A stretch of DNA of 64,000 bases from Alphaproteobacteria bacterium (GCA_965261735.1 OZ253470.1:3072001-3136000), one strand, 5' to 3'. Shown: positions 1 through 64,000, counted from the stretch's first letter. The notes: generated from the sequence alone by a model not told the origin. A program made the numbers and translations.

Positions 1-218
1 GGATCCGAGTTGTCGCCGCCGGCAGGAACGCCGGCCTCGCCGATGCCTTCGAGCTCGCGCTGGGCGGCGAGGTTGAGGGCCGCGAGCTCGATGCCCGCAC
101 CGTCCAGGCCCACCTGACGGCCCACCTCGCGATCGACCTCGGCGGCGAGGTCGGCCTCGTCGCGGCCGAGGCCGGGCAAGTCGCCATCGAGGCGCGCGTG
201 CCCGCGGTGGCGCCGTAA
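1..218 (+). CDS. chpT: Histidine phosphotransferase ChpT-like, 3' end only (runs off window start)
   Basis: Frame 3 reads IRVVAAGRNAGLADAFELALGG...LDARTVQAHLT...VAP*, resembling the ChpT C-terminus; lies directly upstream of cheA, the usual alphaproteobacterial arrangement. Confidence 0.6.
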   Translation, partial: IRVVAAGRNAGLADAFELALGGEVEGRELDARTVQAHLTAHLAIDLGGEVGLVAAEAGQVAIEARVPAVAP

Positions 219-253
219 GCACATGGCGATTAAAGCGAAATTGTAAGTATTAC

Positions 254-268
254 TTTACGCGTTCTTAA
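254..268 (+). promoter_or_regulatory. Putative CtrA binding site upstream of cheA
   Basis: TTTA-CGCGTTC-TTAA, one mismatch to TTAA-N7-TTAA, in an AT-rich intergenic patch. Confidence 0.45.
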
Positions 269-368
269 ACTGTTTCCGCCATTTTCTTGGCCGAAGCGGT
301 GGGCGGCGCCGCGAGCCGTAAAAGCCACCGCAAACCCGGGCCTGGCTCGCAGCAAGAAGGTGGCGATC

Positions 369-3110
369 GTGGACGAACTTCTTACCGAATTCCTGACCGA
401 AACCAACGAGAGTATCGACGTGCTCGACGTGGAGTTGGTCAGGCTCGAGCAGGACCCCAACAGCCCGAAGCTGCTGGACAACATTTTTCGGCTCGTTCAC
501 ACGATCAAGGGAACTTGCGGCTTTCTCGGCCTGCCACGGCTGGAGCGCGTCGCCCACGCCTCCGAGAACGTCCTCGGCAAGGTCCGCGACAATGAGATCG
601 AGGTAACACCCGAGGCGGTGACCCTGATTCTAAAGGCCATCGACCGCATCAAGGAAATCATCGCGTTTCTCGAGGCGAGCCAAGCCGAGCCGGAGGGCGA
701 TGATTCGGATATCACGGAACGGCTCAATGCCTTCGCGGAAGCTGGAGCTCCGCCGGCCCCCGAAGCCGCCGCGCCGGACTTCGACGACGCCCCCGAGGCG
801 CCCGTCGCTGCTGCGGCCGACGTCGCGACGACCGCGGCCGACGACGAGCCCGATGCCGCCGGCACGAGCGTTCGCGAGGACGAGCTGGAGGCAGCCTTTC
901 GTACCGCCGAGGGGCCGGTCAATCGGGCCGTGGCCCGCGCCGAGCGCGACGGCGGCGCGAGGCCCGAGCAGGAGCCTGCCGAGTCGCCGTCAAACGCGGC
1001 GGCGGCGCCGGCGCCGGCCAGCTCCGGCAAGCCCGAGCCCGGCGAGTCCTCGGTCGCCAACCAGTCAATCCGTGTCAGCGTCGACCTGCTCGAAAACCTG
1101 ATGACGATGGTCAGCGAGCTGGTGCTCACGCGCAACCAGCTGCTGCAAATGGTTCGGGGCCTCAACGACAACGACTTCGCGGTGCCGCTCCAGCGCCTCA
1201 GCCATGTCACGACCGATCTGCAGGAAGGCGTCATGAAGACGCGCATGCAGCCGATCGGGAACGCGTGGGCCAAGCTGCCCCGCATTATTCGTGACCTCGC
1301 CGTGGAGCTCGGCAAGAAGATCGACCTCGACATGCGCGGCGCCGACACCGAGCTCGATCGTCAGGTCCTCGAGATGATCAAGGACCCGCTCACCCACATG
1401 GTGCGCAACGCCGCCGATCACGGCCTCGAAGACCCGAATACCCGCCTGCAGCTGGGGAAGCCGGAGACCGGCCGCATCACGTTGAAGGCCTTTCACGAAG
1501 GCGGCCACATCATTATCGAGATCGGTGACGATGGGCGCGGCCTGGCCGTCGACGCGATCAGCAAGAAGGTGATCGCCAACGGCCTCGCGACCGAGGCCGA
1601 AGTCCAGGGCATGACGGACCAGCAGATATTGCAGTTCATCTTCCGGGCGGGTTTTTCCACCGCGGCCCAGGTCACGAGCGTGTCGGGCCGCGGCGTCGGC
1701 ATGGACGTCGTCAGGACCAACATCGAGCGTATCGGCGGCACGGTCGAGCTCAAGTCGAAGGAGGGCAAGGGCACCTCGTTCACGATCAAGATCCCGTTGA
1801 CGCTGGCGATCGTCTCGGCGCTCATCGTCGCCTGCGGCGGCGAGCGCTTCGCGATACCACAGCTCAGTGTCGTCGAGCTCGTCGGCGTGTCGACCGACGG
1901 CGACCACCGCATCGAGACGATCAACGAGACGCCCGTGTTCCGGCTGCGCGAGCGACTGCTGCCGTTGGTTTACCTGCGTCAGGTGCTGAACATGCCGGTC
2001 GAGGCGTCCGCGGGCAGCGAAGCGTCGGCAGAGGCCTTTATCGTCGTCAGCCAAGTCGGCGCTCACACGTTCGGCATCGTCGTCGACCGCGTCTTCGACA
2101 CCGAGGAGATCGTGGTCAAACCGGCGGCACCGCTGCTGCGCCACCTCAACATCTATTCCGGTAACACCATTCTCGGCGACGGCAGCGTCATCATGATCCT
2201 CGACCCCAACGGGATCGCCGCATCCGTCGGCGAAGCCAGCGTCTCCGAAACCGACGCGGCGGCGGAAGTCGCCAAGCGCAGCGACGTTGGGGACGACAAG
2301 GTGGCGCTCCTGCTCTTCCGCGCCGGCGGCGAGGAGCCCAAGGCAGTGCCGCTCGCCCTGATCGCGCGCCTCGAGGAGATCCCGGTGAGCGACATCGAGG
2401 TCGCGAACGGCTCCATCGTCGTGCAATACCGCGGCCGGCTGATGCCCCTGATCAAGCTCGAGGAGGGGTGTGCGCTCAAGGAGAACGGACGCCAGCCGGT
2501 TCTCGTGTTCGCCGACCACGGCCGCTCGATGGGGTTGCTCGTGGACGAGATCACCGACATCGTCGAGGAGCACCTCGAGGTCGAGCTCTCGGCGAAGCGC
2601 GACGGTCTCATCGGCACCGCCGTCCTCAACGGCGAGGCGACGGCGATCATCGACACCACCCGCTATCTGACCACGGCCTTCGAGGACTGGTTCCAGAGCG
2701 GCGGCGCGAGCAACGGCGGCACAGCTACGGGCAAGCGCGTCCTGCTGGTCGATGACAGCACCTTCTTCCTCAACCTGATCGCGCCGGTGCTGACCACGGC
2801 CGGGTACGACGTCAAGACCGCTTACGACGCGGACACGGCCCTGGAGCTGCGCGACGGAGGCGAGGATTTCGACGTCATCGTCAGCGACATCGAGATGCCC
2901 GGCATGGACGGGTTCGAGTTCGCCGAAACGATCAAGAAGGGACCCCGGTGGCAGAACACGCCCATCGTGGCGCTTTCCTCCCGCTCCGAGGTGGCGCACC
3001 TCGACCGCGGGCGCGAGGCCGGTTTCATCGATTACATAGCGAAATTTGATCGCGACGCCCTGTTGGCCGCGCTCTCGCAGACATTGTCGATAAATGGGGA
3101 CGCAGCATGA
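369..3110 (+). CDS. cheA: Chemotaxis histidine kinase CheA, hybrid (Hpt, dimerisation, HATPase, two CheW domains, C-terminal REC)
   Basis: FRLVHTIKG Hpt motif, HMVRNAADHG, DDGRG, SGRGVGMDVV, C-terminal LLVDDS...SDIEMPGMDG; start GTG 369 (360 also possible). Confidence 0.95.
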   Translation: MDELLTEFLTETNESIDVLDVELVRLEQDPNSPKLLDNIFRLVHTIKGTCGFLGLPRLERVAHASENVLGKVRDNEIEVTPEAVTLILKAIDRIKEIIAFLEASQAEPEGDDSDITERLNAFAEAGAPPAPEAAAPDFDDAPEAPVAAAADVATTAADDEPDAAGTSVREDELEAAFRTAEGPVNRAVARAERDGGARPEQEPAESPSNAAAAPAPASSGKPEPGESSVANQSIRVSVDLLENLMTMVSELVLTRNQLLQMVRGLNDNDFAVPLQRLSHVTTDLQEGVMKTRMQPIGNAWAKLPRIIRDLAVELGKKIDLDMRGADTELDRQVLEMIKDPLTHMVRNAADHGLEDPNTRLQLGKPETGRITLKAFHEGGHIIIEIGDDGRGLAVDAISKKVIANGLATEAEVQGMTDQQILQFIFRAGFSTAAQVTSVSGRGVGMDVVRTNIERIGGTVELKSKEGKGTSFTIKIPLTLAIVSALIVACGGERFAIPQLSVVELVGVSTDGDHRIETINETPVFRLRERLLPLVYLRQVLNMPVEASAGSEASAEAFIVVSQVGAHTFGIVVDRVFDTEEIVVKPAAPLLRHLNIYSGNTILGDGSVIMILDPNGIAASVGEASVSETDAAAEVAKRSDVGDDKVALLLFRAGGEEPKAVPLALIARLEEIPVSDIEVANGSIVVQYRGRLMPLIKLEEGCALKENGRQPVLVFADHGRSMGLLVDEITDIVEEHLEVELSAKRDGLIGTAVLNGEATAIIDTTRYLTTAFEDWFQSGGASNGGTATGKRVLLVDDSTFFLNLIAPVLTTAGYDVKTAYDADTALELRDGGEDFDVIVSDIEMPGMDGFEFAETIKKGPRWQNTPIVALSSRSEVAHLDRGREAGFIDYIAKFDRDALLAALSQTLSINGDAA

Positions 3111-3445
3111 CTGAAATGGCGACGAAGGCGGCCGAGAAGGCCAATGGCGCCGCACGCCCCGACGGCGACGGCGAGCAGTACATCACGATGACGATCGCCG
3201 AGCAGCTGTTCGGTATTCCGGTGCTGGTCGTACACGATGTCCTCGCCCCGCAGAGCACCACGCCAATACCCCTGGCCCCGCCGCAGGTTGCCGGCGCCCT
3301 CGGCTGGCAGCCCCGGGTAGGGATCGTCGAGGGCGTGCGCACGATGCTCGACAACATCGACTATTGGCGCGACGCCCCGGTGTGGACGCCGGAAAACATC
3401 GAAGCCGCGACCAGGGACTGGTTTACCTACCTCGCCAGCGACTGA
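3107..3445 (+). pseudogene. cheW: Truncated cheW fused in frame to the C-terminal tail of an NAD-dependent epimerase/dehydratase
   Basis: CheW-like to PIPLAPPQVAGAL (about 3301), where NLRG is expected; continues GWQPRVGIVEGVRTMLDNIDYWRDAPVWTP, an extended-SDR epimerase-type tail. Confidence 0.75.
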
Positions 3446-3614
3446 GAGGCGCCTAGGATCGCACGCCTCAGTCCTCATCCGCGATCGGCGGCACGTCGAT
3501 ATCCGCCGGCGCCTTGCCGGTCGCGCACCTCTCCCCCATGAACTCAAAGCCGCGCTCGATGTGGTGAAATTCGTTTCTGTCTGGGCCATGGCGGGTAGGG
3601 CCCTCATTAGCAGG

Positions 3615-3686
3615 GGCGTGGTTAAGGGCGCGTACAGAGGCGTGGTTAAGGGCGCGTACAGAGGCGTGGTTAAGGACGCGTTGAGG
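3615..3686. repeat. 24-bp tandem repeat, two exact copies plus a diverged third
   Basis: GGCGTGGTTAAGGGCGCGTACAGA at 3615-3638 and 3639-3662, then GGCGTGGTTAAGGACGCGTTGAGG. Confidence 0.95.
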
Positions 3687-3782
3687 CCATGGCGGGGGCG
3701 CCGAGAATCGGTTTGCCCTGATGTCGGTGTGGCCTATAGTGCCGCGCGATTCGCCACGACTGACCCCAGGGAGCAGGCGGGC

Positions 3783-4925
3783 ATGACCCTGGATCGGGGT
3801 GCAAGCCGCATCGTAGTCGCCATGTCGGGGGGCGTCGATTCGTCCGTCGTCGCCGCGCTGCTCAAGGAGCGCGGGCACGAGGTCATTGGCGTCACCCTGC
3901 AGCTCTACGATCACGGTGCGGCGACGCGCGCGAGCCGGACATGCTGCGCCGGCCAGGACATCCACGACGCCCGGCGTGTCGCCGAGGCATTGGACATTCC
4001 GCACTACGTGCTCAACTACGAGCGCAGGTTCGCGGACTCCGTCATCGCCCCCTTCGCCGACAGCTATCGCCGCGGCGAGACGCCGATCCCGTGCGCGATG
4101 TGCAATCAGACGGTGAAGTTCCGCGACCTGATGAAGACGGCACGCGATCTCGGTGCCGACGCCATGGCGACCGGCCACTACGTGCGCCGCGCCGATGGGC
4201 CGGGCGAGCCCCGGCTGTTGCGGGCCATCGCTGAGGGCCGCGATCAGAGCTATTTTCTGTTCACGACGACGCCGGCGCAGCTCGCGTTCCTGCGCTTCCC
4301 GCTCGGCGCCATGGACAAGAATGAGACCCGCGCGCTGGCGCGGCGCTATGCCTTGCCCGTGGCCGAGAAGCCGGATAGCCAGGACATCTGCTTCGTGCCC
4401 GACCGCGACTATGCCGGCGCCATCGAGCGCCTGCGCCCGGGCGCCGCCGAGCCCGGCGATATCGTCGACACCGAGGGCTACGTGCGCGGCCGCCACGAGG
4501 GCGTCGTCCACTTCACGGTCGGCCAGCGCCGCGGGCTCGGCATCGGCGGCGGCGGCGCGCCGCTCTACGTCGTCGCGATCGATGCTGTTCGCCGCCGCGT
4601 CGTGGTCGGACCCAAGGCGGCCCTCGGGCGGACGCTCGTCAGGTTACGCGAGGTCAACTGGCTCGCGGCGGACGGACGGGAAGCCGCCGAAGCGGGCGGC
4701 GTGTCGGCTAGCGTCAAGCTGCGCTCGCGCGATGAAGGCCGCGCGGCCACCATCCGTATCAAGCAGGATGGCGCCTGCGAGGTCGAGCTGGCCGCGCCGG
4801 CCGAGGGCGTGGCGCCCGGTCAGGCTTGCGTCTTTTACGATGGCGAACGGCTCCTCGGCGGCGGCTGGATCGCGGCCGCGAACGCGCCGCGCCAGGACCT
4901 GCGCGCCGCCGGCTACGCCGCTTGA
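3783..4925 (+). CDS. mnmA: tRNA 2-thiouridine(34) synthase MnmA
   Basis: VAMSGGVDSSV PP-loop, TPIPCAMCN, ATGHY, DQSYFL, DSQDICF, TVGQRRGLG, PGQACVFY; ATG 3783 after a GGAG. Confidence 0.97.
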   Translation: MTLDRGASRIVVAMSGGVDSSVVAALLKERGHEVIGVTLQLYDHGAATRASRTCCAGQDIHDARRVAEALDIPHYVLNYERRFADSVIAPFADSYRRGETPIPCAMCNQTVKFRDLMKTARDLGADAMATGHYVRRADGPGEPRLLRAIAEGRDQSYFLFTTTPAQLAFLRFPLGAMDKNETRALARRYALPVAEKPDSQDICFVPDRDYAGAIERLRPGAAEPGDIVDTEGYVRGRHEGVVHFTVGQRRGLGIGGGGAPLYVVAIDAVRRRVVVGPKAALGRTLVRLREVNWLAADGREAAEAGGVSASVKLRSRDEGRAATIRIKQDGACEVELAAPAEGVAPGQACVFYDGERLLGGGWIAAANAPRQDLRAAGYAA

Positions 4926-4950
4926 CAGTCCCATTGGCCCGACCTATACG
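4922..4950 (+). promoter_or_regulatory. Sigma70-type promoter of tRNA-Met
   Basis: TTGACA, 17-bp spacer, TATACG, ending 17 bp before the tRNA. Confidence 0.7.
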
Positions 4951-4967
4951 CGCGCAAGCCACCGTGG

Positions 4968-5044
4968 GGCGGAGTAGCTCAGCTGGTTAGAGCAGCGGAA
5001 TCATAATCCGCGTGTCGGGGGTTCGAGTCCCTCCTCCGCTACCA
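4968..5044 (+). tRNA. tRNA-Met(CAT), probably elongator
   Basis: 77-nt cloverleaf GGCGGAG...CTCCGCT-ACCA; anticodon arm GCGGA-ATCATAA-TCCGC; GTTCGAGTC T-loop. Confidence 0.95.
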
Positions 5045-5049
5045 GCATA

Positions 5050-5085
5050 AGTCCCTGATATCCTTTGGATATCGGGGCTCTTTCT
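5050..5085 (+). terminator. Putative rho-independent terminator after tRNA-Met
   Basis: AGTCCCTGATATCC-TTT-GGATATCGGGGCT hairpin followed by CTTTCT. Confidence 0.6.
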
Positions 5086-5354
5086 GTAATGCGTTAGGCA
5101 GGCCTTTTTGGAACTGCGTGTACTCTGCGTCGAACAATCTCCGCGAGCGAGCGGAGCGCCGTGACGTCCACGCCGGCCTTATGGTAGTGTGGGCCGCGAT
5201 CTCGGTATCCGGCCGGCCGTCGACCTCGCGACGCATCTGGTTCCGCAGCCTGCACGCCGTCTGATGATCGCGCACAGGATGAGCGACCAGCGACTCCTCG
5301 ATCAGGACGATGACGACGGCTGGTTAGCCTAGCGCCGGCGCGGGGCCCTGGCAG

Positions 5355-5750
5355 ATGTATCATCACGTCGTTTTGTTTCGCTATGAGCGGGATGTCGGCG
5401 AAGACGTCCACCGTCGCATCCACGACTACGCCGTGCGCATTCGCTCGAGCCTCGGCGGAATCGTCAACTACGCTTATTGCCGCAATCTCAATAGCAAATC
5501 AGCGGACTATCCCTACGCTATTATTGCCGCATTTGAATCCGTCGAGGCATTTGCTGCCTACGCCGAAGCCCCACTGCATCAACAGTTGGTCGATTTTTCG
5601 ATGCAATACATCAGCGCTATCGTAATTCACGACTTCGAATCGGCCGCGGTACCGGTTGGTAGCGAGGAAGGCGACGAAACCTGGCGAGCTACCCGCAACC
5701 GCCTCAAAGCGCTGATGTCGACTGAGTCGTATGAAAGTTACTACCAATAA
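5355..5750 (+). CDS. Dabb family (stress-responsive A/B barrel) protein
   Basis: N-terminal HHVVLFRY and F-S-EAFAAY-EAPLHQQL pattern; more AT-rich than neighbours. Confidence 0.75.
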   Translation: MYHHVVLFRYERDVGEDVHRRIHDYAVRIRSSLGGIVNYAYCRNLNSKSADYPYAIIAAFESVEAFAAYAEAPLHQQLVDFSMQYISAIVIHDFESAAVPVGSEEGDETWRATRNRLKALMSTESYESYYQ

Positions 5751-6144
5751 GTTTGCTCGGCCACGGCCGCTCCGCTTCCTCGCTCCCTTCCTGATCCCGG
5801 CCGGCCTTTCGCTCCACCTAACCGCCCTGACCGCCATCGGGTCGCGCTAGCTGTAATAGGGCTAGCGCTGCCACGCCGCCTGAACGCTTCGGCTGTGCCG
5901 GCCTCCGCGAAGTAGAACCGGGCCAGGTGGCTTGGCGGCAATGCCGGTGATGCGCCCCGTCACCGGGCTCCAAGCTCTCCCCACACCAGTCGAGCATGGC
6001 GCCGAGACGACGACTCAGACCGTGTCGCAGCGTAGACTTTCGCGGAACGTGCCATCGTGGGTACACGGGCCCACCACGACTTAACGTCCTGAAATCTGGT
6101 CAGTTTTCACCAAAATGGACGTTGATGGAAACAGACCAGCGTGT

Positions 6145-6181
6145 AATCATAATCCGCGTGTCGGGGGTTCGCGTCCCTCCT
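6145..6181 (+). repeat. Direct repeat of the tRNA-Met 3' half (attR-like)
   Basis: AATCATAATCCGCGTGTCGGGGGTTCGCGTCCCTCCT matches 4999-5035 at 36 of 37 nt. Confidence 0.92.
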
Positions 6182-6266
6182 ACCGACAATATCAAGGCTT
6201 AACTTCATACGGTCGGGCGCTTCGCCGTTTTGGCGCGGGCGGGGCCGAGACTTGGAGGGGGCGGCG

Positions 6267-7064
6267 ATGACCGGACGGCTCGAGGGCAAGGTAGCGATTG
6301 TCACCGGTGCGGGATCGATCGGCGAGGGGTGGGGCAACGGCAAGGCGGCGGCGGTGCTGTTCGCGCGCGAGGGCGCCAAGGTTTTTCTCGTCGACATCGA
6401 CCCCGAGGCGCTGGCGGCGACGGCGGACATCATTGCGGGCGAGGGCTTGGGCTGCGCGAGCGGCACGGCCGACGTGTCCGAGGAGGGCGCGGTCGCTGGC
6501 CTGGTCGAGTCCTGCATGGCCGAGTTCGGGCGCGTCGACGTACTCCACAACAATGTCGGCATCTACACCTATGGCGGGCCCGTGGACGTCCCGACCGAGC
6601 GCTGGGACCGGATCATGGCGGTGAACGTGCGCAGCATGTTCCTGACCGCGAAGTACGCGCTGCCGATCATGGAGGCGCAGGGCGCGGGCGCCATCGTCAA
6701 CGTCTCCTCGGTCGCCGGCATCCGGGCCGGGCGTCCCGCCGTCGCCTACGGCGCCTCCAAGGGCGCGGTCAATCAGCTCACGCAGTACATCGCGGTCGAG
6801 TACGCCGCCAAGGGCATCCGCGCCAACGCCGTGCTGCCGGGGCTCATCAATACGCCGATGATCGTGCACGGCATGGACGGCGCGATCGAAGCGGCCGGCG
6901 GGACCGACGCCTGGATCCGCGCGCGCGATGCGCGCTCGCCGACCAAGAAGATGGGGGACGCCTGGGATATCGCCCATGCCGCGCTCTTCCTTGCATCCGA
7001 CGAGGCCAAGTACGTCAACGGCCACTGCCTGGTGGTCGACGGCGGCCTTTCGGCAACCTACTGA
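6267..7064 (+). CDS. SDR family NAD(P)-dependent oxidoreductase
   Basis: VAIVTGAGS..G.G.G, NNVG, YGASK catalytic motif, VDGG; RBS GGAGG before ATG 6267. Confidence 0.93.
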   Translation: MTGRLEGKVAIVTGAGSIGEGWGNGKAAAVLFAREGAKVFLVDIDPEALAATADIIAGEGLGCASGTADVSEEGAVAGLVESCMAEFGRVDVLHNNVGIYTYGGPVDVPTERWDRIMAVNVRSMFLTAKYALPIMEAQGAGAIVNVSSVAGIRAGRPAVAYGASKGAVNQLTQYIAVEYAAKGIRANAVLPGLINTPMIVHGMDGAIEAAGGTDAWIRARDARSPTKKMGDAWDIAHAALFLASDEAKYVNGHCLVVDGGLSATY

Positions 7065-7090
7065 CACGGCGCACGCACCGGGCAACCCAA

Positions 7091-8251
7091 ATGCGCATTG
7101 TCGACGTTCGCGAGCGCACCGTGCCCTTGCTGGCCGACCCGCCGCCAACCGGCGCCGGCGAGGTCACCGCGAGCGCGGTCGCCGTCCTCACCGACGTCGT
7201 GCGCGATGGCCGTCCTCTCGTCGGGTTCGGGTTCGATGGCGTCGGCCGTTTCGCCCACGGATCGCTCCTGATGGAGCGCCTGCGGCCGCGGCTGCTGGCC
7301 GCCGACCCAGCCTCGCTGATGGCGGCGGAGGGCACGAACCTCGACCCGGCGGCTGTGTGGGCCGTGGTCATGCGGGGCGAGAAGGGCGGGGCGCACGGCG
7401 AGCGCGCCGGTGCGGTCGGCCTGCTCGATACGGCGATCTGGGACCTCGTCGCCAAGATCGAGGACAAGCCCCTGTGGCGCGTCCTCGCCGAGAGATCCGG
7501 CCGGGCGCCCGAGTGCGCGCGCGTGTTCACCTATGCATCGCTCGGCAACTACGCCCCCGATGCCGGCCCCCGAGAGATAGGGGAGGCGGTGCAACGCGCC
7601 GTCGACGCCGGCTACACGCACGTCAAGATCAAGGCCGGCAGCGTCCCCCTGGCCGATGACCTGCGCCGGATCGAGGCCGCGCTTGCGCTCGTGCCTACGC
7701 GCGGCCGGGTCGCGGTCGACGCCAACGCGGGCTTCGATGCGCCGGCCGCGGAGGCCTTTCTCGACGCCGTCGCGCCCTACGGGCTGGCGTGGGTGGAGGA
7801 GCCCATCGATCCGCTCGACTTCGATCTTCAGGCGCGCCTCGTCGAGCGCTACGACGGCGCCATGGCCACGGGCGAGAGCCTACATTCGCTTGCCGATGCG
7901 ACGAACCTCGTCCGCTATGCCGGGCTGCGCCCTGAAGTGGACATCCTGCAGTTCGATATCGCGTTGAGCTACGGGCTGGTCGAGTACTTTCGCATTCTCG
8001 ACATGCTGGAGGACCACGGCTGGTCGCGGTCGCGGTGCCTACCCCACGCGGGGCACATGATGGCGCTTCATGCGGCGGGCGGGCTCGGCCTCCGCGGTCA
8101 CGAATCGGGCCTGCCGGGGCCGACCCTGTTCAGCGGTCTGCCCGAAGGCTGCCGGGTCGAGGACGGCTTCATCAACCTGCCCGAGGTGCCGGGCCTCGGC
8201 TTCGAGCTCAAGCCCAGGCTCCACGCGATCGCGCGCGAGCTAGCCGGCTGA
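7091..8251 (+). CDS. Mandelate racemase/enolase superfamily protein, D-tartrate dehydratase (TarD)-like
   Basis: MRIVDVRE start, EKGGAHGER, KIK, VDAN, WVEEP, TGE, LQFDIALSYGL, RCLPHAGH. Confidence 0.85.
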   Translation: MRIVDVRERTVPLLADPPPTGAGEVTASAVAVLTDVVRDGRPLVGFGFDGVGRFAHGSLLMERLRPRLLAADPASLMAAEGTNLDPAAVWAVVMRGEKGGAHGERAGAVGLLDTAIWDLVAKIEDKPLWRVLAERSGRAPECARVFTYASLGNYAPDAGPREIGEAVQRAVDAGYTHVKIKAGSVPLADDLRRIEAALALVPTRGRVAVDANAGFDAPAAEAFLDAVAPYGLAWVEEPIDPLDFDLQARLVERYDGAMATGESLHSLADATNLVRYAGLRPEVDILQFDIALSYGLVEYFRILDMLEDHGWSRSRCLPHAGHMMALHAAGGLGLRGHESGLPGPTLFSGLPEGCRVEDGFINLPEVPGLGFELKPRLHAIARELAG

Positions 8252-8271
8252 GGAGGTGCACACAGGGGCCC

Positions 8272-8709
8272 TCAGCGTAGCACGATCTTGGCTGTGGGGC
8301 GCACTGCGGCTCCCTCGACCTGCGAGCGTACCGCGGTGAGGTAGGTGAGCTGCGCCTGGATGTTGCCCATTCGCATGATGCGCCGGCGCTTGGCGACGAC
8401 GCCGATGATGCCCTGGCCGACCCCGACCTCGGCGCCGATTCCGGCATCTTCGTAGCCGCGGCTCGCCGCAAGCACCAGCTTCTCCCCGGCCACGTCGGCG
8501 AGCAGAATCATGCCGTGCTTGAAGCCCGGGGCCGCATCCATGGCCTTGAGCGTGATCTCGAGAATGGCGCCGAGATCGAGGGTCGCGTTGATCTCCGAGG
8601 AGACCTGCTGGATGATCCTGATCTCTTCGGTCTTGCGCGCGAGCTGGTCGCCCACGGCAGCTAGGTCGTCGGGCGTGCCGGAGGTCACGCGCTCGCCGTG
8701 GGCCGACAT
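8272..8709 (-). pseudogene. GAF-domain protein, probably C-terminally truncated (no output domain)
   Basis: QQVSSEINATLDL...ASRGYEDAGIGAEVGVGQGIIGVVA; ORF stops before a complete GAF fold. Confidence 0.6.
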
Positions 8710-8745
8710 CAGAGCGGCTCGCAGCAGACCGGCGTGGCCTCGCGC

Positions 8746-9000
8746 TTAGCTCTCCGCACGGGCCTTGAGCCGGGTGACTGCGTGCGCCTGGTAGATGTCG
8801 GCGGCGCGCAGCTTGAAGACATCGATCATGCCGGTCATCGAGGCGATGGCTTCAAGTTTCATGTCCATTTCGTCAAACACCGGACCGTCGGTCTCCGAGC
8901 GATCGTATTGCAAATCGAGCGCCCAATGGTCGTTCGTCTCCGGGTGGCTGACGACGGCCGACACATAGGGATTCTCGCGCACGTTGCGAATGGTCTTGCT
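8746..9000 (-). pseudogene. Pyridoxamine 5'-phosphate oxidase-like FMN split barrel, N-terminus deleted
   Basis: SKTIRNVRENP...RSETDGPVFDEMDMKLEAIASMTGMIDVFKLRAADIY; begins abruptly, joined to the end of the upstream gene. Confidence 0.65.
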
Positions 9001-9460
9001 GCGAGCTCGAACTTCTTGCCTGCCCCAGGGCCAGGCGTCTGCACGAAGACGTCCTCGATCTTGAAGGTGATGGCGAGACTGGGGTGCGGCGCGTGTGCGG
9101 CCAAGTGTCCAGCGTCGATACCGGCCTGCCTAAAATGCGCGATCAGCTTGCTCTGATAAATGTCTTGAATGGCGATGTCCTTTCATCGGTCGGCCGCGAG
9201 GACACGTGGCGGCCCTTGAACTGGTAGGTCTCGTGGCTCATCGGCTCGCACACCGTGAGCGCGACCACTCCGTTTTCCTCGAGGTTGCCCGTCGTCCGCT
9301 CGCTCTCGGCGACGGGGAGGAACATCGTGATGGTGTCTTCGCTCGCATTGGCGACGGCACCGGCAACGAACGCGACCGACGGCCGTAACTTGGAGTCGCG
9401 GGTTCCGATGGCCATCGGATGGGGGCCGTGCACAAACTCAACGAGCTTGTCGAGGATCAC
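9001..9460 (-). pseudogene. Pyridoxamine 5'-phosphate oxidase-like protein with frameshift
   Basis: GTG 9460 with RBS; IGTRDSKLRP...TYQFKG, 1-nt loss in an A-run near 9182, resumes as DIAIQ...FVQTPGPGAG; own stop codon lost. Confidence 0.7.
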
Positions 9461-9616
9461 GTCGTCTTCCCTCTCACGAGATCGAGCCGGGCTGGCGCGA
9501 CAGCCGCAAAGACTATCGCGGGGGCGAAACCCGGTACGGAGTCGCGCGCGCCGGCCCTCCCGTGCGAGGATGACGGCCGTGTACGGCAGAGGCCGGGCTG
9601 AAGGGAGGAATTGGGC

Positions 9617-10081
9617 ATGGTCTACTTTCCGCTCGCCGGCGGCTGTCAGTGCGGTGCCGTGCGCTACCGCGTCCTCGCGCCCCCGAGAACGGTGTTCCAT
9701 TGCCACTGCTCGATGTGCCGCAAGAGCACCGGGGCGACATTCGTCACCTTTGCCGTCATGCGCCGCGACGAGATTCAACTCGAGCGCGGCGAGGACAATC
9801 TCGCCGCCTTCGACAGCTCCGAAAACGTACGCCGGCTCTTCTGCAAGACTTGCGGCTGCAGCCTATTCCTGGATGTCCCCGGGTCCGCCGACATGCGGGC
9901 CTATGCGCCGGCGACCCTTGATGACCGAGCCCGTCCCGGGCACGGCCCGGAGGCCGAGTTCCATTGCTACGTCGGCTCGAAAGTGACGTGGTTCCAAATC
10001 GGTGATTCCCTACCGCAATATGACGGCTCGACCCGCGGCGCCGAGCCCGACCGCCTCGGCCCCGGTGCCGCTCCCGCTTGA
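9617..10081 (+). CDS. GFA family protein (glutathione-dependent formaldehyde-activating enzyme-like)
   Basis: GGCQCGAVRY, HCHCSMCRK, FCKTCG zinc motifs. Confidence 0.92.
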   Translation: MVYFPLAGGCQCGAVRYRVLAPPRTVFHCHCSMCRKSTGATFVTFAVMRRDEIQLERGEDNLAAFDSSENVRRLFCKTCGCSLFLDVPGSADMRAYAPATLDDRARPGHGPEAEFHCYVGSKVTWFQIGDSLPQYDGSTRGAEPDRLGPGAAPA

Positions 10082-10085
10082 GGCT

Positions 10086-11096
10086 TCATTCGAGGTGGAT
10101 CACCCCGTCGGGGTGGAAGGCGCGGAAGGCGAAGGCGAAGCTCACGTCGTAGGGGACGTCCTCGAGCCCGACGGTGGTGCGGCGCTGCACCACGACGTTG
10201 CCGACGTCGCGACCGAGCACGACGGCGCGCGTATCGTGGATCGAGTTCTGGCCGGGCGTCCAGCGCAGCTCCAGATCGCCGGCCCTGACCACGCCTCGGG
10301 CGCGCACCAGCGCCAGGCTCCACGACTGCGTGCCGACCACGACGACACGTGCGAACGGCGCGAGCCCGTCCGGCAGGCGGTAGGGCATGCGCACGGAGCC
10401 CGACGCGGAGTCGTAGCCCTCATACGGCGTGAGGCCATAGGGGCGGGCGCGCGCGTCGTCGGGGATCAGCAGCTTGCCCTCGGGGGCACGCTGACGAAAT
10501 AGCGCGAACGACTCGAGGCGCGCCGGCACCATCGCGAGGCGGGTACCCGTGAGCGTCCCGACGATCGCCTCGCCGAGGAACTGCTGCCACCAGCTCTCCG
10601 TCTGGCGGTCATACATCACCATGTCGTAGTGGCGAATGCGGCCGGTATTGCCGAAGTCGAGGGTGCGCCCGGCCACGCGCCGGTCGAAGACGACTGCCGA
10701 GTTGCACAACGGGCAGTAGCTCACCAACACCGGCACGCCGGCCACGGTGTCGTTGACGATCTCGTGCCACAGCAGGATGCGCAGCGGGTAGGCGCGGGCA
10801 TCTCCGGCGATCGTGACGCTGACCACTGGCTCCATCGAGCCGATGCCGGTCGCGCTTGCGGCGCCGACGAAGCGCGGCATGTCGATCGGCGGGATACTGT
10901 CGCGGCGCGGCCCGTCCGTGACGATCTCGCCGAGATCGATGGAGCGGCGCGCGAAGTCGGTGGCTGGGAACTCGGCGCGCCATACCGCGGCACCGCCGTC
11001 GTCGCCTTTTGCGGGAGTGCCTAGGGGAAGCGCTATCAGCACAACCACCGCGACGATCCAACGCCCTCGCCCCATCCTGAAACGGCCTCCCGCCAT
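10086..11096 (-). CDS. DUF3179 domain exported protein
   Basis: Signal peptide; RDSIPPID.P, ARAYPLRILLWHEIVND, YCPLC, MYDRQTESWWQQ. Confidence 0.85.
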   Translation of the reverse strand: MAGGRFRMGRGRWIVAVVVLIALPLGTPAKGDDGGAAVWRAEFPATDFARRSIDLGEIVTDGPRRDSIPPIDMPRFVGAASATGIGSMEPVVSVTIAGDARAYPLRILLWHEIVNDTVAGVPVLVSYCPLCNSAVVFDRRVAGRTLDFGNTGRIRHYDMVMYDRQTESWWQQFLGEAIVGTLTGTRLAMVPARLESFALFRQRAPEGKLLIPDDARARPYGLTPYEGYDSASGSVRMPYRLPDGLAPFARVVVVGTQSWSLALVRARGVVRAGDLELRWTPGQNSIHDTRAVVLGRDVGNVVVQRRTTVGLEDVPYDVSFAFAFRAFHPDGVIHLE

Positions 11097-11203
11097 GGCT
11101 CGCGTCGATTGTTCCGCGGCAGCACGTCGTGCGCAAGCGCGCCGCGGCGTCGCGGCACTTGTCTTCGCGGCCGACGGGGGCTACATCCCTGGGGCACGAC
11201 TGC

Positions 11204-11905
11204 ATGACGGATTCGCGCCCCATTGGCTGGGTGGCGCGGTTGTCGGTTTGGGAACGACCAGTGTCGAAGTTTCGCCGATATACGTGGACGGACCGCTTGA
11301 TGCGGCTCGCGTCGCATCGCCTCATCGTCCCGCTGAAGCGAAGCCAGCACCCGCCCGAATATTCGGCTCGCGGCATACTCGTCGGCATTGTGTGGGGGCT
11401 GACTCCGACGGTCGGCGTGCAGATGGCGGCGGTGTTCGCGACGTGGACGCTCGGGCGCCGCCTGTTCGGCTGGAACTTCAACCTGATCATGGCGCTCGCC
11501 TGGACCTGGATCAGCAACCCGCTGACCATGGTCCCGATCTACTACCTGTTCTACGTCACCGGTCAGATCATGTTCGGGCGCTGGTCCGACCTCGCCGGCT
11601 ACGACGTGTTCGCCACCCTGTTCTCGCAGGCCTTCGCTTCCGGCACCGGGATCCTGGAGTCGGCGCGGGCGACGTTGTCCATTGCGGTCAAGGACTTTGG
11701 CCTGACGCTGCTCGTCGGCTCGCTTCCCTACGCGGTGGTCGGCGGTGCACTCGGCTTCTGGTGGGGCGTGCGGTTCGTGCTGCGCTACCGCGCGGCGCGC
11801 ACGGCGCGCGCGGCCCGCAGACGCAGCCGGCGGCTGGCGCGCGCCCGGCAGCTGGCGCCGCAGCCTGCGGCACCCAAGGCGTCGCGCGCCGTGGATCGGG
11901 CTTGA
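11204..11905 (+). CDS. DUF2062 domain membrane protein
   Basis: HPPEYSARGILVG...PTVGVQM...TWISNPLT pattern; start uncertain. Confidence 0.8.
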   Translation: MTDSRPIGWVARLSVWERPVSKFRRYTWTDRLMRLASHRLIVPLKRSQHPPEYSARGILVGIVWGLTPTVGVQMAAVFATWTLGRRLFGWNFNLIMALAWTWISNPLTMVPIYYLFYVTGQIMFGRWSDLAGYDVFATLFSQAFASGTGILESARATLSIAVKDFGLTLLVGSLPYAVVGGALGFWWGVRFVLRYRAARTARAARRRSRRLARARQLAPQPAAPKASRAVDRA

Positions 11906-11991
11906 CCAGCCGATCACCCCAGGACTAGCGTAGACGAAAGCGGTGTCCGCGTGGCGCCCTTGACGCTGAGACCTGCTCAAGAGGAAAAACG

Positions 11992-13362
11992 ATGGCCAGA
12001 CACATCAAGTGCGGCACCCTGTTCGACGGCCTCGGCGACGACGCCGAGAGCGATCAGACCCTGGTCATCGAGGACGGCCTCCTCACCTATGTCGGGCCCT
12101 CCGACAAGGCACCGCAGGCTGAGGCGGGCGACGAGATCGTCGACCACTCGAAGTATTTCGTTATGCCGGGCCTCACCGATATCCACACCCATCTTTCATA
12201 CGGCAACGCGCAGTGCGAGGAAGACATCGACCTCTATGCGGCCGTCGAGTTTCGCGCCATTCGGGCGGTGCTGAACGCACAGCGTCTGCTGGCCGCGGGT
12301 TATACGTCGATGGCCGATCCTGGCGGCTCCGCCCGCGTGCCGATCTCGGCCCGCGACGCGATCAACGCCGGCATGTTCCCAGGGCCACGGATCACTTGCT
12401 CTGGCCCCTACATCACCAGCCGGCAGGGGTTAACCGACTACTACCCGTCCTGGTTCGGATGCCCGGAGACATCGATCGGCCACTTGGTGCAAAACGTGAC
12501 CGAGGCGATCGAGGTCATTCGCGCCCAGGTCAAGGACGGCGTGGATTTCGTGAAGTTCGCGATGGACGGCAAACAGCTCAACGACAAGGGTGAGCTGGTG
12601 GCCTCGTTCAATCAGGCGGAGACGACCAAAATGGTTACGGAATGCCACCGCCTGGGCAAGAAGGTGGTGATGCACGCGCGCGGCCGCGAGGGCACGTTGT
12701 ATTCGGCGCGGGCCGCGGCCGACGTGATCTTCCATGCGTCATGGATGGACGAGGAGGGGCTCGCGGCGGTGCTCGAGAACGGTTGCGCGATCTGCCCGAC
12801 GCTCACGCTGCCCTACAACAACATCACGTTCACCCAGCCCAGCGATCCCTCCTTCAAGCGGGTGCGGCCCGACATCGGCTCGGCCGAGTGGGCCGTGGCC
12901 ATGAAGTCGCTGAGCACCGCGCATAAGGCGGGCGTACCCTTCATGACCGGCACCGATTCGGGTTTCGCTATCACGCCCTACGGCGAATGGCATGCCCGCG
13001 AGATCGAGCTCTTCGTCAAGTATCTCGGCTTCACGCCGGCCGAGGCACTGCGTTCGGCGACCTCGGTGAGCGCCTCGTTCCTGTCGGACGGCGAACGCCT
13101 TGGGGCGCTCGCGGCGGGCCGTCATGCCGATTTGATCGTCGTCGACGGCAATCCGCTCATGAACGTGTCGGTGCTGTTGGACAAGGCGTTGATCAAGGAG
13201 GTCTATCTGGCGGGCGATGCGATCGCCCTCGATCTGCCGCCGATCCAGACGCAGGGCGTCAGCACCTTCTCCTATCGCTTCTGGCAGGACATGTACGATC
13301 AGGAGCGGGTCAAGGCGCTCGGCGCCGAGGGCGGCGCGATCCGTCACATCGAAGCCGCCTAG
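11992..13362 (+). CDS. Metal-dependent amidohydrolase (Xaa-Pro dipeptidase/ochratoxinase-like subfamily), copy A
   Basis: MPGLTDIHTH, FVK, MHARG, FHAS, GTDSG binuclear ligands. Confidence 0.9.
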   Translation: MARHIKCGTLFDGLGDDAESDQTLVIEDGLLTYVGPSDKAPQAEAGDEIVDHSKYFVMPGLTDIHTHLSYGNAQCEEDIDLYAAVEFRAIRAVLNAQRLLAAGYTSMADPGGSARVPISARDAINAGMFPGPRITCSGPYITSRQGLTDYYPSWFGCPETSIGHLVQNVTEAIEVIRAQVKDGVDFVKFAMDGKQLNDKGELVASFNQAETTKMVTECHRLGKKVVMHARGREGTLYSARAAADVIFHASWMDEEGLAAVLENGCAICPTLTLPYNNITFTQPSDPSFKRVRPDIGSAEWAVAMKSLSTAHKAGVPFMTGTDSGFAITPYGEWHAREIELFVKYLGFTPAEALRSATSVSASFLSDGERLGALAAGRHADLIVVDGNPLMNVSVLLDKALIKEVYLAGDAIALDLPPIQTQGVSTFSYRFWQDMYDQERVKALGAEGGAIRHIEAA

Positions 13363-13392
13363 GTAGCGGCATCGCGGGCCGGCCGCCGCCCG

Positions 13393-14220
13393 ATGGCTAG
13401 CAGGGAACCGGTCGCAGGCCGGGAACTAAGCCCGGGCGCGGCGGCGGTTCGCTTCCTGCGCCTGCATCCCAACCTGATCCGCGTTGTCGTCGTCGCTATC
13501 TTCTTCATCGCGTGGGAGTACTTCGGGCGTTCGGTCAGCCCACTCTTTCTCAGCTCGCCGACAAAGGTGTTCGTGGCGACCTGGGAGGTCATCCTGAGCG
13601 GTGATCTCGCCGTGGCGCTCAAGGAAAGCTTGTTGCTGTTTACGGTCGGAATGACCGTTTCGATAGTCGGCGGCATCGCGCTCGGCGTGATGCTCGGCCA
13701 GTGGTGGTTCATCGAATACACGCTCGACCCTTTCGTCAACGCGCTCTACGTGACTCCGCGGATCGCGCTCCTGCCCCTCATCATCCTGTGGGCCGGGCTG
13801 GAGACCGCTGGCAAGCTAACGATTCTCATTTCGATTGCGATCTTTCCCGTGATCATCAACACCTACGCCGGCATCAAGGACGTGCGCGGCTCGCTGCTGG
13901 AGATCGGCCGCGCCTTCGGCGCCAGCGAAAGCGACATCTTCTTCAAGATCACACTTCCGGCCGCGACGCCCTACGTGATGGCCGGCATTCGCCTCTCGGT
14001 CGGGCTCGGCATCACAGCAATGATCGTGGCCGAGTTCTTCACGGCGATCTCCGGGCTCGGCGGGATGATCGTCAATTACGGTGCCGTGTTCGCGACCTCG
14101 AAGATGTTCGTGCCGATCATTATCGTAGGCCTCATGGGCGTCGCCCTGACCCAGCTCGTCCAGTATACGGAGCGCAGACTGTCGAAGTGGCGCACGTTGG
14201 AGCGCGAGCGCATCAAGTAG
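13393..14220 (+). CDS. ABC transporter permease, NitT/TauT (SsuC-like) family
   Basis: Multiple TM segments; EIGRAFGAS EAA-like loop; IVAE motif. Confidence 0.92.
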   Translation: MASREPVAGRELSPGAAAVRFLRLHPNLIRVVVVAIFFIAWEYFGRSVSPLFLSSPTKVFVATWEVILSGDLAVALKESLLLFTVGMTVSIVGGIALGVMLGQWWFIEYTLDPFVNALYVTPRIALLPLIILWAGLETAGKLTILISIAIFPVIINTYAGIKDVRGSLLEIGRAFGASESDIFFKITLPAATPYVMAGIRLSVGLGITAMIVAEFFTAISGLGGMIVNYGAVFATSKMFVPIIIVGLMGVALTQLVQYTERRLSKWRTLERERIK

Positions 14221-14398
14221 GCGGTCGACGGCCCGAGAGTGGCGAGTTGAACTGCGCCATGGCGACGGCTATCATCGCGCCGCGGCGGTGGTCGATTAGC
14301 GGCGCCGCTAGGCAAAAGGAATAATGTGGCCCACCGAATCAGGTCGGGCCGATGGATCGGAAACAACATCCGATCAGGCGAGGAAAGGGAGGAGAGTC

Positions 14399-15430
14399 AT
14401 GGGGACGGGTTTATGGAGTAGGTCACGACGCGCGCTCTTGGGGACGGCGGTCGGCGTGCTCGCGGCGGTGATCGTCGCGGGCGGGGCGAGCGCGGCCGAA
14501 CTCATGGTCGTCAAGCGCTCCAATGGATCGGGTGCGCCGCAACCCTTCGGACTGCCATGGTACGTCGCCGATGAGATGGGCTTCTTCGCCAAGCATGGCA
14601 TCAAGTTCGAGGAGGTCTACGTCAAGGGCGACGCCAACAGCATGCGCGCGCTGCTCGCCAACCAGGCTCTGGTCGGCGGCGTCGGTCCGACGACGATGTT
14701 CTCGGCCCTGAGCGAGGGCGCCAAAGTCAAGGTCATCGTCGCCTCGCAGCCGGTGGTCGACTACCACATCATCGCCCGCAAGGGCGTCGCCACCACACTG
14801 AGCGAGTTGGCGGGCTTGACCTTCGCGTCGGCGGGCCCGATGGACCTCACCACCGAGATTCCGAAGATGGTGCTGCGCAAGAACGGCGTCGACCCGAGCA
14901 CGGTGAAGTTCCAGCAGGTCGGCAGTCACGCCGCGCGCCTACAGGCCGTGATCGCGGGCCGCGTCCAGGCGACGATGATCAATACGCTCTATACGACGAT
15001 CGGCCATCGCGCCGGCGACATCAACATCATCACGCCGGTGGCCTTGGAGTTCCCCGGGCTTGGTTACACCTACCTCGCGGTGCGTGAAGGGGACCTAGCG
15101 GATCCCAAGATGCGCAAGGCCCTGAAAGGGTTCGTCCACGGCACCATCGAAGGTGCACGGTTCATCATGGACAACCCTGAGCAGGCGGCGGGGATCATGC
15201 ACAAGATCCTTCCCGACGTCGACAAGGACATTTTGGTCGAAGTCATCGGGCGGCTCAACGCCACGAAGGTGTGGGGCGTCAACGGTGGGGTCGAGCCTGA
15301 GATCACCGAGTTCACCGTCAAGGTACAGATGGAAATGGGCGGGTTGAAAAAGAAGCTCACGGCGGCGGACGTTCTTGACCGTACGCTGGTGGAAGAGGTG
15401 CTAGCCGAGATCGGCCCCTATAAGGGCTGA
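14399..15430 (+). CDS. ABC transporter substrate-binding protein, NitT/TauT (NMT1-like) family
   Basis: Signal peptide ending ASA; VADEMGFFAKHG; ARLQAVIAGRV. Confidence 0.88.
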   Translation: MGTGLWSRSRRALLGTAVGVLAAVIVAGGASAAELMVVKRSNGSGAPQPFGLPWYVADEMGFFAKHGIKFEEVYVKGDANSMRALLANQALVGGVGPTTMFSALSEGAKVKVIVASQPVVDYHIIARKGVATTLSELAGLTFASAGPMDLTTEIPKMVLRKNGVDPSTVKFQQVGSHAARLQAVIAGRVQATMINTLYTTIGHRAGDINIITPVALEFPGLGYTYLAVREGDLADPKMRKALKGFVHGTIEGARFIMDNPEQAAGIMHKILPDVDKDILVEVIGRLNATKVWGVNGGVEPEITEFTVKVQMEMGGLKKKLTAADVLDRTLVEEVLAEIGPYKG

Positions 15431-15439
15431 GTACTCTCA

Positions 15440-15471
15440 AGGGGGAGGGCCGCACGCGCGGTCCTCCCCCT
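15440..15471 (+). terminator. GC-rich hairpin after the binding-protein gene (terminator or mRNA stabiliser)
   Basis: AGGGGGAGGGCCGC-ACGC-GCGGTCCTCCCCCT. Confidence 0.55.
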
Positions 15472-15522
15472 ATGCGTTTTCGCGGAGGCGCTCTCTAGAC
15501 CGCCGAGGACGGATGGCTTGGC

Positions 15523-16221
15523 ATGACCCTGAGTATCGATGACGTTCTGAAACGGATCGCCCAGATGCACGAGGAGCGGCCGCTGTATTCGCAGCCGCTG
15601 TGGCGCGACTTGGTGGACGGCAATCTAAGCCGCGATCAGGTCAAGGAATTCGCCTACCACTACAGCATCGTGCCGCTGCCCAACTACAACTACCATGGCC
15701 GGTTGTACCTGCACTGCCCGGACTACCGTTGGCGCAAGCTGATCGCCGAGATTTGCTACGAGGAGGGAACCGGCAAGTTGTTCGCCGGCGGCCGCCCGCA
15801 CTGCGAGCTGTACATCGATTTCGGGACGGCGGTGGGTTGGACGGAGGAGGAGCTGTGGAAGGCCGACTACATGCCGACCGCGCTCGCCTGGAAGGCGTAC
15901 CTGGAGAAGCTGTGCGAGTCGGATTTCCTCGAGGGGGCGACCGCCCACATGCTCTCCGGCGAGGCCATGATCCCCGGTACCTTCGGGCGTATCGCCGACA
16001 AGTTTCAGGAGAAGTTCGGGCTGAGCGAGCAGCAGGTCGCGTTCTGGCGCGTGCACGATGTGGCCGACGGTGACCATTCGGGGATCGGGCGCGAGCTCCT
16101 CGAAGAGTTCGCGCCGACCCAGGCCGATCGTAAGCGCGTCATCAAGATCGTCGACGCGTACAAGGACGTCGTCTTTTTTATGTATGGAGAGATCTACCGG
16201 CGCGTGCAAGCGGTTCAGTAG
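15523..16221 (+). CDS. Heme-oxygenase-like diiron enzyme (CADD/PqqC/TenA-like fold)
   Basis: YEEG...RPHCELY, SGEAM, FWRVHDVADGDH supply an E,H,E,H,D,H ligand set like CADD. Confidence 0.82.
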   Translation: MTLSIDDVLKRIAQMHEERPLYSQPLWRDLVDGNLSRDQVKEFAYHYSIVPLPNYNYHGRLYLHCPDYRWRKLIAEICYEEGTGKLFAGGRPHCELYIDFGTAVGWTEEELWKADYMPTALAWKAYLEKLCESDFLEGATAHMLSGEAMIPGTFGRIADKFQEKFGLSEQQVAFWRVHDVADGDHSGIGRELLEEFAPTQADRKRVIKIVDAYKDVVFFMYGEIYRRVQAVQ

Positions 16222-16267
16222 GTGATCTGGCCGCCGGCCCGCGCGCGGCGGAGACAGGAGGACGACA

Positions 16268-17617
16268 ATGGCGATGCACTTGCGTTGCGGCAAGCTGTTT
16301 ACCGGCCTCGAGGACGATGCGCGGAGCGGCCAGACCGTGGTCGTCGATGGCGGCGCGGTCGCCTATGTCGGGGCCACCGAAAAGGCGCCGCCCGCGACGC
16401 CCGCCGATGAGGTCGTCGACTACGCCGACTACTTCGTAATGCCCGGGCTCATCGACGCCCATACCCACCTCTCCTTCGGCAACGCCGTCACCGAAGAAGA
16501 CTTGGATATGTACACGCCGCTCGAGTTCCGCTCGCTTCGCGCATTGCTCAACGCGCAACGCGTGTTGGCGGCGGGCTTCATCGGCGTGATCGATCCCGGC
16601 TGTTCGGGCCGCGTGATGGTCGCGGTAAGGGACGCCATCAACGCCGGCATGTTCGCCGGCCCCCGGATCGCCTGCTCGGGCCCGTTTATCGCCAATCATC
16701 AGGGGTACACCGCTTTTTATCCGAGCTGGTTCAACAACCAGGTCGCGGTCTGCTGCATCGTCGACAGCGCCTCGGAGGCGATCGAGGCGATCCGCAGCCA
16801 GATCAAGGACGGCGTCGATTTCATCAAAATCGCGATGGACGGCCGGGCCCGCAATCTCAAGGGAGAGCTCGCCGCCGCCTTCGATCAAGACACTACGAAG
16901 CGCATGATCACCGAGTGCCACCGCCTCGGCAAAAAGGTGATCGTCCACGCCAAGGGTGCCGAGGCGATGTTGTTCGGCGCTCGCGCCGGCGCCGACGTCA
17001 TCTACCACGCGTCCTGGGCCGACGAGGAGGCACTCGACGCGGCGCGCGAGAACGGCTGCGTGATCTGCCCTTCGTTGACCATCATCTACAACAACAACAC
17101 CTTCACCCAAACGACCGATGCGTCCTTCAATCGGACCGATCACGGGGCCAGCGAGTGGGCCGCTGCCCACGTCTCGGCGCGGCGCGCCCGCGAGCTCGGG
17201 ATACCGCTGATGGCGGGTTCGGATTCCGGGTTCGCGATCAACCCCTGTGGCGAGTGGCATGCCCGCGAGCTCGACCTCATGGTAAAGCACGTCGGCCTGA
17301 CGACGGCCGAGGTGTTGCGCGCGGCGACAGCGCTCAATGCTACGTTCTTCGATGACGCAGGCCGCATGGGCGCGCTCGAGGTCGGGCGCCACGCCGATAT
17401 TCTGGTGGTCGACGGCGACCCGCTCGCCGACGTCGCCGTGCTGCTCGACAAATCGGCGATCAAGGAGGTCTATCTCGAGGGAGAGCCCGTTCGGCTCGCG
17501 GTCCGGCCGGCGCAGCTCGCGGGCGAGACCGACAACACATATCGCTTCTGGCAGGACATGTACGATCAGAGGCGTGTGGCCGAGCTCGCCGCCGAGTCGC
17601 GCTTGCGGGCGATCTAG
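16268..17617 (+). CDS. Metal-dependent amidohydrolase, copy B (paralogue of 11992-13362)
   Basis: MPGLIDAHTH, FIK, VHAKG, YHAS, GSDSG; colinear with copy A end to end. Confidence 0.9.
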   Translation: MAMHLRCGKLFTGLEDDARSGQTVVVDGGAVAYVGATEKAPPATPADEVVDYADYFVMPGLIDAHTHLSFGNAVTEEDLDMYTPLEFRSLRALLNAQRVLAAGFIGVIDPGCSGRVMVAVRDAINAGMFAGPRIACSGPFIANHQGYTAFYPSWFNNQVAVCCIVDSASEAIEAIRSQIKDGVDFIKIAMDGRARNLKGELAAAFDQDTTKRMITECHRLGKKVIVHAKGAEAMLFGARAGADVIYHASWADEEALDAARENGCVICPSLTIIYNNNTFTQTTDASFNRTDHGASEWAAAHVSARRARELGIPLMAGSDSGFAINPCGEWHARELDLMVKHVGLTTAEVLRAATALNATFFDDAGRMGALEVGRHADILVVDGDPLADVAVLLDKSAIKEVYLEGEPVRLAVRPAQLAGETDNTYRFWQDMYDQRRVAELAAESRLRAI

Positions 17618-17878
17618 CAGGCTGCTGAAAAAGTCCTCGCCTTTGCAGTTGTGACATGATTCTGTGATTTCTTCGAGTGATGGAGGATGGCATGCGGGGT
17701 CGAGATCAAAGCAGTGGCAATTTATTCAGCTACGTAGACTTGGAAGAGCGTGTTCCGGATGATCATCCGCTGCGTCTGATCCGTGAGATCGTGAACGACG
17801 TATTGGGGTCTCTATCTTCGGAGTTCGAGACGCTTTATTCCCACATGGGTCGCCCATCGATCCCGCCGGAGAAGCTTC

Positions 17879-18983
17879 CTTGCCTATCCGGTTAACGCCC
17901 ATGACCGCTACATGTAGGGTGCCACCACTCTCCCGAGTAAAGCTCGGCATAGGTTGGAGCAGAGGTGTCGCCCGCGATGCCGAGCAATGAGCGGAAGGCG
18001 TTGAACGGGTAGAACCGCCTGTTGAAGCGGAAGGTGAACTCGTTGAGGTAGGCTTGTAGGTGCTGGTGGCTAACGCCGTGGTGGATACCGATCAGCCACG
18101 TCTTCAGGTTGGCGAAAACCAGATGGATGATCGGCAGGTATTGCTCGGCAACCTCTGGATCACCACACTCGGCAACAGCGAAGTGCTCATAGCCGCGCTT
18201 ACCGAGGCCAGCATAGCCGCTCCAATCGTCAGTAACGATCAGCGATCGCGGCGCGACGGTGCTCTCGACGAACCCACAGAGCGACTCGGCGCTACGGTCG
18301 AGCACGACGGCGAGCCGAACGCGTCCGGCATAGCGTCCGTCTTTCCGGTTGTCGAGCTTGGTGCCCGGCTTTCGATGACGCACCTCGATGGCACAGGAGA
18401 CGGGAACCTTGTGGTGAACACCACGGCCTTCCCCACGCGTTCGCCCGCCAACCCAGGTTTCGTCCACCTCAACATGGTTCTTGGGCTGTCCACCGATCCT
18501 GTCTTGGTTGGGCCGCACCATGCCCGAGCGGAGCTTGTGGAGAATTTGAAAGGCCGTCTCGTAGCGCGAAAGACCAAGTTGCCGCTGAAACTGCACGGCG
18601 GACATGCCGGGCGTCTGACTGGCGACCAGATAAGCGGCCCAGAACCAGACGTTCAGCGGAGTGTGGCTACGCTCCATCACTGTTCCCACCGTCAGCCCGG
18701 TGTTCTGGCGGCACTTGCGGCAGCGCAGGACGCCAGGGCGGTTTTCAAAGTGGAACGGCTCTCCCGCCGTGCCGCAGTGCGGGCAGGCAAAGCCGTCTCC
18801 CCAGCGGGCTTTCTCCAGGTAGGCGGCGCAGGCCGCATCATCGGGGAAAAGTCGCTGGAACTCGGGTAGCGAATGCGGGAATGGGAGATCGGCGCGGTCG
18901 AGAACATCCATGGCGCGCTCCCCTATATCCGGGTTGCGCCCATTCTAGCCCTAGTGAGTGTGGGTGTAAACCGGATAGGCAAG
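17879..18983 (-). mobile_element. IS1595-family element, copy 1 (1105 bp)
   Basis: IRs CTTGCCTATCCGG / CCGGATAGGCAAG; 8-bp target duplication GAAGCTTC at 17871-17878 and 18984-18991. Confidence 0.95.
17892..18911 (-). CDS. IS1595-family transposase
   Basis: Zinc ribbon CPHC...CRKC, VEVDET, VTDDW, HLQAYLNEFTFRFNRR. Confidence 0.95.
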   Translation of the reverse strand: MDVLDRADLPFPHSLPEFQRLFPDDAACAAYLEKARWGDGFACPHCGTAGEPFHFENRPGVLRCRKCRQNTGLTVGTVMERSHTPLNVWFWAAYLVASQTPGMSAVQFQRQLGLSRYETAFQILHKLRSGMVRPNQDRIGGQPKNHVEVDETWVGGRTRGEGRGVHHKVPVSCAIEVRHRKPGTKLDNRKDGRYAGRVRLAVVLDRSAESLCGFVESTVAPRSLIVTDDWSGYAGLGKRGYEHFAVAECGDPEVAEQYLPIIHLVFANLKTWLIGIHHGVSHQHLQAYLNEFTFRFNRRFYPFNAFRSLLGIAGDTSAPTYAELYSGEWWHPTCSGHGR

Positions 18984-19922
18984 GAAGCTTCTTCGAGCGT
19001 TACTGTTGCAGGCGTTTTATTCGATCCGCTCGGAGCGTCAGCTGATGGAGCAGCTAAACTTCAACATGCTGTTTTGCTGGTTTGTGGGGCTTGGGCTGGA
19101 CGATGGCGTGTGGGACGCCAGCGCGTTCTGCCACAACCGGGACCGTCTTCTGGAGGCGGAGGTTTCGGGGCAGCTGCTTGCGGGGGTTATCCAGCACCAC
19201 AAGGTAGGGGGACTATTGAGCCGGGATCATTTTTCGGTAGACGGAACATTGATCGAGGCCTGGGCGTCGATGAAGAGCTTTCGTCCCAAAGGTGAGGACG
19301 ATGGCGACGGGGGATCGGGGCGCAACGCCGCGCGGGATTTTCATGGCGAGAAACGCTCGAACGCGACCCATGCAAGCACCACTGATCCGGACGCCCGGCT
19401 TTATCGCAAGGGTAATGGCCGGGAAAGCAAGCTGTGTTACATGGGCCATGCGCTGACGGAGAACCGCCATGGTCTGGCAGTCGGCGGCGGCGTGACCATT
19501 GCGTCGGGCACGGCGGAACGCGAAGCCGCCCTTGATCTGATCGACAGGCATCGCCCGGTGGAGAGTAGAGGCGGGCGGCGTCGGATCACGGTGGGCGGGG
19601 ACAAGGGTTTTGACGTCGCGGATTTTGTCGAGGAACTGCGGCACCGCAAGGTGACCCCCCATATCGCCGTCCAGGACCACGTCACCAAGACCGGCAAGCG
19701 GCGCAAGACCAAGATAGACGGGCGCACGACGCGCCATCCCGGTTACGGCGTCAGCCAACGTTGCCGCAAGCGCATCGAGGAGGTCTTCGGCTGGGTCAAG
19801 ACGAGCGCGGGATTGAGCAAGACCAAATTCCGGGGCCGCCACCGGGTCGACGCTTCGTTCACCCTGGCCTTGGCCGCCTACAACCTCGTCCGACTACCCA
19901 GACTGCTGGCGGAGGCGCCAAC

Positions 19923-20084
19923 ATGACGGGCGATGCCGGCACGCCGCTGACCGCAAAGTGGCAGATCATCGAACTGGACGAAGCCCAGGGCATCGGATCG
20001 GTCGAGATTGAAGACGGTTTCACCCTAAGACACGAAATCTCATTTCATTTCGGCGATGAATCCGAGTTCAAGGCCCGGCAATGA
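19923..20084 (+). pseudogene. Small passenger ORF inside the IS5 element, probably internally deleted
   Basis: MTGDAGTPLTAKWQIIE-LDEAQGIGSVEIEDG...FHFGDESEFKARQ; ATG overlaps the transposase stop; ends just inside the right IR. Confidence 0.5.
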
Positions 20085-20345
20085 TGACTTTTTCAGCAAG
20101 CCTGCTAAGGCAAAACCGGCCCACCGGCGGCACCTCCGGCCAGGTCCGCTCCCCAAGGTGAAGCAGATGAAATCGGGGCAAAGCGGACGTGCGGCTTGGG
20201 GGTCGGCTTCGAGCTTCACATGGGGGAGCAGACCATCCCGCCGATCCAGCCGTTCGCCCGCTCGTGACTCCTAGCGGACATTGAGGTCGAAACGCGCTGA
20301 CTGGGTGAAACTCGCTGATCCCGCTCGACCTCAACAGTCGATCGC

Positions 20346-20909
20346 CTAATTTTTTACTTCGGCGGGCATCTCAAGTGCAATCGGTTTGGTGGCCGACACC
20401 TCTTCGCGGGTCAGGCCTTCAAGTTCGTGCGGAAAGACCAGCCAATCGTCGGTTGCGTGGATGTAGTAGTCGGGGACGAGATCGACCTTTCCCTTATTCG
20501 GCTTGTAGTAGACCGTGGCGACGCGAATGATCTCCGGCGCGTTGCGCCGCGAAAGCCCGCTGATGCGCTCCAGGACCGCCAATATGGAGCGGCCAGTATC
20601 GAACACGTCATCGACGATCAAGACGGAATTCTCGGCATTTACGTTCTCGACGATGTAGTGAAGGCCGTGGACTCGAATCTCGTCATTCTGCTGTTCGATG
20701 CCCGAGTACGACGAGGTGCGGATGGCGATATGATCCGATGGGTGCCCGTGGTAATTCAGCAGTTCCTGCACAGCAATACCAACCGGCGTGCCACCCCGCC
20801 AGATGCCGATGATGTAGTCGGGATAAAAGCCGTCCTCAATGATTTTCAGACCGAGGCGGAATGAGTCATCCAAAAGGCCCTGCGGCGTCACGAATGTCTT
20901 GTCGGCCAT
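20346..20909 (-). CDS. Purine phosphoribosyltransferase (hypoxanthine/xanthine PRT-like)
   Basis: IGIWRGG, VLIVDDVFDTGRS PRPP-binding motif, WLVFPHE. Confidence 0.88.
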   Translation of the reverse strand: MADKTFVTPQGLLDDSFRLGLKIIEDGFYPDYIIGIWRGGTPVGIAVQELLNYHGHPSDHIAIRTSSYSGIEQQNDEIRVHGLHYIVENVNAENSVLIVDDVFDTGRSILAVLERISGLSRRNAPEIIRVATVYYKPNKGKVDLVPDYYIHATDDWLVFPHELEGLTREEVSATKPIALEMPAEVKN

Positions 20910-21201
20910 CCCGTCCCTCCCGATAAGCCGGATCATGCGGCAGACGTTTAGCCTAAACCGCCTAACTATGCGATGCCGCGGAGGTCCCTCGGGCGCTGGT
21001 TCCGCCCGCGTGCCGAGGTTGTAAAGTGAGTTTCGAGACCAGCACGCGTGGGCGCGCGCGCCATAGGGTATTAGTCGAACCGTGATGCCAAGCGAACGGG
21101 CCACTGTGCCCGACGGCCGGTCAACTGTGACGGGTCACAAGACAGACGGAGAGCTGGGCAACAAATGCGGGTTCATCGTGTTGCACCAAGGTTCACGGTT
21201 A

Positions 21202-21230
21202 CGCTGGTTCGAGTCCAGCATCGCCCACCA
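21202..21230 (+). other. Orphan tRNA 3' fragment (T-arm, acceptor strand, CCA), tRNA-Val-like, att-site remnant
   Basis: GCTGG-TTCGAGT-CCAGC-ATCGCCC-ACCA; no D-arm or anticodon arm upstream. Confidence 0.7.
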
Positions 21231-21239
21231 TCCCTCTGG

Positions 21240-21612
21240 CACGCGACATCCGGGTCGAAGCGGTCGCCGAGCAACCGGCCGAAGACGGTCGACGGCGCGT
21301 CGCGCTGTCCGGTGAACCCGGCGCCAACCAGTTCGTCGACCAGGAACGCCTGGCGCGCGCTGACGCCGGCATAGGCGAGCGCGCCGGTGGCGCCCTCTAC
21401 GCCGGCGTCGGCGCTGGCCGCGATGGCGAGTGTCGCCGCAATATTGACGGCGTCGCGCGACTACCGCGGCATGTAGCCCGCGAGCTTCCAGAGGGCGACC
21501 GCCGCCCCACCGTTCCCCACGTGCCGTGGGGGTGGCCGCCGGCGCGCATGCGCATGGCGCTGCCGAGCCGAGCCGCCGCCTCGTAGCCGAGAATGACGGC
21601 GAGCAGCGCGTC
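21240..21612 (-). pseudogene. MmgE/PrpD family internal fragment
   Basis: AVILGYEAAARLG...HPHGTWGTVG/AAVA..., frameshift in a G-run, in-frame TAG, continues VEGAT...AGFTG; both ends missing. Confidence 0.72.
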
Positions 21613-22162
21613 GCAGTGCCGGCGCGATGACGTCACGCCAGCCGCTGATCGCGGCCTTGCCCGCTTGGTTGCTCCCAAGTGTCCAGAACAGCACCGCCGC
21701 CGCTGGTCGGTCCGGATGGCCGCGGTCACACAGCCGGTGCAGAACGTCATAGGATTCGAGCCCGAGGGCGGACGGTAGATCATCCCGACGGATGCTGCCT
21801 TTCGGACCAGGCCGAGCTGGATAGAACGGTCGCGTGAGAGAGATCTCGGTCTTGGTTGCAGCAGGATCGTAAAAGCAACTCCAGCGGCCCCTGCCAAATC
21901 TCTTTAGGCCAACTCGGAAATCGTAAATACCAGCCTTGGCGGCATAGGCCTGGGGCAAACCGATAGGGAAGTCCACGCCAAGAAACGCAGTACCGTTAGG
22001 CCCGGCTTCGGCGAGAAGCGCCGGGAATAGATCACTGAGTGTACCGACCGGACGCACCGCCGACGCCGTGTAGCGCTCACCCACTCGTCTGGCGATTGCG
22101 ATCTGGCGGCCTGATGGGTTCGCGCTCCAGTCGGCATGGGCGACGATTTCAGTCAAGCGCAT
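21613..22162 (-). pseudogene. DUF429-like protein, C-terminally truncated
   Basis: HADWS, LGVDFPIGLP, LFWTLGSNQAGKAAISGWRD; then runs into the MmgE/PrpD fragment. Confidence 0.6.
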
Positions 22163-22662
22163 GCATCAATCTCCAAAGAATGCCGCCGGCATGGCGACTC
22201 GGAAGCCGCGTCGGCCCTGGACTTTGCTCGCCTTCTTGCAATTTGGCGCGAAGGTTCGGCCCCGAACACCGCACGAAGACTTCTCCCTAGTTCCTTTGTG
22301 GAGATTCAGATTTCGATTCCGGACGAGGCTGCTGCCGCATCGTAGACGCGGCCCACGAAGCCGCAAGCGACGCGCAGGGGTTGTGGTTGCGCGGAACATA
22401 CCTTGGCGCTGGTGCCGTGAAGGCAACGGCAAGGTACTTGAATGCAAGTGAACGCTACGAATAACGTGATGACCGTACCGCATGAACCACAGTCGAACGC
22501 AGGACTTCCATTATGGCAAGCTTGCTTGCCGGCACCGACAGGCTGATTTGTTCAGCGTTGGGAATCCAACGCCGGGAACAGTTGAACCGGGATTCCCCAT
22601 ATGGAACCCTCCCAGCCCGTTGAGTGTGATTCGAAACCGCTCGACGTGCAATTCGCCTTCGA

Positions 22663-23013
22663 ATGCCCGACAACAGCCTCGCGGTCGACGCCGACTTCGT
22701 CGCGGCGGTGCTGATGGCGGGCGCCGATGAGGAGACGATCGACCAGACCCTCGCCGAGCTGGTACCGCAACCCTTCGGTTACTACACCCACCGCGTCGAT
22801 ACCCAGCCCTTCGCCCGCATGACCTGCCCGAGATACGTGCTGCTTGCGGCCGACGACGCGTCGCTGCCGCGCGCGGCTTGGCTCGCCATGGCGGGGAGTC
22901 TGGGCCAACACAAGGTGTTCGAGATTCCGGGTGGCCACGAGGTGCTGTACACCGATCCCGATTCGCTGGCGCGCGCCCTGGCCGCGATCGCGCACGACCT
23001 CGACGCGCGGTAG
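22663..23013 (+). pseudogene. Alpha/beta hydrolase C-terminal fragment
   Basis: LVPQPF...DDASLP...EIPGGHE acid/His end of the fold; nucleophile GxSxG half absent. Confidence 0.6.
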
Positions 23014-23209
23014 CGGCTGGGGCGTTCGCGGGTGCCTACAGCAGCTTGAGCGTAGCGACCTCGAGTCCCACGACGGCGATCATGGTGAGGAGGGTGCGTG
23101 ACCTTAGCCAAGAGCTTCGGTGATCGCTGACGCATCGAGTCTGCCGAACTGCACAAACTGAATAGCAACACCACGGCGTAATCGTCGCTACCGTCAGGCG
23201 CGACGAGCC

Positions 23210-23400
23210 TCACTGCCGCGATCTGCGCCACCCCGCCGCCCGGGCTTCGGCTTCGGAGCAGAACCAGCGCTCGCCTTTTGAGGTGCTGATCCTGGTGCGG
23301 TCGTAGTAGCGCCCGCCGGGCACATGGTAGATGCGCACGCCGTCGCTGGAAATGTTCCCCTTGATGCGGCATCCGCCGCCGCGGTTCGCGGCGCGGGGGA
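23210..23400 (-). pseudogene. C-terminal domain remnant of a thermonuclease/ExoI-like protein
   Basis: CRIKGNIS..G.RIYHVPG..YYDRTRIS.SKGERWFCSEAEARAAGWR; nuclease domain missing. Confidence 0.75.
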
Positions 23401-24696
23401 TGGCGTGGCACGCCCCGATCTGAGCGGCTAGGGTCGAGTCAAGAATCGGCAAATTCAAACTTACCCACTACCGGCGCTCGTGTCCGGGTGCGTTACCCTG
23501 ATACATTTCTGATGGTATGGACGCCCCCTACGGCTTCACGATGAGCCATACTGGAGTGTGTTGAACAACCCAGACAGAGGGAGCGTCCACGATGGATATT
23601 ACGACAATTGGGTTTGATCTGGCAAAGACGGTGTTCCAGGTTCACGGTGCTGATGGTGAGGGACGACCGGTACTACGGCGGAAGCTGCGCCGCGGGAAGG
23701 TGCTGGCGTTCTTCGCCGGATTGCCATCCTGTCTTGTCGGTATGGAAGCCTGTGCCTCTGCGCACTATTGGGCTCGGGAACTGCAAGCACACGGGCACAA
23801 AGTTCAGCTGATTCCGCCTCAATACGTTCGTCCCTTCGTCAAAACGAATAAGAACGACGCAGCGGATGCGGAAGCGATCTGTGAGGCAGTGACGCGTCCG
23901 ACGATGCGCTTTGCACCGGCGAAAAGCGCCGAGCAGCAGTCGGTTCTGATGCTGCACCGGGCCCGAGAGCTGTTGGTCCGTCAACGCACGATGGTGATCA
24001 ATGCGCTGCGCGGCCACTGTGCGGAGTTCGGACTGATCGTCGCTCAGGGGGCGTCGAAGGTGGAGGAACTGGTTGCCATTATCGAAGATCCCGGCGATGT
24101 GCGACTGCCGCCTCTGGCACGCGAGGCGCTTGGCTCTCTGGTTGAGCAGCTCCGTTCTGCTCAGGCCCGGATCAAGCAGCTGGAAGTGACGCTTTTGGCA
24201 TGGCACCGCTCCAACGAGGCGAGCCGCCGTCTTGCGACGATCCCCGGCGTCGGTGTCATCACCGCGACGGCGCTGGTCGCGACGATCGGCGATGGCGCAC
24301 AGTTCCGCTCGGGCCGACAGCTTTCGGCCTGGCTCGGTCTGGTGCCCCGGCAGCACTCGAGTGGCGGCAAGGATAGACTGGGACGGATATCGAAGCGCGG
24401 GGATGGCTATATCAGGCGCTTGCTCGTGCATGGTGCGCGAACCGTGCTGCGCTGGCGCCGCGCCAAGCCGGGCACGGGGCCTGGCTGGACCGACCGGCTC
24501 CTGGCGCGGCGGCCGACAAACGTGGTGCTGGTCGCCATGGCCAATAAGACAGCCCGTGTCGCCTGGGCACTGCTTGTTGGTAGCGACCGTAAATTTCCCA
24601 TTTGTAACGACCCAAAATTTCTCACTTTGGGCTTGTCGCTGAAGGCGTCCCGGGCCGCTCTGTTGGCTTTGCCAACAGAGCGGGATCGGTGCGCGG

Positions 24697-25719
24697 ATGT
24701 ACAAATGGGAGACCAGGATGTTGTTGAAGCACTATCTGGACCGGGGTGTCTCGAAGGCGGAGCTGTCGAGGCGGTTCGGGGTGAACCGTCGGACGATCCA
24801 CAATTGGGTCGATACCGGCCAACTGGACCGGGATCTGGCGGCCGGTGCGCGAGGGTATTCGCCCCGTCCGCCGGTGGCCCACAAGCTGGACCCCTACAAG
24901 GCGATCATCGACGCCCGTCTTGAGGCGTTCCCGAAGCTGTCGGCGAAGCGGCTTTTCGATGAGGTCCGCGCTGCGGACTACCCGGGCTGCTACTCTCGCG
25001 TGAACGACTACGTGCGGGCGACGCGACCGCGCGAACCGGTTGAATCGCTGGTCCGGTTCGAGACGCCGGCGGGGCGTCAGGGCCAGGTGGACTTCGGTAC
25101 GTTCACGCTGCCCTGGGGCCGGCGCCATGCCCTGGTGATCGTCCTCGGCTTCACCCGGCTGCTGTGGCTGCACTTCTATACTCGGCAGACCATGCCGGTC
25201 CTGATGGAAGGTCTGGAGAGCGCCTTCGACCGGTTCGGCGGGGTTCCGGAGGAGCTGCTGTTCGACCAGATGCGCGCCGTGGTGCTGTCCGACGACCGCG
25301 GGGCCGGCGGCGGCCTGGTGCTGAACGAGGAGTTTCTGCGGTTCGCCGCGCACTGGGGGTTCATGCCGCGCTCGTGCCGACCCTATCGGGCCCAGACCAA
25401 GGGCAAAGTGGAGCGCCCGATCCGCTACATCCGCGAGAGCTTCTTCTACGGCCGCTCGTTTGCGAATGACAACGATCTCAACGAGCAGGCCGTGCGCTGG
25501 CTGGAGGGCACAGCCAACGTCCGCCGGCATGCCACGACCGGGGAGCGTCCTGTCGACCGCTTCGAGCGCGACGAGCGAGCGGTGCTTCTCCCCTTGGCGA
25601 ACCATCCCTATCGACGTCTCGGCGTCCGGCATGCTCCGGAGCCCGCGCCGCGGCGACTGCCGGCAACCGTGAAGGTCGAGCAGCGACCGCTTAGTGTCTA
25701 TGCGGAGGCGCTGCAATGA
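24697..25719 (+). CDS. istA: IS21 transposase IstA
   Basis: N-terminal HTH, RFETPAGRQGQVDFG, LLFDQM, TKGKVER. Confidence 0.95.
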   Translation: MYKWETRMLLKHYLDRGVSKAELSRRFGVNRRTIHNWVDTGQLDRDLAAGARGYSPRPPVAHKLDPYKAIIDARLEAFPKLSAKRLFDEVRAADYPGCYSRVNDYVRATRPREPVESLVRFETPAGRQGQVDFGTFTLPWGRRHALVIVLGFTRLLWLHFYTRQTMPVLMEGLESAFDRFGGVPEELLFDQMRAVVLSDDRGAGGGLVLNEEFLRFAAHWGFMPRSCRPYRAQTKGKVERPIRYIRESFFYGRSFANDNDLNEQAVRWLEGTANVRRHATTGERPVDRFERDERAVLLPLANHPYRRLGVRHAPEPAPRRLPATVKVEQRPLSVYAEALQ

Positions 25720-26513
25720 ACGCTCCGGCGCCGGCCCGGCGCGACCGGCTGCGGGCAATGCTGGCGGACCTCAAGATGCCGGGCGCGCTGGAGGCCGTCG
25801 ACGGCATCCTCTCGGACGCCGACGGCGGCACGATCTCGGCGGCCGAGGCCATCGAGCAGTTGCTGAACGCCCAGATCGTGCTGCGCAACAACCGCCGTCT
25901 CCAGACCGCCATGCGCTCTTCGCGGCTGCCGGCTGTGAAGACGCTCGATCAGTTCGACTTCGCCTTCCAGCCCAGCATCAAGCGCGAGCAGATCGAGAGC
26001 TTGCACGAGCTCGGCTTCCTGGACCGCGGCGAGAACGTGATCCTGCTCGGCCCACCAGGCGTCGGGAAAACGCACTTGGCGATCAGCCTCGCGATCGCGG
26101 CGGCCGAGGCCGGCCGGCGCGTCTACTACGGCACGCTCGCGGCGCTGATCGAGTCCCTCACCGAGGCCAAGGCCGCCGGCAATCTGACCCGGCGGCTGCG
26201 CGTGCTCACCCATCCGGCCCTGCTGGTGGTCGACGAGATCGGCTACCTGCCGGTCAACCAGGACGGCGCCGTGCTCTTCTTCCAGCTCATCAACGCCCGG
26301 CACGAGAGGGCGTCGACTGTGCTGACGTCGAACAAGGGTTTCGAGGACTGGGGTGGCGTGCTCGGCGACGAGGTCATGGCGGCGGCTCTCATCGACCGCC
26401 TTGTGCACCACTGCCACATCGTCAACATCCGGGGCAACAGCTACCGGATGAAGGAGCATCAGAACCTGCTGCAGTCCGGCTCGGATCGACGCAGGAAAAG
26501 AGCCGCCGCGTGA
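25716..26513 (+). CDS. istB: IS21 helper ATPase IstB
   Basis: GPPGVGKT Walker A, LLVVDEIGY, TSNK, DRLVHH, GNSYR; ATGA overlap with istA. Confidence 0.96.
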   Translation: MNAPAPARRDRLRAMLADLKMPGALEAVDGILSDADGGTISAAEAIEQLLNAQIVLRNNRRLQTAMRSSRLPAVKTLDQFDFAFQPSIKREQIESLHELGFLDRGENVILLGPPGVGKTHLAISLAIAAAEAGRRVYYGTLAALIESLTEAKAAGNLTRRLRVLTHPALLVVDEIGYLPVNQDGAVLFFQLINARHERASTVLTSNKGFEDWGGVLGDEVMAAALIDRLVHHCHIVNIRGNSYRMKEHQNLLQSGSDRRRKRAAA

Positions 26514-26954
26514 TCGCCGGCTCAAACGGAGACAGGAGCGGTGACACCCGCCCGCTGTGGATAACCGGGTTGTCGCCGCCAGACTCTTGGCGGTCGCTGC
26601 GCCAACCCGGTTACCTACAGCTCGACCAAGTCCGACACCCCAAACACCGCCCGCTGGGGGTACGACCGAACGCTCAAAGTGAGAAATTTTCGATCGACAA
26701 AAGTGGGAAATTTTCAGTCGCAATTGACACCGCTCAGGTACGAGCGTATCTACCGACCGACGCCGGCATAGCCAGCTGGCAAACCGGGATCAAATTGCGA
26801 GGGTGACGACGATTTGATGGCGAAACAGGGTTCCACCCGAGATCGGCCAAACCCGAGGCATTGTCCGAGCATCAAGCTCGTTAGTCTGACTGGGCGTCGA
26901 TCTTTCGGATTCCATCAGGGCCAGCGGTCAGCGTACCGCAGCGAAAAGGCCGGA

Positions 26955-27620
26955 TACGCCAAAGGGCACCACCACTCACGCCCTCGTAGCTGCGAGGCGA
27001 AACAGAGCCCGGGCCATAGGTCACTTCAAAATCGAACAAGTCGAAACCGTTGGACTCACGGACCCCGACGACCAAACCAACACCAAACAATGCGCGGAAG
27101 GCTTTCACGCGAACCGGCGGTTGTTCTTCCGGGGGAAGGTCCGTCGTCCATTCGGCTACCATCCCTGAAACACCGTCAAAGCACTGTGAATCAGGTTGGT
27201 CCCCAGCAAGAACCGCCTTTCGTCTCATCCCAAGATTAAAAAAGACGTTGCGTGCTGTGAGAGCGCTCGCATCCCATGGCGACAGTCGCAGAAAGCCTAT
27301 GTCCGGCCCTTCAGGGCCAAAGTTGTCCGCTGCGACGATCACTTTTTCTGCCTGCGCCATGTCGATCATCGTCCTCTGAGCGACGACCGACTGCACCCTC
27401 GGAAATCGTACTAGGCCGACCTCGCCCTGGTCAGGCAGGTTTTTCAAGACGTGCGCTGCCGTAAGAATACCGTGGACTGATCCTACGGCTACCAATGTGC
27501 CGGAGCCTGCTGGATTTCCTCCGCGCCGCCGGAAGTTCTGACTATCGCGAAGCCAACGGTGAAGTCAGCGATGTCCGCGCACACCTCTTCGAGGACCGGA
27601 TCAATCTTGTTGTTTTCCAT
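26955..27620 (-). pseudogene. Trypsin-like serine protease, frameshifted and truncated
   Basis: MENNKIDPV... frameshift near 27515 into GSGTLV...ILTAAHV...PDIGF...GVSGGALW (H/D/S triad); ends in the IS110 non-coding region. Confidence 0.65.
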
Positions 27621-27680
27621 TCTAATAAATAACCTCGTCGGGCTACGTGTTGGCAGGCTCGAGCCGGCTGCGCTACGCCG

Positions 27681-28265
27681 CTAACCGACGATGCGGGCGA
27701 GAAGCGAAAAGCCGTCGGTCCATCCACCCACGACCCCCAAGACGCCGAGCGCGGTCGGTAGGGCAATATCAAGGACGGGGTGCAGCACCGCCGGCGAGAA
27801 AAGTACGCGCTGGCTCGCGCGGAGCCATGCTGCGGCAAAGAAGGATGTGCTCACCAAGTCCCGCCAGCTGACCTTAGGGGGAGCCCGGCGGACGATATTT
27901 CGGAAGCGGTACACCTCGGGGATTACAAAGCCCTGATACCTCCACCTCATATACCGCTCCGCGATCTGTGGCCATCTGAACTCCGTCGCCAAAGTTTCAA
28001 AGATTGTCTTTGATACCTTCTTGCGCTTCCATTGGATGTAATTCTCGAACGCGTTGAAAACGAACGAGACCAGTAGATACGTGCTGACCAAGGTCAGCAC
28101 TCCGGCGGCAAGGTTTTCACCGCCAGCCGCCAAGTCAATGCCGACTCCGGGAATCGTTCTTGGGGTTAGCTCGGGCACTCGCTGAAACAGAATCGCCAGA
28201 GAAGCAACAACGACAAGATTCCGTCGCGTCCTCCGCGTGTGCGGCGTGAAGGGGTCGTCAGCCAC
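27681..28265 (-). CDS. Hypothetical membrane protein
   Basis: Three hydrophobic segments; lower GC than core genes; start GTG 28265 assumed. Confidence 0.55.
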   Translation of the reverse strand: MADDPFTPHTRRTRRNLVVVASLAILFQRVPELTPRTIPGVGIDLAAGGENLAAGVLTLVSTYLLVSFVFNAFENYIQWKRKKVSKTIFETLATEFRWPQIAERYMRWRYQGFVIPEVYRFRNIVRRAPPKVSWRDLVSTSFFAAAWLRASQRVLFSPAVLHPVLDIALPTALGVLGVVGGWTDGFSLLARIVG

Positions 28266-28620
28266 CGGGCTTCCTGCTCCGGTCGAGGTCCGCGTCGACG
28301 GCCGCAAACGCAAGGCCGCTACCTATCATGAGAGCCGGGAGCCCCCGACCGAACACTACGTAACCGTACAACACAAGCAGCCCCGGAGGGTGTCGTGCGC
28401 GCTGGTCGTAGCTGGCGCCGTCGTCACGGGAGCGGCATCGTGTGGAGGTCGGAACCTGCGAAGCGCATGCTGGTATCCCGTATTCAGAAGTCGAGGGAAC
28501 GATACAATCGCTGTAGGGCGCTCGATCGCGTGCGTCAAGCCGAGTCCATGGAGCTCGTCAGCCTCCCGCTCGAGATCGAGTGCACCATGGCGACGGAATT
28601 GACCATAGACCGCCGACACC

Positions 28621-29463
28621 GTGAGGGCTCGTGAGGTGCGAATCGAGGACTATCCGCCGCAGGAGCCCCTGTCCGCAGCGAACGCGGCCTACCACGCCGA
28701 AGTGATGCGCCGCGCCGCGCGGGCGCCGGCCCCGGACATCGAGGTCGCCTATGGTGACGACCCCCACCAGCGCATCTCCCTGTACCTCGCGCCCGAACCC
28801 GGCGGCGGCCTGCTCGCGTTCATCCACGGCGGCAACTGGACCAGCGGATATAGGGAATGGATGGCCTTCATGGCGCCCGCCTTCACCGACGCCGGAGTCA
28901 CCTTCGCGAGCATCGGCTACCGGCTGGCGCCAGAGCATCTGTTCCCGGCCGGCTTCGACGATTGCTGCACGGCCATGGCCTGGCTGTATGGCGCGGCGCT
29001 TGACCACGGCGCCGATCCCGGGAGGCTGTTCGTCGGTGGCCATTCGGCGGGCGGACATTATGCCGCCCTGATGGCGGTGCGGCGCGACTGGGGGCACTCC
29101 CGCGGACTACCCGCGACCGCGATCCGCGGATGCCTGCCAATTTCAGGCGTCTTTACCTTCACCGGGGAATCGGGCTTGCCGACGCGTCCGCGCTTCCTCG
29201 GCCCCAGGGACGACGACCTCGCGGCGAGCCCAATCCACAGCATTCAGGGACCGGCGCCGCCGTTCCTGATCGCTTACGGCGACAAGGACTCCCCGTACCT
29301 GATTACCCAGGCGGCTGCGTTCGAGGCGGCGCTCCGCGATCGCGACGCGGACGTCGAGCGGCTGGTGCTGCGGGGTTGCGATCACTTTGCCGCCAGTTAC
29401 GCCGGTGGCGATGCCGAGGGCCCGTGGGTGGGCCGCGCGCTCGCCTGGATGGCGGCAAGATAG
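28621..29463 (+). CDS. Alpha/beta hydrolase (arylformamidase/HSL-like)
   Basis: FIHGGNW, GGHSAGG, C-terminal CDHF. Confidence 0.88.
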   Translation: MRAREVRIEDYPPQEPLSAANAAYHAEVMRRAARAPAPDIEVAYGDDPHQRISLYLAPEPGGGLLAFIHGGNWTSGYREWMAFMAPAFTDAGVTFASIGYRLAPEHLFPAGFDDCCTAMAWLYGAALDHGADPGRLFVGGHSAGGHYAALMAVRRDWGHSRGLPATAIRGCLPISGVFTFTGESGLPTRPRFLGPRDDDLAASPIHSIQGPAPPFLIAYGDKDSPYLITQAAAFEAALRDRDADVERLVLRGCDHFAASYAGGDAEGPWVGRALAWMAAR

Positions 29464-29482
29464 CCCCCCCGGTGTTTGCGCC

Positions 29483-30349
29483 TTGAACCCCGCGCTATGG
29501 GGGCTGATGAGCGCATTCGGCTGGGGTACGGCCGATCTGGTGGCGCGCCTGACGGGCCGGGCCATCGGGCCGCGCAGCTCCATGTTCGGGAGCGTCACCA
29601 TCGGCTCGGCCTTGCTCTCGATATGGGTCTGGGTGGCGGCCCCGCCGCTCACCTGGTCGGCCGCGGGGCTGGCGTGGCTCGCGGCCACCGGGATTGCTTC
29701 GATGGCCTCGATCCTGCTGCTCTACACGGCCATCAGCCGGGGACCCATTTCCGTGGTTGCCCCCATCGCCGCGAGCAACCCGTTGTTCGTCGTGCTGGCT
29801 TCGCTCGCCCTTGGGCTCGTGCCGACGTGGAGCCAGTGGCTGGCGATGGCCGTCGTGATGATTGGCGTGGTCGTGGTCGCCCGTGGCGGCCGCGCGGCGG
29901 CACGTAGCGAGCCGACCGGCGCCGAGGGCCTCCCTTTCACCGCCGGCCTGGCACTCGCCTCGGCGGTCGGCTTCGCCCTCGCCGTGCTCACCGCGCGCGA
30001 AGCCTCGGCCATTCTCGGCGAGCTACAGACCGTGTGGGGGACCCGCGTCATCAGCCTCGCCGCCCTCGTCGTGTTCGTGCTGGCGTCGCGCACGAGGCTG
30101 CGGTTGCCGCTCCGGTGGTGGCCGGCGCTCACGCTTCAGGCCGTTCTCGAGGTCGGCGCCCTGTTCGCGCTGTTCGTCGGTATCGCCGGCGCCGGGGCGC
30201 CGCTGGCGTCGGTCGCCGGATCACCCTCGGCGATCGTGACGGCACTGCTCGGCCGCCTTGTCCTGCACGAGAGGATCAGGACGGAACAATGGGCCGGAAT
30301 CGCGATGGTCGCCGTCGGCGTCGCCGCCCTAGCTTTCGTCAGCGGCTGA
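29483..30349 (+). CDS. DMT/EamA family transporter
   Basis: About ten TM segments, GPISVVAPI, VLHERI..QWAG; TTG start assumed. Confidence 0.87.
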   Translation: MNPALWGLMSAFGWGTADLVARLTGRAIGPRSSMFGSVTIGSALLSIWVWVAAPPLTWSAAGLAWLAATGIASMASILLLYTAISRGPISVVAPIAASNPLFVVLASLALGLVPTWSQWLAMAVVMIGVVVVARGGRAAARSEPTGAEGLPFTAGLALASAVGFALAVLTAREASAILGELQTVWGTRVISLAALVVFVLASRTRLRLPLRWWPALTLQAVLEVGALFALFVGIAGAGAPLASVAGSPSAIVTALLGRLVLHERIRTEQWAGIAMVAVGVAALAFVSG

Positions 30350-30366
30350 GATCGCAGGGCGGAGGG

Positions 30367-31731
30367 CTAGCCGCCAAGGGCGATCGCCGGGTCGCCATCG
30401 AGGTCGTCGCAGTTCGGCGGACTCTTGAAGTAGCGCGCGGCCAAGTCGCGGCCGGCCTCGCGGATCAGCTTCTCGTCCTCGGCTTCGCTCTTGGCCGGCT
30501 TAAGCCTAAGCGCCGTGTCACCGCCGTAGGTCGGGACGATCTTGCCGTGGCGGTACACGCCGTGCGGGTCCCTGCCCTGCTGCACCTCCTCGATCCCCTC
30601 GCGCAGACCCTTGCGCATCATGGCGACGCCGCGGTCGCTGGTGCCCAAATGCTCGCGCGCGTGGATGGCGATCGGACGCTGCCCGATCTGCGCCTCGTAG
30701 TCGCCGGGGGTGCGCTGCATATCCTCGTACGAGCGGCCCGGCTCGTTCGATTGCAGCGCCGGCGAGTTATGCTTTGTGCGCGGGTTCTCGGCACCGATCG
30801 GCGTCACCACCAGGCTCATCTCCATCGTGTTGGTGTCATCCATGGGCACCGCCCAGTCCATGGTGATCGGGTAGTTGTGGAGTTCGCCCTCGCCGTCGGT
30901 AAATTTGGGCGGCCACTCGTTCAGAGCGCCGAGCACGGCGATGTTGGGCCACTTGTACTCGATGTTGCGCACCCACACGGTCTCGTCGTTGACGCGCCGC
31001 ATCTCGAGCGTAAGGATGCCGGTCGGCGTCTCGATATATTCGGCCGCGCCGAACATCTCGACTTCCCTGACGATCTCGCCCTTGCGGCTGATGAACTGGT
31101 TGCCGGAGTGCTCGGCGTGCAGGTACTCCTCGTGCTGCGGGTCGACGAAGTTGTCGACGACCTGTAGCCAGCTGCACGGCTTGTGGTTAGGACCGCCGGA
31201 CAGCTCGCCGGGCTCGAGCGTACTGCCCGGAATGGCCATCAGGTCGAGCGCCGGCAAGTCGGGGATCCGGTCGGGCGGGCCCATATACCCCCACACCACC
31301 TCGTGGTGCTCCCTGACAATATAGGCGCCGTGATAGAAGCGGTCCTTGAGCGTGCTGCCGGCGGGCTCGAGCGGCGTATCGAGGATGCGCCCGTCGACGT
31401 CGAACTGCCAGCCGTGATAACAGCAGCGGATGCCGTGCTCCTCTATGCGGCCATACTCGAGCGATGTGCCGCGGTGGCAGCAATGCAGCTCGAGCATGCC
31501 GACCTCGCCGCGGCCATCACGGAAGACCACCAAATCCTCGCCCAGGATGCGCTTGCGGACCGGCAGATCCTTGAGCTCGCGGCTGTAGGCGATGGGGTGC
31601 CAGAAGCGCCGCAGATACTCGCCTCCCGGCGTTCCCGGGCCGACATGGGTGAGGAAGGTATCCTCGCCCGGTATGTCGCGATTGTAGTAGGCGCTGAACG
31701 GTTGCTTGATGAACTCGGCTCTGGTTTCCAT
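30367..31731 (-). CDS. Rieske non-heme iron oxygenase alpha subunit, phthalate 4,5-dioxygenase-like
   Basis: VGPGTPGGEYLRRFW, CCHRG...CCYHGW, DPQHEEYLH, EHLGTSDRGV. Confidence 0.9.
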   Translation of the reverse strand: METRAEFIKQPFSAYYNRDIPGEDTFLTHVGPGTPGGEYLRRFWHPIAYSRELKDLPVRKRILGEDLVVFRDGRGEVGMLELHCCHRGTSLEYGRIEEHGIRCCYHGWQFDVDGRILDTPLEPAGSTLKDRFYHGAYIVREHHEVVWGYMGPPDRIPDLPALDLMAIPGSTLEPGELSGGPNHKPCSWLQVVDNFVDPQHEEYLHAEHSGNQFISRKGEIVREVEMFGAAEYIETPTGILTLEMRRVNDETVWVRNIEYKWPNIAVLGALNEWPPKFTDGEGELHNYPITMDWAVPMDDTNTMEMSLVVTPIGAENPRTKHNSPALQSNEPGRSYEDMQRTPGDYEAQIGQRPIAIHAREHLGTSDRGVAMMRKGLREGIEEVQQGRDPHGVYRHGKIVPTYGGDTALRLKPAKSEAEDEKLIREAGRDLAARYFKSPPNCDDLDGDPAIALGG

Positions 31732-31749
31732 AGAGGGTGCCTCCCGCAA

Positions 31750-33051
31750 CTAGGCCGCGACGGGCTGGAAGTGCAGCATGGTTTCGGACACCTCGCCGCT
31801 TACGAGCGCGACCGGCTTGCCATCCTTGATCACCGCGGCGAGGTTTTCCGGCTCCTGCAGGACGCGGATGTCGGCCAGCGGATCGGCCTTGAGGACGATC
31901 ACGTCGGCGAGCTTGCCGCCCGCGATCGTCCCAACCTCGCCCTCGAGCCCGACGGCCAGCGCGTTGCCGCTGGTATTGGCGACGATCGCCTCCATCGGGC
32001 TTAGGCCGACCTCGTTGACGAATATCTCCGCCTCCTTGGCGTGGTACATGCCGTAGGTCATCCAGGTGCAGTTACCGGTATCGCTCCCGGCCAGCAGCCG
32101 GATGCCCCGGGCGTGCGCCTTGCGGCAGGTTTCGATGCAGGCGTTCATATGGCGCATGAGCAGCGCCTCCTCGTCGAGGTAGAAGCCGAAGCCGCCCTCG
32201 CGCTGCAGCGCCAGGATGGCGCTGGTGAAGGTCGGCATGAGGGCGGTGCCGGCGGCGGCCATCGCATCGAGGTCGTCCTCGGTCGCGAAGTCGGCGTGCA
32301 GGACCCAGTCGACGCCAGCCTCCGTCGCCGCGCGGGTCGAGGCCGAGCCGCGCGAGTGGATGGTGACCTTAAGATGGCGGCGGTGGGCCTCAGCGACCAC
32401 GGCCGCGAGCTCGTTGTCGGGAAAGGCCTGAAAGTCGCCCCAGTCGCTGTCGATCATCTTGATGAAGTTGACGCCGTTCTTGGCTTGGCGCCGCACTTCC
32501 TTGACCAGCGCTTCCACGCCGTCGCACAAGACAGAATGGACATGGCGCGGCGTACCGACCCAGGTCGGCTCGCGATCGCCGCCGGCGCCGACCGTGCACA
32601 GGATACGGCCGGCACAGAAGATGCGCGGCCCCTCGATCAAGCCGGCGTTGATGGCCTCACGCACGGCGACGTCGGTGAACCAGGCGCCGCCCGGGACCGA
32701 GATGCTGGTGACGCCGGCGCGCAGCACCTGCTGGGCGTTCATCGCCGAGCGCAGGGCACCGAATTCCGGGCTGGTGTTGGCTTTTGCGACCTTGACTCCG
32801 ACGTAGCCGGGTTGGCCGAAGGTCAGATGGACATGCGCGTCGATCAGGCCGGGCATGATCCACTGCCCTGCCGCGTCGATGACCTCGACCCGATCGCGGT
32901 CGTCGAGGTTGACGCCGCGCGGGAGCGCGCCGATGCTCATGATGCGATTGCCCGATATGACCACGGCGTCGCTGCTGGCGGCCGGACTGCCGGTGCCGTC
33001 GATGAGCGTACCGCCCCGGATCACGATCGTCTTGTCCGCGCTCCCTATCAT
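31750..33051 (-). CDS. Metal-dependent amidohydrolase, third paralogue
   Basis: MPGLIDAHVH, FIK, IHSRG, LHAD, GSDTG. Confidence 0.9.
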   Translation of the reverse strand: MIGSADKTIVIRGGTLIDGTGSPAASSDAVVISGNRIMSIGALPRGVNLDDRDRVEVIDAAGQWIMPGLIDAHVHLTFGQPGYVGVKVAKANTSPEFGALRSAMNAQQVLRAGVTSISVPGGAWFTDVAVREAINAGLIEGPRIFCAGRILCTVGAGGDREPTWVGTPRHVHSVLCDGVEALVKEVRRQAKNGVNFIKMIDSDWGDFQAFPDNELAAVVAEAHRRHLKVTIHSRGSASTRAATEAGVDWVLHADFATEDDLDAMAAAGTALMPTFTSAILALQREGGFGFYLDEEALLMRHMNACIETCRKAHARGIRLLAGSDTGNCTWMTYGMYHAKEAEIFVNEVGLSPMEAIVANTSGNALAVGLEGEVGTIAGGKLADVIVLKADPLADIRVLQEPENLAAVIKDGKPVALVSGEVSETMLHFQPVAA

Positions 33052-33182
33052 GCCGATCACCCCTGCAAATCCCGCCTTTCGACCGTCTCTTTCGATGGTA
33101 AGGGCGCACCATGAGCCGGTCAACCGGACGCGCGGGGTGTCCCCGCCTGCGCGCTTGCCCGCTGGAGCGTAGGCTTCTCCTC

Positions 33183-34103
33183 GTGAACCTCGGGACCATT
33201 CTCCGCGAGATCGTCGTAGAGGCCGATCCTCAGCTCGGCATCGGCAAGGTCGCCGACTACATCCCGGCGCTGGCGGCGGCCGATCCGCGCCAATTCGGGA
33301 TCGCGCTGACCACCATCGAGGGCGATCACTTCGAAGCCGGCAACGCGCAACGGGCTTTCTCCATCCAGAGCATATCCAAGGTCTTCACGCTGACGATGGC
33401 GCTCGAGCTCGTGGGCCCGCAATTGTGGTCGCGGGTCGGCCGCGAGCCGTCGGGGACACCCTTCAACTCGTTGGTTCAGCTCGAGTACGAGCACGGCATC
33501 CCGCGCAACCCGTTCATCAATCCGGGTGCGATGATCGTCACCGACGTCATCCTGTCGCACTGCGCGGCGGGTGACGGGATTGGCGCCATCCTTAGGTTCG
33601 TGCGCGGTCTCGCCGACGACGAGACGATCCGCATCGATCCCGAGGTGGCCCGATCGGAGAAGGCGTACGGCCACCGCAACGTCGCCCTGGCCAGCCTGAT
33701 GAAGAGCTTCGGCAACGTCCACAACAACGTCGAGGACGTCCTCGACATCTACTTCCACCAATGCGCGCTGGAGATGAACTGCGGCGAGCTGTCGCGCTCG
33801 CTCCTCTATCTGGCCAACGACGGCGTCGACCCCTAGACCCACCGCACCGTCGTGGCGCCGGAGCGGGCCAGGCGAATCAACTCGCTCATGCTGACCTGCG
33901 GCCACTATGACGCGTCGGGCGATTTCGCGTTTCGCGTGGGCCTGCCGGGCAAGAGCGGGGTCGGCGGCGGCATCGTGGCCGTCGTGCCGGGCCGCCTCGC
34001 GATCGCGGTATGGTCACCGGCGTTGAACCCACAGGGAAGCTCGCACGCGGGCACCCTCGCGCTGGAAGCCTTCGCGGCCAAGACCGGGTTCTCGGTCTTC
34101 TAG
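33183..34103 (+). pseudogene. glsA: Glutaminase with an in-frame amber stop
   Basis: GKVADYIP, SIQSISK, EPSG.PFN, NPFINPGA; TAG at 33834-33836; same frame resumes through [11 protein letters not shown]. Confidence 0.9.
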
Positions 34104-34126
34104 CCAGCCGCCCCGTGGGGCGATGC

Positions 34127-34552
34127 CTAACGGCCGGGGCTCTCGATCACCTCGAAATCGTGCGTGATCTCGGCCGTCTTGCCGATCATCGCCGAGGCCG
34201 AGCAGTACTTCTCGGCCGATAGCTCGATGGCGCGCTCGACCTTGGCCGGGTCGAGGCCGCGGCCGGTGACCGTGAAGTGCACGTGAACGCGGGTGAAGAC
34301 CTGGGGATCCTCCTCCTCACGCTCGGCCTCGAGGTCGACCACACAATCCTCAATCGGCTCACGGCCGCGCTCGAGGATGTGCACCACGTCGAACGCCGTG
34401 CAACCGCCCAAGCCGATGAGCACCAACTCCATGGGACTTGCGCACAGCGTCGGCGAGTCGGGGCTCGAGCGTGCGCCCAACGTCATCGTGTAGCCGCTCC
34501 CCGATTCGCCGACGAACATCCGGTTTTCGATCCACGTGATGCGCGCTTTCAT
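34127..34552 (-). CDS. OsmC family protein (YhfA-like)
   Basis: SPMELVLIGLGGCT, LSAEKYCS. Confidence 0.9.
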   Translation of the reverse strand: MKARITWIENRMFVGESGSGYTMTLGARSSPDSPTLCASPMELVLIGLGGCTAFDVVHILERGREPIEDCVVDLEAEREEEDPQVFTRVHVHFTVTGRGLDPAKVERAIELSAEKYCSASAMIGKTAEITHDFEVIESPGR

Positions 34553-34624
34553 ACGGCTCCGCCTTCCCGGCGCAAGCACGGGCGGGTGTCTATCGAGGCG
34601 GCGTGTGCCGCCCTACGTGCGCGC

Positions 34625-35266
34625 CTAGAAGCGATAGGCGACACCAACGCCGAACACCCAGGGGTCGAGATCGACACCGGCCAGAATGGCCCCACCGTTG
34701 AGCGCAACATCCGTATTTAGAAAAACCTTCTTAAGGTCGAAGTTGAGGGCCCAGCGCCGATCGATCGCGACGTCGAAACCGACCTGCAGCGCCCATCCGA
34801 AGTTGTTCTCGTAGTCAATCGCGGTCACCGTCCCGCGGGGTGCGTCCTGGTCGTAGAAGATCGTGTAGTTGACCCCGGCACCGACGTAGGGGCGGAGGTT
34901 CCGGTCGGGAAAGAGATGATACTGCAGCGTCAATATCGGCGGCAACAATGACACGCGCCCGAGATCGACGTTGCCGAGCGTCGAGCCGTTGTCGTGCATG
35001 TTATGGCGGGTCGTGGCGGGAACGAGTTCGGCGGCCCAGTTCTTGTTGAAGAAATAGGTGATATCGAGCTCAGGCACGTAGTCGTTGTCGGCATCGACGC
35101 TGCCGCCGATCGCGCTGACGCTGCTGCTGACATCGGGCATGAACGCCACCGTGCGCACCCTCACCAGCCAGGAGTCCGCGGCCTCGGCCAATCCAACGGA
35201 TGCGCCGAGGACGAACGCCACGATCATCAGGATGTGGGCGCCCTGGCGACGCGATGGCCGCGTCAT
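34625..35266 (-). CDS. ompW: OmpW family outer membrane protein
   Basis: VPELDITYFF, LLPPILTLQYH, RPYVGAGVNYT, C-terminal GVAYRF. Confidence 0.9.
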   Translation of the reverse strand: MTRPSRRQGAHILMIVAFVLGASVGLAEAADSWLVRVRTVAFMPDVSSSVSAIGGSVDADNDYVPELDITYFFNKNWAAELVPATTRHNMHDNGSTLGNVDLGRVSLLPPILTLQYHLFPDRNLRPYVGAGVNYTIFYDQDAPRGTVTAIDYENNFGWALQVGFDVAIDRRWALNFDLKKVFLNTDVALNGGAILAGVDLDPWVFGVGVAYRF

Positions 35267-35352
35267 TCCTGGGGATGGCGTACCGCGACCGGGGCGAGGC
35301 CCCGGGTGGCCGCGGCCCGCTGCAAGGGCCCGCCCGGGACGCCGGTGGGGCG

Positions 35353-36507
35353 CTAGTAGTTGGGCCCGTTGAGCGCGAGCCAGACCAGCTTGTCGAAGTG
35401 GTGCGTGCCGTGCTCGCTCTGCCACGACCGCTCACGATCGACCATGAGCCGCCCTTGCGTGTAACCGCGCGCGTGCACGCCGAGCTGCTGCTTCTCCATC
35501 GTCGTAATATCCTGGGGCGCGAGCACGTTGCGCCAGTAATTCATGCTTCCAAGGTCCTTCTCGGTGGCCGGCTCGTGGAGGCAGAAATTGTCGACGTTCT
35601 GGAGACACGACTCGAGGCCGGTAGGCATGATGTGGATGACCTTGATGTTGCTGTCGCCGCGGTGGGCCACGAAGAGCAGGTTGGGCCAGATGAACCAGAT
35701 ATGTCCGTCGGTGATGTCGTCGTCGGGCCCGAAATCAAAGGGGAGCGTATCCCGCTTCTCACGGATGACTTCTTTGTTGCCGCGGGTAATCGTGGTCGAC
35801 CAGAACTCGTGCTCGGTGACCTCGAAGCTCGGGACCAGGTAGGTGTCCTTGCCCATGATCTGCGGGTGAATCACCGGGCAGTGGTAGCACTCCATTTGAT
35901 CGAAGCTGAACTTCCAATTGGCCTCGATCACGTAGGGATCGCGGCGAGCCAGCACGAGGTCGTCGAAACCGGGGATCGCGTCCTTGAACTCCTGCGCGAT
36001 GCCTCCCGCCATGCTTTCGAGCGTCGGCGCATCCGCATCGAAGTTGACGAACACCATATGGGCGAGCTGCTCGACGCGGATCTCGGGTAGGCAGAAGTCG
36101 TCGTGCGCGAACCCGGCGACATTTTCCGAGTTGCCGGCCGCCTTGAGGTTGCCGTCGAGATCATAGGTCCAGGCATGGAACGGGCAGGTGATCATGCGCG
36201 TATTGCCCTTGTCCGCCAGCAGGATGTGGCCGCGGTGCATGCACACGTTGTAGAAGGCGCGCAAGCGCCCGTCCTTGGCCCTGACGACAAAGACCGGTTG
36301 ATCGATGATGGTCGCGGTGATGTAGTCGCCGGGCTCCGTGAGGTCATGCCGGTAGCCGACGAACTGCCAGGTCTTGAAGAAGATCTCCTCCTTCTCGCGG
36401 GCGAATATGTCGGGATCGTGGTAGTAATGCCCGGGCAGGGTGTAGGAAAGCTCCGCGTTCGGGTGGAACCTGCTCTTCGTCCGCAACGCCGACACGTTCG
36501 ATGCCAT
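35353..36507 (-). CDS. Rieske oxygenase alpha subunit, CntA/YeaW/choline monooxygenase-like
   Basis: YTLP..YY.D, NVCMHRGH...TCPFHAW, MECYHCPVIH, QSEHGTHHF. Confidence 0.88.
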   Translation of the reverse strand: MASNVSALRTKSRFHPNAELSYTLPGHYYHDPDIFAREKEEIFFKTWQFVGYRHDLTEPGDYITATIIDQPVFVVRAKDGRLRAFYNVCMHRGHILLADKGNTRMITCPFHAWTYDLDGNLKAAGNSENVAGFAHDDFCLPEIRVEQLAHMVFVNFDADAPTLESMAGGIAQEFKDAIPGFDDLVLARRDPYVIEANWKFSFDQMECYHCPVIHPQIMGKDTYLVPSFEVTEHEFWSTTITRGNKEVIREKRDTLPFDFGPDDDITDGHIWFIWPNLLFVAHRGDSNIKVIHIMPTGLESCLQNVDNFCLHEPATEKDLGSMNYWRNVLAPQDITTMEKQQLGVHARGYTQGRLMVDRERSWQSEHGTHHFDKLVWLALNGPNY

Positions 36508-36601
36508 GATCGACCTCCTTCGACACACCCCGCTCGCGCCCAGCGCGGCGGCGACCGTGCCCGGAGTGTGGCGCGACGACGCCACCCGGTCAACGAATCT
36601 G

Positions 36602-37351
36602 ATGACGGCCGCGCCGCACCGGGCCGCGAGCTCGGTGGCCTGCTGGGCCCGACCACGCTGGGCGCTCTGCCTGCTGTCGGCAGCCGCGGGCCTCGTCATG
36701 GCGGCTACGGCGGCGGCCCAGGACGGCGGCGCGCAGCGGACCGTGTCGGTGACCGGCCAGGGCCAAGTGGCGATGGCACCGGACACCGCCCGAATCGCCG
36801 CCGGCGTGACCACGCAGGCCGCCACCGCCAGCGCGGCGCTCAAGACCAACTCAGCGCACATGAACGAGGTTCTCTCGGGCCTCGCCGGGCTCGGCATTGC
36901 GGCCAACAGGATCCAAACTTCGGGCTTCTCGGTGACCCCTCAGCTCGAGCAAAGATCGCCGGGCTCCAGGTCTCCGCCCAGGATCGTCGGCTACCGCGTC
37001 GCCAATCGGGTCAGCGTCTCCGTCGACGACCTGGCGCGGCTGGGGACCGTGCTCGACCGCCTGGTTGCGCTCGGCGCGACCGACCTCCACGGCATCACCT
37101 TTGGCGTCGCCGAGCGGGCGCGCGCCCTGGACCCGGCGCGCGAAGCCGCGTTTGGGGACGCGCGGCGCAAGGCCGCGCTTTATGCCCAGGCCGTTGGGGC
37201 CGTGCTGGGGCCGGTCCTGACGATTCGCGAGGGCGAGGTCGCGGCGCCGCGGCCGCTGGCGGTGATGCGCGCCGCATCCGGGATCGTGCCGGTGGCCAAG
37301 GGAGAGCAGATCCTGACGGTCACCATCTCGGTGACGTTCGCGCTCCAGTAG
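36602..37351 (+). CDS. SIMPL (DUF541) domain periplasmic protein
   Basis: Signal peptide, TVSVTGQG.V..APD.A, DARRKA..YA. Confidence 0.88.
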   Translation: MTAAPHRAASSVACWARPRWALCLLSAAAGLVMAATAAAQDGGAQRTVSVTGQGQVAMAPDTARIAAGVTTQAATASAALKTNSAHMNEVLSGLAGLGIAANRIQTSGFSVTPQLEQRSPGSRSPPRIVGYRVANRVSVSVDDLARLGTVLDRLVALGATDLHGITFGVAERARALDPAREAAFGDARRKAALYAQAVGAVLGPVLTIREGEVAAPRPLAVMRAASGIVPVAKGEQILTVTISVTFALQ

Positions 37352-37395
37352 CCGGCTTGGCCGCGCCGATCGCGGCGGAACGAGGGGACGCCGCG

Positions 37396-38202
37396 ATGGC
37401 GGACGCAATGATCGAATCTGGGCTGCCCGAGGCGCCGATCTCGGTTCTCGGCAAGGTCGCCCTCGTGACCGGCGCGACCTCGGGTATTGGACGCGGCATC
37501 GCCGAGCTTTTCGCCCGCTCCGGCGCGAAGGTGGTACTGAGCGGGCGCGACGAGGCGCGCGGCGCACAAGCCTGCGAAGCCATCACGCGCAGCGGCGGCG
37601 AGGCCGCGTTCATCGCCGGCGACATTCGTGACGCCGCATTCTGTGCGACGCTGGTCGAGGACGCCGCGGCCCGGCACGGCCGCCTCGACATTCTCGTCAA
37701 CAGCGCGGCTATTCTCCATCCGGGTCCTGCCGAGCGCATCAGCGACGCGCAATGGCACGAGACTCTGGCCATCAACGTAAGCGCGGTGTTCTTTCTCAGC
37801 CGGGCGGCGGTCGCGGTCATGCAGCGCCAGGGCGGCGGCGCCATCATCAACGTCGCGTCCGACTGGGGGCTGGTCGGGGGGCGCGGCGCCGTCGCCTACT
37901 GCGCGAGCAAGGGGGCCGTCATCCAGATGACGCGGGCGATGGCGCTCGACTACGCGACACAGGGCATTCGCGTCAACGCAATGTGCCCCGGCGCGACCTA
38001 TACGCCGATGCTCGACAACGAGTTCAAGGATCTCGGTATCAGCGCCGCGGAGGGCGAGAAGTACACGAGCGAGGCTGTGCCCCTACAGCGCATCGCTCAG
38101 GTTGCGGAAGTGGCGCCGGCCGCCTTGTTTCTGGCCTCGGACGCGGCCGCCTACATTACCGGCATCGCCCTACCGGTCGACGGCGGCAGCACCGCCGATT
38201 GA
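37396..38202 (+). CDS. SDR family oxidoreductase
   Basis: TGATSGIG, YCASK, VDGG. Confidence 0.93.
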   Translation: MADAMIESGLPEAPISVLGKVALVTGATSGIGRGIAELFARSGAKVVLSGRDEARGAQACEAITRSGGEAAFIAGDIRDAAFCATLVEDAAARHGRLDILVNSAAILHPGPAERISDAQWHETLAINVSAVFFLSRAAVAVMQRQGGGAIINVASDWGLVGGRGAVAYCASKGAVIQMTRAMALDYATQGIRVNAMCPGATYTPMLDNEFKDLGISAAEGEKYTSEAVPLQRIAQVAEVAPAALFLASDAAAYITGIALPVDGGSTAD

Positions 38203-38230
38203 CCCATCGGCGCGGCCGCGGCGCGCGGCT

Positions 38231-39076
38231 CTACTCCTTGGCTTGTTCCCGATCGCTGCCGTCGGGATTGAACAGCGTCACCCGGGCACCCTGGCGCGCG
38301 TTGGCGACGATCTCCGTCATCACGCGACGCGCCTCCTCCTCGCGCAGCGCGTCGACCGAATCCTCGAAGCTCGGCGGCGCACCCTGGCGGCGGCCCTCGA
38401 CCCTGATGACGTGCCAACCGAACTGAGTCTTGACCGGCATCGTCGTGATCTCTCCATCGCCGATGGCGAAGGCCGCGTCGGCGAATTCCGGCACCATCTT
38501 GCCGTGGGCGAAGTACCCGAGATCGCCGCCACTGGACGCCGAGGGGCCGCGCGATCTCATACTCGCCAGGTCCACGAAATCGGCGCCCGCCTGAAGCTCG
38601 GCGATGACCGCGAGCGCATCTTTCTCGTTTTCCAGCAGAATGTGCCGGGCGTGGACCTCCGTCTCACCGCCCTGCGCGGCGATCGTCTCCGAGTAGGCGA
38701 TGCGAAGCCGCTCGTCGGTCACCGCTGCGTCGATCCCGCGCACGATGTAGGTCTCATGGAGGATACCCTCGATCGACAGCGCGATGCGGCGCTTGATCTT
38801 GGTGTCCTCCAAGAGCCCGGCCCCGCGCGCAAGGTTCGCAACCACGACACGGTCGACAAGGCTCTCGACGAGTTGATCGAAGAGGAGATCGACCGGCATG
38901 CGCCGATATTGTTGCGGCAGGGTCGAGTGCAGGAGGGCCACGTCGGAGCTGTAGATCTCGGTGCCATCGACGCGAGCCACGACAACATCGTCCGCGGAGC
39001 CGCTCTGCGCCAGCGCTCCGCCGGCCGCGCTGATCGCGCCAGCAAGGATCGCGGCGCGGAAGATGGATCGGCTCAT
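38231..39076 (-). CDS. PpiC/parvulin-type peptidylprolyl isomerase (PrsA-like)
   Basis: VHARHIL, GGDLGYF, MVPEFADAAF, VKTQFGWHVI; signal peptide. Confidence 0.92.
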   Translation of the reverse strand: MSRSIFRAAILAGAISAAGGALAQSGSADDVVVARVDGTEIYSSDVALLHSTLPQQYRRMPVDLLFDQLVESLVDRVVVANLARGAGLLEDTKIKRRIALSIEGILHETYIVRGIDAAVTDERLRIAYSETIAAQGGETEVHARHILLENEKDALAVIAELQAGADFVDLASMRSRGPSASSGGDLGYFAHGKMVPEFADAAFAIGDGEITTMPVKTQFGWHVIRVEGRRQGAPPSFEDSVDALREEEARRVMTEIVANARQGARVTLFNPDGSDREQAKE

Positions 39077-39272
39077 GCATAGCTCCTTCTGTCAGGTCGT
39101 CGCTGCGCGACACGCTGTGGCACCGTGGGTAGCGGGGCCCGGCTGACTTTAACCATGGGCCCACGGCGCCCGAAGGGGCGGCCGACACACGATATCGTGA
39201 ACCCCTCATCGTATCGCTGGGCTACAGGGTTGTCGTGTATATTTGGGATGTTGCCAGCGCCTGGACACCGAG

Positions 39273-39953
39273 ATGGCAGAACCCGCGGAACCCGCAGACT
39301 TCGCCACCCTGCGCCACGAGATGGTGGAGCAGATCGCGCTCAATGCGAGCTTGGTGTGCGACAAGACCGGTAGGAGCGCCTTGAGGGAGCGGGTCATGGA
39401 TATCATGGCCAAGGTGCCCCGCCACGAGTTCGTACCCGCCGAACTCAGGTTGTTCGCCTACATCGATTCGCCGCTACCCATCGGCTACGGCAAGACGATC
39501 TCGCAACCCTTCATCGTCGCTCTCATGACCGATCTGCTCGAGCTCGACCCCGACGATCGTGTGCTCGAGATCGGTACCGGTCTCGGCTACCAGGCCGCCG
39601 TGCTAGCCGAGCTGGTGCACAAGGTCCGCTCGGTCGAACTCATCGAGGAGCTCGCCGACGACGCCAGGCGGCGCTTGCGCGCTTTGGGGTATAGCGGGGT
39701 CGAAATGCGCGTCGGCGACGGCAATCAGGGATGGCCGGAGCACGGACCGTACGACAAGATCATCGTCACGGCGGCACCCGACCTGATACCTCCCGCGCTG
39801 CTCCAGCAGATCAAGCCCGAGGGCAAGATGGTTATTCCCGCGGGCCTCGAGTCGTCCCAGGTATTGATGCTGGTCGAAAAGGACAGCGCCGGCCGCACCA
39901 GCACGCGCGAGATCCTTCCGGTCCGCTTTTCCCGACTCGTCACCAGCCACTAG
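39273..39953 (+). CDS. pcm: Protein-L-isoaspartate O-methyltransferase
   Basis: VPRHEFVP, TISQPFIVA, LEIGTGLGY, PYDKIIVTAA. Confidence 0.93.
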   Translation: MAEPAEPADFATLRHEMVEQIALNASLVCDKTGRSALRERVMDIMAKVPRHEFVPAELRLFAYIDSPLPIGYGKTISQPFIVALMTDLLELDPDDRVLEIGTGLGYQAAVLAELVHKVRSVELIEELADDARRRLRALGYSGVEMRVGDGNQGWPEHGPYDKIIVTAAPDLIPPALLQQIKPEGKMVIPAGLESSQVLMLVEKDSAGRTSTREILPVRFSRLVTSH

Positions 39954-39965
39954 CACCTCACGCGG

Positions 39966-40955
39966 TCACCGTCGATCACCCGGCAGGACGCCGCCATCGA
40001 ACTCGCCGCCGGACGGCAACGGGGCCCCCACGTCATTTATCCAGGCCAGGATGTCTCGCCACACGACCTCCGCCTGAAGGTCGCGCAGCAGCATGTGGTA
40101 GCCATCGGGATAATGGGCGGTGCGGTGGCGCCCCGCGACGCGGCGCAGCATCATCGCCGTCGGCTTCCTGCGAATGATCTCGTCGTTGGCGCCGTATAGA
40201 ATCAGCGCCGGATGAGCGAGCCGCGGAGCCTCGGCCAGCGCGGCGTCCATGAGGTTGACGAGGCCGTACGTCGAGTCGATCCGCGTCTCCTTGATGACCA
40301 GCGGATCGCGCCCGAGCGCGCGTAGCATGTCGGTATTGTCCGATGGCGTGATGCCGAGGCCGCGGGCGCTAACCAGGTTCCACGGCGCGACATGCGCGCC
40401 GAGCCACAGCGCCGCCCGGTAGAGCGGGTTCATCGTTGCCCGGCCCCATACGGCGGGCGCCACCAGGACAACCCCGGCGACGCCGCGCGGCGCGGGATCG
40501 GCGGCCATGGCGACCATGATCACCGCGCCCCCCATGCTATGGCCGAGAAGGTAGAGCGGCGTTGCGGGGTGTCGGCGATGAACGAACGCCGTGAACGCGC
40601 GCAGGTCCTCGACCAACGCCACAATCCCCGGCCACAGGCCGGGCTCCCCGGTGGCGCCGAAGCCGCGCTGGTCATAGGCGTAAGTGGTGATGCCGCCCTC
40701 CGCCCACCAGGTGGCCGGTGCCGCGAAGGCGTTGCCGTAGTCGTTGAAGCCGTGGAGCGCGATGATGACCGCGCGTGGCTCGGGTGAGCCGGCGCGCGGA
40801 TGCCACACGCGATAGGCGAGGACGCGGCCGTCGCCGGCCACGAGGTGGAGCCCCTCGAGCGCCGGCGAACCGCCGAGCGGTCCTGGTGCCTGCACCTGCG
40901 GGGCGCAGGTCGTCAGCGCCAGCCCGAGGGCGAGCGCTCGTCCCGCCCCGAACAC
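39966..40955 (-). CDS. Alpha/beta hydrolase (lysophospholipase-like), probable lipoprotein
   Basis: ALHGFNDY, YDQRGFG, GHSMGG, YHMLLRD; Cys after a hydrophobic signal; start uncertain. Confidence 0.85.
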   Translation of the reverse strand: MFGAGRALALGLALTTCAPQVQAPGPLGGSPALEGLHLVAGDGRVLAYRVWHPRAGSPEPRAVIIALHGFNDYGNAFAAPATWWAEGGITTYAYDQRGFGATGEPGLWPGIVALVEDLRAFTAFVHRRHPATPLYLLGHSMGGAVIMVAMAADPAPRGVAGVVLVAPAVWGRATMNPLYRAALWLGAHVAPWNLVSARGLGITPSDNTDMLRALGRDPLVIKETRIDSTYGLVNLMDAALAEAPRLAHPALILYGANDEIIRRKPTAMMLRRVAGRHRTAHYPDGYHMLLRDLQAEVVWRDILAWINDVGAPLPSGGEFDGGVLPGDRR

Positions 40956-41166
40956 GCGCTTTGCCTTGCGCGACGCGGACCGCCACCTTACAGCGGTCGC
41001 CCCTCTTCCATGCACGACGGGCTCATGGCGCATTGCGGCCCGGCTCGTGTGCGCGAAATCAGCAGCGGGCTTACCGGAAAGGCTTTTCACACGGTTCCGC
41101 ATTCAATAGGTTTGGCGCCCAGGCGCGGGGGCAGCTATCGCGGCGCCGGGCGGTTTGAGGGGACCC

Positions 41167-41931
41167 ATGGCATCACTAGACGACGAAAAACTCATACATC
41201 TCTTCACGACGCCGATCCTCAAATACATTTGGCCCGACAGCGAGCAGCTCAATCGCCGACTACGCCGGGCCATTCTCAAGGAGGAGAGCGTCAGCGCGGG
41301 TACCACCTACAGCTCGGTCGGCGGCTGGCAGTCGAACGAGGACTTCCAGAGCTGGGCCGGCGAGGCCGGCCGGACGATCGTCCAGCAGGTCGCGGAGATG
41401 GTCCAGCACGCGACCCACGAGATCCACTCCACCTACCGCGGCCAGGTCGAGCGCAACACCTGGTCGATCTCGGTATGGGCCAACGTGAACCGCAAGGGCG
41501 ACTACCACCGCAACCACCTCCACCCGGGCTCGACCTGGTCGGGCGTCTACATCGTCGACAGCGGCAACGTCAAGACGAGCCCGCCACAGAGCGGCATGCT
41601 GGCACTCATGAACGCCAATCTCGCGTCGCCGATGAGCTTCTACCGCGACGCCATTCCGCTGCGCTACGGTATTCACCCTGAGCCCGGGCTCATGGTGATC
41701 TGGCCGAGCTATCTCGTCCACATGGTGCATCCGCACCAGGGCCGGCGAACCCGCGTCTCGATCTCCTTCAACATCAAGAAGGAACCTTGCCTATCCGGGT
41801 TACACCCACACCCACTAGGGCTAGAATGGGCGCAACCCGGATATAGGGGAGCGCGCCATGGATGTTCTCGACCGCGCCGATCTCCCATTCCCGCATTCGC
41901 TACCCGAGTTCCAGCGACTTTTCCCCGATGA
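41167..41931 (+). CDS. TIGR02466-like putative 2OG-Fe(II) oxygenase; C-terminus altered by IS1595 insertion
   Basis: LFTTPI, SSVGGWQS, WANVN, NHLHPGSTWSGVY, PSYLVHMV.P, RVSISFN; native end KKEPYP* displaced to 42891-42909. Confidence 0.85.
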   Translation: MASLDDEKLIHLFTTPILKYIWPDSEQLNRRLRRAILKEESVSAGTTYSSVGGWQSNEDFQSWAGEAGRTIVQQVAEMVQHATHEIHSTYRGQVERNTWSISVWANVNRKGDYHRNHLHPGSTWSGVYIVDSGNVKTSPPQSGMLALMNANLASPMSFYRDAIPLRYGIHPEPGLMVIWPSYLVHMVHPHQGRRTRVSISFNIKKEPCLSGLHPHPLGLEWAQPGYRGARHGCSRPRRSPIPAFATRVPATFPR

Positions 41932-42890
41932 TGCGGCCTGCGCCGCCTACCTGGAGAAAGCCCGCTGGGGAGACGGCTTTGCCTGCCCGCACTGCGGCAC
42001 GGCGGGAGAGCCGTTCCACTTTGAAAACCGCCCTGGCGTCCTGCGCTGCCGCAAGTGCCGCCAGAACACCGGGCTGACGGTGGGAACAGTGATGGAGCGT
42101 AGCCACACTCCGCTGAACGTCTGGTTCTGGGCCGCTTATCTGGTCGCCAGTCAGACGCCCGGCATGTCCGCCGTGCAGTTTCAGCGGCAACTTGGTCTTT
42201 CGCGCTACGAGACGGCCTTTCAAATTCTCCACAAGCTCCGCTCGGGCATGGTGCGGCCCAACCAAGACAGGATCGGTGGACAGCCCAAGAACCATGTTGA
42301 GGTGGACGAAACCTGGGTTGGCGGGCGAACGCGTGGGGAAGGCCGTGGTGTTCACCACAAGGTTCCCGTCTCCTGTGCCATCGAGGTGCGTCATCGAAAG
42401 CCGGGCACCAAGCTCGACAACCGGAAAGACGGACGCTATGCCGGACGCGTTCGGCTCGCCGTCGTGCTCGACCGTAGCGCCGAGTCGCTCTGTGGGTTCG
42501 TCGAGAGCACCGTCGCGCCGCGATCGCTGATCGTTACTGACGATTGGAGCGGCTATGCTGGCCTCGGTAAGCGCGGCTATGAGCACTTCGCTGTTGCCGA
42601 GTGTGGTGATCCAGAGGTTGCCGAGCAATACCTGCCGATCATCCATCTGGTTTTCGCCAACCTGAAGACGTGGCTGATCGGTATCCACCACGGCGTTAGC
42701 CACCAGCACCTACAAGCCTACCTCAACGAGTTCACCTTCCGCTTCAACAGGCGGTTCTACCCGTTCAACGCCTTCCGCTCATTGCTCGGCATCGCGGGCG
42801 ACACCTCTGCTCCAACCTATGCCGAGCTTTACTCGGGAGAGTGGCGGCACCCTACATGTAGCGGTCATGGGCGTTAACCGGATAGGCAAG
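41786..42890 (+). mobile_element. IS1595-family element, copy 2 (1105 bp)
   Basis: Same IRs as copy 1; 8-bp duplication GAAGGAAC at 41778-41785 and 42891-42898. Confidence 0.95.
41858..42877 (+). CDS. IS1595-family transposase
   Basis: Matches 17892-18911; the only amino-acid difference noticed is W/R near the C-terminus. Confidence 0.95.
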   Translation: MDVLDRADLPFPHSLPEFQRLFPDDAACAAYLEKARWGDGFACPHCGTAGEPFHFENRPGVLRCRKCRQNTGLTVGTVMERSHTPLNVWFWAAYLVASQTPGMSAVQFQRQLGLSRYETAFQILHKLRSGMVRPNQDRIGGQPKNHVEVDETWVGGRTRGEGRGVHHKVPVSCAIEVRHRKPGTKLDNRKDGRYAGRVRLAVVLDRSAESLCGFVESTVAPRSLIVTDDWSGYAGLGKRGYEHFAVAECGDPEVAEQYLPIIHLVFANLKTWLIGIHHGVSHQHLQAYLNEFTFRFNRRFYPFNAFRSLLGIAGDTSAPTYAELYSGEWRHPTCSGHGR

Positions 42891-42937
42891 GAAGGAACCG
42901 TACCCATGATACGCGGGGCGCGGCGCCGGTCGCGCGG

Positions 42938-43789
42938 ATGGATCCGCCCATGACTAAGTCGACGGCGCCCGAGGGCGATCTTGCGCGTGTCCGAGTGGCA
43001 GTGCGGCCACGGATTCCGCCGCGCCTTAGGAAGCGCATAGCGCCGCTGCTTCTCGTCCTCGCCATCGTCCTCTTCTGGGAGAACTTCAACTGGCTGTTCG
43101 ATCAGCCCGACTACATCCTGCCGCCGCTGTCGCAAATCGTCGAGACGGCGATCGTCGGTGCGCGGGACCGCTACATCCCCAACGGCTGGATCACGCTACA
43201 GGAGATCATCTACGGATTCCTGATGGGTGTCAGTGTGGGCCTCATTCTGGGCGTGGCCGTCTTTCACTCCGAAACGATCAAGGACGCGGTGCTGCCGCTG
43301 ATCATCAGCTCGCAGGCGATCCCAACGCTCGCCATCGCCCCGATACTGGTGATCTGGTTCGGTTTCGGCATGCTGCCCAAGGTGCTGATCGCCGCGATTA
43401 TCGTGTTCTTCCCGGTGTTCGTGAACACCTTTGCCGGGTTCAACTCGATCGACCGCGACTCGATCAACCTGATGGACTCGCTGGGCGCGAGCAAATGGCA
43501 GATATTCTGGAAGGTTCGCACGCCGGGCGCCGCACCGTACATCTTTACCGGCCTCAAGATCGCGGCGACGATCAGCCCGATCGGTGCGATCGTCGGCGAA
43601 TGGGTCGGCGCGTCCAAGGGCTTGGGCCCGGTCATGATCGCCGCCAACGCGGGCTTCAAGACCTCCATCGTCTTCGCCGCGATTCTCTACCTCGCGCTGA
43701 TGGCGGTGACCCTGTTCCTGCTCGTTGGCTTGGCCGAACGCTGGCTCATCCCCTGGCACTTCATCAAGACCGAGAAGCAGCGCTCGTAG
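42938..43789 (+). CDS. ABC transporter permease, NitT/TauT family
   Basis: YILPP.S, IPTLAIAP, FFPV, SLGASKWQIF, IVGEW. Confidence 0.92.
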   Translation: MDPPMTKSTAPEGDLARVRVAVRPRIPPRLRKRIAPLLLVLAIVLFWENFNWLFDQPDYILPPLSQIVETAIVGARDRYIPNGWITLQEIIYGFLMGVSVGLILGVAVFHSETIKDAVLPLIISSQAIPTLAIAPILVIWFGFGMLPKVLIAAIIVFFPVFVNTFAGFNSIDRDSINLMDSLGASKWQIFWKVRTPGAAPYIFTGLKIAATISPIGAIVGEWVGASKGLGPVMIAANAGFKTSIVFAAILYLALMAVTLFLLVGLAERWLIPWHFIKTEKQRS

Positions 43790-43811
43790 GGCGCCTTCGG
43801 GCGCACCGCTT

Positions 43812-45080
43812 CTACTCGGCAGCTGCGGCGGCGGCCGCCACAGGAACCCCCATCAGCTCGCAGTAGTTCTTCCAGAAGCCGCGCACCGCGACCTCGGTAA
43901 TCACGGTGCTCTGGTCCTCGATCGGGCCCTTGCCGCCGATTTCGATCACCGAGTGCGCATCGCGCTCGCGCAGGACGCCCATTTGGACGAGGCGCCCGGC
44001 CTCGCCGTCCTCCATGGAGACAACGCCCGCCGGGCCGATGAGATTGTTCTGCTTCAGCCGCATCTCGCGAATTTCGGCGTCATCGTCGGCGTAGCCGAAG
44101 ACGGTCCAGTAGAGCTCGAAGGAATCGGCGGCGCGCGGCCGAACCTGGCGCGTAGCCAGCGTGTTCGAGAATTGCTGGAACACCGTGCATGGGAAGAGCG
44201 AGAGGAAGGTCGACGACACGTTGTCGTCCCACTCCTGCCGATAGTCGACGATCGAGGTGTCGCGGAGCCGGAACTCCGAATTGAAGGCGCTCACGCCCTC
44301 GTAGCCCTGCGCCGCCTCCTCCACCGTGTCGGTATCGAGGTAGCCCGTATGTATCTCGTGGCGCTTGCGGCTGTCCATGATCGACTCGCCCGATTGGGTA
44401 TTGCGCCACAGCCCGAAGGTCGTGGGCACCTGATGCAGCAGGCCCGCGTGATTGGGGTCCTTCAGGTTTTCGATATAGAGCTTCCAGTTGGCCGGAATGA
44501 CCTGGCGCATGTAGCCCAGCACTTCGATGGGCCTGCCGAAAATGCGGTCGAGGAACTTGAGGGCCTTGGGACCGAAATAGTCGGCCAAGTTCTCGGTATT
44601 CTCATCGAAGGTCGCAAAGATCGCGCCCTGGTACGTCTCCACACGGAGCTTCCTGAGTCCGTGCTCGGCCATCTTGAAGTCCGTCGGCATACCCCCCTTG
44701 CCGTGAAGGCCGCGCAGGAACGGAACGCCGATCAAGCCGCCCTGCAGGTTGTAGCACCAGTGGTGATAGATGCAGGTGAAGTCCTTGGCGTTGCCGCATT
44801 GCTCGCGCACGAGCAGCGTGCCGCGATGGGCGCAGCGGTTGACGAAGCCGTGCAGGGCGCCATCCTCGGCGCGGCAGACCACGACCGCGGTATCGCCAAC
44901 GAAGGAGGACTTGTAGTCGCCCGGCTCCGGGACCTCGGCCTCGAGCGCGACCAGGGTCCATGACGGCCCACGAAAGATCTTCGCCTGCTCTTCCTCGTAG
45001 ATCTCGGGGTCGGTGAACACGCCATAGGGAACGCGGCTGTAGTCGGCCGCGGGCCAAGTCAAGTCATGCCAAGTCTGCAT
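43812..45080 (-). CDS. Rieske oxygenase alpha subunit, salicylate 5-hydroxylase/terephthalate dioxygenase-like
   Basis: SRVPY.VF.D, NRCAHRG...CIYHHW, ENLKDPNHAGLLH, GPAGVVSMEDG. Confidence 0.9.
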   Translation of the reverse strand: MQTWHDLTWPAADYSRVPYGVFTDPEIYEEEQAKIFRGPSWTLVALEAEVPEPGDYKSSFVGDTAVVVCRAEDGALHGFVNRCAHRGTLLVREQCGNAKDFTCIYHHWCYNLQGGLIGVPFLRGLHGKGGMPTDFKMAEHGLRKLRVETYQGAIFATFDENTENLADYFGPKALKFLDRIFGRPIEVLGYMRQVIPANWKLYIENLKDPNHAGLLHQVPTTFGLWRNTQSGESIMDSRKRHEIHTGYLDTDTVEEAAQGYEGVSAFNSEFRLRDTSIVDYRQEWDDNVSSTFLSLFPCTVFQQFSNTLATRQVRPRAADSFELYWTVFGYADDDAEIREMRLKQNNLIGPAGVVSMEDGEAGRLVQMGVLRERDAHSVIEIGGKGPIEDQSTVITEVAVRGFWKNYCELMGVPVAAAAAAAE

Positions 45081-45241
45081 GGGCGACGCCTCTCGGTAAA
45101 GTCGGGGCTGTGCCGAGTATCGCGTTCTTTTTGGTGCTCGTCCACCGGCCGGCGACGGCTTGACGCCCGCAGGGTGATGGCCGACACTCCGCGCCCTAAT
45201 CTCATCCAAGAAGAACCGTCGATGCAGGGAGGAGGCGTGAA

Positions 45242-46270
45242 ATGGTCAAATTCAGCGTAGGCACGCTCGGCAGCATGGCCGCGGCCGTCGTGATTTCCAT
45301 GGGTGTTTGGGGCTCGAGCCCGGCGCAGGCGGCTAGCTGCGCGGGGCCGGCCGAGGTATCCAAGGTCATACTCATGGCCGACTGGATACCGGTAACAGTG
45401 TCCCAGGGCCCGTTCTGGGAGGCCCTGCTCCGGGGTTACTACAAGGACGAAGGCCTCGACGTCGAGATCATCGCGCCGGCCAATCCGGCCGATCCGATCA
45501 AGCTCGTCGCCCGTGAGAGGGTGACCTTCAGCCTCACCTACGTGCCCGAGGTCATGATCTCGCGCGATACCGGCATTCCGGTCATTGCGGTGGCGACCAC
45601 GCTGCGTAAGCTGGTCTCGGGCTTCATGTCGCTTAAAGAGTCGAGCATCATGTCGCCGGCCGACCTCAAGGGGAAAATCATCGGCAGCGGTCCCAAGCTC
45701 GACGCCCAGGCCTTTCTCGACACGCTGCTCGCGAACGGCGGGCTCACGCGCAAGGACGTGCAAGTCGTCGACCCCGGCTTCGCCCACATTCCCTTCGTGA
45801 TCGAGAAGAAGGTGCACGCGGCCCACTCGCTCACCTATTTCGAGCAGGCGATCGCCGACTTGATCCTCAAGGGGCAGGGCAAGGCGCCGGTCAACTTCAT
45901 GCCCTACACCGACTTCGGCGTGCCCCAGTTCTACTATCAGCTCATCGTCGCCAGCGAGAGCTGGACCCAGAGGAACCCCAACGCCACCTGCCGCTTCCTC
46001 AAGGCTTCGCTCATGGGCCTGGAGGACTGGCGCAAAGACGGCTCGACGTCGCTCGACTACGTGGTCAAGAACAACGACGTGTTCTCCAGGGCCGAGCACG
46101 AGGTCGGCTACCACATGTCGGTCAACGATTGGGTCGCGGCCGACGGCACCGCCTTCCGCCAGGAGGTCGGCCCGTGGAAGACGGCGCAGGACTGGGCGAT
46201 GAAGTACAAGCTCATTTCCGTCGGATCCGATCCCACCGAGTACTTCACCAACGACTACCTGCCGAAATGA
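45242..46270 (+). CDS. ABC substrate-binding protein, NMT1/THI5-like
   Basis: Signal peptide, ADWIP, GYYKDEGLDVEI, ADPIKLVA, SPADLKGK, GVPQFY. Confidence 0.88.
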   Translation: MVKFSVGTLGSMAAAVVISMGVWGSSPAQAASCAGPAEVSKVILMADWIPVTVSQGPFWEALLRGYYKDEGLDVEIIAPANPADPIKLVARERVTFSLTYVPEVMISRDTGIPVIAVATTLRKLVSGFMSLKESSIMSPADLKGKIIGSGPKLDAQAFLDTLLANGGLTRKDVQVVDPGFAHIPFVIEKKVHAAHSLTYFEQAIADLILKGQGKAPVNFMPYTDFGVPQFYYQLIVASESWTQRNPNATCRFLKASLMGLEDWRKDGSTSLDYVVKNNDVFSRAEHEVGYHMSVNDWVAADGTAFRQEVGPWKTAQDWAMKYKLISVGSDPTEYFTNDYLPK

Positions 46271-46296
46271 GCAGCCTCTAAGGGACGATCAGCGTC

Positions 46297-46337
46297 GCGC
46301 GGGCCGGATCCGACAATCCGGTCCGCGCTCTCTTTCT
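46297..46337 (+). terminator. Putative rho-independent terminator
   Basis: GCGCGGGCCGGAT-CCGACA-ATCCGGTCCGCGC followed by TCTCTTTCT. Confidence 0.6.
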
Positions 46338-46359
46338 GTCCCTAACGATCTGGCTGTCT

Positions 46360-47733
46360 CTAACGATCAGGCCACACCAGATGGTGTGGGTCGATCACAT
46401 ACGCGTGCTTGTGTTTCTGCGCGTCGTGGCGGTGGGCGTGCCGGTGTGGCTCGGGTCCCTCCCAGCCCTCGTGCGCGTACGCGTGGTGTTCGTCGTGGAC
46501 GTGAGGGTGCTCGTGCGCCAGCGCCTCGTGCCGGTGCTCGAGCTCACCGGGATCAGGGGCCGGCCACAACACCACGGCGGCGACCGCGGCGGCCACCGCT
46601 ACGAAGCCCAGTACCGAGAACGCGGCCGCCGGGCCAAAGGCGCCACCGAGCCATCCGGCCAAGGGGCAGGCGATCAGCCAACACGCGTGCGACAAGGCAA
46701 ATTGCGCCGCATAGATGGCGGGCCGGTCGCCTTCATGGACCGAGCGCTTCAGCAGCCGTCCCGCCAGGGTCTGGACGAGCGACGAGGCAGCACCGAGCCA
46801 CACCCAGATCGACAGCAGCGCGATGGCGCCGGGAGCCGTCACGCCGAGCACGAGGCCGACGCCCAGAAGCACCCCGCCGGCGAGCATGAAGGGGCGATCG
46901 GAGTGGCGGTCGAGGAGGCGCGGCAGCACCAGCGCGACGACCATCGATCCTGCGCCCGCGGCGGCGAAGGCGACGGCGGTATCGCTCTCCGAGCCAGCCA
47001 GGTGGTCGCGCACGTAGACCACGGTGTTGACGACGACCATAGCGCCCGCGGCGGCGACCGCGAGCGAGAGAGTCAGCAGCCCGCGCAGCCTCGGCGTCTT
47101 GAGGTAGGCGCGAATGCCGTAGGTGATGTTGTGCCATGCGCCCCGCTCACGCTCGGGCGCGCGCGGCGCGGGCAGCGTCACCGAAAGGACCAGCAGGGCC
47201 GAGATGAGAAAGGCCACCGCGTTGGCCGCGAACAGCGCGTCATAGCTGAGCACGACAAGGGCGTCGGCGGCCAGCGTCGGGCTCAACAGGTTTTCGAGGT
47301 CGTAGGCGAGGCGCGAGAGGGATAGGGCGCGGGTATAGCGGGCTTCGTCGGGCAGGACGTCCGGGATCGTCGCCTGAAGGGTGGGCGTAGAGCCGGCCGA
47401 GCAGGCGTTCATGAGGAAGATCAGCAGGTAGATCTGCCACACCTCCGTGACGAACGGCAGGCACGCCACGAACGCCGCGCGGGCCACATCGAGGGCGATC
47501 AGCAGCCCGCGCCGGGGTAGCCGGTGCGCGAAGCCACCGACGATCGGGGCGATGCCGACGTAGGCCAGCATCTTGAGGGCGAGGGCGGTACCAAGGACGA
47601 CTCCGGCATTTCCGCCGGCGAGGTCGTAGGCGAGCAGGGCGAGCGCGACGGTCGACAGACCGGTGCCCCCGAGGGCGACGACCTGAGCCGTGAACAGCCG
47701 GCGGTACGTCCTATCGCGAAGCGGCGACGTCAC
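46360..47733 (-). CDS. MFS transporter, NreB-like nickel efflux permease with His-rich C-terminus
   Basis: YRRLFTAQVVAL.GTGL, YTRALSLSRLAYDLENL.SP, FAAAGAGSM, tail HRH...HEHPHVHDEHH. Confidence 0.85.
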   Translation of the reverse strand: MTSPLRDRTYRRLFTAQVVALGGTGLSTVALALLAYDLAGGNAGVVLGTALALKMLAYVGIAPIVGGFAHRLPRRGLLIALDVARAAFVACLPFVTEVWQIYLLIFLMNACSAGSTPTLQATIPDVLPDEARYTRALSLSRLAYDLENLLSPTLAADALVVLSYDALFAANAVAFLISALLVLSVTLPAPRAPERERGAWHNITYGIRAYLKTPRLRGLLTLSLAVAAAGAMVVVNTVVYVRDHLAGSESDTAVAFAAAGAGSMVVALVLPRLLDRHSDRPFMLAGGVLLGVGLVLGVTAPGAIALLSIWVWLGAASSLVQTLAGRLLKRSVHEGDRPAIYAAQFALSHACWLIACPLAGWLGGAFGPAAAFSVLGFVAVAAAVAAVVLWPAPDPGELEHRHEALAHEHPHVHDEHHAYAHEGWEGPEPHRHAHRHDAQKHKHAYVIDPHHLVWPDR

Positions 47734-47921
47734 ACCCGGAGGGTAACGGACTTTCGGCGCACGCTGTAGGTAATCGCCTTACGCGAGCCGACGCCTCGGC
47801 GGAAATTGCCGCGGCGTCGGGGGGTCGTCTTCGTTCAGCCGACGACTGCCTCGACCCCCCGCGCTACCGCCTAGGCGGTCCGCGAAGTAACGAGCTCAGA
47901 TTCAATTTGGGTCGATGTCGG

Positions 47922-48092
47922 TCACGCGCCGGGGCTATCGACGACTTTCTCATCGGCATCGCCAGCCGCTTCGCTATCGGCACCGGGTGGATTGCGGCGG
48001 TCGGCCTTGGCCTTGAGGCGCGCCGCCTTCTTCGCAGCCTTTGAGCGTTCGCGCTCGAGGCGCTCGAACTTGTAATTAGGTTTGCGTGGCAG
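47922..48092 (-). CDS. Small basic hypothetical protein (56 aa), CTG start; not in the ORF track
   Basis: RBS AAGGAGG, 6 nt, CTG CCA CGC AAA; (M)PRKPNYKFERLERERSKAAKKAARLKAKADRR...SPGA*. Confidence 0.7.
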   Translation of the reverse strand: MPRKPNYKFERLERERSKAAKKAARLKAKADRRNPPGADSEAAGDADEKVVDSPGA

Positions 48093-48259
48093 GATGTTCC
48101 TCCTTCAGCGCTTCATACGGAGCAGGTTTCGATCGGGGGCTGGGTGCTGGCCCTGTCTCCGAGACTAAGGATAGGTCGGGTGGTGCGACTTTGCCACCCT
48201 ATGTTGGGACCAGCTTGAACCTTCGCAAGGGGCGTACCGGTCGTCCGTGGTTCGCTCGT

Positions 48260-49321
48260 CTAGTGGAAATCGCGTGAGGGGAAGAGGCGCCGGGACTGAC
48301 CGCGGGTGTCGGGTCCGCCACCACCGCCGCCCGCCTCGTCGCCGCGTCCGGCGGCGAAGGCGAGGAGGGGTGCGGCCGGCGCGGGCGCAGCGCGCGGGGC
48401 ATGTGGCATCTGCGCCAGCGCCCTTTTGGCATCGCCGAGCGCGAGCAACCGATCGGTCATATCGATGAGGCGGTCGGCGACGACGTGGATGACGAGGCCT
48501 TCGCGCTCGAGCTTGCCGATGACGGCGAGCAGGCGCGATCTCAGCACCGCCTTGCGCGCACGCTCGAACAGGCGCGGCCAGATGATCAGGTTGGCGACAC
48601 CGGTTTCGTCCTCGAGGGTGATGAAGATGACGCCCGAGGCGGTGCCCGGGCGCTGGCGGCACATGACCAGCCCGGCGACGCGCACCCGCTTGCCGGCGTC
48701 GATGTCGGCGAGGCGGCGGCTCTCGACATAGCCCTCTCGCGCCAGACTCGGGCGCAGCAGGGCCAGCGGATGGCGCTTCAGGGTGAGGCGCAGCGCCGCG
48801 TAATCATTGATCACCTCCTCGCCGATGGTCATGGCGGGAAGGCGCACCTCGGGCTCGCGATCCGCCTCCGCCGTGGGCGGTGCGGCGGCGAACAGCGGCA
48901 GCGGCGCCGGCCCCAATCCCTTGACCGCCCACAGCGCCTGGCGCCGCGTTAGCCCGATCGAGCGAAAGGCATCAGCCTCGGCGAGGCGTTGCAGCACCGG
49001 GACCGCAAGCCCGCTCCGCCGCCATAGCGCACGCATGTCCTCATAGCCCGCATCGCCCGCGCCGCCCGCGCCGCGCGCCGCCACGAGCTCTTGGCCTTGC
49101 GCTTCGGCGAACCCCTTGATCTGGCGCAAGCCTAGGCGCAGGGCAACACCCGCCGACTCCTCGGCCGCCCCCACCGGGCACGGCTCCAGCGTGCTGTCCC
49201 AATCGCTGTGGTTGACATCGACGGCGCGCACCTCGCCGTTATGGTCGCGCAGGTCGCGCACGATCTGCGCGGGCGCATAAAAGCCCATCGGCTGGCTGTT
49301 CAGCAGGGCGCAGGCGAAGGC
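48260..49321 (-). pseudogene. dnaE2: Error-prone DNA polymerase DnaE2, C-terminal fragment only
   Basis: AFACALLNSQPMGFYAPAQIVRD, RQRPGTASGVIFITLEDETG, terminal SRDFH; PHP and polymerase core absent. Confidence 0.92.
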
Positions 49322-50225
49322 CGACGACCGAGCTCACTATCCCGGCCTGTTCGAGCACCATCGTGTAGTGCGTGCCCACAGAGCGCGAGTCGTCGACGAC
49401 GAGCACGCGGATCGGCTCGGGCAGTTGGCGCTCGGTCAGGGCATCCAATCTCTCGATGAGGCCAACGACGTCCACCGGTTTGGTGAAGTAGCCGTCGGCA
49501 CCGGCGCGTGCGGCCCACAGCCGGGCGCCGAAATCGTCGCGCGAGGATATGTAGACCACCGGCAGGACGCGGTCCGATTCGGAGGCTGCACGGGCGTTGT
49601 TGATTCCGTCGAAGGGGTGTGCGCCCAGGGGTTCCCCCTCGGGAAAGACGATGTCGCAGACGACGGCGAGGGGTCGGGCGCGCCGGATCGCCTTTTCGAC
49701 CGAGGTCCGGTCGGCGAACGTCTCGACCTCATAGCCGAAGCATGCGATCTGATGAGCGAGGTCATCGGCCACCTCCTGGTAGTCGTCGACTACATAGATG
49801 GCGCTGGCCTTATCGGTCGGCGGGGACGAAATAGCCGCGGGCCGCTCGACCTCCGGCATGGCGGGAAGAGCCTCGGGTAACGATCCCGCGGCGTCGTCGC
49901 CGCAGCGCTGAACCTCGCCGAGCATCGCGTCGATCTCGGCGGCGTAGGGCGCCGTGTCACCGTCGGCGTCGCGCCAAATCTCGTTAAGCCTGAGTTCGAG
50001 CGCCTTGGCGTGGACGCTGACCTCGGAGAAGCCGAACGTCGCCGCAGAGCCGACGATGTTATGGGCCAGGCGAATGAGCGTTCGCAGGTCTTCGGCAGAA
50101 TCGCCGCCCTCGCTGTAGCGGCGCCAAACCTGAACGACTTCGCCGATGCGCGCCGCCAGGCCGCGCGCATAGCCAACCCGCAGCGCTTCTAGACGCGAGC
50201 GAGTGTGGGCGTCGAATTCAGCCAT
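49322..50225 (-). pseudogene. Hpt-REC-REC response regulator, truncated in the second receiver (output domain lost)
   Basis: LAHNIVGSAATFG Hpt, IYVVDD...TKP receiver, RVLVVDD receiver cut at the dnaE2 junction. Confidence 0.8.
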
Positions 50226-50612
50226 GATGACGCGCCCAAAGGGTCTGCACGGCTTCCGCGAGGGTCATCGGGTTGAACGGTTTGGCGATGACGTCGATCG
50301 CCCCGAGCTCGAGGTATCCCTCGATCTCGTGGGGCTGCACCTTTGCGGTCATAAAGATGACCGGCACCGTGGCCGCTTCCGGAACCGCCCGCAGTGCCCG
50401 CAGTGTCGAGGGACCGTCCATGTCGGGCATCATGACATCGAGCAGGATGAGGTCGGGGGGGGGCGCCTTCTGATCTCGGAAAGCGCCTCGGCGCCCGAGC
50501 CGCACAGCGTGACCTCGAAGCCGCCCGTGGCTTCGAGCGCGAGCGATGCGACCCTCTGAATATCGGGCTCGTCGTCCACGTACAGGATGCGCTCGAGGGC
50601 TGGCGTGGGCAT
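50218..50612 (-). pseudogene. Single-domain response regulator frameshifted at a C9 tract
   Basis: RILYVDDEPDI half and DLILLDVMMPDMDG...AKPF half lie in different frames across the G9 run at 50455-50463. Confidence 0.85.
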
Positions 50613-50760
50613 GGCGCTCGCTACTCGCTCTTGCTGGCGCCGAAGGGTCGGCCGGCCGAGGCCCGCGTCGATCCGCAACCGGCGCGCCGGCGCTCGCTGG
50701 TGTCGCGTCGATGACCGCCAGTGTGCGCAGGAAAGATGCAGAATTGCTTAAGTGGCGCGG

Positions 50761-51132
50761 CTAGGGCTTCTTGAGGATGTCGCGCACGGTGGCGAGCAGA
50801 GAGGCTCGATCGAAGGGCTTGGTCAGGCTCCCCTCGGCGCCCAGCTTTTTCGCAATCGAGAGGAAGTCGGGTGGACCGTTCAAATCGATTCCCGACATCG
50901 CGACGATCTTGTCACCGGGAAACGCCCGGCAAAGGTTGCGGATCGTTTCGATCCCTTCGCTCTTGGGCATGTAAATGTCCGTCAAGACGAGGTCGGCGGG
51001 GTTAGCGGCGTACAGATTGAAGCCGCTATCGCCGTTATCCGCGTCAATCACCTCATAGCCGGCGTCCTCGAGGAGATCGCGAAGAAGCGTGCGCACCCCG
51101 GAATCGTCGTCAATGATCAGGACTCGGGCCAT
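50761..51132 (-). CDS. Single-domain response regulator
   Basis: VLIIDDD, LTDIYMP, TKPF. Confidence 0.9.
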   Translation of the reverse strand: MARVLIIDDDSGVRTLLRDLLEDAGYEVIDADNGDSGFNLYAANPADLVLTDIYMPKSEGIETIRNLCRAFPGDKIVAMSGIDLNGPPDFLSIAKKLGAEGSLTKPFDRASLLATVRDILKKP

Positions 51133-51294
51133 GCTTCGTATTTAGGCTGCCGGGCGTTTGGAGAGGGCGGCCGCAGCCGCTAACCCTCGCATCGAATGCT
51201 CACGCCCGCAAACGAAAAAGTTGCGGCAGAGATCTACTGTTCTATTTATGCGGGCAGCATGCCGGTCGCATCCGCGCGACCTCGCGAGCGAGCG

Positions 51295-51663
51295 CTAGGC
51301 GTCCGCTAGGGCACCGCGCACGGTGTCGACGAGTTGGGCCTGGTGAAAGGGCTTGATCAAGGTGCGACGGGCGCCCAGCTTACGTGCAAAAGCTAGGTAG
51401 TCGGCTTCGCCCGCGGTGTGGCCGGTCATGGCGACGATCTTCACGGCGGGGAACATGCGGCGCAGGTTCAGGATGGTCTCCATGCCTTCGCCTACGGGCA
51501 TGAAAATGTCGGTTATCACGAGGTCTGTCGGGTGGGCGCAATACCGGCTTAAGCCAGTCCTACCATTGTCGGCCTCGGTAACCTCGAACCCCTCCTCCTC
51601 CAGGAGTAGTCGCACCAGCGCGCGGACGTCGGCGTCGTCATCGATAACCAGGATACTCGTCAT
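51295..51663 (-). CDS. Single-domain response regulator (paralogue of 50761-51132)
   Basis: ILVIDDD, ITDIFMP, IKPF. Confidence 0.9.
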   Translation of the reverse strand: MTSILVIDDDADVRALVRLLLEEEGFEVTEADNGRTGLSRYCAHPTDLVITDIFMPVGEGMETILNLRRMFPAVKIVAMTGHTAGEADYLAFARKLGARRTLIKPFHQAQLVDTVRGALADA

Positions 51664-51853
51664 CGCCCCCGGTCCCCTCGGGCTAGGGCAGAGCCGCGAA
51701 TATGTCCCGTGAGTTGTACCCAAACAGTTAATGCTTTCGACCTTCAGCGAGAGCGCCCGCGGCGCGGTGCTTGACGTCACAAGGCCTCCGGTGTTGCACT
51801 CGCGCCGCCTGGGCACGGGCCGTGCTTGCCGGCGGGCCAGACGAGCGAGTGAC

Positions 51854-52642
51854 GTGGGCGTGGGCGATCGACGCGGTGACCTGCAGGCTCTGACAACTTC
51901 GGTATGCGAGATTGCGCGCGCCGCGGGCGCGGAGATCATGCGCCACTACGAAGGTGCCGTGCGCGTGCGCAGGAAGCACGATGATTCACCCGTCACCGAC
52001 GCCGACGAGGCTGCCGAACGGTTGATCCTCTCCGGGCTCCGGGAAATCGCTCCGGCGACCCCTGTGGTGGCCGAGGAGCAGACATCGCGCGGCGGGGCGG
52101 CTGCCGTCGGGGAGGGCCGATTTTGGTTGGTCGATCCGCTCGACGGCACGCGCGAGTTCATCAGCCGCAACGGCGAGTTCACCGTGAACGTGGCGCTCGT
52201 CGAGAGCGGCCGCCCGATCCTAGGGGTCGTCTACCTACCGGCGCGGCGACTCCTCTATTGCGCCTATGCCCCGGGTGCCGCGTTCGTCCAGGGAGACGGC
52301 GCAGCTCCGAAGCCGATCGCGTGCCGGCCCGTACCGCAGGCCGGACTCGTCGTGGTCGCCAGCCGGTCGCACCGCGATGAACGCACCGAGGCGTATATTA
52401 ATGGGCTCGATGTTGCGCGCTTCACGGCTGCCGGCAGTTCGCTCAAGTTCTGCCGCGTCGCCAGCGGGGAGGCCGACCTTTATCCGCGTTTTGGGCGCAC
52501 CATGGAATGGGACACCGCCGCCGGTCACGCGGTGCTGGCCGCCGCCGGCGGCAGCGTGAAGACCTTGGACGGTGCCGAGCTGGCGTACGGCAAGCCGGGC
52601 TACGAGAACCCCGAGTTTATCGCCCGCGGCCGCGACTCGTGA
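51854..52642 (+). CDS. cysQ: 3'(2'),5'-bisphosphate nucleotidase CysQ
   Basis: SPVTDAD, VDPLDGTREF, GSSLKFC, MEWDTAAG. Confidence 0.93.
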   Translation: MGVGDRRGDLQALTTSVCEIARAAGAEIMRHYEGAVRVRRKHDDSPVTDADEAAERLILSGLREIAPATPVVAEEQTSRGGAAAVGEGRFWLVDPLDGTREFISRNGEFTVNVALVESGRPILGVVYLPARRLLYCAYAPGAAFVQGDGAAPKPIACRPVPQAGLVVVASRSHRDERTEAYINGLDVARFTAAGSSLKFCRVASGEADLYPRFGRTMEWDTAAGHAVLAAAGGSVKTLDGAELAYGKPGYENPEFIARGRDS

Positions 52643-52650
52643 TCGGCGCC

Positions 52651-53646
52651 TTAGGCCGCGAGGTCGATGACGATGCGCCCGCGCACCTGGCCGGCGAGGA
52701 TCGCCTCGGCGAGCTTCGGGACGTCGGCCAGCGGCGCGACGTCGGTCATCGAGTCGAGCTTGTCCTTGGGCAGGTCGCGGTCGAGCCGGCGCCACGCCTC
52801 ACGCCGGACATCGCCCGGGCAGGTGACCGAGTTGATGCCGACCAGGCTGACGCCGCGCAGAATGAAGGGCAGTACCGTGGTCGAGAAATTGACGCCGCCG
52901 GCGAGCCCACAGGCGGCAACGGCCCCGTTGACGCGGGTCGCCCTCAACAGGCTCGCCAGCGTTTCGCCGCCAACCGAATCGATGGCCCCGGACCAGCGCT
53001 CGGGCTCGAGCGGCCGCGTGGCCCCGGCGGCGAGTTCGGCGCGCTCGATGATCGTCGTAGCGCCCAGCCCCTTCAGGTAGTCGTGGAGTTCCGGCCGGCC
53101 GGTCGAGGCGGCCACGCGATGGCCGAGGGCGGCGAGCAGGGCGATAGCGACGCTGCCGACGCCGCCGGCCGCACCGGTCACGATGACTTCGTGCTCCCCC
53201 GGTGCGACCCCCATGTGCTCGAGCGCCATCACGCTCAGCATCGAGGTAAAGCCCGCGGTGCCGATCGCCATCGCCTGCTCGAGACTCAAGCCCTCCGGCA
53301 AGGGAACGAGCCACGCCGCCGGCACCCGGGCCTTGCCGGCGTAGCCGCCCCAGTGAGTCTCGCTCAGGCCCCAGCCGGTGCACAGGACCTCGGCACCCGG
53401 TGCGAAGTCCGGGACCGTCGAGCTCTCGACGGTGCCGGCGAAGTCGATGCCAAGCACCATGGGAAAGCGGCGCGCGATCTTGCCCTTGCCGGTAACGGCG
53501 AGGCCGTCCTTGTAGTTGAGCGTGGAGCAGGCGAGCGCGACGGTGACCTCACCCTCCGGGAGATCGGCGGTGCTCAGCTCCCTGAACTCGGCCCTGCTCC
53601 TGCCATCGACTTCGTCGGCGACCAGCGCCGTAAAGGTATCGCTCAT
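52651..53646 (-). CDS. acuI: Acrylyl-CoA reductase AcuI/YhdH family MDR oxidoreductase
   Basis: STLNYKDGLA, GTAGFT, TGAAGGVGS, PFILRGVSL.GI.SV. Confidence 0.88.
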   Translation of the reverse strand: MSDTFTALVADEVDGRSRAEFRELSTADLPEGEVTVALACSTLNYKDGLAVTGKGKIARRFPMVLGIDFAGTVESSTVPDFAPGAEVLCTGWGLSETHWGGYAGKARVPAAWLVPLPEGLSLEQAMAIGTAGFTSMLSVMALEHMGVAPGEHEVIVTGAAGGVGSVAIALLAALGHRVAASTGRPELHDYLKGLGATTIIERAELAAGATRPLEPERWSGAIDSVGGETLASLLRATRVNGAVAACGLAGGVNFSTTVLPFILRGVSLVGINSVTCPGDVRREAWRRLDRDLPKDKLDSMTDVAPLADVPKLAEAILAGQVRGRIVIDLAA

Positions 53647-53653
53647 CGGCGTC

Positions 53654-55240
53654 TCATACTCCTTCGCCCTCAACCAAATCGCCGCGCGCATAGAGCTCGC
53701 CGCGGATCAAATGTTTGGGCACCTTGCCATAGGCCGACTTCGGTACCTCGTCCCAGAAGAAGAACCGGCGCGGACGCTTGTAGCCGGCGATGCGGCCCTC
53801 GAGGTAGTCGGCCAGGTCCTGGGCGCTCGTGCTTTCGCCCGCCTTGGTCACGACGACGGCAACGCCCGACTCGCCCCACTTGGGGTCGGGGACGCCGAGC
53901 ACCGCGGCCTCCGAGACCGCGCCATGCGTGAGCAGCACCTCCTCGATCTCGCGCGGGTAGATGTTGGTGCCGCCGGAGATGAACATGTCCGAGGCGCGGC
54001 CCGTGATGTACAGGAAGCCTTCGCCATCGAGCTGGCCGAGGTCGCCGGTGTGGAACCAGCCCTCCCTGAAGCACTGCGCGTCGGCGTCGGGGTTGTCGAA
54101 GTAGCCCTTGAGCACCGCCGGCCCGCGCACGCAAATCTCGCCCTGCTTGCCGGTCTCGAGCCGGCGCCCCTCGGCGTCGCGAATGGCGATCTCCATGCCG
54201 ATACGGGCCAGGCCGCAGGTGCCGGGGCGCGCCATCGGGTCATCATCGTCGGCCGTGTGCATGTGGGCCGGGAGCGCGGTGATGCAGCCCGGCACCTCGC
54301 CCATGCCGTAATACTGCACCAGCACCGGACCGAGGACAGCCAGCGCCTTTTTCTGATCCTCGCGATACATGGGCGCTCCGGCATAGACGACGTGGCGCAG
54401 CGAGGAATGGTCGTGGCGCTCTACGGCCGGGTGCTCGACCAGCATCTTCACGATCGTCGGTACGGTGAAGAGGTTGCTCACACGGTGCCGCTCGACCAGC
54501 CGCCAGCACTCCTCGACGTCGAGGCCTTGGGCCTCCGGGATCACGGTCTTGGCGCCGCGCGCCACGTTGGGCAGCAGGTGCGCGCCGGCGCCGTGCGACA
54601 GCGGCGCGACGACCAGCGAGGCGTCCTCGTGCGTCAGCCCCGGGACCAGCTCCGCCAGCATGCTGGTGGTGACGAATCCGAGCAGGCCGTGGGTGAGGAC
54701 CGCGCCCTTTGAGCGCCCCGTGGTGCCCGAGGTATAGAAATGCCAGCACGGATCGTCGGCGTCGACCTCGGCCTCCCAGGCTGGCGCCCCGAGGTGAGCG
54801 GCAACCAGGGCATCGTAGAGGTGGGCGCCGTCGCCGGGCTCGGCGATGGCGATGACGTGGGCGAGTTCCGGCGTGGCCGCGCGCGCCGCCGCCACGTGCT
54901 CGTCGTAGCCGGCATCGTGGATGATCGCGCTGGCGCGGCAGTTCTGGGCGATATAGGCGACCTCGGGCGGGGCCAGGCGAAAGTTGCACGCAACCCACAC
55001 GGCGCCGAGCTTGAATGTCGCCCACATGGCCTCGAACATCTGCAGGTTGTTGCGCGAGAGCACCAGGATACGGTCGCCCTTGGCGAGCCCGAGGCCCTTG
55101 AGCGCGGCGACCATGGCGTTGACGCGGTCGTCGATCTCGCGCCAGGTCCGCGACTCGTTGCCCTTGACGAGGCCGATACGGTCGGAATGGAGCCGCGCCG
55201 TATCCGACAGCAGCCGGCCGAGATTAGGGGTGGCTCGCAT
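53654..55240 (-). CDS. Acyl-CoA synthetase (AMP-binding)
   Basis: YTSGTTGRSKG, YGMGE, WFHTGDLG, PKSAYGK. Confidence 0.93.
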   Translation of the reverse strand: MRATPNLGRLLSDTARLHSDRIGLVKGNESRTWREIDDRVNAMVAALKGLGLAKGDRILVLSRNNLQMFEAMWATFKLGAVWVACNFRLAPPEVAYIAQNCRASAIIHDAGYDEHVAAARAATPELAHVIAIAEPGDGAHLYDALVAAHLGAPAWEAEVDADDPCWHFYTSGTTGRSKGAVLTHGLLGFVTTSMLAELVPGLTHEDASLVVAPLSHGAGAHLLPNVARGAKTVIPEAQGLDVEECWRLVERHRVSNLFTVPTIVKMLVEHPAVERHDHSSLRHVVYAGAPMYREDQKKALAVLGPVLVQYYGMGEVPGCITALPAHMHTADDDDPMARPGTCGLARIGMEIAIRDAEGRRLETGKQGEICVRGPAVLKGYFDNPDADAQCFREGWFHTGDLGQLDGEGFLYITGRASDMFISGGTNIYPREIEEVLLTHGAVSEAAVLGVPDPKWGESGVAVVVTKAGESTSAQDLADYLEGRIAGYKRPRRFFFWDEVPKSAYGKVPKHLIRGELYARGDLVEGEGV

Positions 55241-55272
55241 GCGCTCCTTCAGCCCCTATCCGACGGTCTGCC

Positions 55273-56439
55273 CTAGCGCAGCGCCTCGAGGATGCTGACG
55301 AAATTGGCCACCGCCGAGCCGCCCATATTGAACACGCCGGCGAGCTTGGCGTCCTTGATCTGACAGCCGTCGGCGCTGCCGTTGAGCTGGCGCGCGGCCA
55401 TGACGTGCATGGAGACGCCGGTGGCGCCGATGGGGTGGCCCTTGGACTTGAGGCCGCCCGAGGGATTGACCGGCAGCCGGCCGTCCTTCTCGGTCCAGCC
55501 CTCGTCGATCGCGCGCGCCCCCTCGCCCTGCGAGGTCAGACCCATGGCCTCGTATTCGAGGAGCTCGGCGATGGTGAAGCAATCGTGGCTCTCGACCATA
55601 CTGAGGTCGTCGAGTGCGACGCGCGCGCTCGCGAGCGCCTGCCGCCAGGCCTGCGCCGGCCCCTCCATCGCCAGGATGTCGCGGCGGCTGAAGGGAAGGA
55701 AGTCGTTGACCTGCTCGGCCGCGCGAAAGACGATCGCCTTGTCCAAAGTGAGCGCCGTCTCGACGTCGGCCAGCACCACGGCGGCGGCCCCGTCCGACAC
55801 CATCGAGCAGTCCGTTCGCCTCAGGGGGGCGACGAGGATCGGGTTCTTGTCCGACACGGTGCGGCAGAACTCGTAGCCGAGGTCCTTCTGCATGTGTGCC
55901 AGCGGATTGACGGCGCCGTTCTTGTGGTTCTTCGCGGCAATACGGGCGAGCGCATCCGAGCGATCGCCGTAGCGCTGGAAATATTGCTGCATCATGAGCG
56001 CGAACATGCCGGGAAAGGTCATGCCCTGCCCCGCCTCTTCCTTGTAGTAGCTGCAGCGGGCGAGGGCGTTGGTAACCTCGGGCGTGGACACCCCCGTCAT
56101 CTTTTCGACGCCGACCACGAGGACGATGCGGGCGCGCTTGGCGGCTATCACGTTGAGCCCCTGGTGGATCGCGGCCGAGCCCGTGGCGCACGCATTCTCG
56201 ACCCGCGTCGTCGGCTTGAAGCGCAAGGAATCGTCGAGCTGCAGGACGAGCGAGGCCGGGAACTCCTGGACATCCATGCCGCCGTTGTAGGTGCCGAGGT
56301 AGATGGCGTCGATGTCGGCCGGCGCGATACCGGCATCTGCGACGGCCTCGGCGGCAGCTGAGGTGACCAGGCCCTCGAGGTCCATGTCCTCGAGCTTGCC
56401 GAAGCGCGTGTGTCCCCAGCCCACGATACAAGCAGTCAT
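55273..56439 (-). CDS. Acetyl-CoA acetyltransferase (SCP2-type thiolase)
   Basis: ENACATGS, HDCFTIAE, GHPIGATG, NMGG. Confidence 0.93.
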   Translation of the reverse strand: MTACIVGWGHTRFGKLEDMDLEGLVTSAAAEAVADAGIAPADIDAIYLGTYNGGMDVQEFPASLVLQLDDSLRFKPTTRVENACATGSAAIHQGLNVIAAKRARIVLVVGVEKMTGVSTPEVTNALARCSYYKEEAGQGMTFPGMFALMMQQYFQRYGDRSDALARIAAKNHKNGAVNPLAHMQKDLGYEFCRTVSDKNPILVAPLRRTDCSMVSDGAAAVVLADVETALTLDKAIVFRAAEQVNDFLPFSRRDILAMEGPAQAWRQALASARVALDDLSMVESHDCFTIAELLEYEAMGLTSQGEGARAIDEGWTEKDGRLPVNPSGGLKSKGHPIGATGVSMHVMAARQLNGSADGCQIKDAKLAGVFNMGGSAVANFVSILEALR

Positions 56440-56592
56440 GACGGCGCCCTCCAAGGATCGTCGCACCGAGCATAGCAGACTCGCTTACGCCCGGTAACGG
56501 CGAGCGGCGCTTGGACCTGCGCTAGGCGCGGCTTGGCCAATGCGCCGTTTTCGTGCGATGAGGTGCCGTCCGCCGAACCAAACGGAGGCCAG

Positions 56593-57246
56593 ATGTACAC
56601 GCTCTATTGGAACCCGAGCGCATCGTCGCTTGTGGCGATGGCGGTGCTGGAGGAAATCGGCGCCGACTACGAAGGGGTGCTGATAGACGCCGGCGCCGGC
56701 GAGCACCGCAAGCCCGAGTACCGCAAGATCCATCCTCTCGGCCTCATACCGGCGCTGCGGCTGGCGGACGGCCGAGTGATGTTCGAGTCCGCGGGTATCG
56801 TCCTGCATCTCTGTGACCGCCATGCCGAGGCCGGGTTGGCACCCTCACTGGTGGATCCCGAGCGGACGTTCTACTATCAGTGGCTGCTTTTCCTGGCCGA
56901 TACCCTCTATCCAACCTACAACCGGTTCTACCACGCCGAACGCTTCTCCTCGGACCCGGGCGATGCGCACAAGGTGATGGATCAGGCGCGAAAGCATTTG
57001 GCGGATCAATGGCAGGTTGTCGAGGACGCGCTCCAGGGCCGACGCTGGCTGCTCGGCGAGCGCTTTTCGGCCGCCGACATCTACATGCAGATGGTGACGA
57101 CCTGGGACGAGAATGGCGCAGCCTTTGCCGCGCGCCACCCGAATATCGCGCGCTGCGCCGCAGGCGTTGCCGAGCGGCCGGCGGTCAAGCGCGCGCTCGA
57201 CAGGCATGTCATACTCTCGGCCGCCGCCAGCGATCGGGAGGCGTGA
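56593..57246 (+). CDS. Glutathione S-transferase family protein
   Basis: HPLGLIPAL, FESAGI, WLLGERFSAADIY. Confidence 0.92.
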   Translation: MYTLYWNPSASSLVAMAVLEEIGADYEGVLIDAGAGEHRKPEYRKIHPLGLIPALRLADGRVMFESAGIVLHLCDRHAEAGLAPSLVDPERTFYYQWLLFLADTLYPTYNRFYHAERFSSDPGDAHKVMDQARKHLADQWQVVEDALQGRRWLLGERFSAADIYMQMVTTWDENGAAFAARHPNIARCAAGVAERPAVKRALDRHVILSAAASDREA

Positions 57247-57252
57247 CGGTCC

Positions 57253-59556
57253 ATGACCATCGAAAAGGTTAGCCGCACCTCAACCCATTGGGGGGCCTAC
57301 GACGTCAAGGTGGTGGAGGGGCGAATCGTCGCCGTCGAACCCTTCGCGGGCGATCCCAATCCGTCGTCGATCGGCCAATCGATCGTCGACGGGATACAGC
57401 ACGAGTCCCGCATCGAACAGCCCATGGTGCGCCGCGGCTGGCGCAGTGGCGGGCGAGCCAGCACCGGCAACGGGCGCGGCAGCGATCCCTTTGTCCCAGT
57501 AGGTTGGGACGAGGCGCTCGACCTGGTCGCCGGGGAACTCGACCGCATCAGGGGCGCGCACGGCAACGCGGCCATCTTCGGCGGCTGCTACGGTTGGGCG
57601 AGCGCCGGACGCTTCCATCACGCGCAGAGCCAGACCCATCGCTTTCTCAATCTGCTCGGCGGCTATACCAGCTCGGTCAACTCCTATAGCTACGGCGCCG
57701 CCGAAGTCATCATTCCCCGCGTCCTCGGTCACGGCTTTACCAGCCTTCTATGGCAGTTCACCTCGTGGCCCGTGATCGCCAGACACACCGGTCTGGTCGT
57801 GATGTTCGGCGGCATCCCGCTGAAGAATTCCCAGGTGAGCTCGGGCGGCATCGGCGGGCACGCCACCCGCGATTGGCTGAAGCACTGTCGTGACCGGGGC
57901 GTCGCCTTCGTCAACATCGGCCCCATCGAGGACGACGCCGCGGACTTTCTCGCGGCCGATTGGCTGGCGCCCCGGCCCAACAGCGACACCGCCCTCATGC
58001 TCGGGCTCGCGCACACGCTTCTGGTCGAGGGGCTCCACGATAGCGGCTTCCTTGAAACGCACTGCGTCGGCTTCGAGCGCTTTCGGCCCTACCTCCTGGG
58101 CGAGACCGACGGGCAGCCGAAGAGCGCCGATTGGGCGGCCGAGATCTGCGCTTTACCCGCCGAGACCATCCGCGCGTTGGCGCGGCGGATGGCCGCGAAC
58201 CGCACCCTGATCAGCGTCTCGTGGTCGCTCCAGCGCAGCGATCACGGCGAACAGCCCTACTGGATGGCCGCCGTCCTCGCGGCGATGCTGGGCCAGATCG
58301 GCCTCCCCGGAGGCGGGATCGGCTACGGCTATGGCGCCACAGGTGCGATCGGCAACCCGGTGAAGCGGCTCGACGGCATGGCGCTGCCCCAGGGCCGCAA
58401 CCCGGTCGAGACCTTCATCCCGGTGGCGCGCATCGCCGACATGCTGCTGCACCCGGGTAGCGCCCTCGACTACAACGGACACAAACTCACCTATCCCGAC
58501 ATACGCCTCGTCTATTGGTGCGGCGGCAATCCCTTTCACCACCACCAGGACTTGAACCGCCTGGTCCGCGCCTGGCAGTGCCCCGAAACGATCGTGGTCC
58601 ACGAGCCCTGGTGGAATGCGAACGCCCGCCACGCCGACATCGTCCTGCCGGCGACGACATCGCTGGAGCGCAACGACATCGGCCGCGCCGGGAGCGATCC
58701 CGTCATGTTCGCCATGCATCAGGCCATCGCACCCGTCGGCGCGGCGCGCAACGACCACGACATCTTCGCGGCGCTCGCCGATCGCCTCGGCTTTCGCGAA
58801 GCGTTCACCGAGGGCCGCGGCGAGATCGACTGGCTGCGCCACCTGTACGACGTCTTCCGTCAGAAGATCGCGCGCGAGCGGATCGAGCTGCCGGACTTCG
58901 ACGAGTTCTGGGAGCTCGGGCATGTCGAGGTGGCGGCCGCGCCCGAAGAGAAGGTGTTGTTCGAAGCCTTTCGCCGCGATCCCGAGCGCCACCCCCTGCC
59001 GACGCCGTCGGGGCGGATCGAGGTCTTTTCCGAAGCCATCGATGGATTCGGCTACGATGATTGTCCCGGGCACCCGGTGTGGCTAGAACCGGCCGAGTGG
59101 CTGGGCGATGCCGCCCGCCGCTATCCTCTGCATTTGATCTCGCACCAGCCGGCAACGCGACTGCACAGCCAGCTCGACTGTGCGGGCACCAGCCTTGCCG
59201 GAAAGGTACAGGGCCGCGAGGCCCTGAGAATTCACCCCGACGACGCGGCGCCGCGCGGCATCGCGGACGGCGACGTCGTGCGCGTGTTCAACGACCGTGG
59301 CGAATGCCTGGCCGGGGCGCGCGTCACGCGATCCGTGCAGCCCGAGGTCGTCGTCTTGCCCACGGGGGCGTGGTACGACCCCGAGCGATTGGGCGGCCTC
59401 GACCGGCACGGCAATCCCAACGTCCTTACACGCGACAAGGGAACCTCGCGCCTAGCTCAGGCGACCACGGCGCACACGGCGCTCGTCGAGATCGAGAAGC
59501 TCGATCAAGATCCCCCGGCCGTGCAAGCGCACAAGGCGCCGGCCATCGTGTCTTGA
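57253..59556 (+). CDS. Mo-bis-MGD S/N-oxide reductase, BisC/TorZ-like, cytoplasmic
   Basis: THWG, YGWASAGRFH, YSYGA (Ser ligand), GGNPFHHHQD, RLHSQ; no twin-Arg signal. Confidence 0.9.
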   Translation: MTIEKVSRTSTHWGAYDVKVVEGRIVAVEPFAGDPNPSSIGQSIVDGIQHESRIEQPMVRRGWRSGGRASTGNGRGSDPFVPVGWDEALDLVAGELDRIRGAHGNAAIFGGCYGWASAGRFHHAQSQTHRFLNLLGGYTSSVNSYSYGAAEVIIPRVLGHGFTSLLWQFTSWPVIARHTGLVVMFGGIPLKNSQVSSGGIGGHATRDWLKHCRDRGVAFVNIGPIEDDAADFLAADWLAPRPNSDTALMLGLAHTLLVEGLHDSGFLETHCVGFERFRPYLLGETDGQPKSADWAAEICALPAETIRALARRMAANRTLISVSWSLQRSDHGEQPYWMAAVLAAMLGQIGLPGGGIGYGYGATGAIGNPVKRLDGMALPQGRNPVETFIPVARIADMLLHPGSALDYNGHKLTYPDIRLVYWCGGNPFHHHQDLNRLVRAWQCPETIVVHEPWWNANARHADIVLPATTSLERNDIGRAGSDPVMFAMHQAIAPVGAARNDHDIFAALADRLGFREAFTEGRGEIDWLRHLYDVFRQKIARERIELPDFDEFWELGHVEVAAAPEEKVLFEAFRRDPERHPLPTPSGRIEVFSEAIDGFGYDDCPGHPVWLEPAEWLGDAARRYPLHLISHQPATRLHSQLDCAGTSLAGKVQGREALRIHPDDAAPRGIADGDVVRVFNDRGECLAGARVTRSVQPEVVVLPTGAWYDPERLGGLDRHGNPNVLTRDKGTSRLAQATTAHTALVEIEKLDQDPPAVQAHKAPAIVS

Positions 59557-59590
59557 CCGCCCTACCCGGCTGATCGTTAGGCGCTCGGCC

Positions 59591-60184
59591 TCACACCAGG
59601 CCCCTTTCGAGGGCCCGCCGCGTCTCGGGATCGCTCTCGAAGTGGGCCGCATCGGGCACCACGCCGAGCGCGCTGGCGACGCGCGCGACGTAGTTGCGGT
59701 ACGCGGCAAGCGCCGCGATCTCCAGAATCTCGATGTCCTCGAACCCGCGCTCACGGAGCAAGTCGATATCGCTCTCGGTCACGGTGTGGGGCGCTATGGT
59801 GATCTGTTCGGCATATTCCAGCATCGCCTCGTCCTGGGCACTCAACCCGGCGACTCGGAAATCGCGTTTGATCGCCACGACCAGCTCGGCGTCGTCAACC
59901 GTGTCGAGGGAACACAGCATCGCGCCGTGCGAGATCGTGCAGTACTTGCACATGAGCAGCGAGGACACGAGCACCGCCACCATCTCTTCGCGCCGGCGCC
60001 CCAGACTCGAGCCGCCAAAGGTGACGGCACCTGAAAACGCCTGCCACTTCGCCATCAGCTCGGGCTTCAGGCTGTGCGCCTTTAGGATATTGGCGACGAA
60101 TCCGTGTTGCTGCCGCGTGGCATCGTAGAGCTCCGCGAGTGGGCCCTCCGCCTCGGATTCGTCGACCGTCTCTATCCACGCCAT
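59591..60184 (-). CDS. Peroxidase-related enzyme, AhpD/CMD family
   Basis: ANILKAHSL.P, RREEMVAV.VS...CKYC..SH. Confidence 0.85.
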   Translation of the reverse strand: MAWIETVDESEAEGPLAELYDATRQQHGFVANILKAHSLKPELMAKWQAFSGAVTFGGSSLGRRREEMVAVLVSSLLMCKYCTISHGAMLCSLDTVDDAELVVAIKRDFRVAGLSAQDEAMLEYAEQITIAPHTVTESDIDLLRERGFEDIEILEIAALAAYRNYVARVASALGVVPDAAHFESDPETRRALERGLV

Positions 60185-60250
60185 GAACCTCACCGCCGTT
60201 GTCAGGGGATTGTCCGCCGATCCGCGCGCGGCGGATCATACCTCAAGTCG

Positions 60251-61585
60251 CTAAAGGCTAAGCGATTCCAAGAAGCGCATCCGCATGCCCGTGGGCTCGC
60301 CGATGATTTCGTCTTCCTTCATGACGACGCGCCCGCGCACCACCGTGGCCACCGGCCAACCCGTAACCTCCATCCCGGCATAAGGTGTCCATCCGCTTTT
60401 GCTCGCGATCCAGTCGTCGGCGATGACGCGCTTGTGGCCGAGATCGACGATTGAGAAGTCCCCGTCATAGCCGACCGCGATCCGCCCCTTGCGGGCGATT
60501 CCGAAGACCCGCGCCGGGCCTGTGCACACCAGGTCCACCAGCTCGGAGAGCCCGAGCCGGCCCGCGTTCACGTGTTCGAGCATGATCGGCAGCAGGGTCT
60601 GGACGCCGGGCATCCCGGAGGGGCTGTTCGGATAGGGGGCCGCTTTTTCCTCGCGCATGTGAGGCGCGTGGTCCGAGCCGATGACGTCGACGATGCCTTC
60701 GCGCACGCCACGCCAAAGCCGCTCTCGATGTTGCGCCTCGCGGATCGGCGGGTTCATCTGCGCCAGCGTGCCGAGGCGCTCGTAGCATTCGGGGGCGGCA
60801 AGCGTGAGGTGCTGCGGCGTGACCTCGACGCTGGCGATGTCCCTGTTGCCGGCCAGGAAGTCGATTTCCTGCGCGGTCGAGACATGGAGCACGTGGACCC
60901 GCCGGCCGGAGACCTGGGCGAAGCTCAGAAGGCGCCGGGTCGCGAGAAAGGCCGTCGTCTCGTCGCGCCATTCGGGATGCTGCGCGACACCCCCAGCCTC
61001 AGCGAGGGCGCGGCGTTCGACAAGGCGATCCTCGTCCTCGCAATGAACGGCGATGCGCCGGCGGCCGCTGCTGAGGATGCGTTGAATCGTCGCGTCGTCG
61101 GCCACCAATAGATCGCCCGTGGACGAGCCCATGAAAAGCTTGACCCCACAGCAACTCGGCATTTGCTCGTAGCTGCCGAGGTCGTCCGCGTTTTCCGCCG
61201 TGGCACCCACATAGAAGGCGAAGTCGCACCAGGCGCGGCCGCGCGCGCGCGCGCGCTTGGCGCTCAGAGTCCCTTCGTCGGTCGTGGCGGGTTTGGTGTT
61301 GGGCATGTCGAAGACCGCGGTGACCCCGCCCAGGACCGCACCGCGGGTGCCGGTCTCGATGTCTTCCTTGTGTTCGAGCCCGGGCTCGCGGAAATGAACC
61401 TGCGTGTCGATCACGCCGGGCAGCACGTAGAGGCCTGCGACATCGAGGATAGTGCCGGCTGAAGCCCGCGCCAGCGATCCGATGGCCGCGATGCGTCCAT
61501 CGAGCACGGCGACGTCGGTTTCCTCCTGGCCGCGATGCGAGACGACGGTACCGCCACGTATGATCAGGTCGTAGGTTGGGGCCAT
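60251..61585 (-). CDS. pyrC: Dihydroorotase
   Basis: DTQVHFREPG, DMPNT.P, VKLFMGSSTG, MNPPIR, GSDHAPH. Confidence 0.92.
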   Translation of the reverse strand: MAPTYDLIIRGGTVVSHRGQEETDVAVLDGRIAAIGSLARASAGTILDVAGLYVLPGVIDTQVHFREPGLEHKEDIETGTRGAVLGGVTAVFDMPNTKPATTDEGTLSAKRARARGRAWCDFAFYVGATAENADDLGSYEQMPSCCGVKLFMGSSTGDLLVADDATIQRILSSGRRRIAVHCEDEDRLVERRALAEAGGVAQHPEWRDETTAFLATRRLLSFAQVSGRRVHVLHVSTAQEIDFLAGNRDIASVEVTPQHLTLAAPECYERLGTLAQMNPPIREAQHRERLWRGVREGIVDVIGSDHAPHMREEKAAPYPNSPSGMPGVQTLLPIMLEHVNAGRLGLSELVDLVCTGPARVFGIARKGRIAVGYDGDFSIVDLGHKRVIADDWIASKSGWTPYAGMEVTGWPVATVVRGRVVMKEDEIIGEPTGMRMRFLESLSL

Positions 61586-61630
61586 TTGTCGGCTCTTCAT
61601 TCTCCGGTACGGCTCGCGCACAGACATAAA

Positions 61631-63391
61631 CTACGGCACGGCGGCCAAGGTTTCAAAGATATCGCCCTCCGGCGGGCGCCCGAGCACGTGGGCGCGATGC
61701 CACAGGGCGTAGAACAGGAGCGTCCAGCCGGCGAAACCGACACGCTTGCCGCGCGCGACGTAGAGTGCCTCGACGCGGCCCGGCAGGCAGATCTCGCGAA
61801 TGCCCGGCTGCCGGGCCACGAGTGGCCCGAGCTCGCGGCCGCGCGTCGCGATCCATTCGGCGACGGGGACGCTGAAGCCGCGCTTGCGGGAAAAGGGCTT
61901 GGCTTCCGGAAAATGCTCTGCCAACCAACGGCGCAGAAGGTACTTGCCGCGGCCCTGGTGAAGCTTGAGCTGATCGGGCAGCCTGAACGCCACGTCGGCC
62001 ACTGCCGGGTCGAGCAACGGGGTGCGTCCCTCCACGCCGTGAGCCATCAGGCAGCGATCGAGCTTGATCAGGAGATCGTGCGGCAGCCAATCCGTACAAT
62101 CGGTAGCTTGGGCGATCTGTAACCGCGAGCGCCCGGCCTGCGTGGCCGTGCTCTCGGCGGCCACGATGCCGTCGCGCCAGCCGGCAACCTCGTCGCGCAG
62201 CAGGCCAAGCCCATCACAGATGCCGCGCGGGCGCATGGCCCGGCCGCCCTGCCACCACGGTCGCGTCGCGCTGCGGTAGCGGCCATAGCCGGCGAACAGC
62301 TCGTCGCCACCCTCGCCGGTGAGGATGACCTTGAGCTCCTGGCTCGCTTCGCGCGCCAGCTTGTAGGTCGGTAAGACGGCATAGTCTGCGGCGGGGTCGT
62401 CCATCGCCGCGGTGATCTCCGGCAGCAGGTTCCACAGGTCGCGCTCGTCGACCTCGACCTCGACGTGGTCGGCGCCGACGCGCTCGGCCAGCGCCCGCGC
62501 ATGGGCGCGCTCGTCATGCACGACGCCGGCAAAGCCGGCCGTGAACGCGCGCACCGGGCGCTCGTTGAGGCGAGCCATGAGCGCCAGCAGTGTCGCACTG
62601 TCGATACCGCCCGAGAGGAACATGCCGTAAGGAACGTCGGCGCGCTGATGGACCGTCACGCTTTCGGTCAGGGCCCGATCGAGCCTCAAGAGCGCCTCGG
62701 CCTGGTCCCAGTCGGCGGGACCGCCCGCGGGCAACGCCGCGACGCGGTGCCGCTCGATGATGCGGCCGCCGCCGATCACCAGCGTCTCGCCCGGAAGGAC
62801 GCGCTTCACGCCGGCGAAAATCGTGTCCGGCCCGGTCGTGAATTGGAGCTCGAGGAGTTCGCTACGGGCCTGAGGTGCGAGCTCGCGCTTGGCGAACCCG
62901 GCGGCGATGAGCGCCTGCGGCTCGGAGGCGAAGGCCACGCCGCGCGCATCGTCGACGTAGTAGAGAGGTTTGATTCCAAAGGGATCGCGGGCCAGCAGTA
63001 GCCTATCCGCGGGCCGGTCGTGCACTGCAAGGGCATACATCCCACGCAAGCCCCGAATGAAATCGGCACCGTCGCGGCGGTAGAGGAAGACGGGGGGCTC
63101 GCAGTCGGAAGAGGTGGCGAAGGGCTCCCCTGCGAGCTCGTCGCGAAGCTCAACGTAATTGTAGATCTCGGCGTTGGCTATGAGGGCCGCGCCGCCGGGC
63201 TCGCGCAGCGGTTGATCGCCGGTCTCGAGGTCGATAACCGCGAGCCGGCGATGCACCATCGCGACGTTGCGCGCGCGGTAGTGGCCGACGCCGTCGGGGC
63301 CGCGATGGGCCAGCGCCTCGCCCATTCTATCGACGCGGGCGAGATCGCCCTCGCCGCCGTCGGCAACCATCAGGCCCGCGATCCCACACAT
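61631..63391 (-). CDS. asnB: Asparagine synthase (glutamine-hydrolysing)-like amidotransferase
   Basis: MCGIAG, HRGPD, RDPFGIKPLY, LSGGIDS, TGEGGDELFAGY. Confidence 0.92.
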   Translation of the reverse strand: MCGIAGLMVADGGEGDLARVDRMGEALAHRGPDGVGHYRARNVAMVHRRLAVIDLETGDQPLREPGGAALIANAEIYNYVELRDELAGEPFATSSDCEPPVFLYRRDGADFIRGLRGMYALAVHDRPADRLLLARDPFGIKPLYYVDDARGVAFASEPQALIAAGFAKRELAPQARSELLELQFTTGPDTIFAGVKRVLPGETLVIGGGRIIERHRVAALPAGGPADWDQAEALLRLDRALTESVTVHQRADVPYGMFLSGGIDSATLLALMARLNERPVRAFTAGFAGVVHDERAHARALAERVGADHVEVEVDERDLWNLLPEITAAMDDPAADYAVLPTYKLAREASQELKVILTGEGGDELFAGYGRYRSATRPWWQGGRAMRPRGICDGLGLLRDEVAGWRDGIVAAESTATQAGRSRLQIAQATDCTDWLPHDLLIKLDRCLMAHGVEGRTPLLDPAVADVAFRLPDQLKLHQGRGKYLLRRWLAEHFPEAKPFSRKRGFSVPVAEWIATRGRELGPLVARQPGIREICLPGRVEALYVARGKRVGFAGWTLLFYALWHRAHVLGRPPEGDIFETLAAVP

Positions 63392-64000
63392 CAGCGGACG
63401 ATCCGCTCGAGGAAATCGACGTATTTGGCCACGACGGCAGGCTCGGTGAAGCGCGCGTGGTAGTCGCCCCGGCCCGCAGCGGCGAGGCCGGCCGCGAGGT
63501 CGGGCGCGGCCAACAGGCGCGAGATCGCGGCGGCCAGCGCCTCGGCATCGGCGACCGGCGCGAGCAGGCCGTTGATGCCGTCAGCGATCAGCGCCTTCGG
63601 CCCCACGGCCGCGGCGGCGACCACCGGCACGCCGTGCGCCCAGGCCTCGATCACCACGTTGCCGAGAGGCTCATGGCGCGACGGGCACACGACGACGTCG
63701 GCGGCCCGATAGAGCGCCGCGGCGTCGTCGCGCCAGCCCAGGAAGCGAACCTTCGTGCCGACGCCGAGCGCGGCGGCGTCGGCACGAAGCCGCGCCTCGA
63801 GCGGGCCCGAGCCGGCGAGCCACAGGTGGCACTCCGGGAGCTCGGCGAGTGCCCGCAGCAACACATCGAAGCCCTTGTTTTCATGGAGCCGACCGAGCGC
63901 CAGGATCAGCGGGCCCGAGGCTGGCGTGTCCAGGCTCTCGCGCGGCACCGGGGGCAAGGGATCGGCATCGACGAAGTTGGGCAGATAGTGCGCGCGCGCC
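63391..64000 (-). CDS. Family 4 glycosyltransferase, 5' end outside window
   Basis: LGRLHENKG, PSRHEPLGNVVIEAW (EX7E). Confidence 0.9.
   Translation of the reverse strand, partial: ARAHYLPNFVDADPLPPVPRESLDTPASGPLILALGRLHENKGFDVLLRALAELPECHLWLAGSGPLEARLRADAAALGVGTKVRFLGWRDDAAALYRAADVVVCPSRHEPLGNVVIEAWAHGVPVVAAAAVGPKALIADGINGLLAPVADAEALAAAISRLLAAPDLAAGLAAAGRGDYHARFTEPAVVAKYVDFLERIVR

Follow-up and report, generated by a model that had tools for sequence, protein, structure and literature searches.

In the thiamin salvage route, a hydrolase is combined with an NMT1-type importer and a protein with the heme-oxygenase fold. The same fold is found in the heme-oxygenase-like diiron proteins (HDOs). 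In the review PMC13108848, about a dozen HDOs are counted as validated and all of them are biosynthetic, serving natural products or cofactors, and the heme-oxygenase-fold enzymes of PQQ and thiazole synthesis are described as metal-free. In CADD the sacrificed tyrosine is Tyr27 and its neighbour is Lys152, according to PMC9522330.

The locus compared with these systems here is a block of five genes at 11992-17617 in a window of 64,000 nucleotides from an Alphaproteobacteria bacterium (GCA_965261735.1 OZ253470.1:3072001-3136000); positions are counted from the first letter of this window. The block appears to encode an undescribed pathway by which an imported nitrogen compound is broken down. 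We estimate a probability of about 60% that the five genes form a module for taking up and degrading a small organic nitrogen compound, probably one bearing an amide.

The five genes and their products

The block consists of five co-oriented, full-length open reading frames on the plus strand with no internal stops, exactly where a sequence-only reading of the window had placed five intact genes. The Pfam families of the products are, in order, Amidohydro_1, BPD_transp_1, NMT1/Phosphonate-bd, Haem_oxygenas_2 and Amidohydro_1, all exceeding the curated cut-offs, and the gene lengths agree with those of orthologs.

The first gene, AH1 (11992-13362, 456 aa, PF01979 90.5 bits), and the last, AH2 (16268-17617, 449 aa, PF01979 107.8 bits), encode metallohydrolases of the same family in the amidohydrolase superfamily (COG1228/carboxypeptidase-like) and are 59% identical. 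The HxH/K/H/H/D ligands recognised earlier are all kept: H65/H67, K188, H228, H248 and D322 in AH1 are matched position by position by H65/H67, K187, H227, H247 and D319 in AH2. Scores against the Xaa-Pro dipeptidase model NF051886 are 203.6 and 201.9 bits respectively, under the cut-off of 500. The solved chains closest to AH1 are the amidohydrolase 8ihq (E 1.8e-41), 2qs8 and the L-Arg carboxypeptidase Cc2672 (3mtw).

The permease (13393-14220, 275 aa, PF00528 83.8 bits) is of the NitT/TauT (SsuC/TauC-like) type of ABC importer, with SaoP (123 bits) and SsuC (115 bits) as best NCBIfam matches, both far under the cut-offs. ABC systems that depend on a binding protein are importers, not exporters. 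The periplasmic NMT1/THI5-like binding protein (PF09084 65 bits, PF12974 54.6 bits) has its longest reading frame at 14324-15430 (368 aa), but the true start is probably M26 at 14399, with a signal of twin-arginine type, SRRALLG, in the translation; the orthologs have 342-346 aa. A Pfam scan of the block and its flanking ORFs found no ATPase gene, so import by the block is not self-sufficient and the earlier wording "ABC importer parts" was accurate.

The substrate hints from solved relatives diverge, in that those nearest to the hydrolases act on N-acyl amino acids and dipeptides and those nearest to the binding protein bind thiamin or pyrimidines.

The HDO gene (15523-16221, 232 aa, orthologs 231-232 aa) matches PF14518 with 63.7 bits against a cut-off of 28.9. 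The expected E/H/E/H/D/H ligands are all present as E81, H93, E147, H178, D182 and H185, aligned with the ligand positions of CADD and invariant in 27 of 27 aligned clade members. The AF2 model is all-helical (pLDDT 93.2), and its best Foldseek match is CADD (8va9, E 1.3e-8, TM 0.81/0.87, 22% identity) followed by FlcD, PqqC, UndA, BesC, TenA and HrmI, with a probability of 1.00 for FlcD, UndA, BesC and HrmI. Only one NCBIfam family is listed for the protein, that of CADD (TIGR04305), and its score of 61.1 bits falls short of the 200 required. The TenA model PF03070 is unmatched at E<=0.001, the PqqC models are not matched either, and PqqC/D in the PDB reaches E 0.51. By these scores the HDO groups with none of PqqC, TenA and CADD; such a grouping would have contradicted the sequence-only reading. 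Tyr27 of CADD is replaced by Trp27, which is nearly invariant in the clade, and Lys152 by Ile157.

The clade is narrowly distributed. Relatives at E<=1e-30 comprise only 6 representatives among 1.84 billion proteins; the clade occurs in all seven genomes of the same bacterial family, with 11 copies in this genome, and in none of 33 genomes that belong to the class but not to this family. The orthologs form a clade of six rows with an SH-aLRT of 100.

A weak sigma-70-like promoter match precedes the binding-protein gene (14247-14275, plus strand). It is the only one in 10900-18000, and with an average of 1.1 such matches in shuffled sequence it does not exceed chance. After the same gene there is a GC-rich hairpin with a 14 bp stem followed by a U-rich stretch (15440-15471, plus strand), in a gap that folds at -51.1 kcal/mol (z -3.2). 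Comparable hairpins of unrelated sequence follow the binding-protein stop in seven of eight folded gaps between binding protein and HDO, and the element is likely a partial terminator or an mRNA-stabilising structure. The two signals allow for more than one transcription unit. Contigs from four RNA-library runs in two studies cover parts of all five genes and bridge AH1-permease (one record), binding protein-HDO (two records) and HDO-AH2 (one record), although such contigs may include DNA and do not prove a single transcript.

Conserved neighbours of the HDO genes

The conserved core of the block is the binding-protein gene followed by the HDO gene, which is a repeated unit. In this genome, a distance of 83-96 bp separates five of the seven binding-protein genes of this subfamily from an HDO gene, and the other two are 310-340 kb away; because the five include two recent duplicate pairs, they represent about three independent events. 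All 15 binding-protein matches in the fetched loci, distributed over 14 loci, lie less than 3 kb from an HDO gene, a count biased by the centring of these loci on HDOs. The units scatter over at least five separate clades of the HDO tree.

An AH1-type hydrolase, 63-68% identical to AH1, is found directly upstream of the HDO gene in five of five foreign ortholog loci. Two of these (L004 and L017) also carry a binding protein and a permease, the latter 66-67% identical to that of the block, again without an ATPase gene, and their gene order differs from that of the block. In the three closest ortholog loci (L001-L003, 81-83% identity) the hydrolase and the HDO occur, but neither a binding protein nor a permease is adjacent. 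Beside the HDO orthologs, the amidohydrolase matches extend over 1359-1362 bases (about 453 aa), and the ORF calls vary between 454 and 498 aa because the start codons are uncertain. No one-to-one ortholog of AH2 was found in five related genomes (best full-length match 57%), so a scheme with two hydrolytic steps may be particular to this genome. The association that the earlier reading required to recur in other genomes is thus partly conserved: the hydrolase-HDO and binding protein-HDO pairs recur, but the five-gene layout with twin hydrolases was seen solely here.

Upstream of the block, a DUF2062 gene is syntenic with L001 and L002. A circularly permuted ATP-grasp gene upstream in L001 belongs, together with Alpha-E and transglutaminase genes, to another conserved block. 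The next members of the cluster in the relatives are a luciferase-like oxidoreductase and a divergent HsaA-like flavin hydroxylase, for which the best matches in this genome are 105 kb and 3 Mb off.

The neighbours of the paralogous HDOs are catabolic and transport genes, not biosynthetic ones. AH-type hydrolases are located less than 3 kb from an HDO gene in seven loci, and so are amidase-signature enzymes in L005 and L064 (the L005 gene was Pfam-scanned). A nitrile hydratase directly follows the binding protein-HDO pair in L030, and a Rid-family deaminase (RidA) is at most four genes from an HDO gene in 13 loci. SDR, two-domain VOC dioxygenase-like proteins, meta-cleavage-type hydrolases, AKR, molybdenum hydroxylases and TRAP or TctC transporters are also frequent in these neighbourhoods. 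At L078, another locus of this genome, an NMT1-type ABC system including the ATPase occurs together with two distant PF14518 proteins and an AH1 paralog. Among 22 flanking ORFs of the block scanned with Pfam, some of which are overlapping alternative frames, no pqq, thi or fol family was found, in agreement with the earlier statement that none is adjacent.

The catabolic uptake reading is supported, and the earlier interpretation of the block as a whole holds in part.

Mobile elements and alternative readings

The description of the window as full of decay was checked in part, and insertion sequences are present downstream of AH2. The 3' boundary of the block is an IS1595-family copy on the minus strand (17878-18984; transposase PF12762, PF12760, NF033547) that begins 261 bp past AH2. 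It is directly followed by an IS5-family copy (18984-20107), and an IS21-type pair is found at 24697-26513. A blastn search with the IS1595 element hits the genome 265 times, and 96 of these hits span 1090 bp or more. A segment reaching from the 3' end of AH1 through the permease, binding-protein and HDO genes to the first 40 bp of AH2 (13196-16307) is repeated on the opposite strand at G000:C1:2586256-2589367 with 99.94% identity over 3112 bp. This second copy abuts a four-copy genomic repeat carrying an IS66-family transposase. The IS-rich surroundings and the recent partial duplication mean that some of the adjacency could be recent rearrangement.

It is possible, though unlikely, that the block is a stranded remnant in a genome undergoing IS expansion: intact genes of a non-working pathway, with a partly accidental order, that lost the ATPase and other partners, among them the luciferase-like oxidoreductase and HsaA-like hydroxylase of the relatives, through IS-driven rearrangement. 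The insertion sequences so close to AH2, the truncated duplicate of the block's central part beside an IS66 element, the distant partners, the missing adjacent ATPase and a gene order unlike that of L004 and L017 are all consistent with such a history. However, none of the five frames is shortened, no ligand is lost, GC3 is normal at 0.84-0.87, and the RNA-library contigs of two studies cover parts of all five genes. Since L004 and L017 are also without an ATPase, sharing this subunit in trans may be the normal state, and this genome does encode ATPases that share 64-74% identity with their counterparts in related HDO clusters. The closest matching ATPase genes lie in paralogous HDO clusters (G000 4201628-4202407 and 637233-638012).

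Salvage of a cofactor or vitamin precursor, analogous to ThiXYZ, YlmB and TenA, is improbable. In such a scheme, the NMT1-type binding protein would import a formylated pyrimidine, an amidohydrolase would deacylate it and the heme-oxygenase-fold enzyme would finish the conversion; in a variant, a CADD-like or PqqC-like enzyme would form a cofactor. With its hydrolase, NMT1-type importer and heme-oxygenase-fold protein, the block has a layout similar to that of thiamin salvage, and the HDO fold is common to TenA, PqqC and CADD. The binding protein also points in this direction. Its only solved sequence relatives are ThiY (3ix1, E 1.1e-6), the one of known ligand, formylaminopyrimidine, and 3qsl; the top Foldseek match of its AF2 model (pLDDT 90.0) is a thiamin-bound binding protein (4nmy, E 1.4e-17, 19% identity), followed in order by 3qsl, 3un6, ThiY, TauA, Thi5, SsuA and the PQQ-binding PqqT. 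The HDO itself argues against salvage, because its six metal ligands are the same in every aligned clade member while TenA and PqqC carry no metal, PF03070 and the PqqC models do not match, TIGR04305 reaches 61 of the 200 bits required and the residues corresponding to the sacrificial Tyr27 and to Lys152 are Trp and Ile. Eleven paralogs per genome among ring-cleavage, amidase and Rid genes also fit a vitamin route poorly, and thi, pqq and fol genes are missing from the 22 flanking ORFs scanned.

A biosynthetic role, in which the HDO would tailor an amino-acid-derived natural product and its neighbours would provide precursor supply or self-protection, is hardly credible even though every HDO validated so far belongs to natural-product or cofactor biosynthesis according to PMC13108848: the transporter is of an importing kind, no NRPS, PKS, ATP-grasp ligase or methyltransferase family was found among 50 neighbour proteins scanned, and the neighbours are instead ring-cleavage dioxygenase-like proteins, hydrolases, Rid deaminases and molybdenum hydroxylases.

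Proposed pathway and comparison with known systems

In the catabolic uptake reading, the Tat-exported NMT1-type binding protein would capture the compound in the periplasm and the NitT/TauT-type permease would import it, powered by an ATPase encoded elsewhere. In the cytoplasm, we infer, the HDO would oxidise the molecule with its two-metal centre and O2. The two binuclear-metal amidohydrolases would cut amide bonds before or after this oxidation, or both, and the resulting ammonia or amino or carboxylic acid would enter central metabolism. The nitrogen-containing nature of the substrate and the two hydrolytic steps are likewise presumed. The preferred order is that oxidation makes or exposes the amide and hydrolysis follows, by analogy with pairs of an amide-forming amino-acid monooxygenase and an amidase.

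Lysine 2-monooxygenase with 5-aminovaleramide amidohydrolase is an example of such a pair. The likeness is limited to pathway logic, with an O2-dependent oxidation beside an amide hydrolase and ammonia release as the pay-off; these monooxygenases are flavoproteins without sequence or fold kinship to HDOs. The amidase, nitrile hydratase and Rid deaminase beside the paralogous HDOs fit imine, nitrile or amide products.

The ThiXYZ-YlmB-TenA system has the same folds as the block, namely an NMT1-type binding protein, a NitT/TauT-type permease, a deacylating hydrolase and a heme-oxygenase-fold enzyme. However, the block HDO retains a dimetal site and is not recognised by the TenA model, its family is multi-copy among catabolic genes, and the hydrolases belong to the amidohydrolase superfamily whereas YlmB is an M20-type hydrolase.

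The solved hydrolases that match AH1 best (E 1.8e-41 to 1.8e-21, over nearly the whole catalytic domain) are carboxypeptidases and N-acyl-amino-acid hydrolases: 8ihq and 9l36 (labelled amidohydrolase), 3mtw, the prolidase-like 2qs8 and 3feq, and ochratoxinase 4c5y. They share the HxH/Lys/His/His/Asp ligand pattern with AH1 and AH2. AH1 and AH2 have an additional C-terminal tail of about 50 residues, not covered by the solved chains, with the conserved residues Y428, W431, D433, Y435, Q437 and R439.

The self-sacrificing p-aminobenzoate synthases CADD and NePabS (1rcw, 8va9, 9pj4) are the closest solved relatives of the HDO in both sequence and fold (E 1.7e-9 with a single sequence, 3.2e-15 to 8e-14 with a profile). 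Like the HDO they have 3-His/3-carboxylate ligands at aligned positions, a similar length and a seven-helix core. In contrast to them, the HDO genes adjoin importer and hydrolase genes, not folate genes, and the clade has eleven copies per genome.

UndA, BesC, FlcD/FlcE, HrmI, SznF, AetD and SktA have fold and ligand logic in common with the HDO at an identity of 12-20%. These biosynthetic enzymes oxidise free small-molecule acids or amino acids, and the block HDO most likely acts on a molecule of the same kind. The known substrate-oxidising HDOs are found in biosynthetic clusters, as far as PMC13108848 describes them, whereas the clade of the block is found beside the binding proteins of ABC importers and catabolic enzymes.

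The five-gene block and its predicted diiron protein

The genome (G000) is a single contig (C1) of 5.03 Mb, in which the window is G000:C1:3072001-3136000. The sequence-only reading had described five co-oriented genes at 11992-17617, with intact metal ligands in two hydrolases and in a diiron protein, and all of this is borne out. Five open reading frames lie there on the plus strand. The outer two encode amidohydrolases that match Amidohydro_1 (PF01979; cut-off 25 bits): AH1 (11992-13362, 456 amino acids) with 90.5 bits and AH2 (16268-17617, 449 amino acids) with 107.8 bits. Between them are genes for a permease (13393-14220, 275 amino acids; BPD_transp_1, PF00528, 83.8 bits), a binding protein (14324-15430, 368 amino acids; NMT1, PF09084, 65 bits; Phosphonate-bd, PF12974, 54.6 bits) and the heme-oxygenase-like diiron protein, HDO (15523-16221, 232 amino acids), residues 41-207 of which match Haem_oxygenas_2 (PF14518) with 63.7 bits at a cut-off of 28.9. 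The intergenic gaps are 30, 103, 92 and 46 nucleotides, the second becoming 178 when counted from the probable true start of the binding protein at 14399. Each of the five has a GC3 of 0.84-0.87, in line with well-formed genes elsewhere in the window.

None of the five proteins reaches an NCBIfam equivalog, and for the Xaa-Pro dipeptidase NF051886 AH1 and AH2 score 203.6 and 201.9 bits against an equivalog cut-off of 500. The permease and binding protein fit a NitT/TauT-family importer. SsuC, TauC and NtrB are the best named NCBIfam matches of the permease, and the binding protein has a signal peptide with the leader SRRALLG, which we take to be of the twin-arginine type. A second permease relative of the NitT/TauT type, 30% identical to that of the block, is found at 42938-43789 on the plus strand. 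Uptake of sulfonate or taurine was considered, since genes for a luciferase-like oxidoreductase and an 'acyl-CoA dehydrogenase-like' protein occur in relatives, and was rejected. The scores are all far below the cut-offs (SsuA_fam 38.2 against 163.5 bits, SsuC 115.2 against 347, TauC 91.4 against 342), F420/LLM models fit the oxidoreductase better than SsuD, and the dehydrogenase-like gene gives 41 bits for SfnB compared with 279 for an HsaA/HpaH-type flavin phenol hydroxylase.

The binuclear subtype of amidohydrolases is recognised by an HxH motif, a carboxylatable lysine, two histidines and an aspartate. The corresponding residues are H65, H67, K188, H228, H248 and D322 in AH1 and, at aligned positions, H65, H67, K187, H227, H247 and D319 in AH2. 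The aspartate position is occupied by glutamate in the hydrolases of two related loci, L004 and L017. A C-terminal tail is conserved in AH1 (about residues 410-456), AH2 (about 405-449) and their paralogs but lies outside the matched parts of solved homologs, and its invariant residues are Y428, W431, D433, Y435, Q437, R439 and L443. A distant amidohydrolase relative with 31-34% identity to AH1 and AH2 is encoded at 31750-33123 on the minus strand.

Family score, ligand set and a predicted seven-helix fold together place HDO, as judged from sequence and model, in the heme-oxygenase-like diiron class, whose members bind Fe/Fe or Fe/Mn and activate O2. A 2026 review (PMC13108848) defines the class motif as a primary ligand set of three histidines and three carboxylates on the core helices. 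The candidate ligands E81, H93, E147, H178, D182 and H185 fall on the ligand columns of CADD, a self-sacrificing p-aminobenzoate synthase that is the closest solved relative, and show no variation among the 27 clade members aligned. The AF2 model is all-helical with a pLDDT of 93.2. Its best Foldseek match is CADD (E 1.3e-8, TM 0.81/0.87, 22% identity), followed by FlcD, PqqC, UndA, BesC, TenA and HrmI, and each of these matches, CADD included, has a probability of 1.00.

The sequence-only reading depended on HDO standing apart from canonical CADD, PqqC and TenA, and no grouping with any of them was seen; comparisons of ligands, fold and CADD residues indicate that the protein is not a member of these types. 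For the CADD-type p-aminobenzoate synthase (TIGR04305) it reaches 61.1 bits against a cut-off of 200, and in the alignment the sacrificial Tyr27 of CtCADD is replaced by Trp27 and Lys152 by Ile157. The roles of both residues, and the placement of CADD orthologs in folate clusters, are described in PMC9522330. No folate family was detected among the 22 flanking open reading frames scanned. PqqC is likewise rejected, with no PqqC family in NCBIfam at E<=0.001, PqqC/D in the PDB only at E 0.51 and no pqq genes among the flanking open reading frames. Some HDO homologs are labelled 'pyrroloquinoline-quinone synthase' by JGI, but these names are automatic. As for TenA/thiaminase II, PF03070 is not listed for HDO at E<=0.001, and the six metal ligands are invariant whereas the TenA site is metal-free.

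Distribution and conservation of the gene association

Close relatives of HDO are rare. Among 1.84 billion cluster representatives scanned with HMMER, 324 matched at E<=1e-3 and 77 at E<=1e-10, while just 6 passed E<=1e-30. A word-indexed search returned 30 proteins, the best of them 85% identical, and those with names are called 'iron-containing redox enzyme family protein' or bear automatic PqqC labels. A metagenome contig scan with the single HDO protein as query yielded one fragment of 1.5 kb, and the ESM Atlas gave only generic TENA/PqqC-named PF14518 clusters with no functional lead. When one genome per species was scanned, 86 matching stretches were found in 75 loci, mostly from uncultured Alphaproteobacteria; a small number come from assemblies of the Burkholderiaceae type, Binataceae and Vicinamibacterales. 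The clade is present in 8 of 41 genomes (G000 and 40 relatives), namely G000 and all seven others of its family, each with 3-11 matches, and in none of 33 genomes taken one from each of 33 other families of the class. G000 has 11 copies that are either identical to the window copy or share 40-50% identity with it, and also weaker PF14518 relatives with about 25% identity to the window HDO. One public MAG contig (L016) has 98-100% protein identity to the multi-HDO cluster at G000 4196000-4216000, so a near-identical organism is present in the public collection.

A maximum likelihood tree of 96 distinct HDO sequences joins the window HDO with five foreign orthologs (loci L001-L004 and L017) in a clade of six with an SH-aLRT of 100. 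The proposal that the gene association is conserved in other genomes stands in part. It holds for the pairing of amidohydrolase and HDO, in five of five ortholog loci, and for that of binding protein and HDO, but it fails for AH2 and, in L001-L003, for the permease and binding protein, neither of which adjoins HDO there. In all five loci an AH1-type hydrolase, 63-68% identical, lies directly upstream of HDO. The order in L004 and L017 is hydrolase, binding protein, HDO, permease and luciferase-like oxidoreductase, while L001 and L002 have DUF2062, hydrolase and HDO. The window also has a DUF2062 gene upstream of AH1 (11129-11905). AH2 has no one-to-one ortholog in five relatives: full-length identity does not exceed 57% there, and the amidohydrolase family has 7-10 matches per genome. 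All five ortholog loci also have a gene for a divergent flavin hydroxylase of the HsaA/HpaH type (279.5 bits, cut-off 450), whose best match in G000 is 3 Mb from the block.

The tightest and most general link of the module is that between the binding protein and HDO. In G000, five of the seven members of this binding-protein subfamily have an HDO gene at a distance of 83-96 bp, which represents about three independent events because two of the five are recent duplicates. Among the fetched loci all 15 binding-protein matches, over 14 loci, are within 3 kb of an HDO, but these loci were HDO-centred and only the own-genome figure is unbiased. On the tree the pairs occupy no fewer than five distinct branches. 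Seven of the eight gaps folded have a strong GC-rich hairpin just after the stop codon of the binding-protein gene, with unrelated sequences, as would be typical of importer operons that over-express the binding protein.

Insertion sequences lie on the 3' side of the block. An IS1595-family element (17878-18984) starts 261 bp after AH2 and is abutted by an IS5-family element (18984-20107), and an IS21-type pair follows at 24697-26513. The IS1595 element is about 1107 bp long with a transposase of 339 amino acids and has a second window copy at 41785-42891. In G000 it gives 265 blastn matches, 96 of them at least 1090 bp long and about 99.5% identical, and the IS5-family element gives 25, of which 16 are at least 1090 bp. 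G000 has the appearance of a genome at an early stage of erosion driven by IS elements. A segment comprising the AH1 tail, permease, binding protein, HDO and 40 bp of AH2 (13196-16307) is repeated with 99.94% identity at G000 2586256-2589367, next to an IS66-family element. Only the copy in the window is complete, and upstream of it synteny with relatives is retained.

Contigs assembled from four RNA-library runs in two studies match parts of all five genes with 95-100% identity, though they may stem from library DNA. They bridge the junctions AH1-permease (run X16, record 11), binding protein-HDO (X16, record 12; X18, record 27) and HDO-AH2 (X15, record 6), which falls short of proving a single transcript. 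Among the listed contigs none spans the permease-binding protein gap, and the bins upstream of AH1 (10900-11863) are almost uncovered; uncovered stretches prove nothing in either case. Two low-share runs (0.12-0.15) carry the label 'sponge metagenome', from which no habitat is claimed. One X16 contig lacks 30 nucleotides (15434-15463) exactly at the hairpin after the binding-protein gene, which could be a strain variant or a skip across the stem in assembly or reverse transcription. A promoter scan of the block gave one match, which is uninformative because 1.1 were expected by chance.

Neighbours of the HDO paralogs

Open reading frames in the 75 HDO loci were called with a simple GC3-based caller and clustered, and families were counted up to four genes away from an HDO. 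Since the caller takes the wrong strand at some loci of lower GC (for example at the HDO of L002, L003 and L004), the counts are minimum values. The most frequent neighbours, each in at least the number of loci given, are SDR (14), Rid-family deaminases (13), two-domain VOC proteins of the extradiol-dioxygenase-like type (11), NMT1-type binding proteins (11), ABC ATPases (10), alpha/beta hydrolases of the meta-cleavage type (8) and TRAP DctM (8), followed by permeases, aldo-keto reductases, the large subunit of molybdenum hydroxylases and EamA (7 each). The figure for Rid comes from the clustering; tblastn at E<=1e-15 finds Rid at only two loci, a low yield due to the shortness of the protein. 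Hydrolases of the AH type lie within 3 kb of an HDO at seven loci, and amidase-signature enzymes at two (L005 and L064, with a Pfam scan of the L005 gene only).

Several arrangements recur. Several clusters have the order HDO, aldo-keto reductase, VOC, VOC, hydrolase, binding protein, HDO, permease, HDO, HDO, ATPase and permease. A clade of 22 HDOs includes loci with a motif of HDO, Rid deaminase and a second PF14518 gene (eight loci inspected). In L021, L023, L033, L034 and L039 a motif of HDO, Rid-family deaminase and a more distant, PF14518/TENA-like second gene lies at about 10001-11900. TRAP transporters, SDRs or molybdenum hydroxylases adjoin it. In L030 (8862-11865) a fused nitrile hydratase (beta N-terminal domain and alpha chain, PF21006 and PF02979) is encoded immediately after a binding protein and an HDO. 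The layout is a hint that nitrile formation, known in biosynthesis from AetD, may be the reaction of one or more HDO paralogs.

Within G000, the cluster L077 (G000:C1:4200810-4213940) has five HDO paralogs interleaved with two NMT1 binding proteins, two permeases and one ATPase, and also contains an FAD-binding oxidoreductase (PF00890), two alpha/beta hydrolases and a two-domain VOC protein. It is duplicated in part at L079 (G000:C1:636415-643029) with 99-100% identity. L078 consists of a permease, an NMT1 binding protein, an ATPase and two distant PF14518 genes, with an AH1 paralog 8 kb further on. A cluster of another kind, L080 (G000:C1:2186329-2196642), has five tandem arginine-deiminase/DDAH-like paralogs of 362-385 amino acids, adjoined by genes for an NMT1-type binding protein, an M24 peptidase of the creatinase/prolidase type and the alpha subunit of a Rieske oxygenase. 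Its permease is 69% identical to that of the window, and it looks like a cluster for uptake and breakdown of guanidino compounds.

A proposed catabolic uptake module and its alternatives

The block is best explained as a catabolic uptake module, in which a small organic compound would enter through the binding protein and permease, HDO would oxidise it with O2 and the amidohydrolases would cut amide bonds. We favour an order in which oxidation would first generate or uncover an amide, imine or nitrile and hydrolysis would come second. The hints to the substrate disagree. The nearest solved relatives of the hydrolases cut N-acyl amino acids and dipeptides, those of the binding protein (at most 19% identity) bind thiamin or pyrimidines, and the contexts of the paralogs suggest aromatic or heterocyclic nitrogen compounds.

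Three less likely explanations compete with this. The block might serve vitamin-type salvage, which would agree with the thiamin and pyrimidine ligands among the binding protein's relatives; HDO itself is not of the TenA type. It might be a stranded remnant without its ATPase. No ABC_tran match, as expected for the cognate ATPase of a NitT/TauT importer, was found among the flanking open reading frames scanned, and the nearest ATPases of matching type lie at G000 4201628-4202407 and 637233-638012, in the multi-HDO cluster and its partial duplicate. The ortholog loci L004 and L017 lack an ATPase gene like the block does, while L008, L012, L014, L016, L022 and L049 have one. A biosynthetic role would be in line with the roughly one dozen validated HDOs, all from natural-product or cofactor biosynthesis according to the review (PMC13108848), but biosynthetic scaffold families were absent among the 50 neighbour proteins scanned.

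The catabolic uptake module may be one example of something wider. The pair of binding protein and HDO could mark a new functional class, catabolic oxidases hard-wired to ABC importers, a tentative reading to which we give about one chance in four. Every paralog would have its own imported organic nitrogen compound, on which it would carry out the initial O2-dependent reaction and convert a group of the amine or amino-acid type to an imine, nitrile or amide. From this product ammonia and an acid would be formed by Rid deaminases, nitrile hydratase or amidases, and in this block by the twin amidohydrolases. Since one alphaproteobacterial family has 3-11 HDO copies per genome, these may be a set of oxidative entry reactions, perhaps for dissolved organic nitrogen or aromatic amides. 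The clade is a likely source of new diiron reactions, and its gene-to-gene tie to a periplasmic binding protein means that the ligand of the latter would reveal the HDO substrate or a close precursor.

The protein families are known, but their importer-linked catabolic setting appears to be undescribed. No HDO linked to an ABC importer or to catabolism was found in the openly available main texts searched, and HDO similarity-network tables in supplements might already list the clade. If the reading as a new class is true, it would be the first catabolic role in the HDO superfamily, and the module would be a diiron counterpart of the routes in which a flavin-dependent, amide-forming monooxygenase is combined with an amidase.
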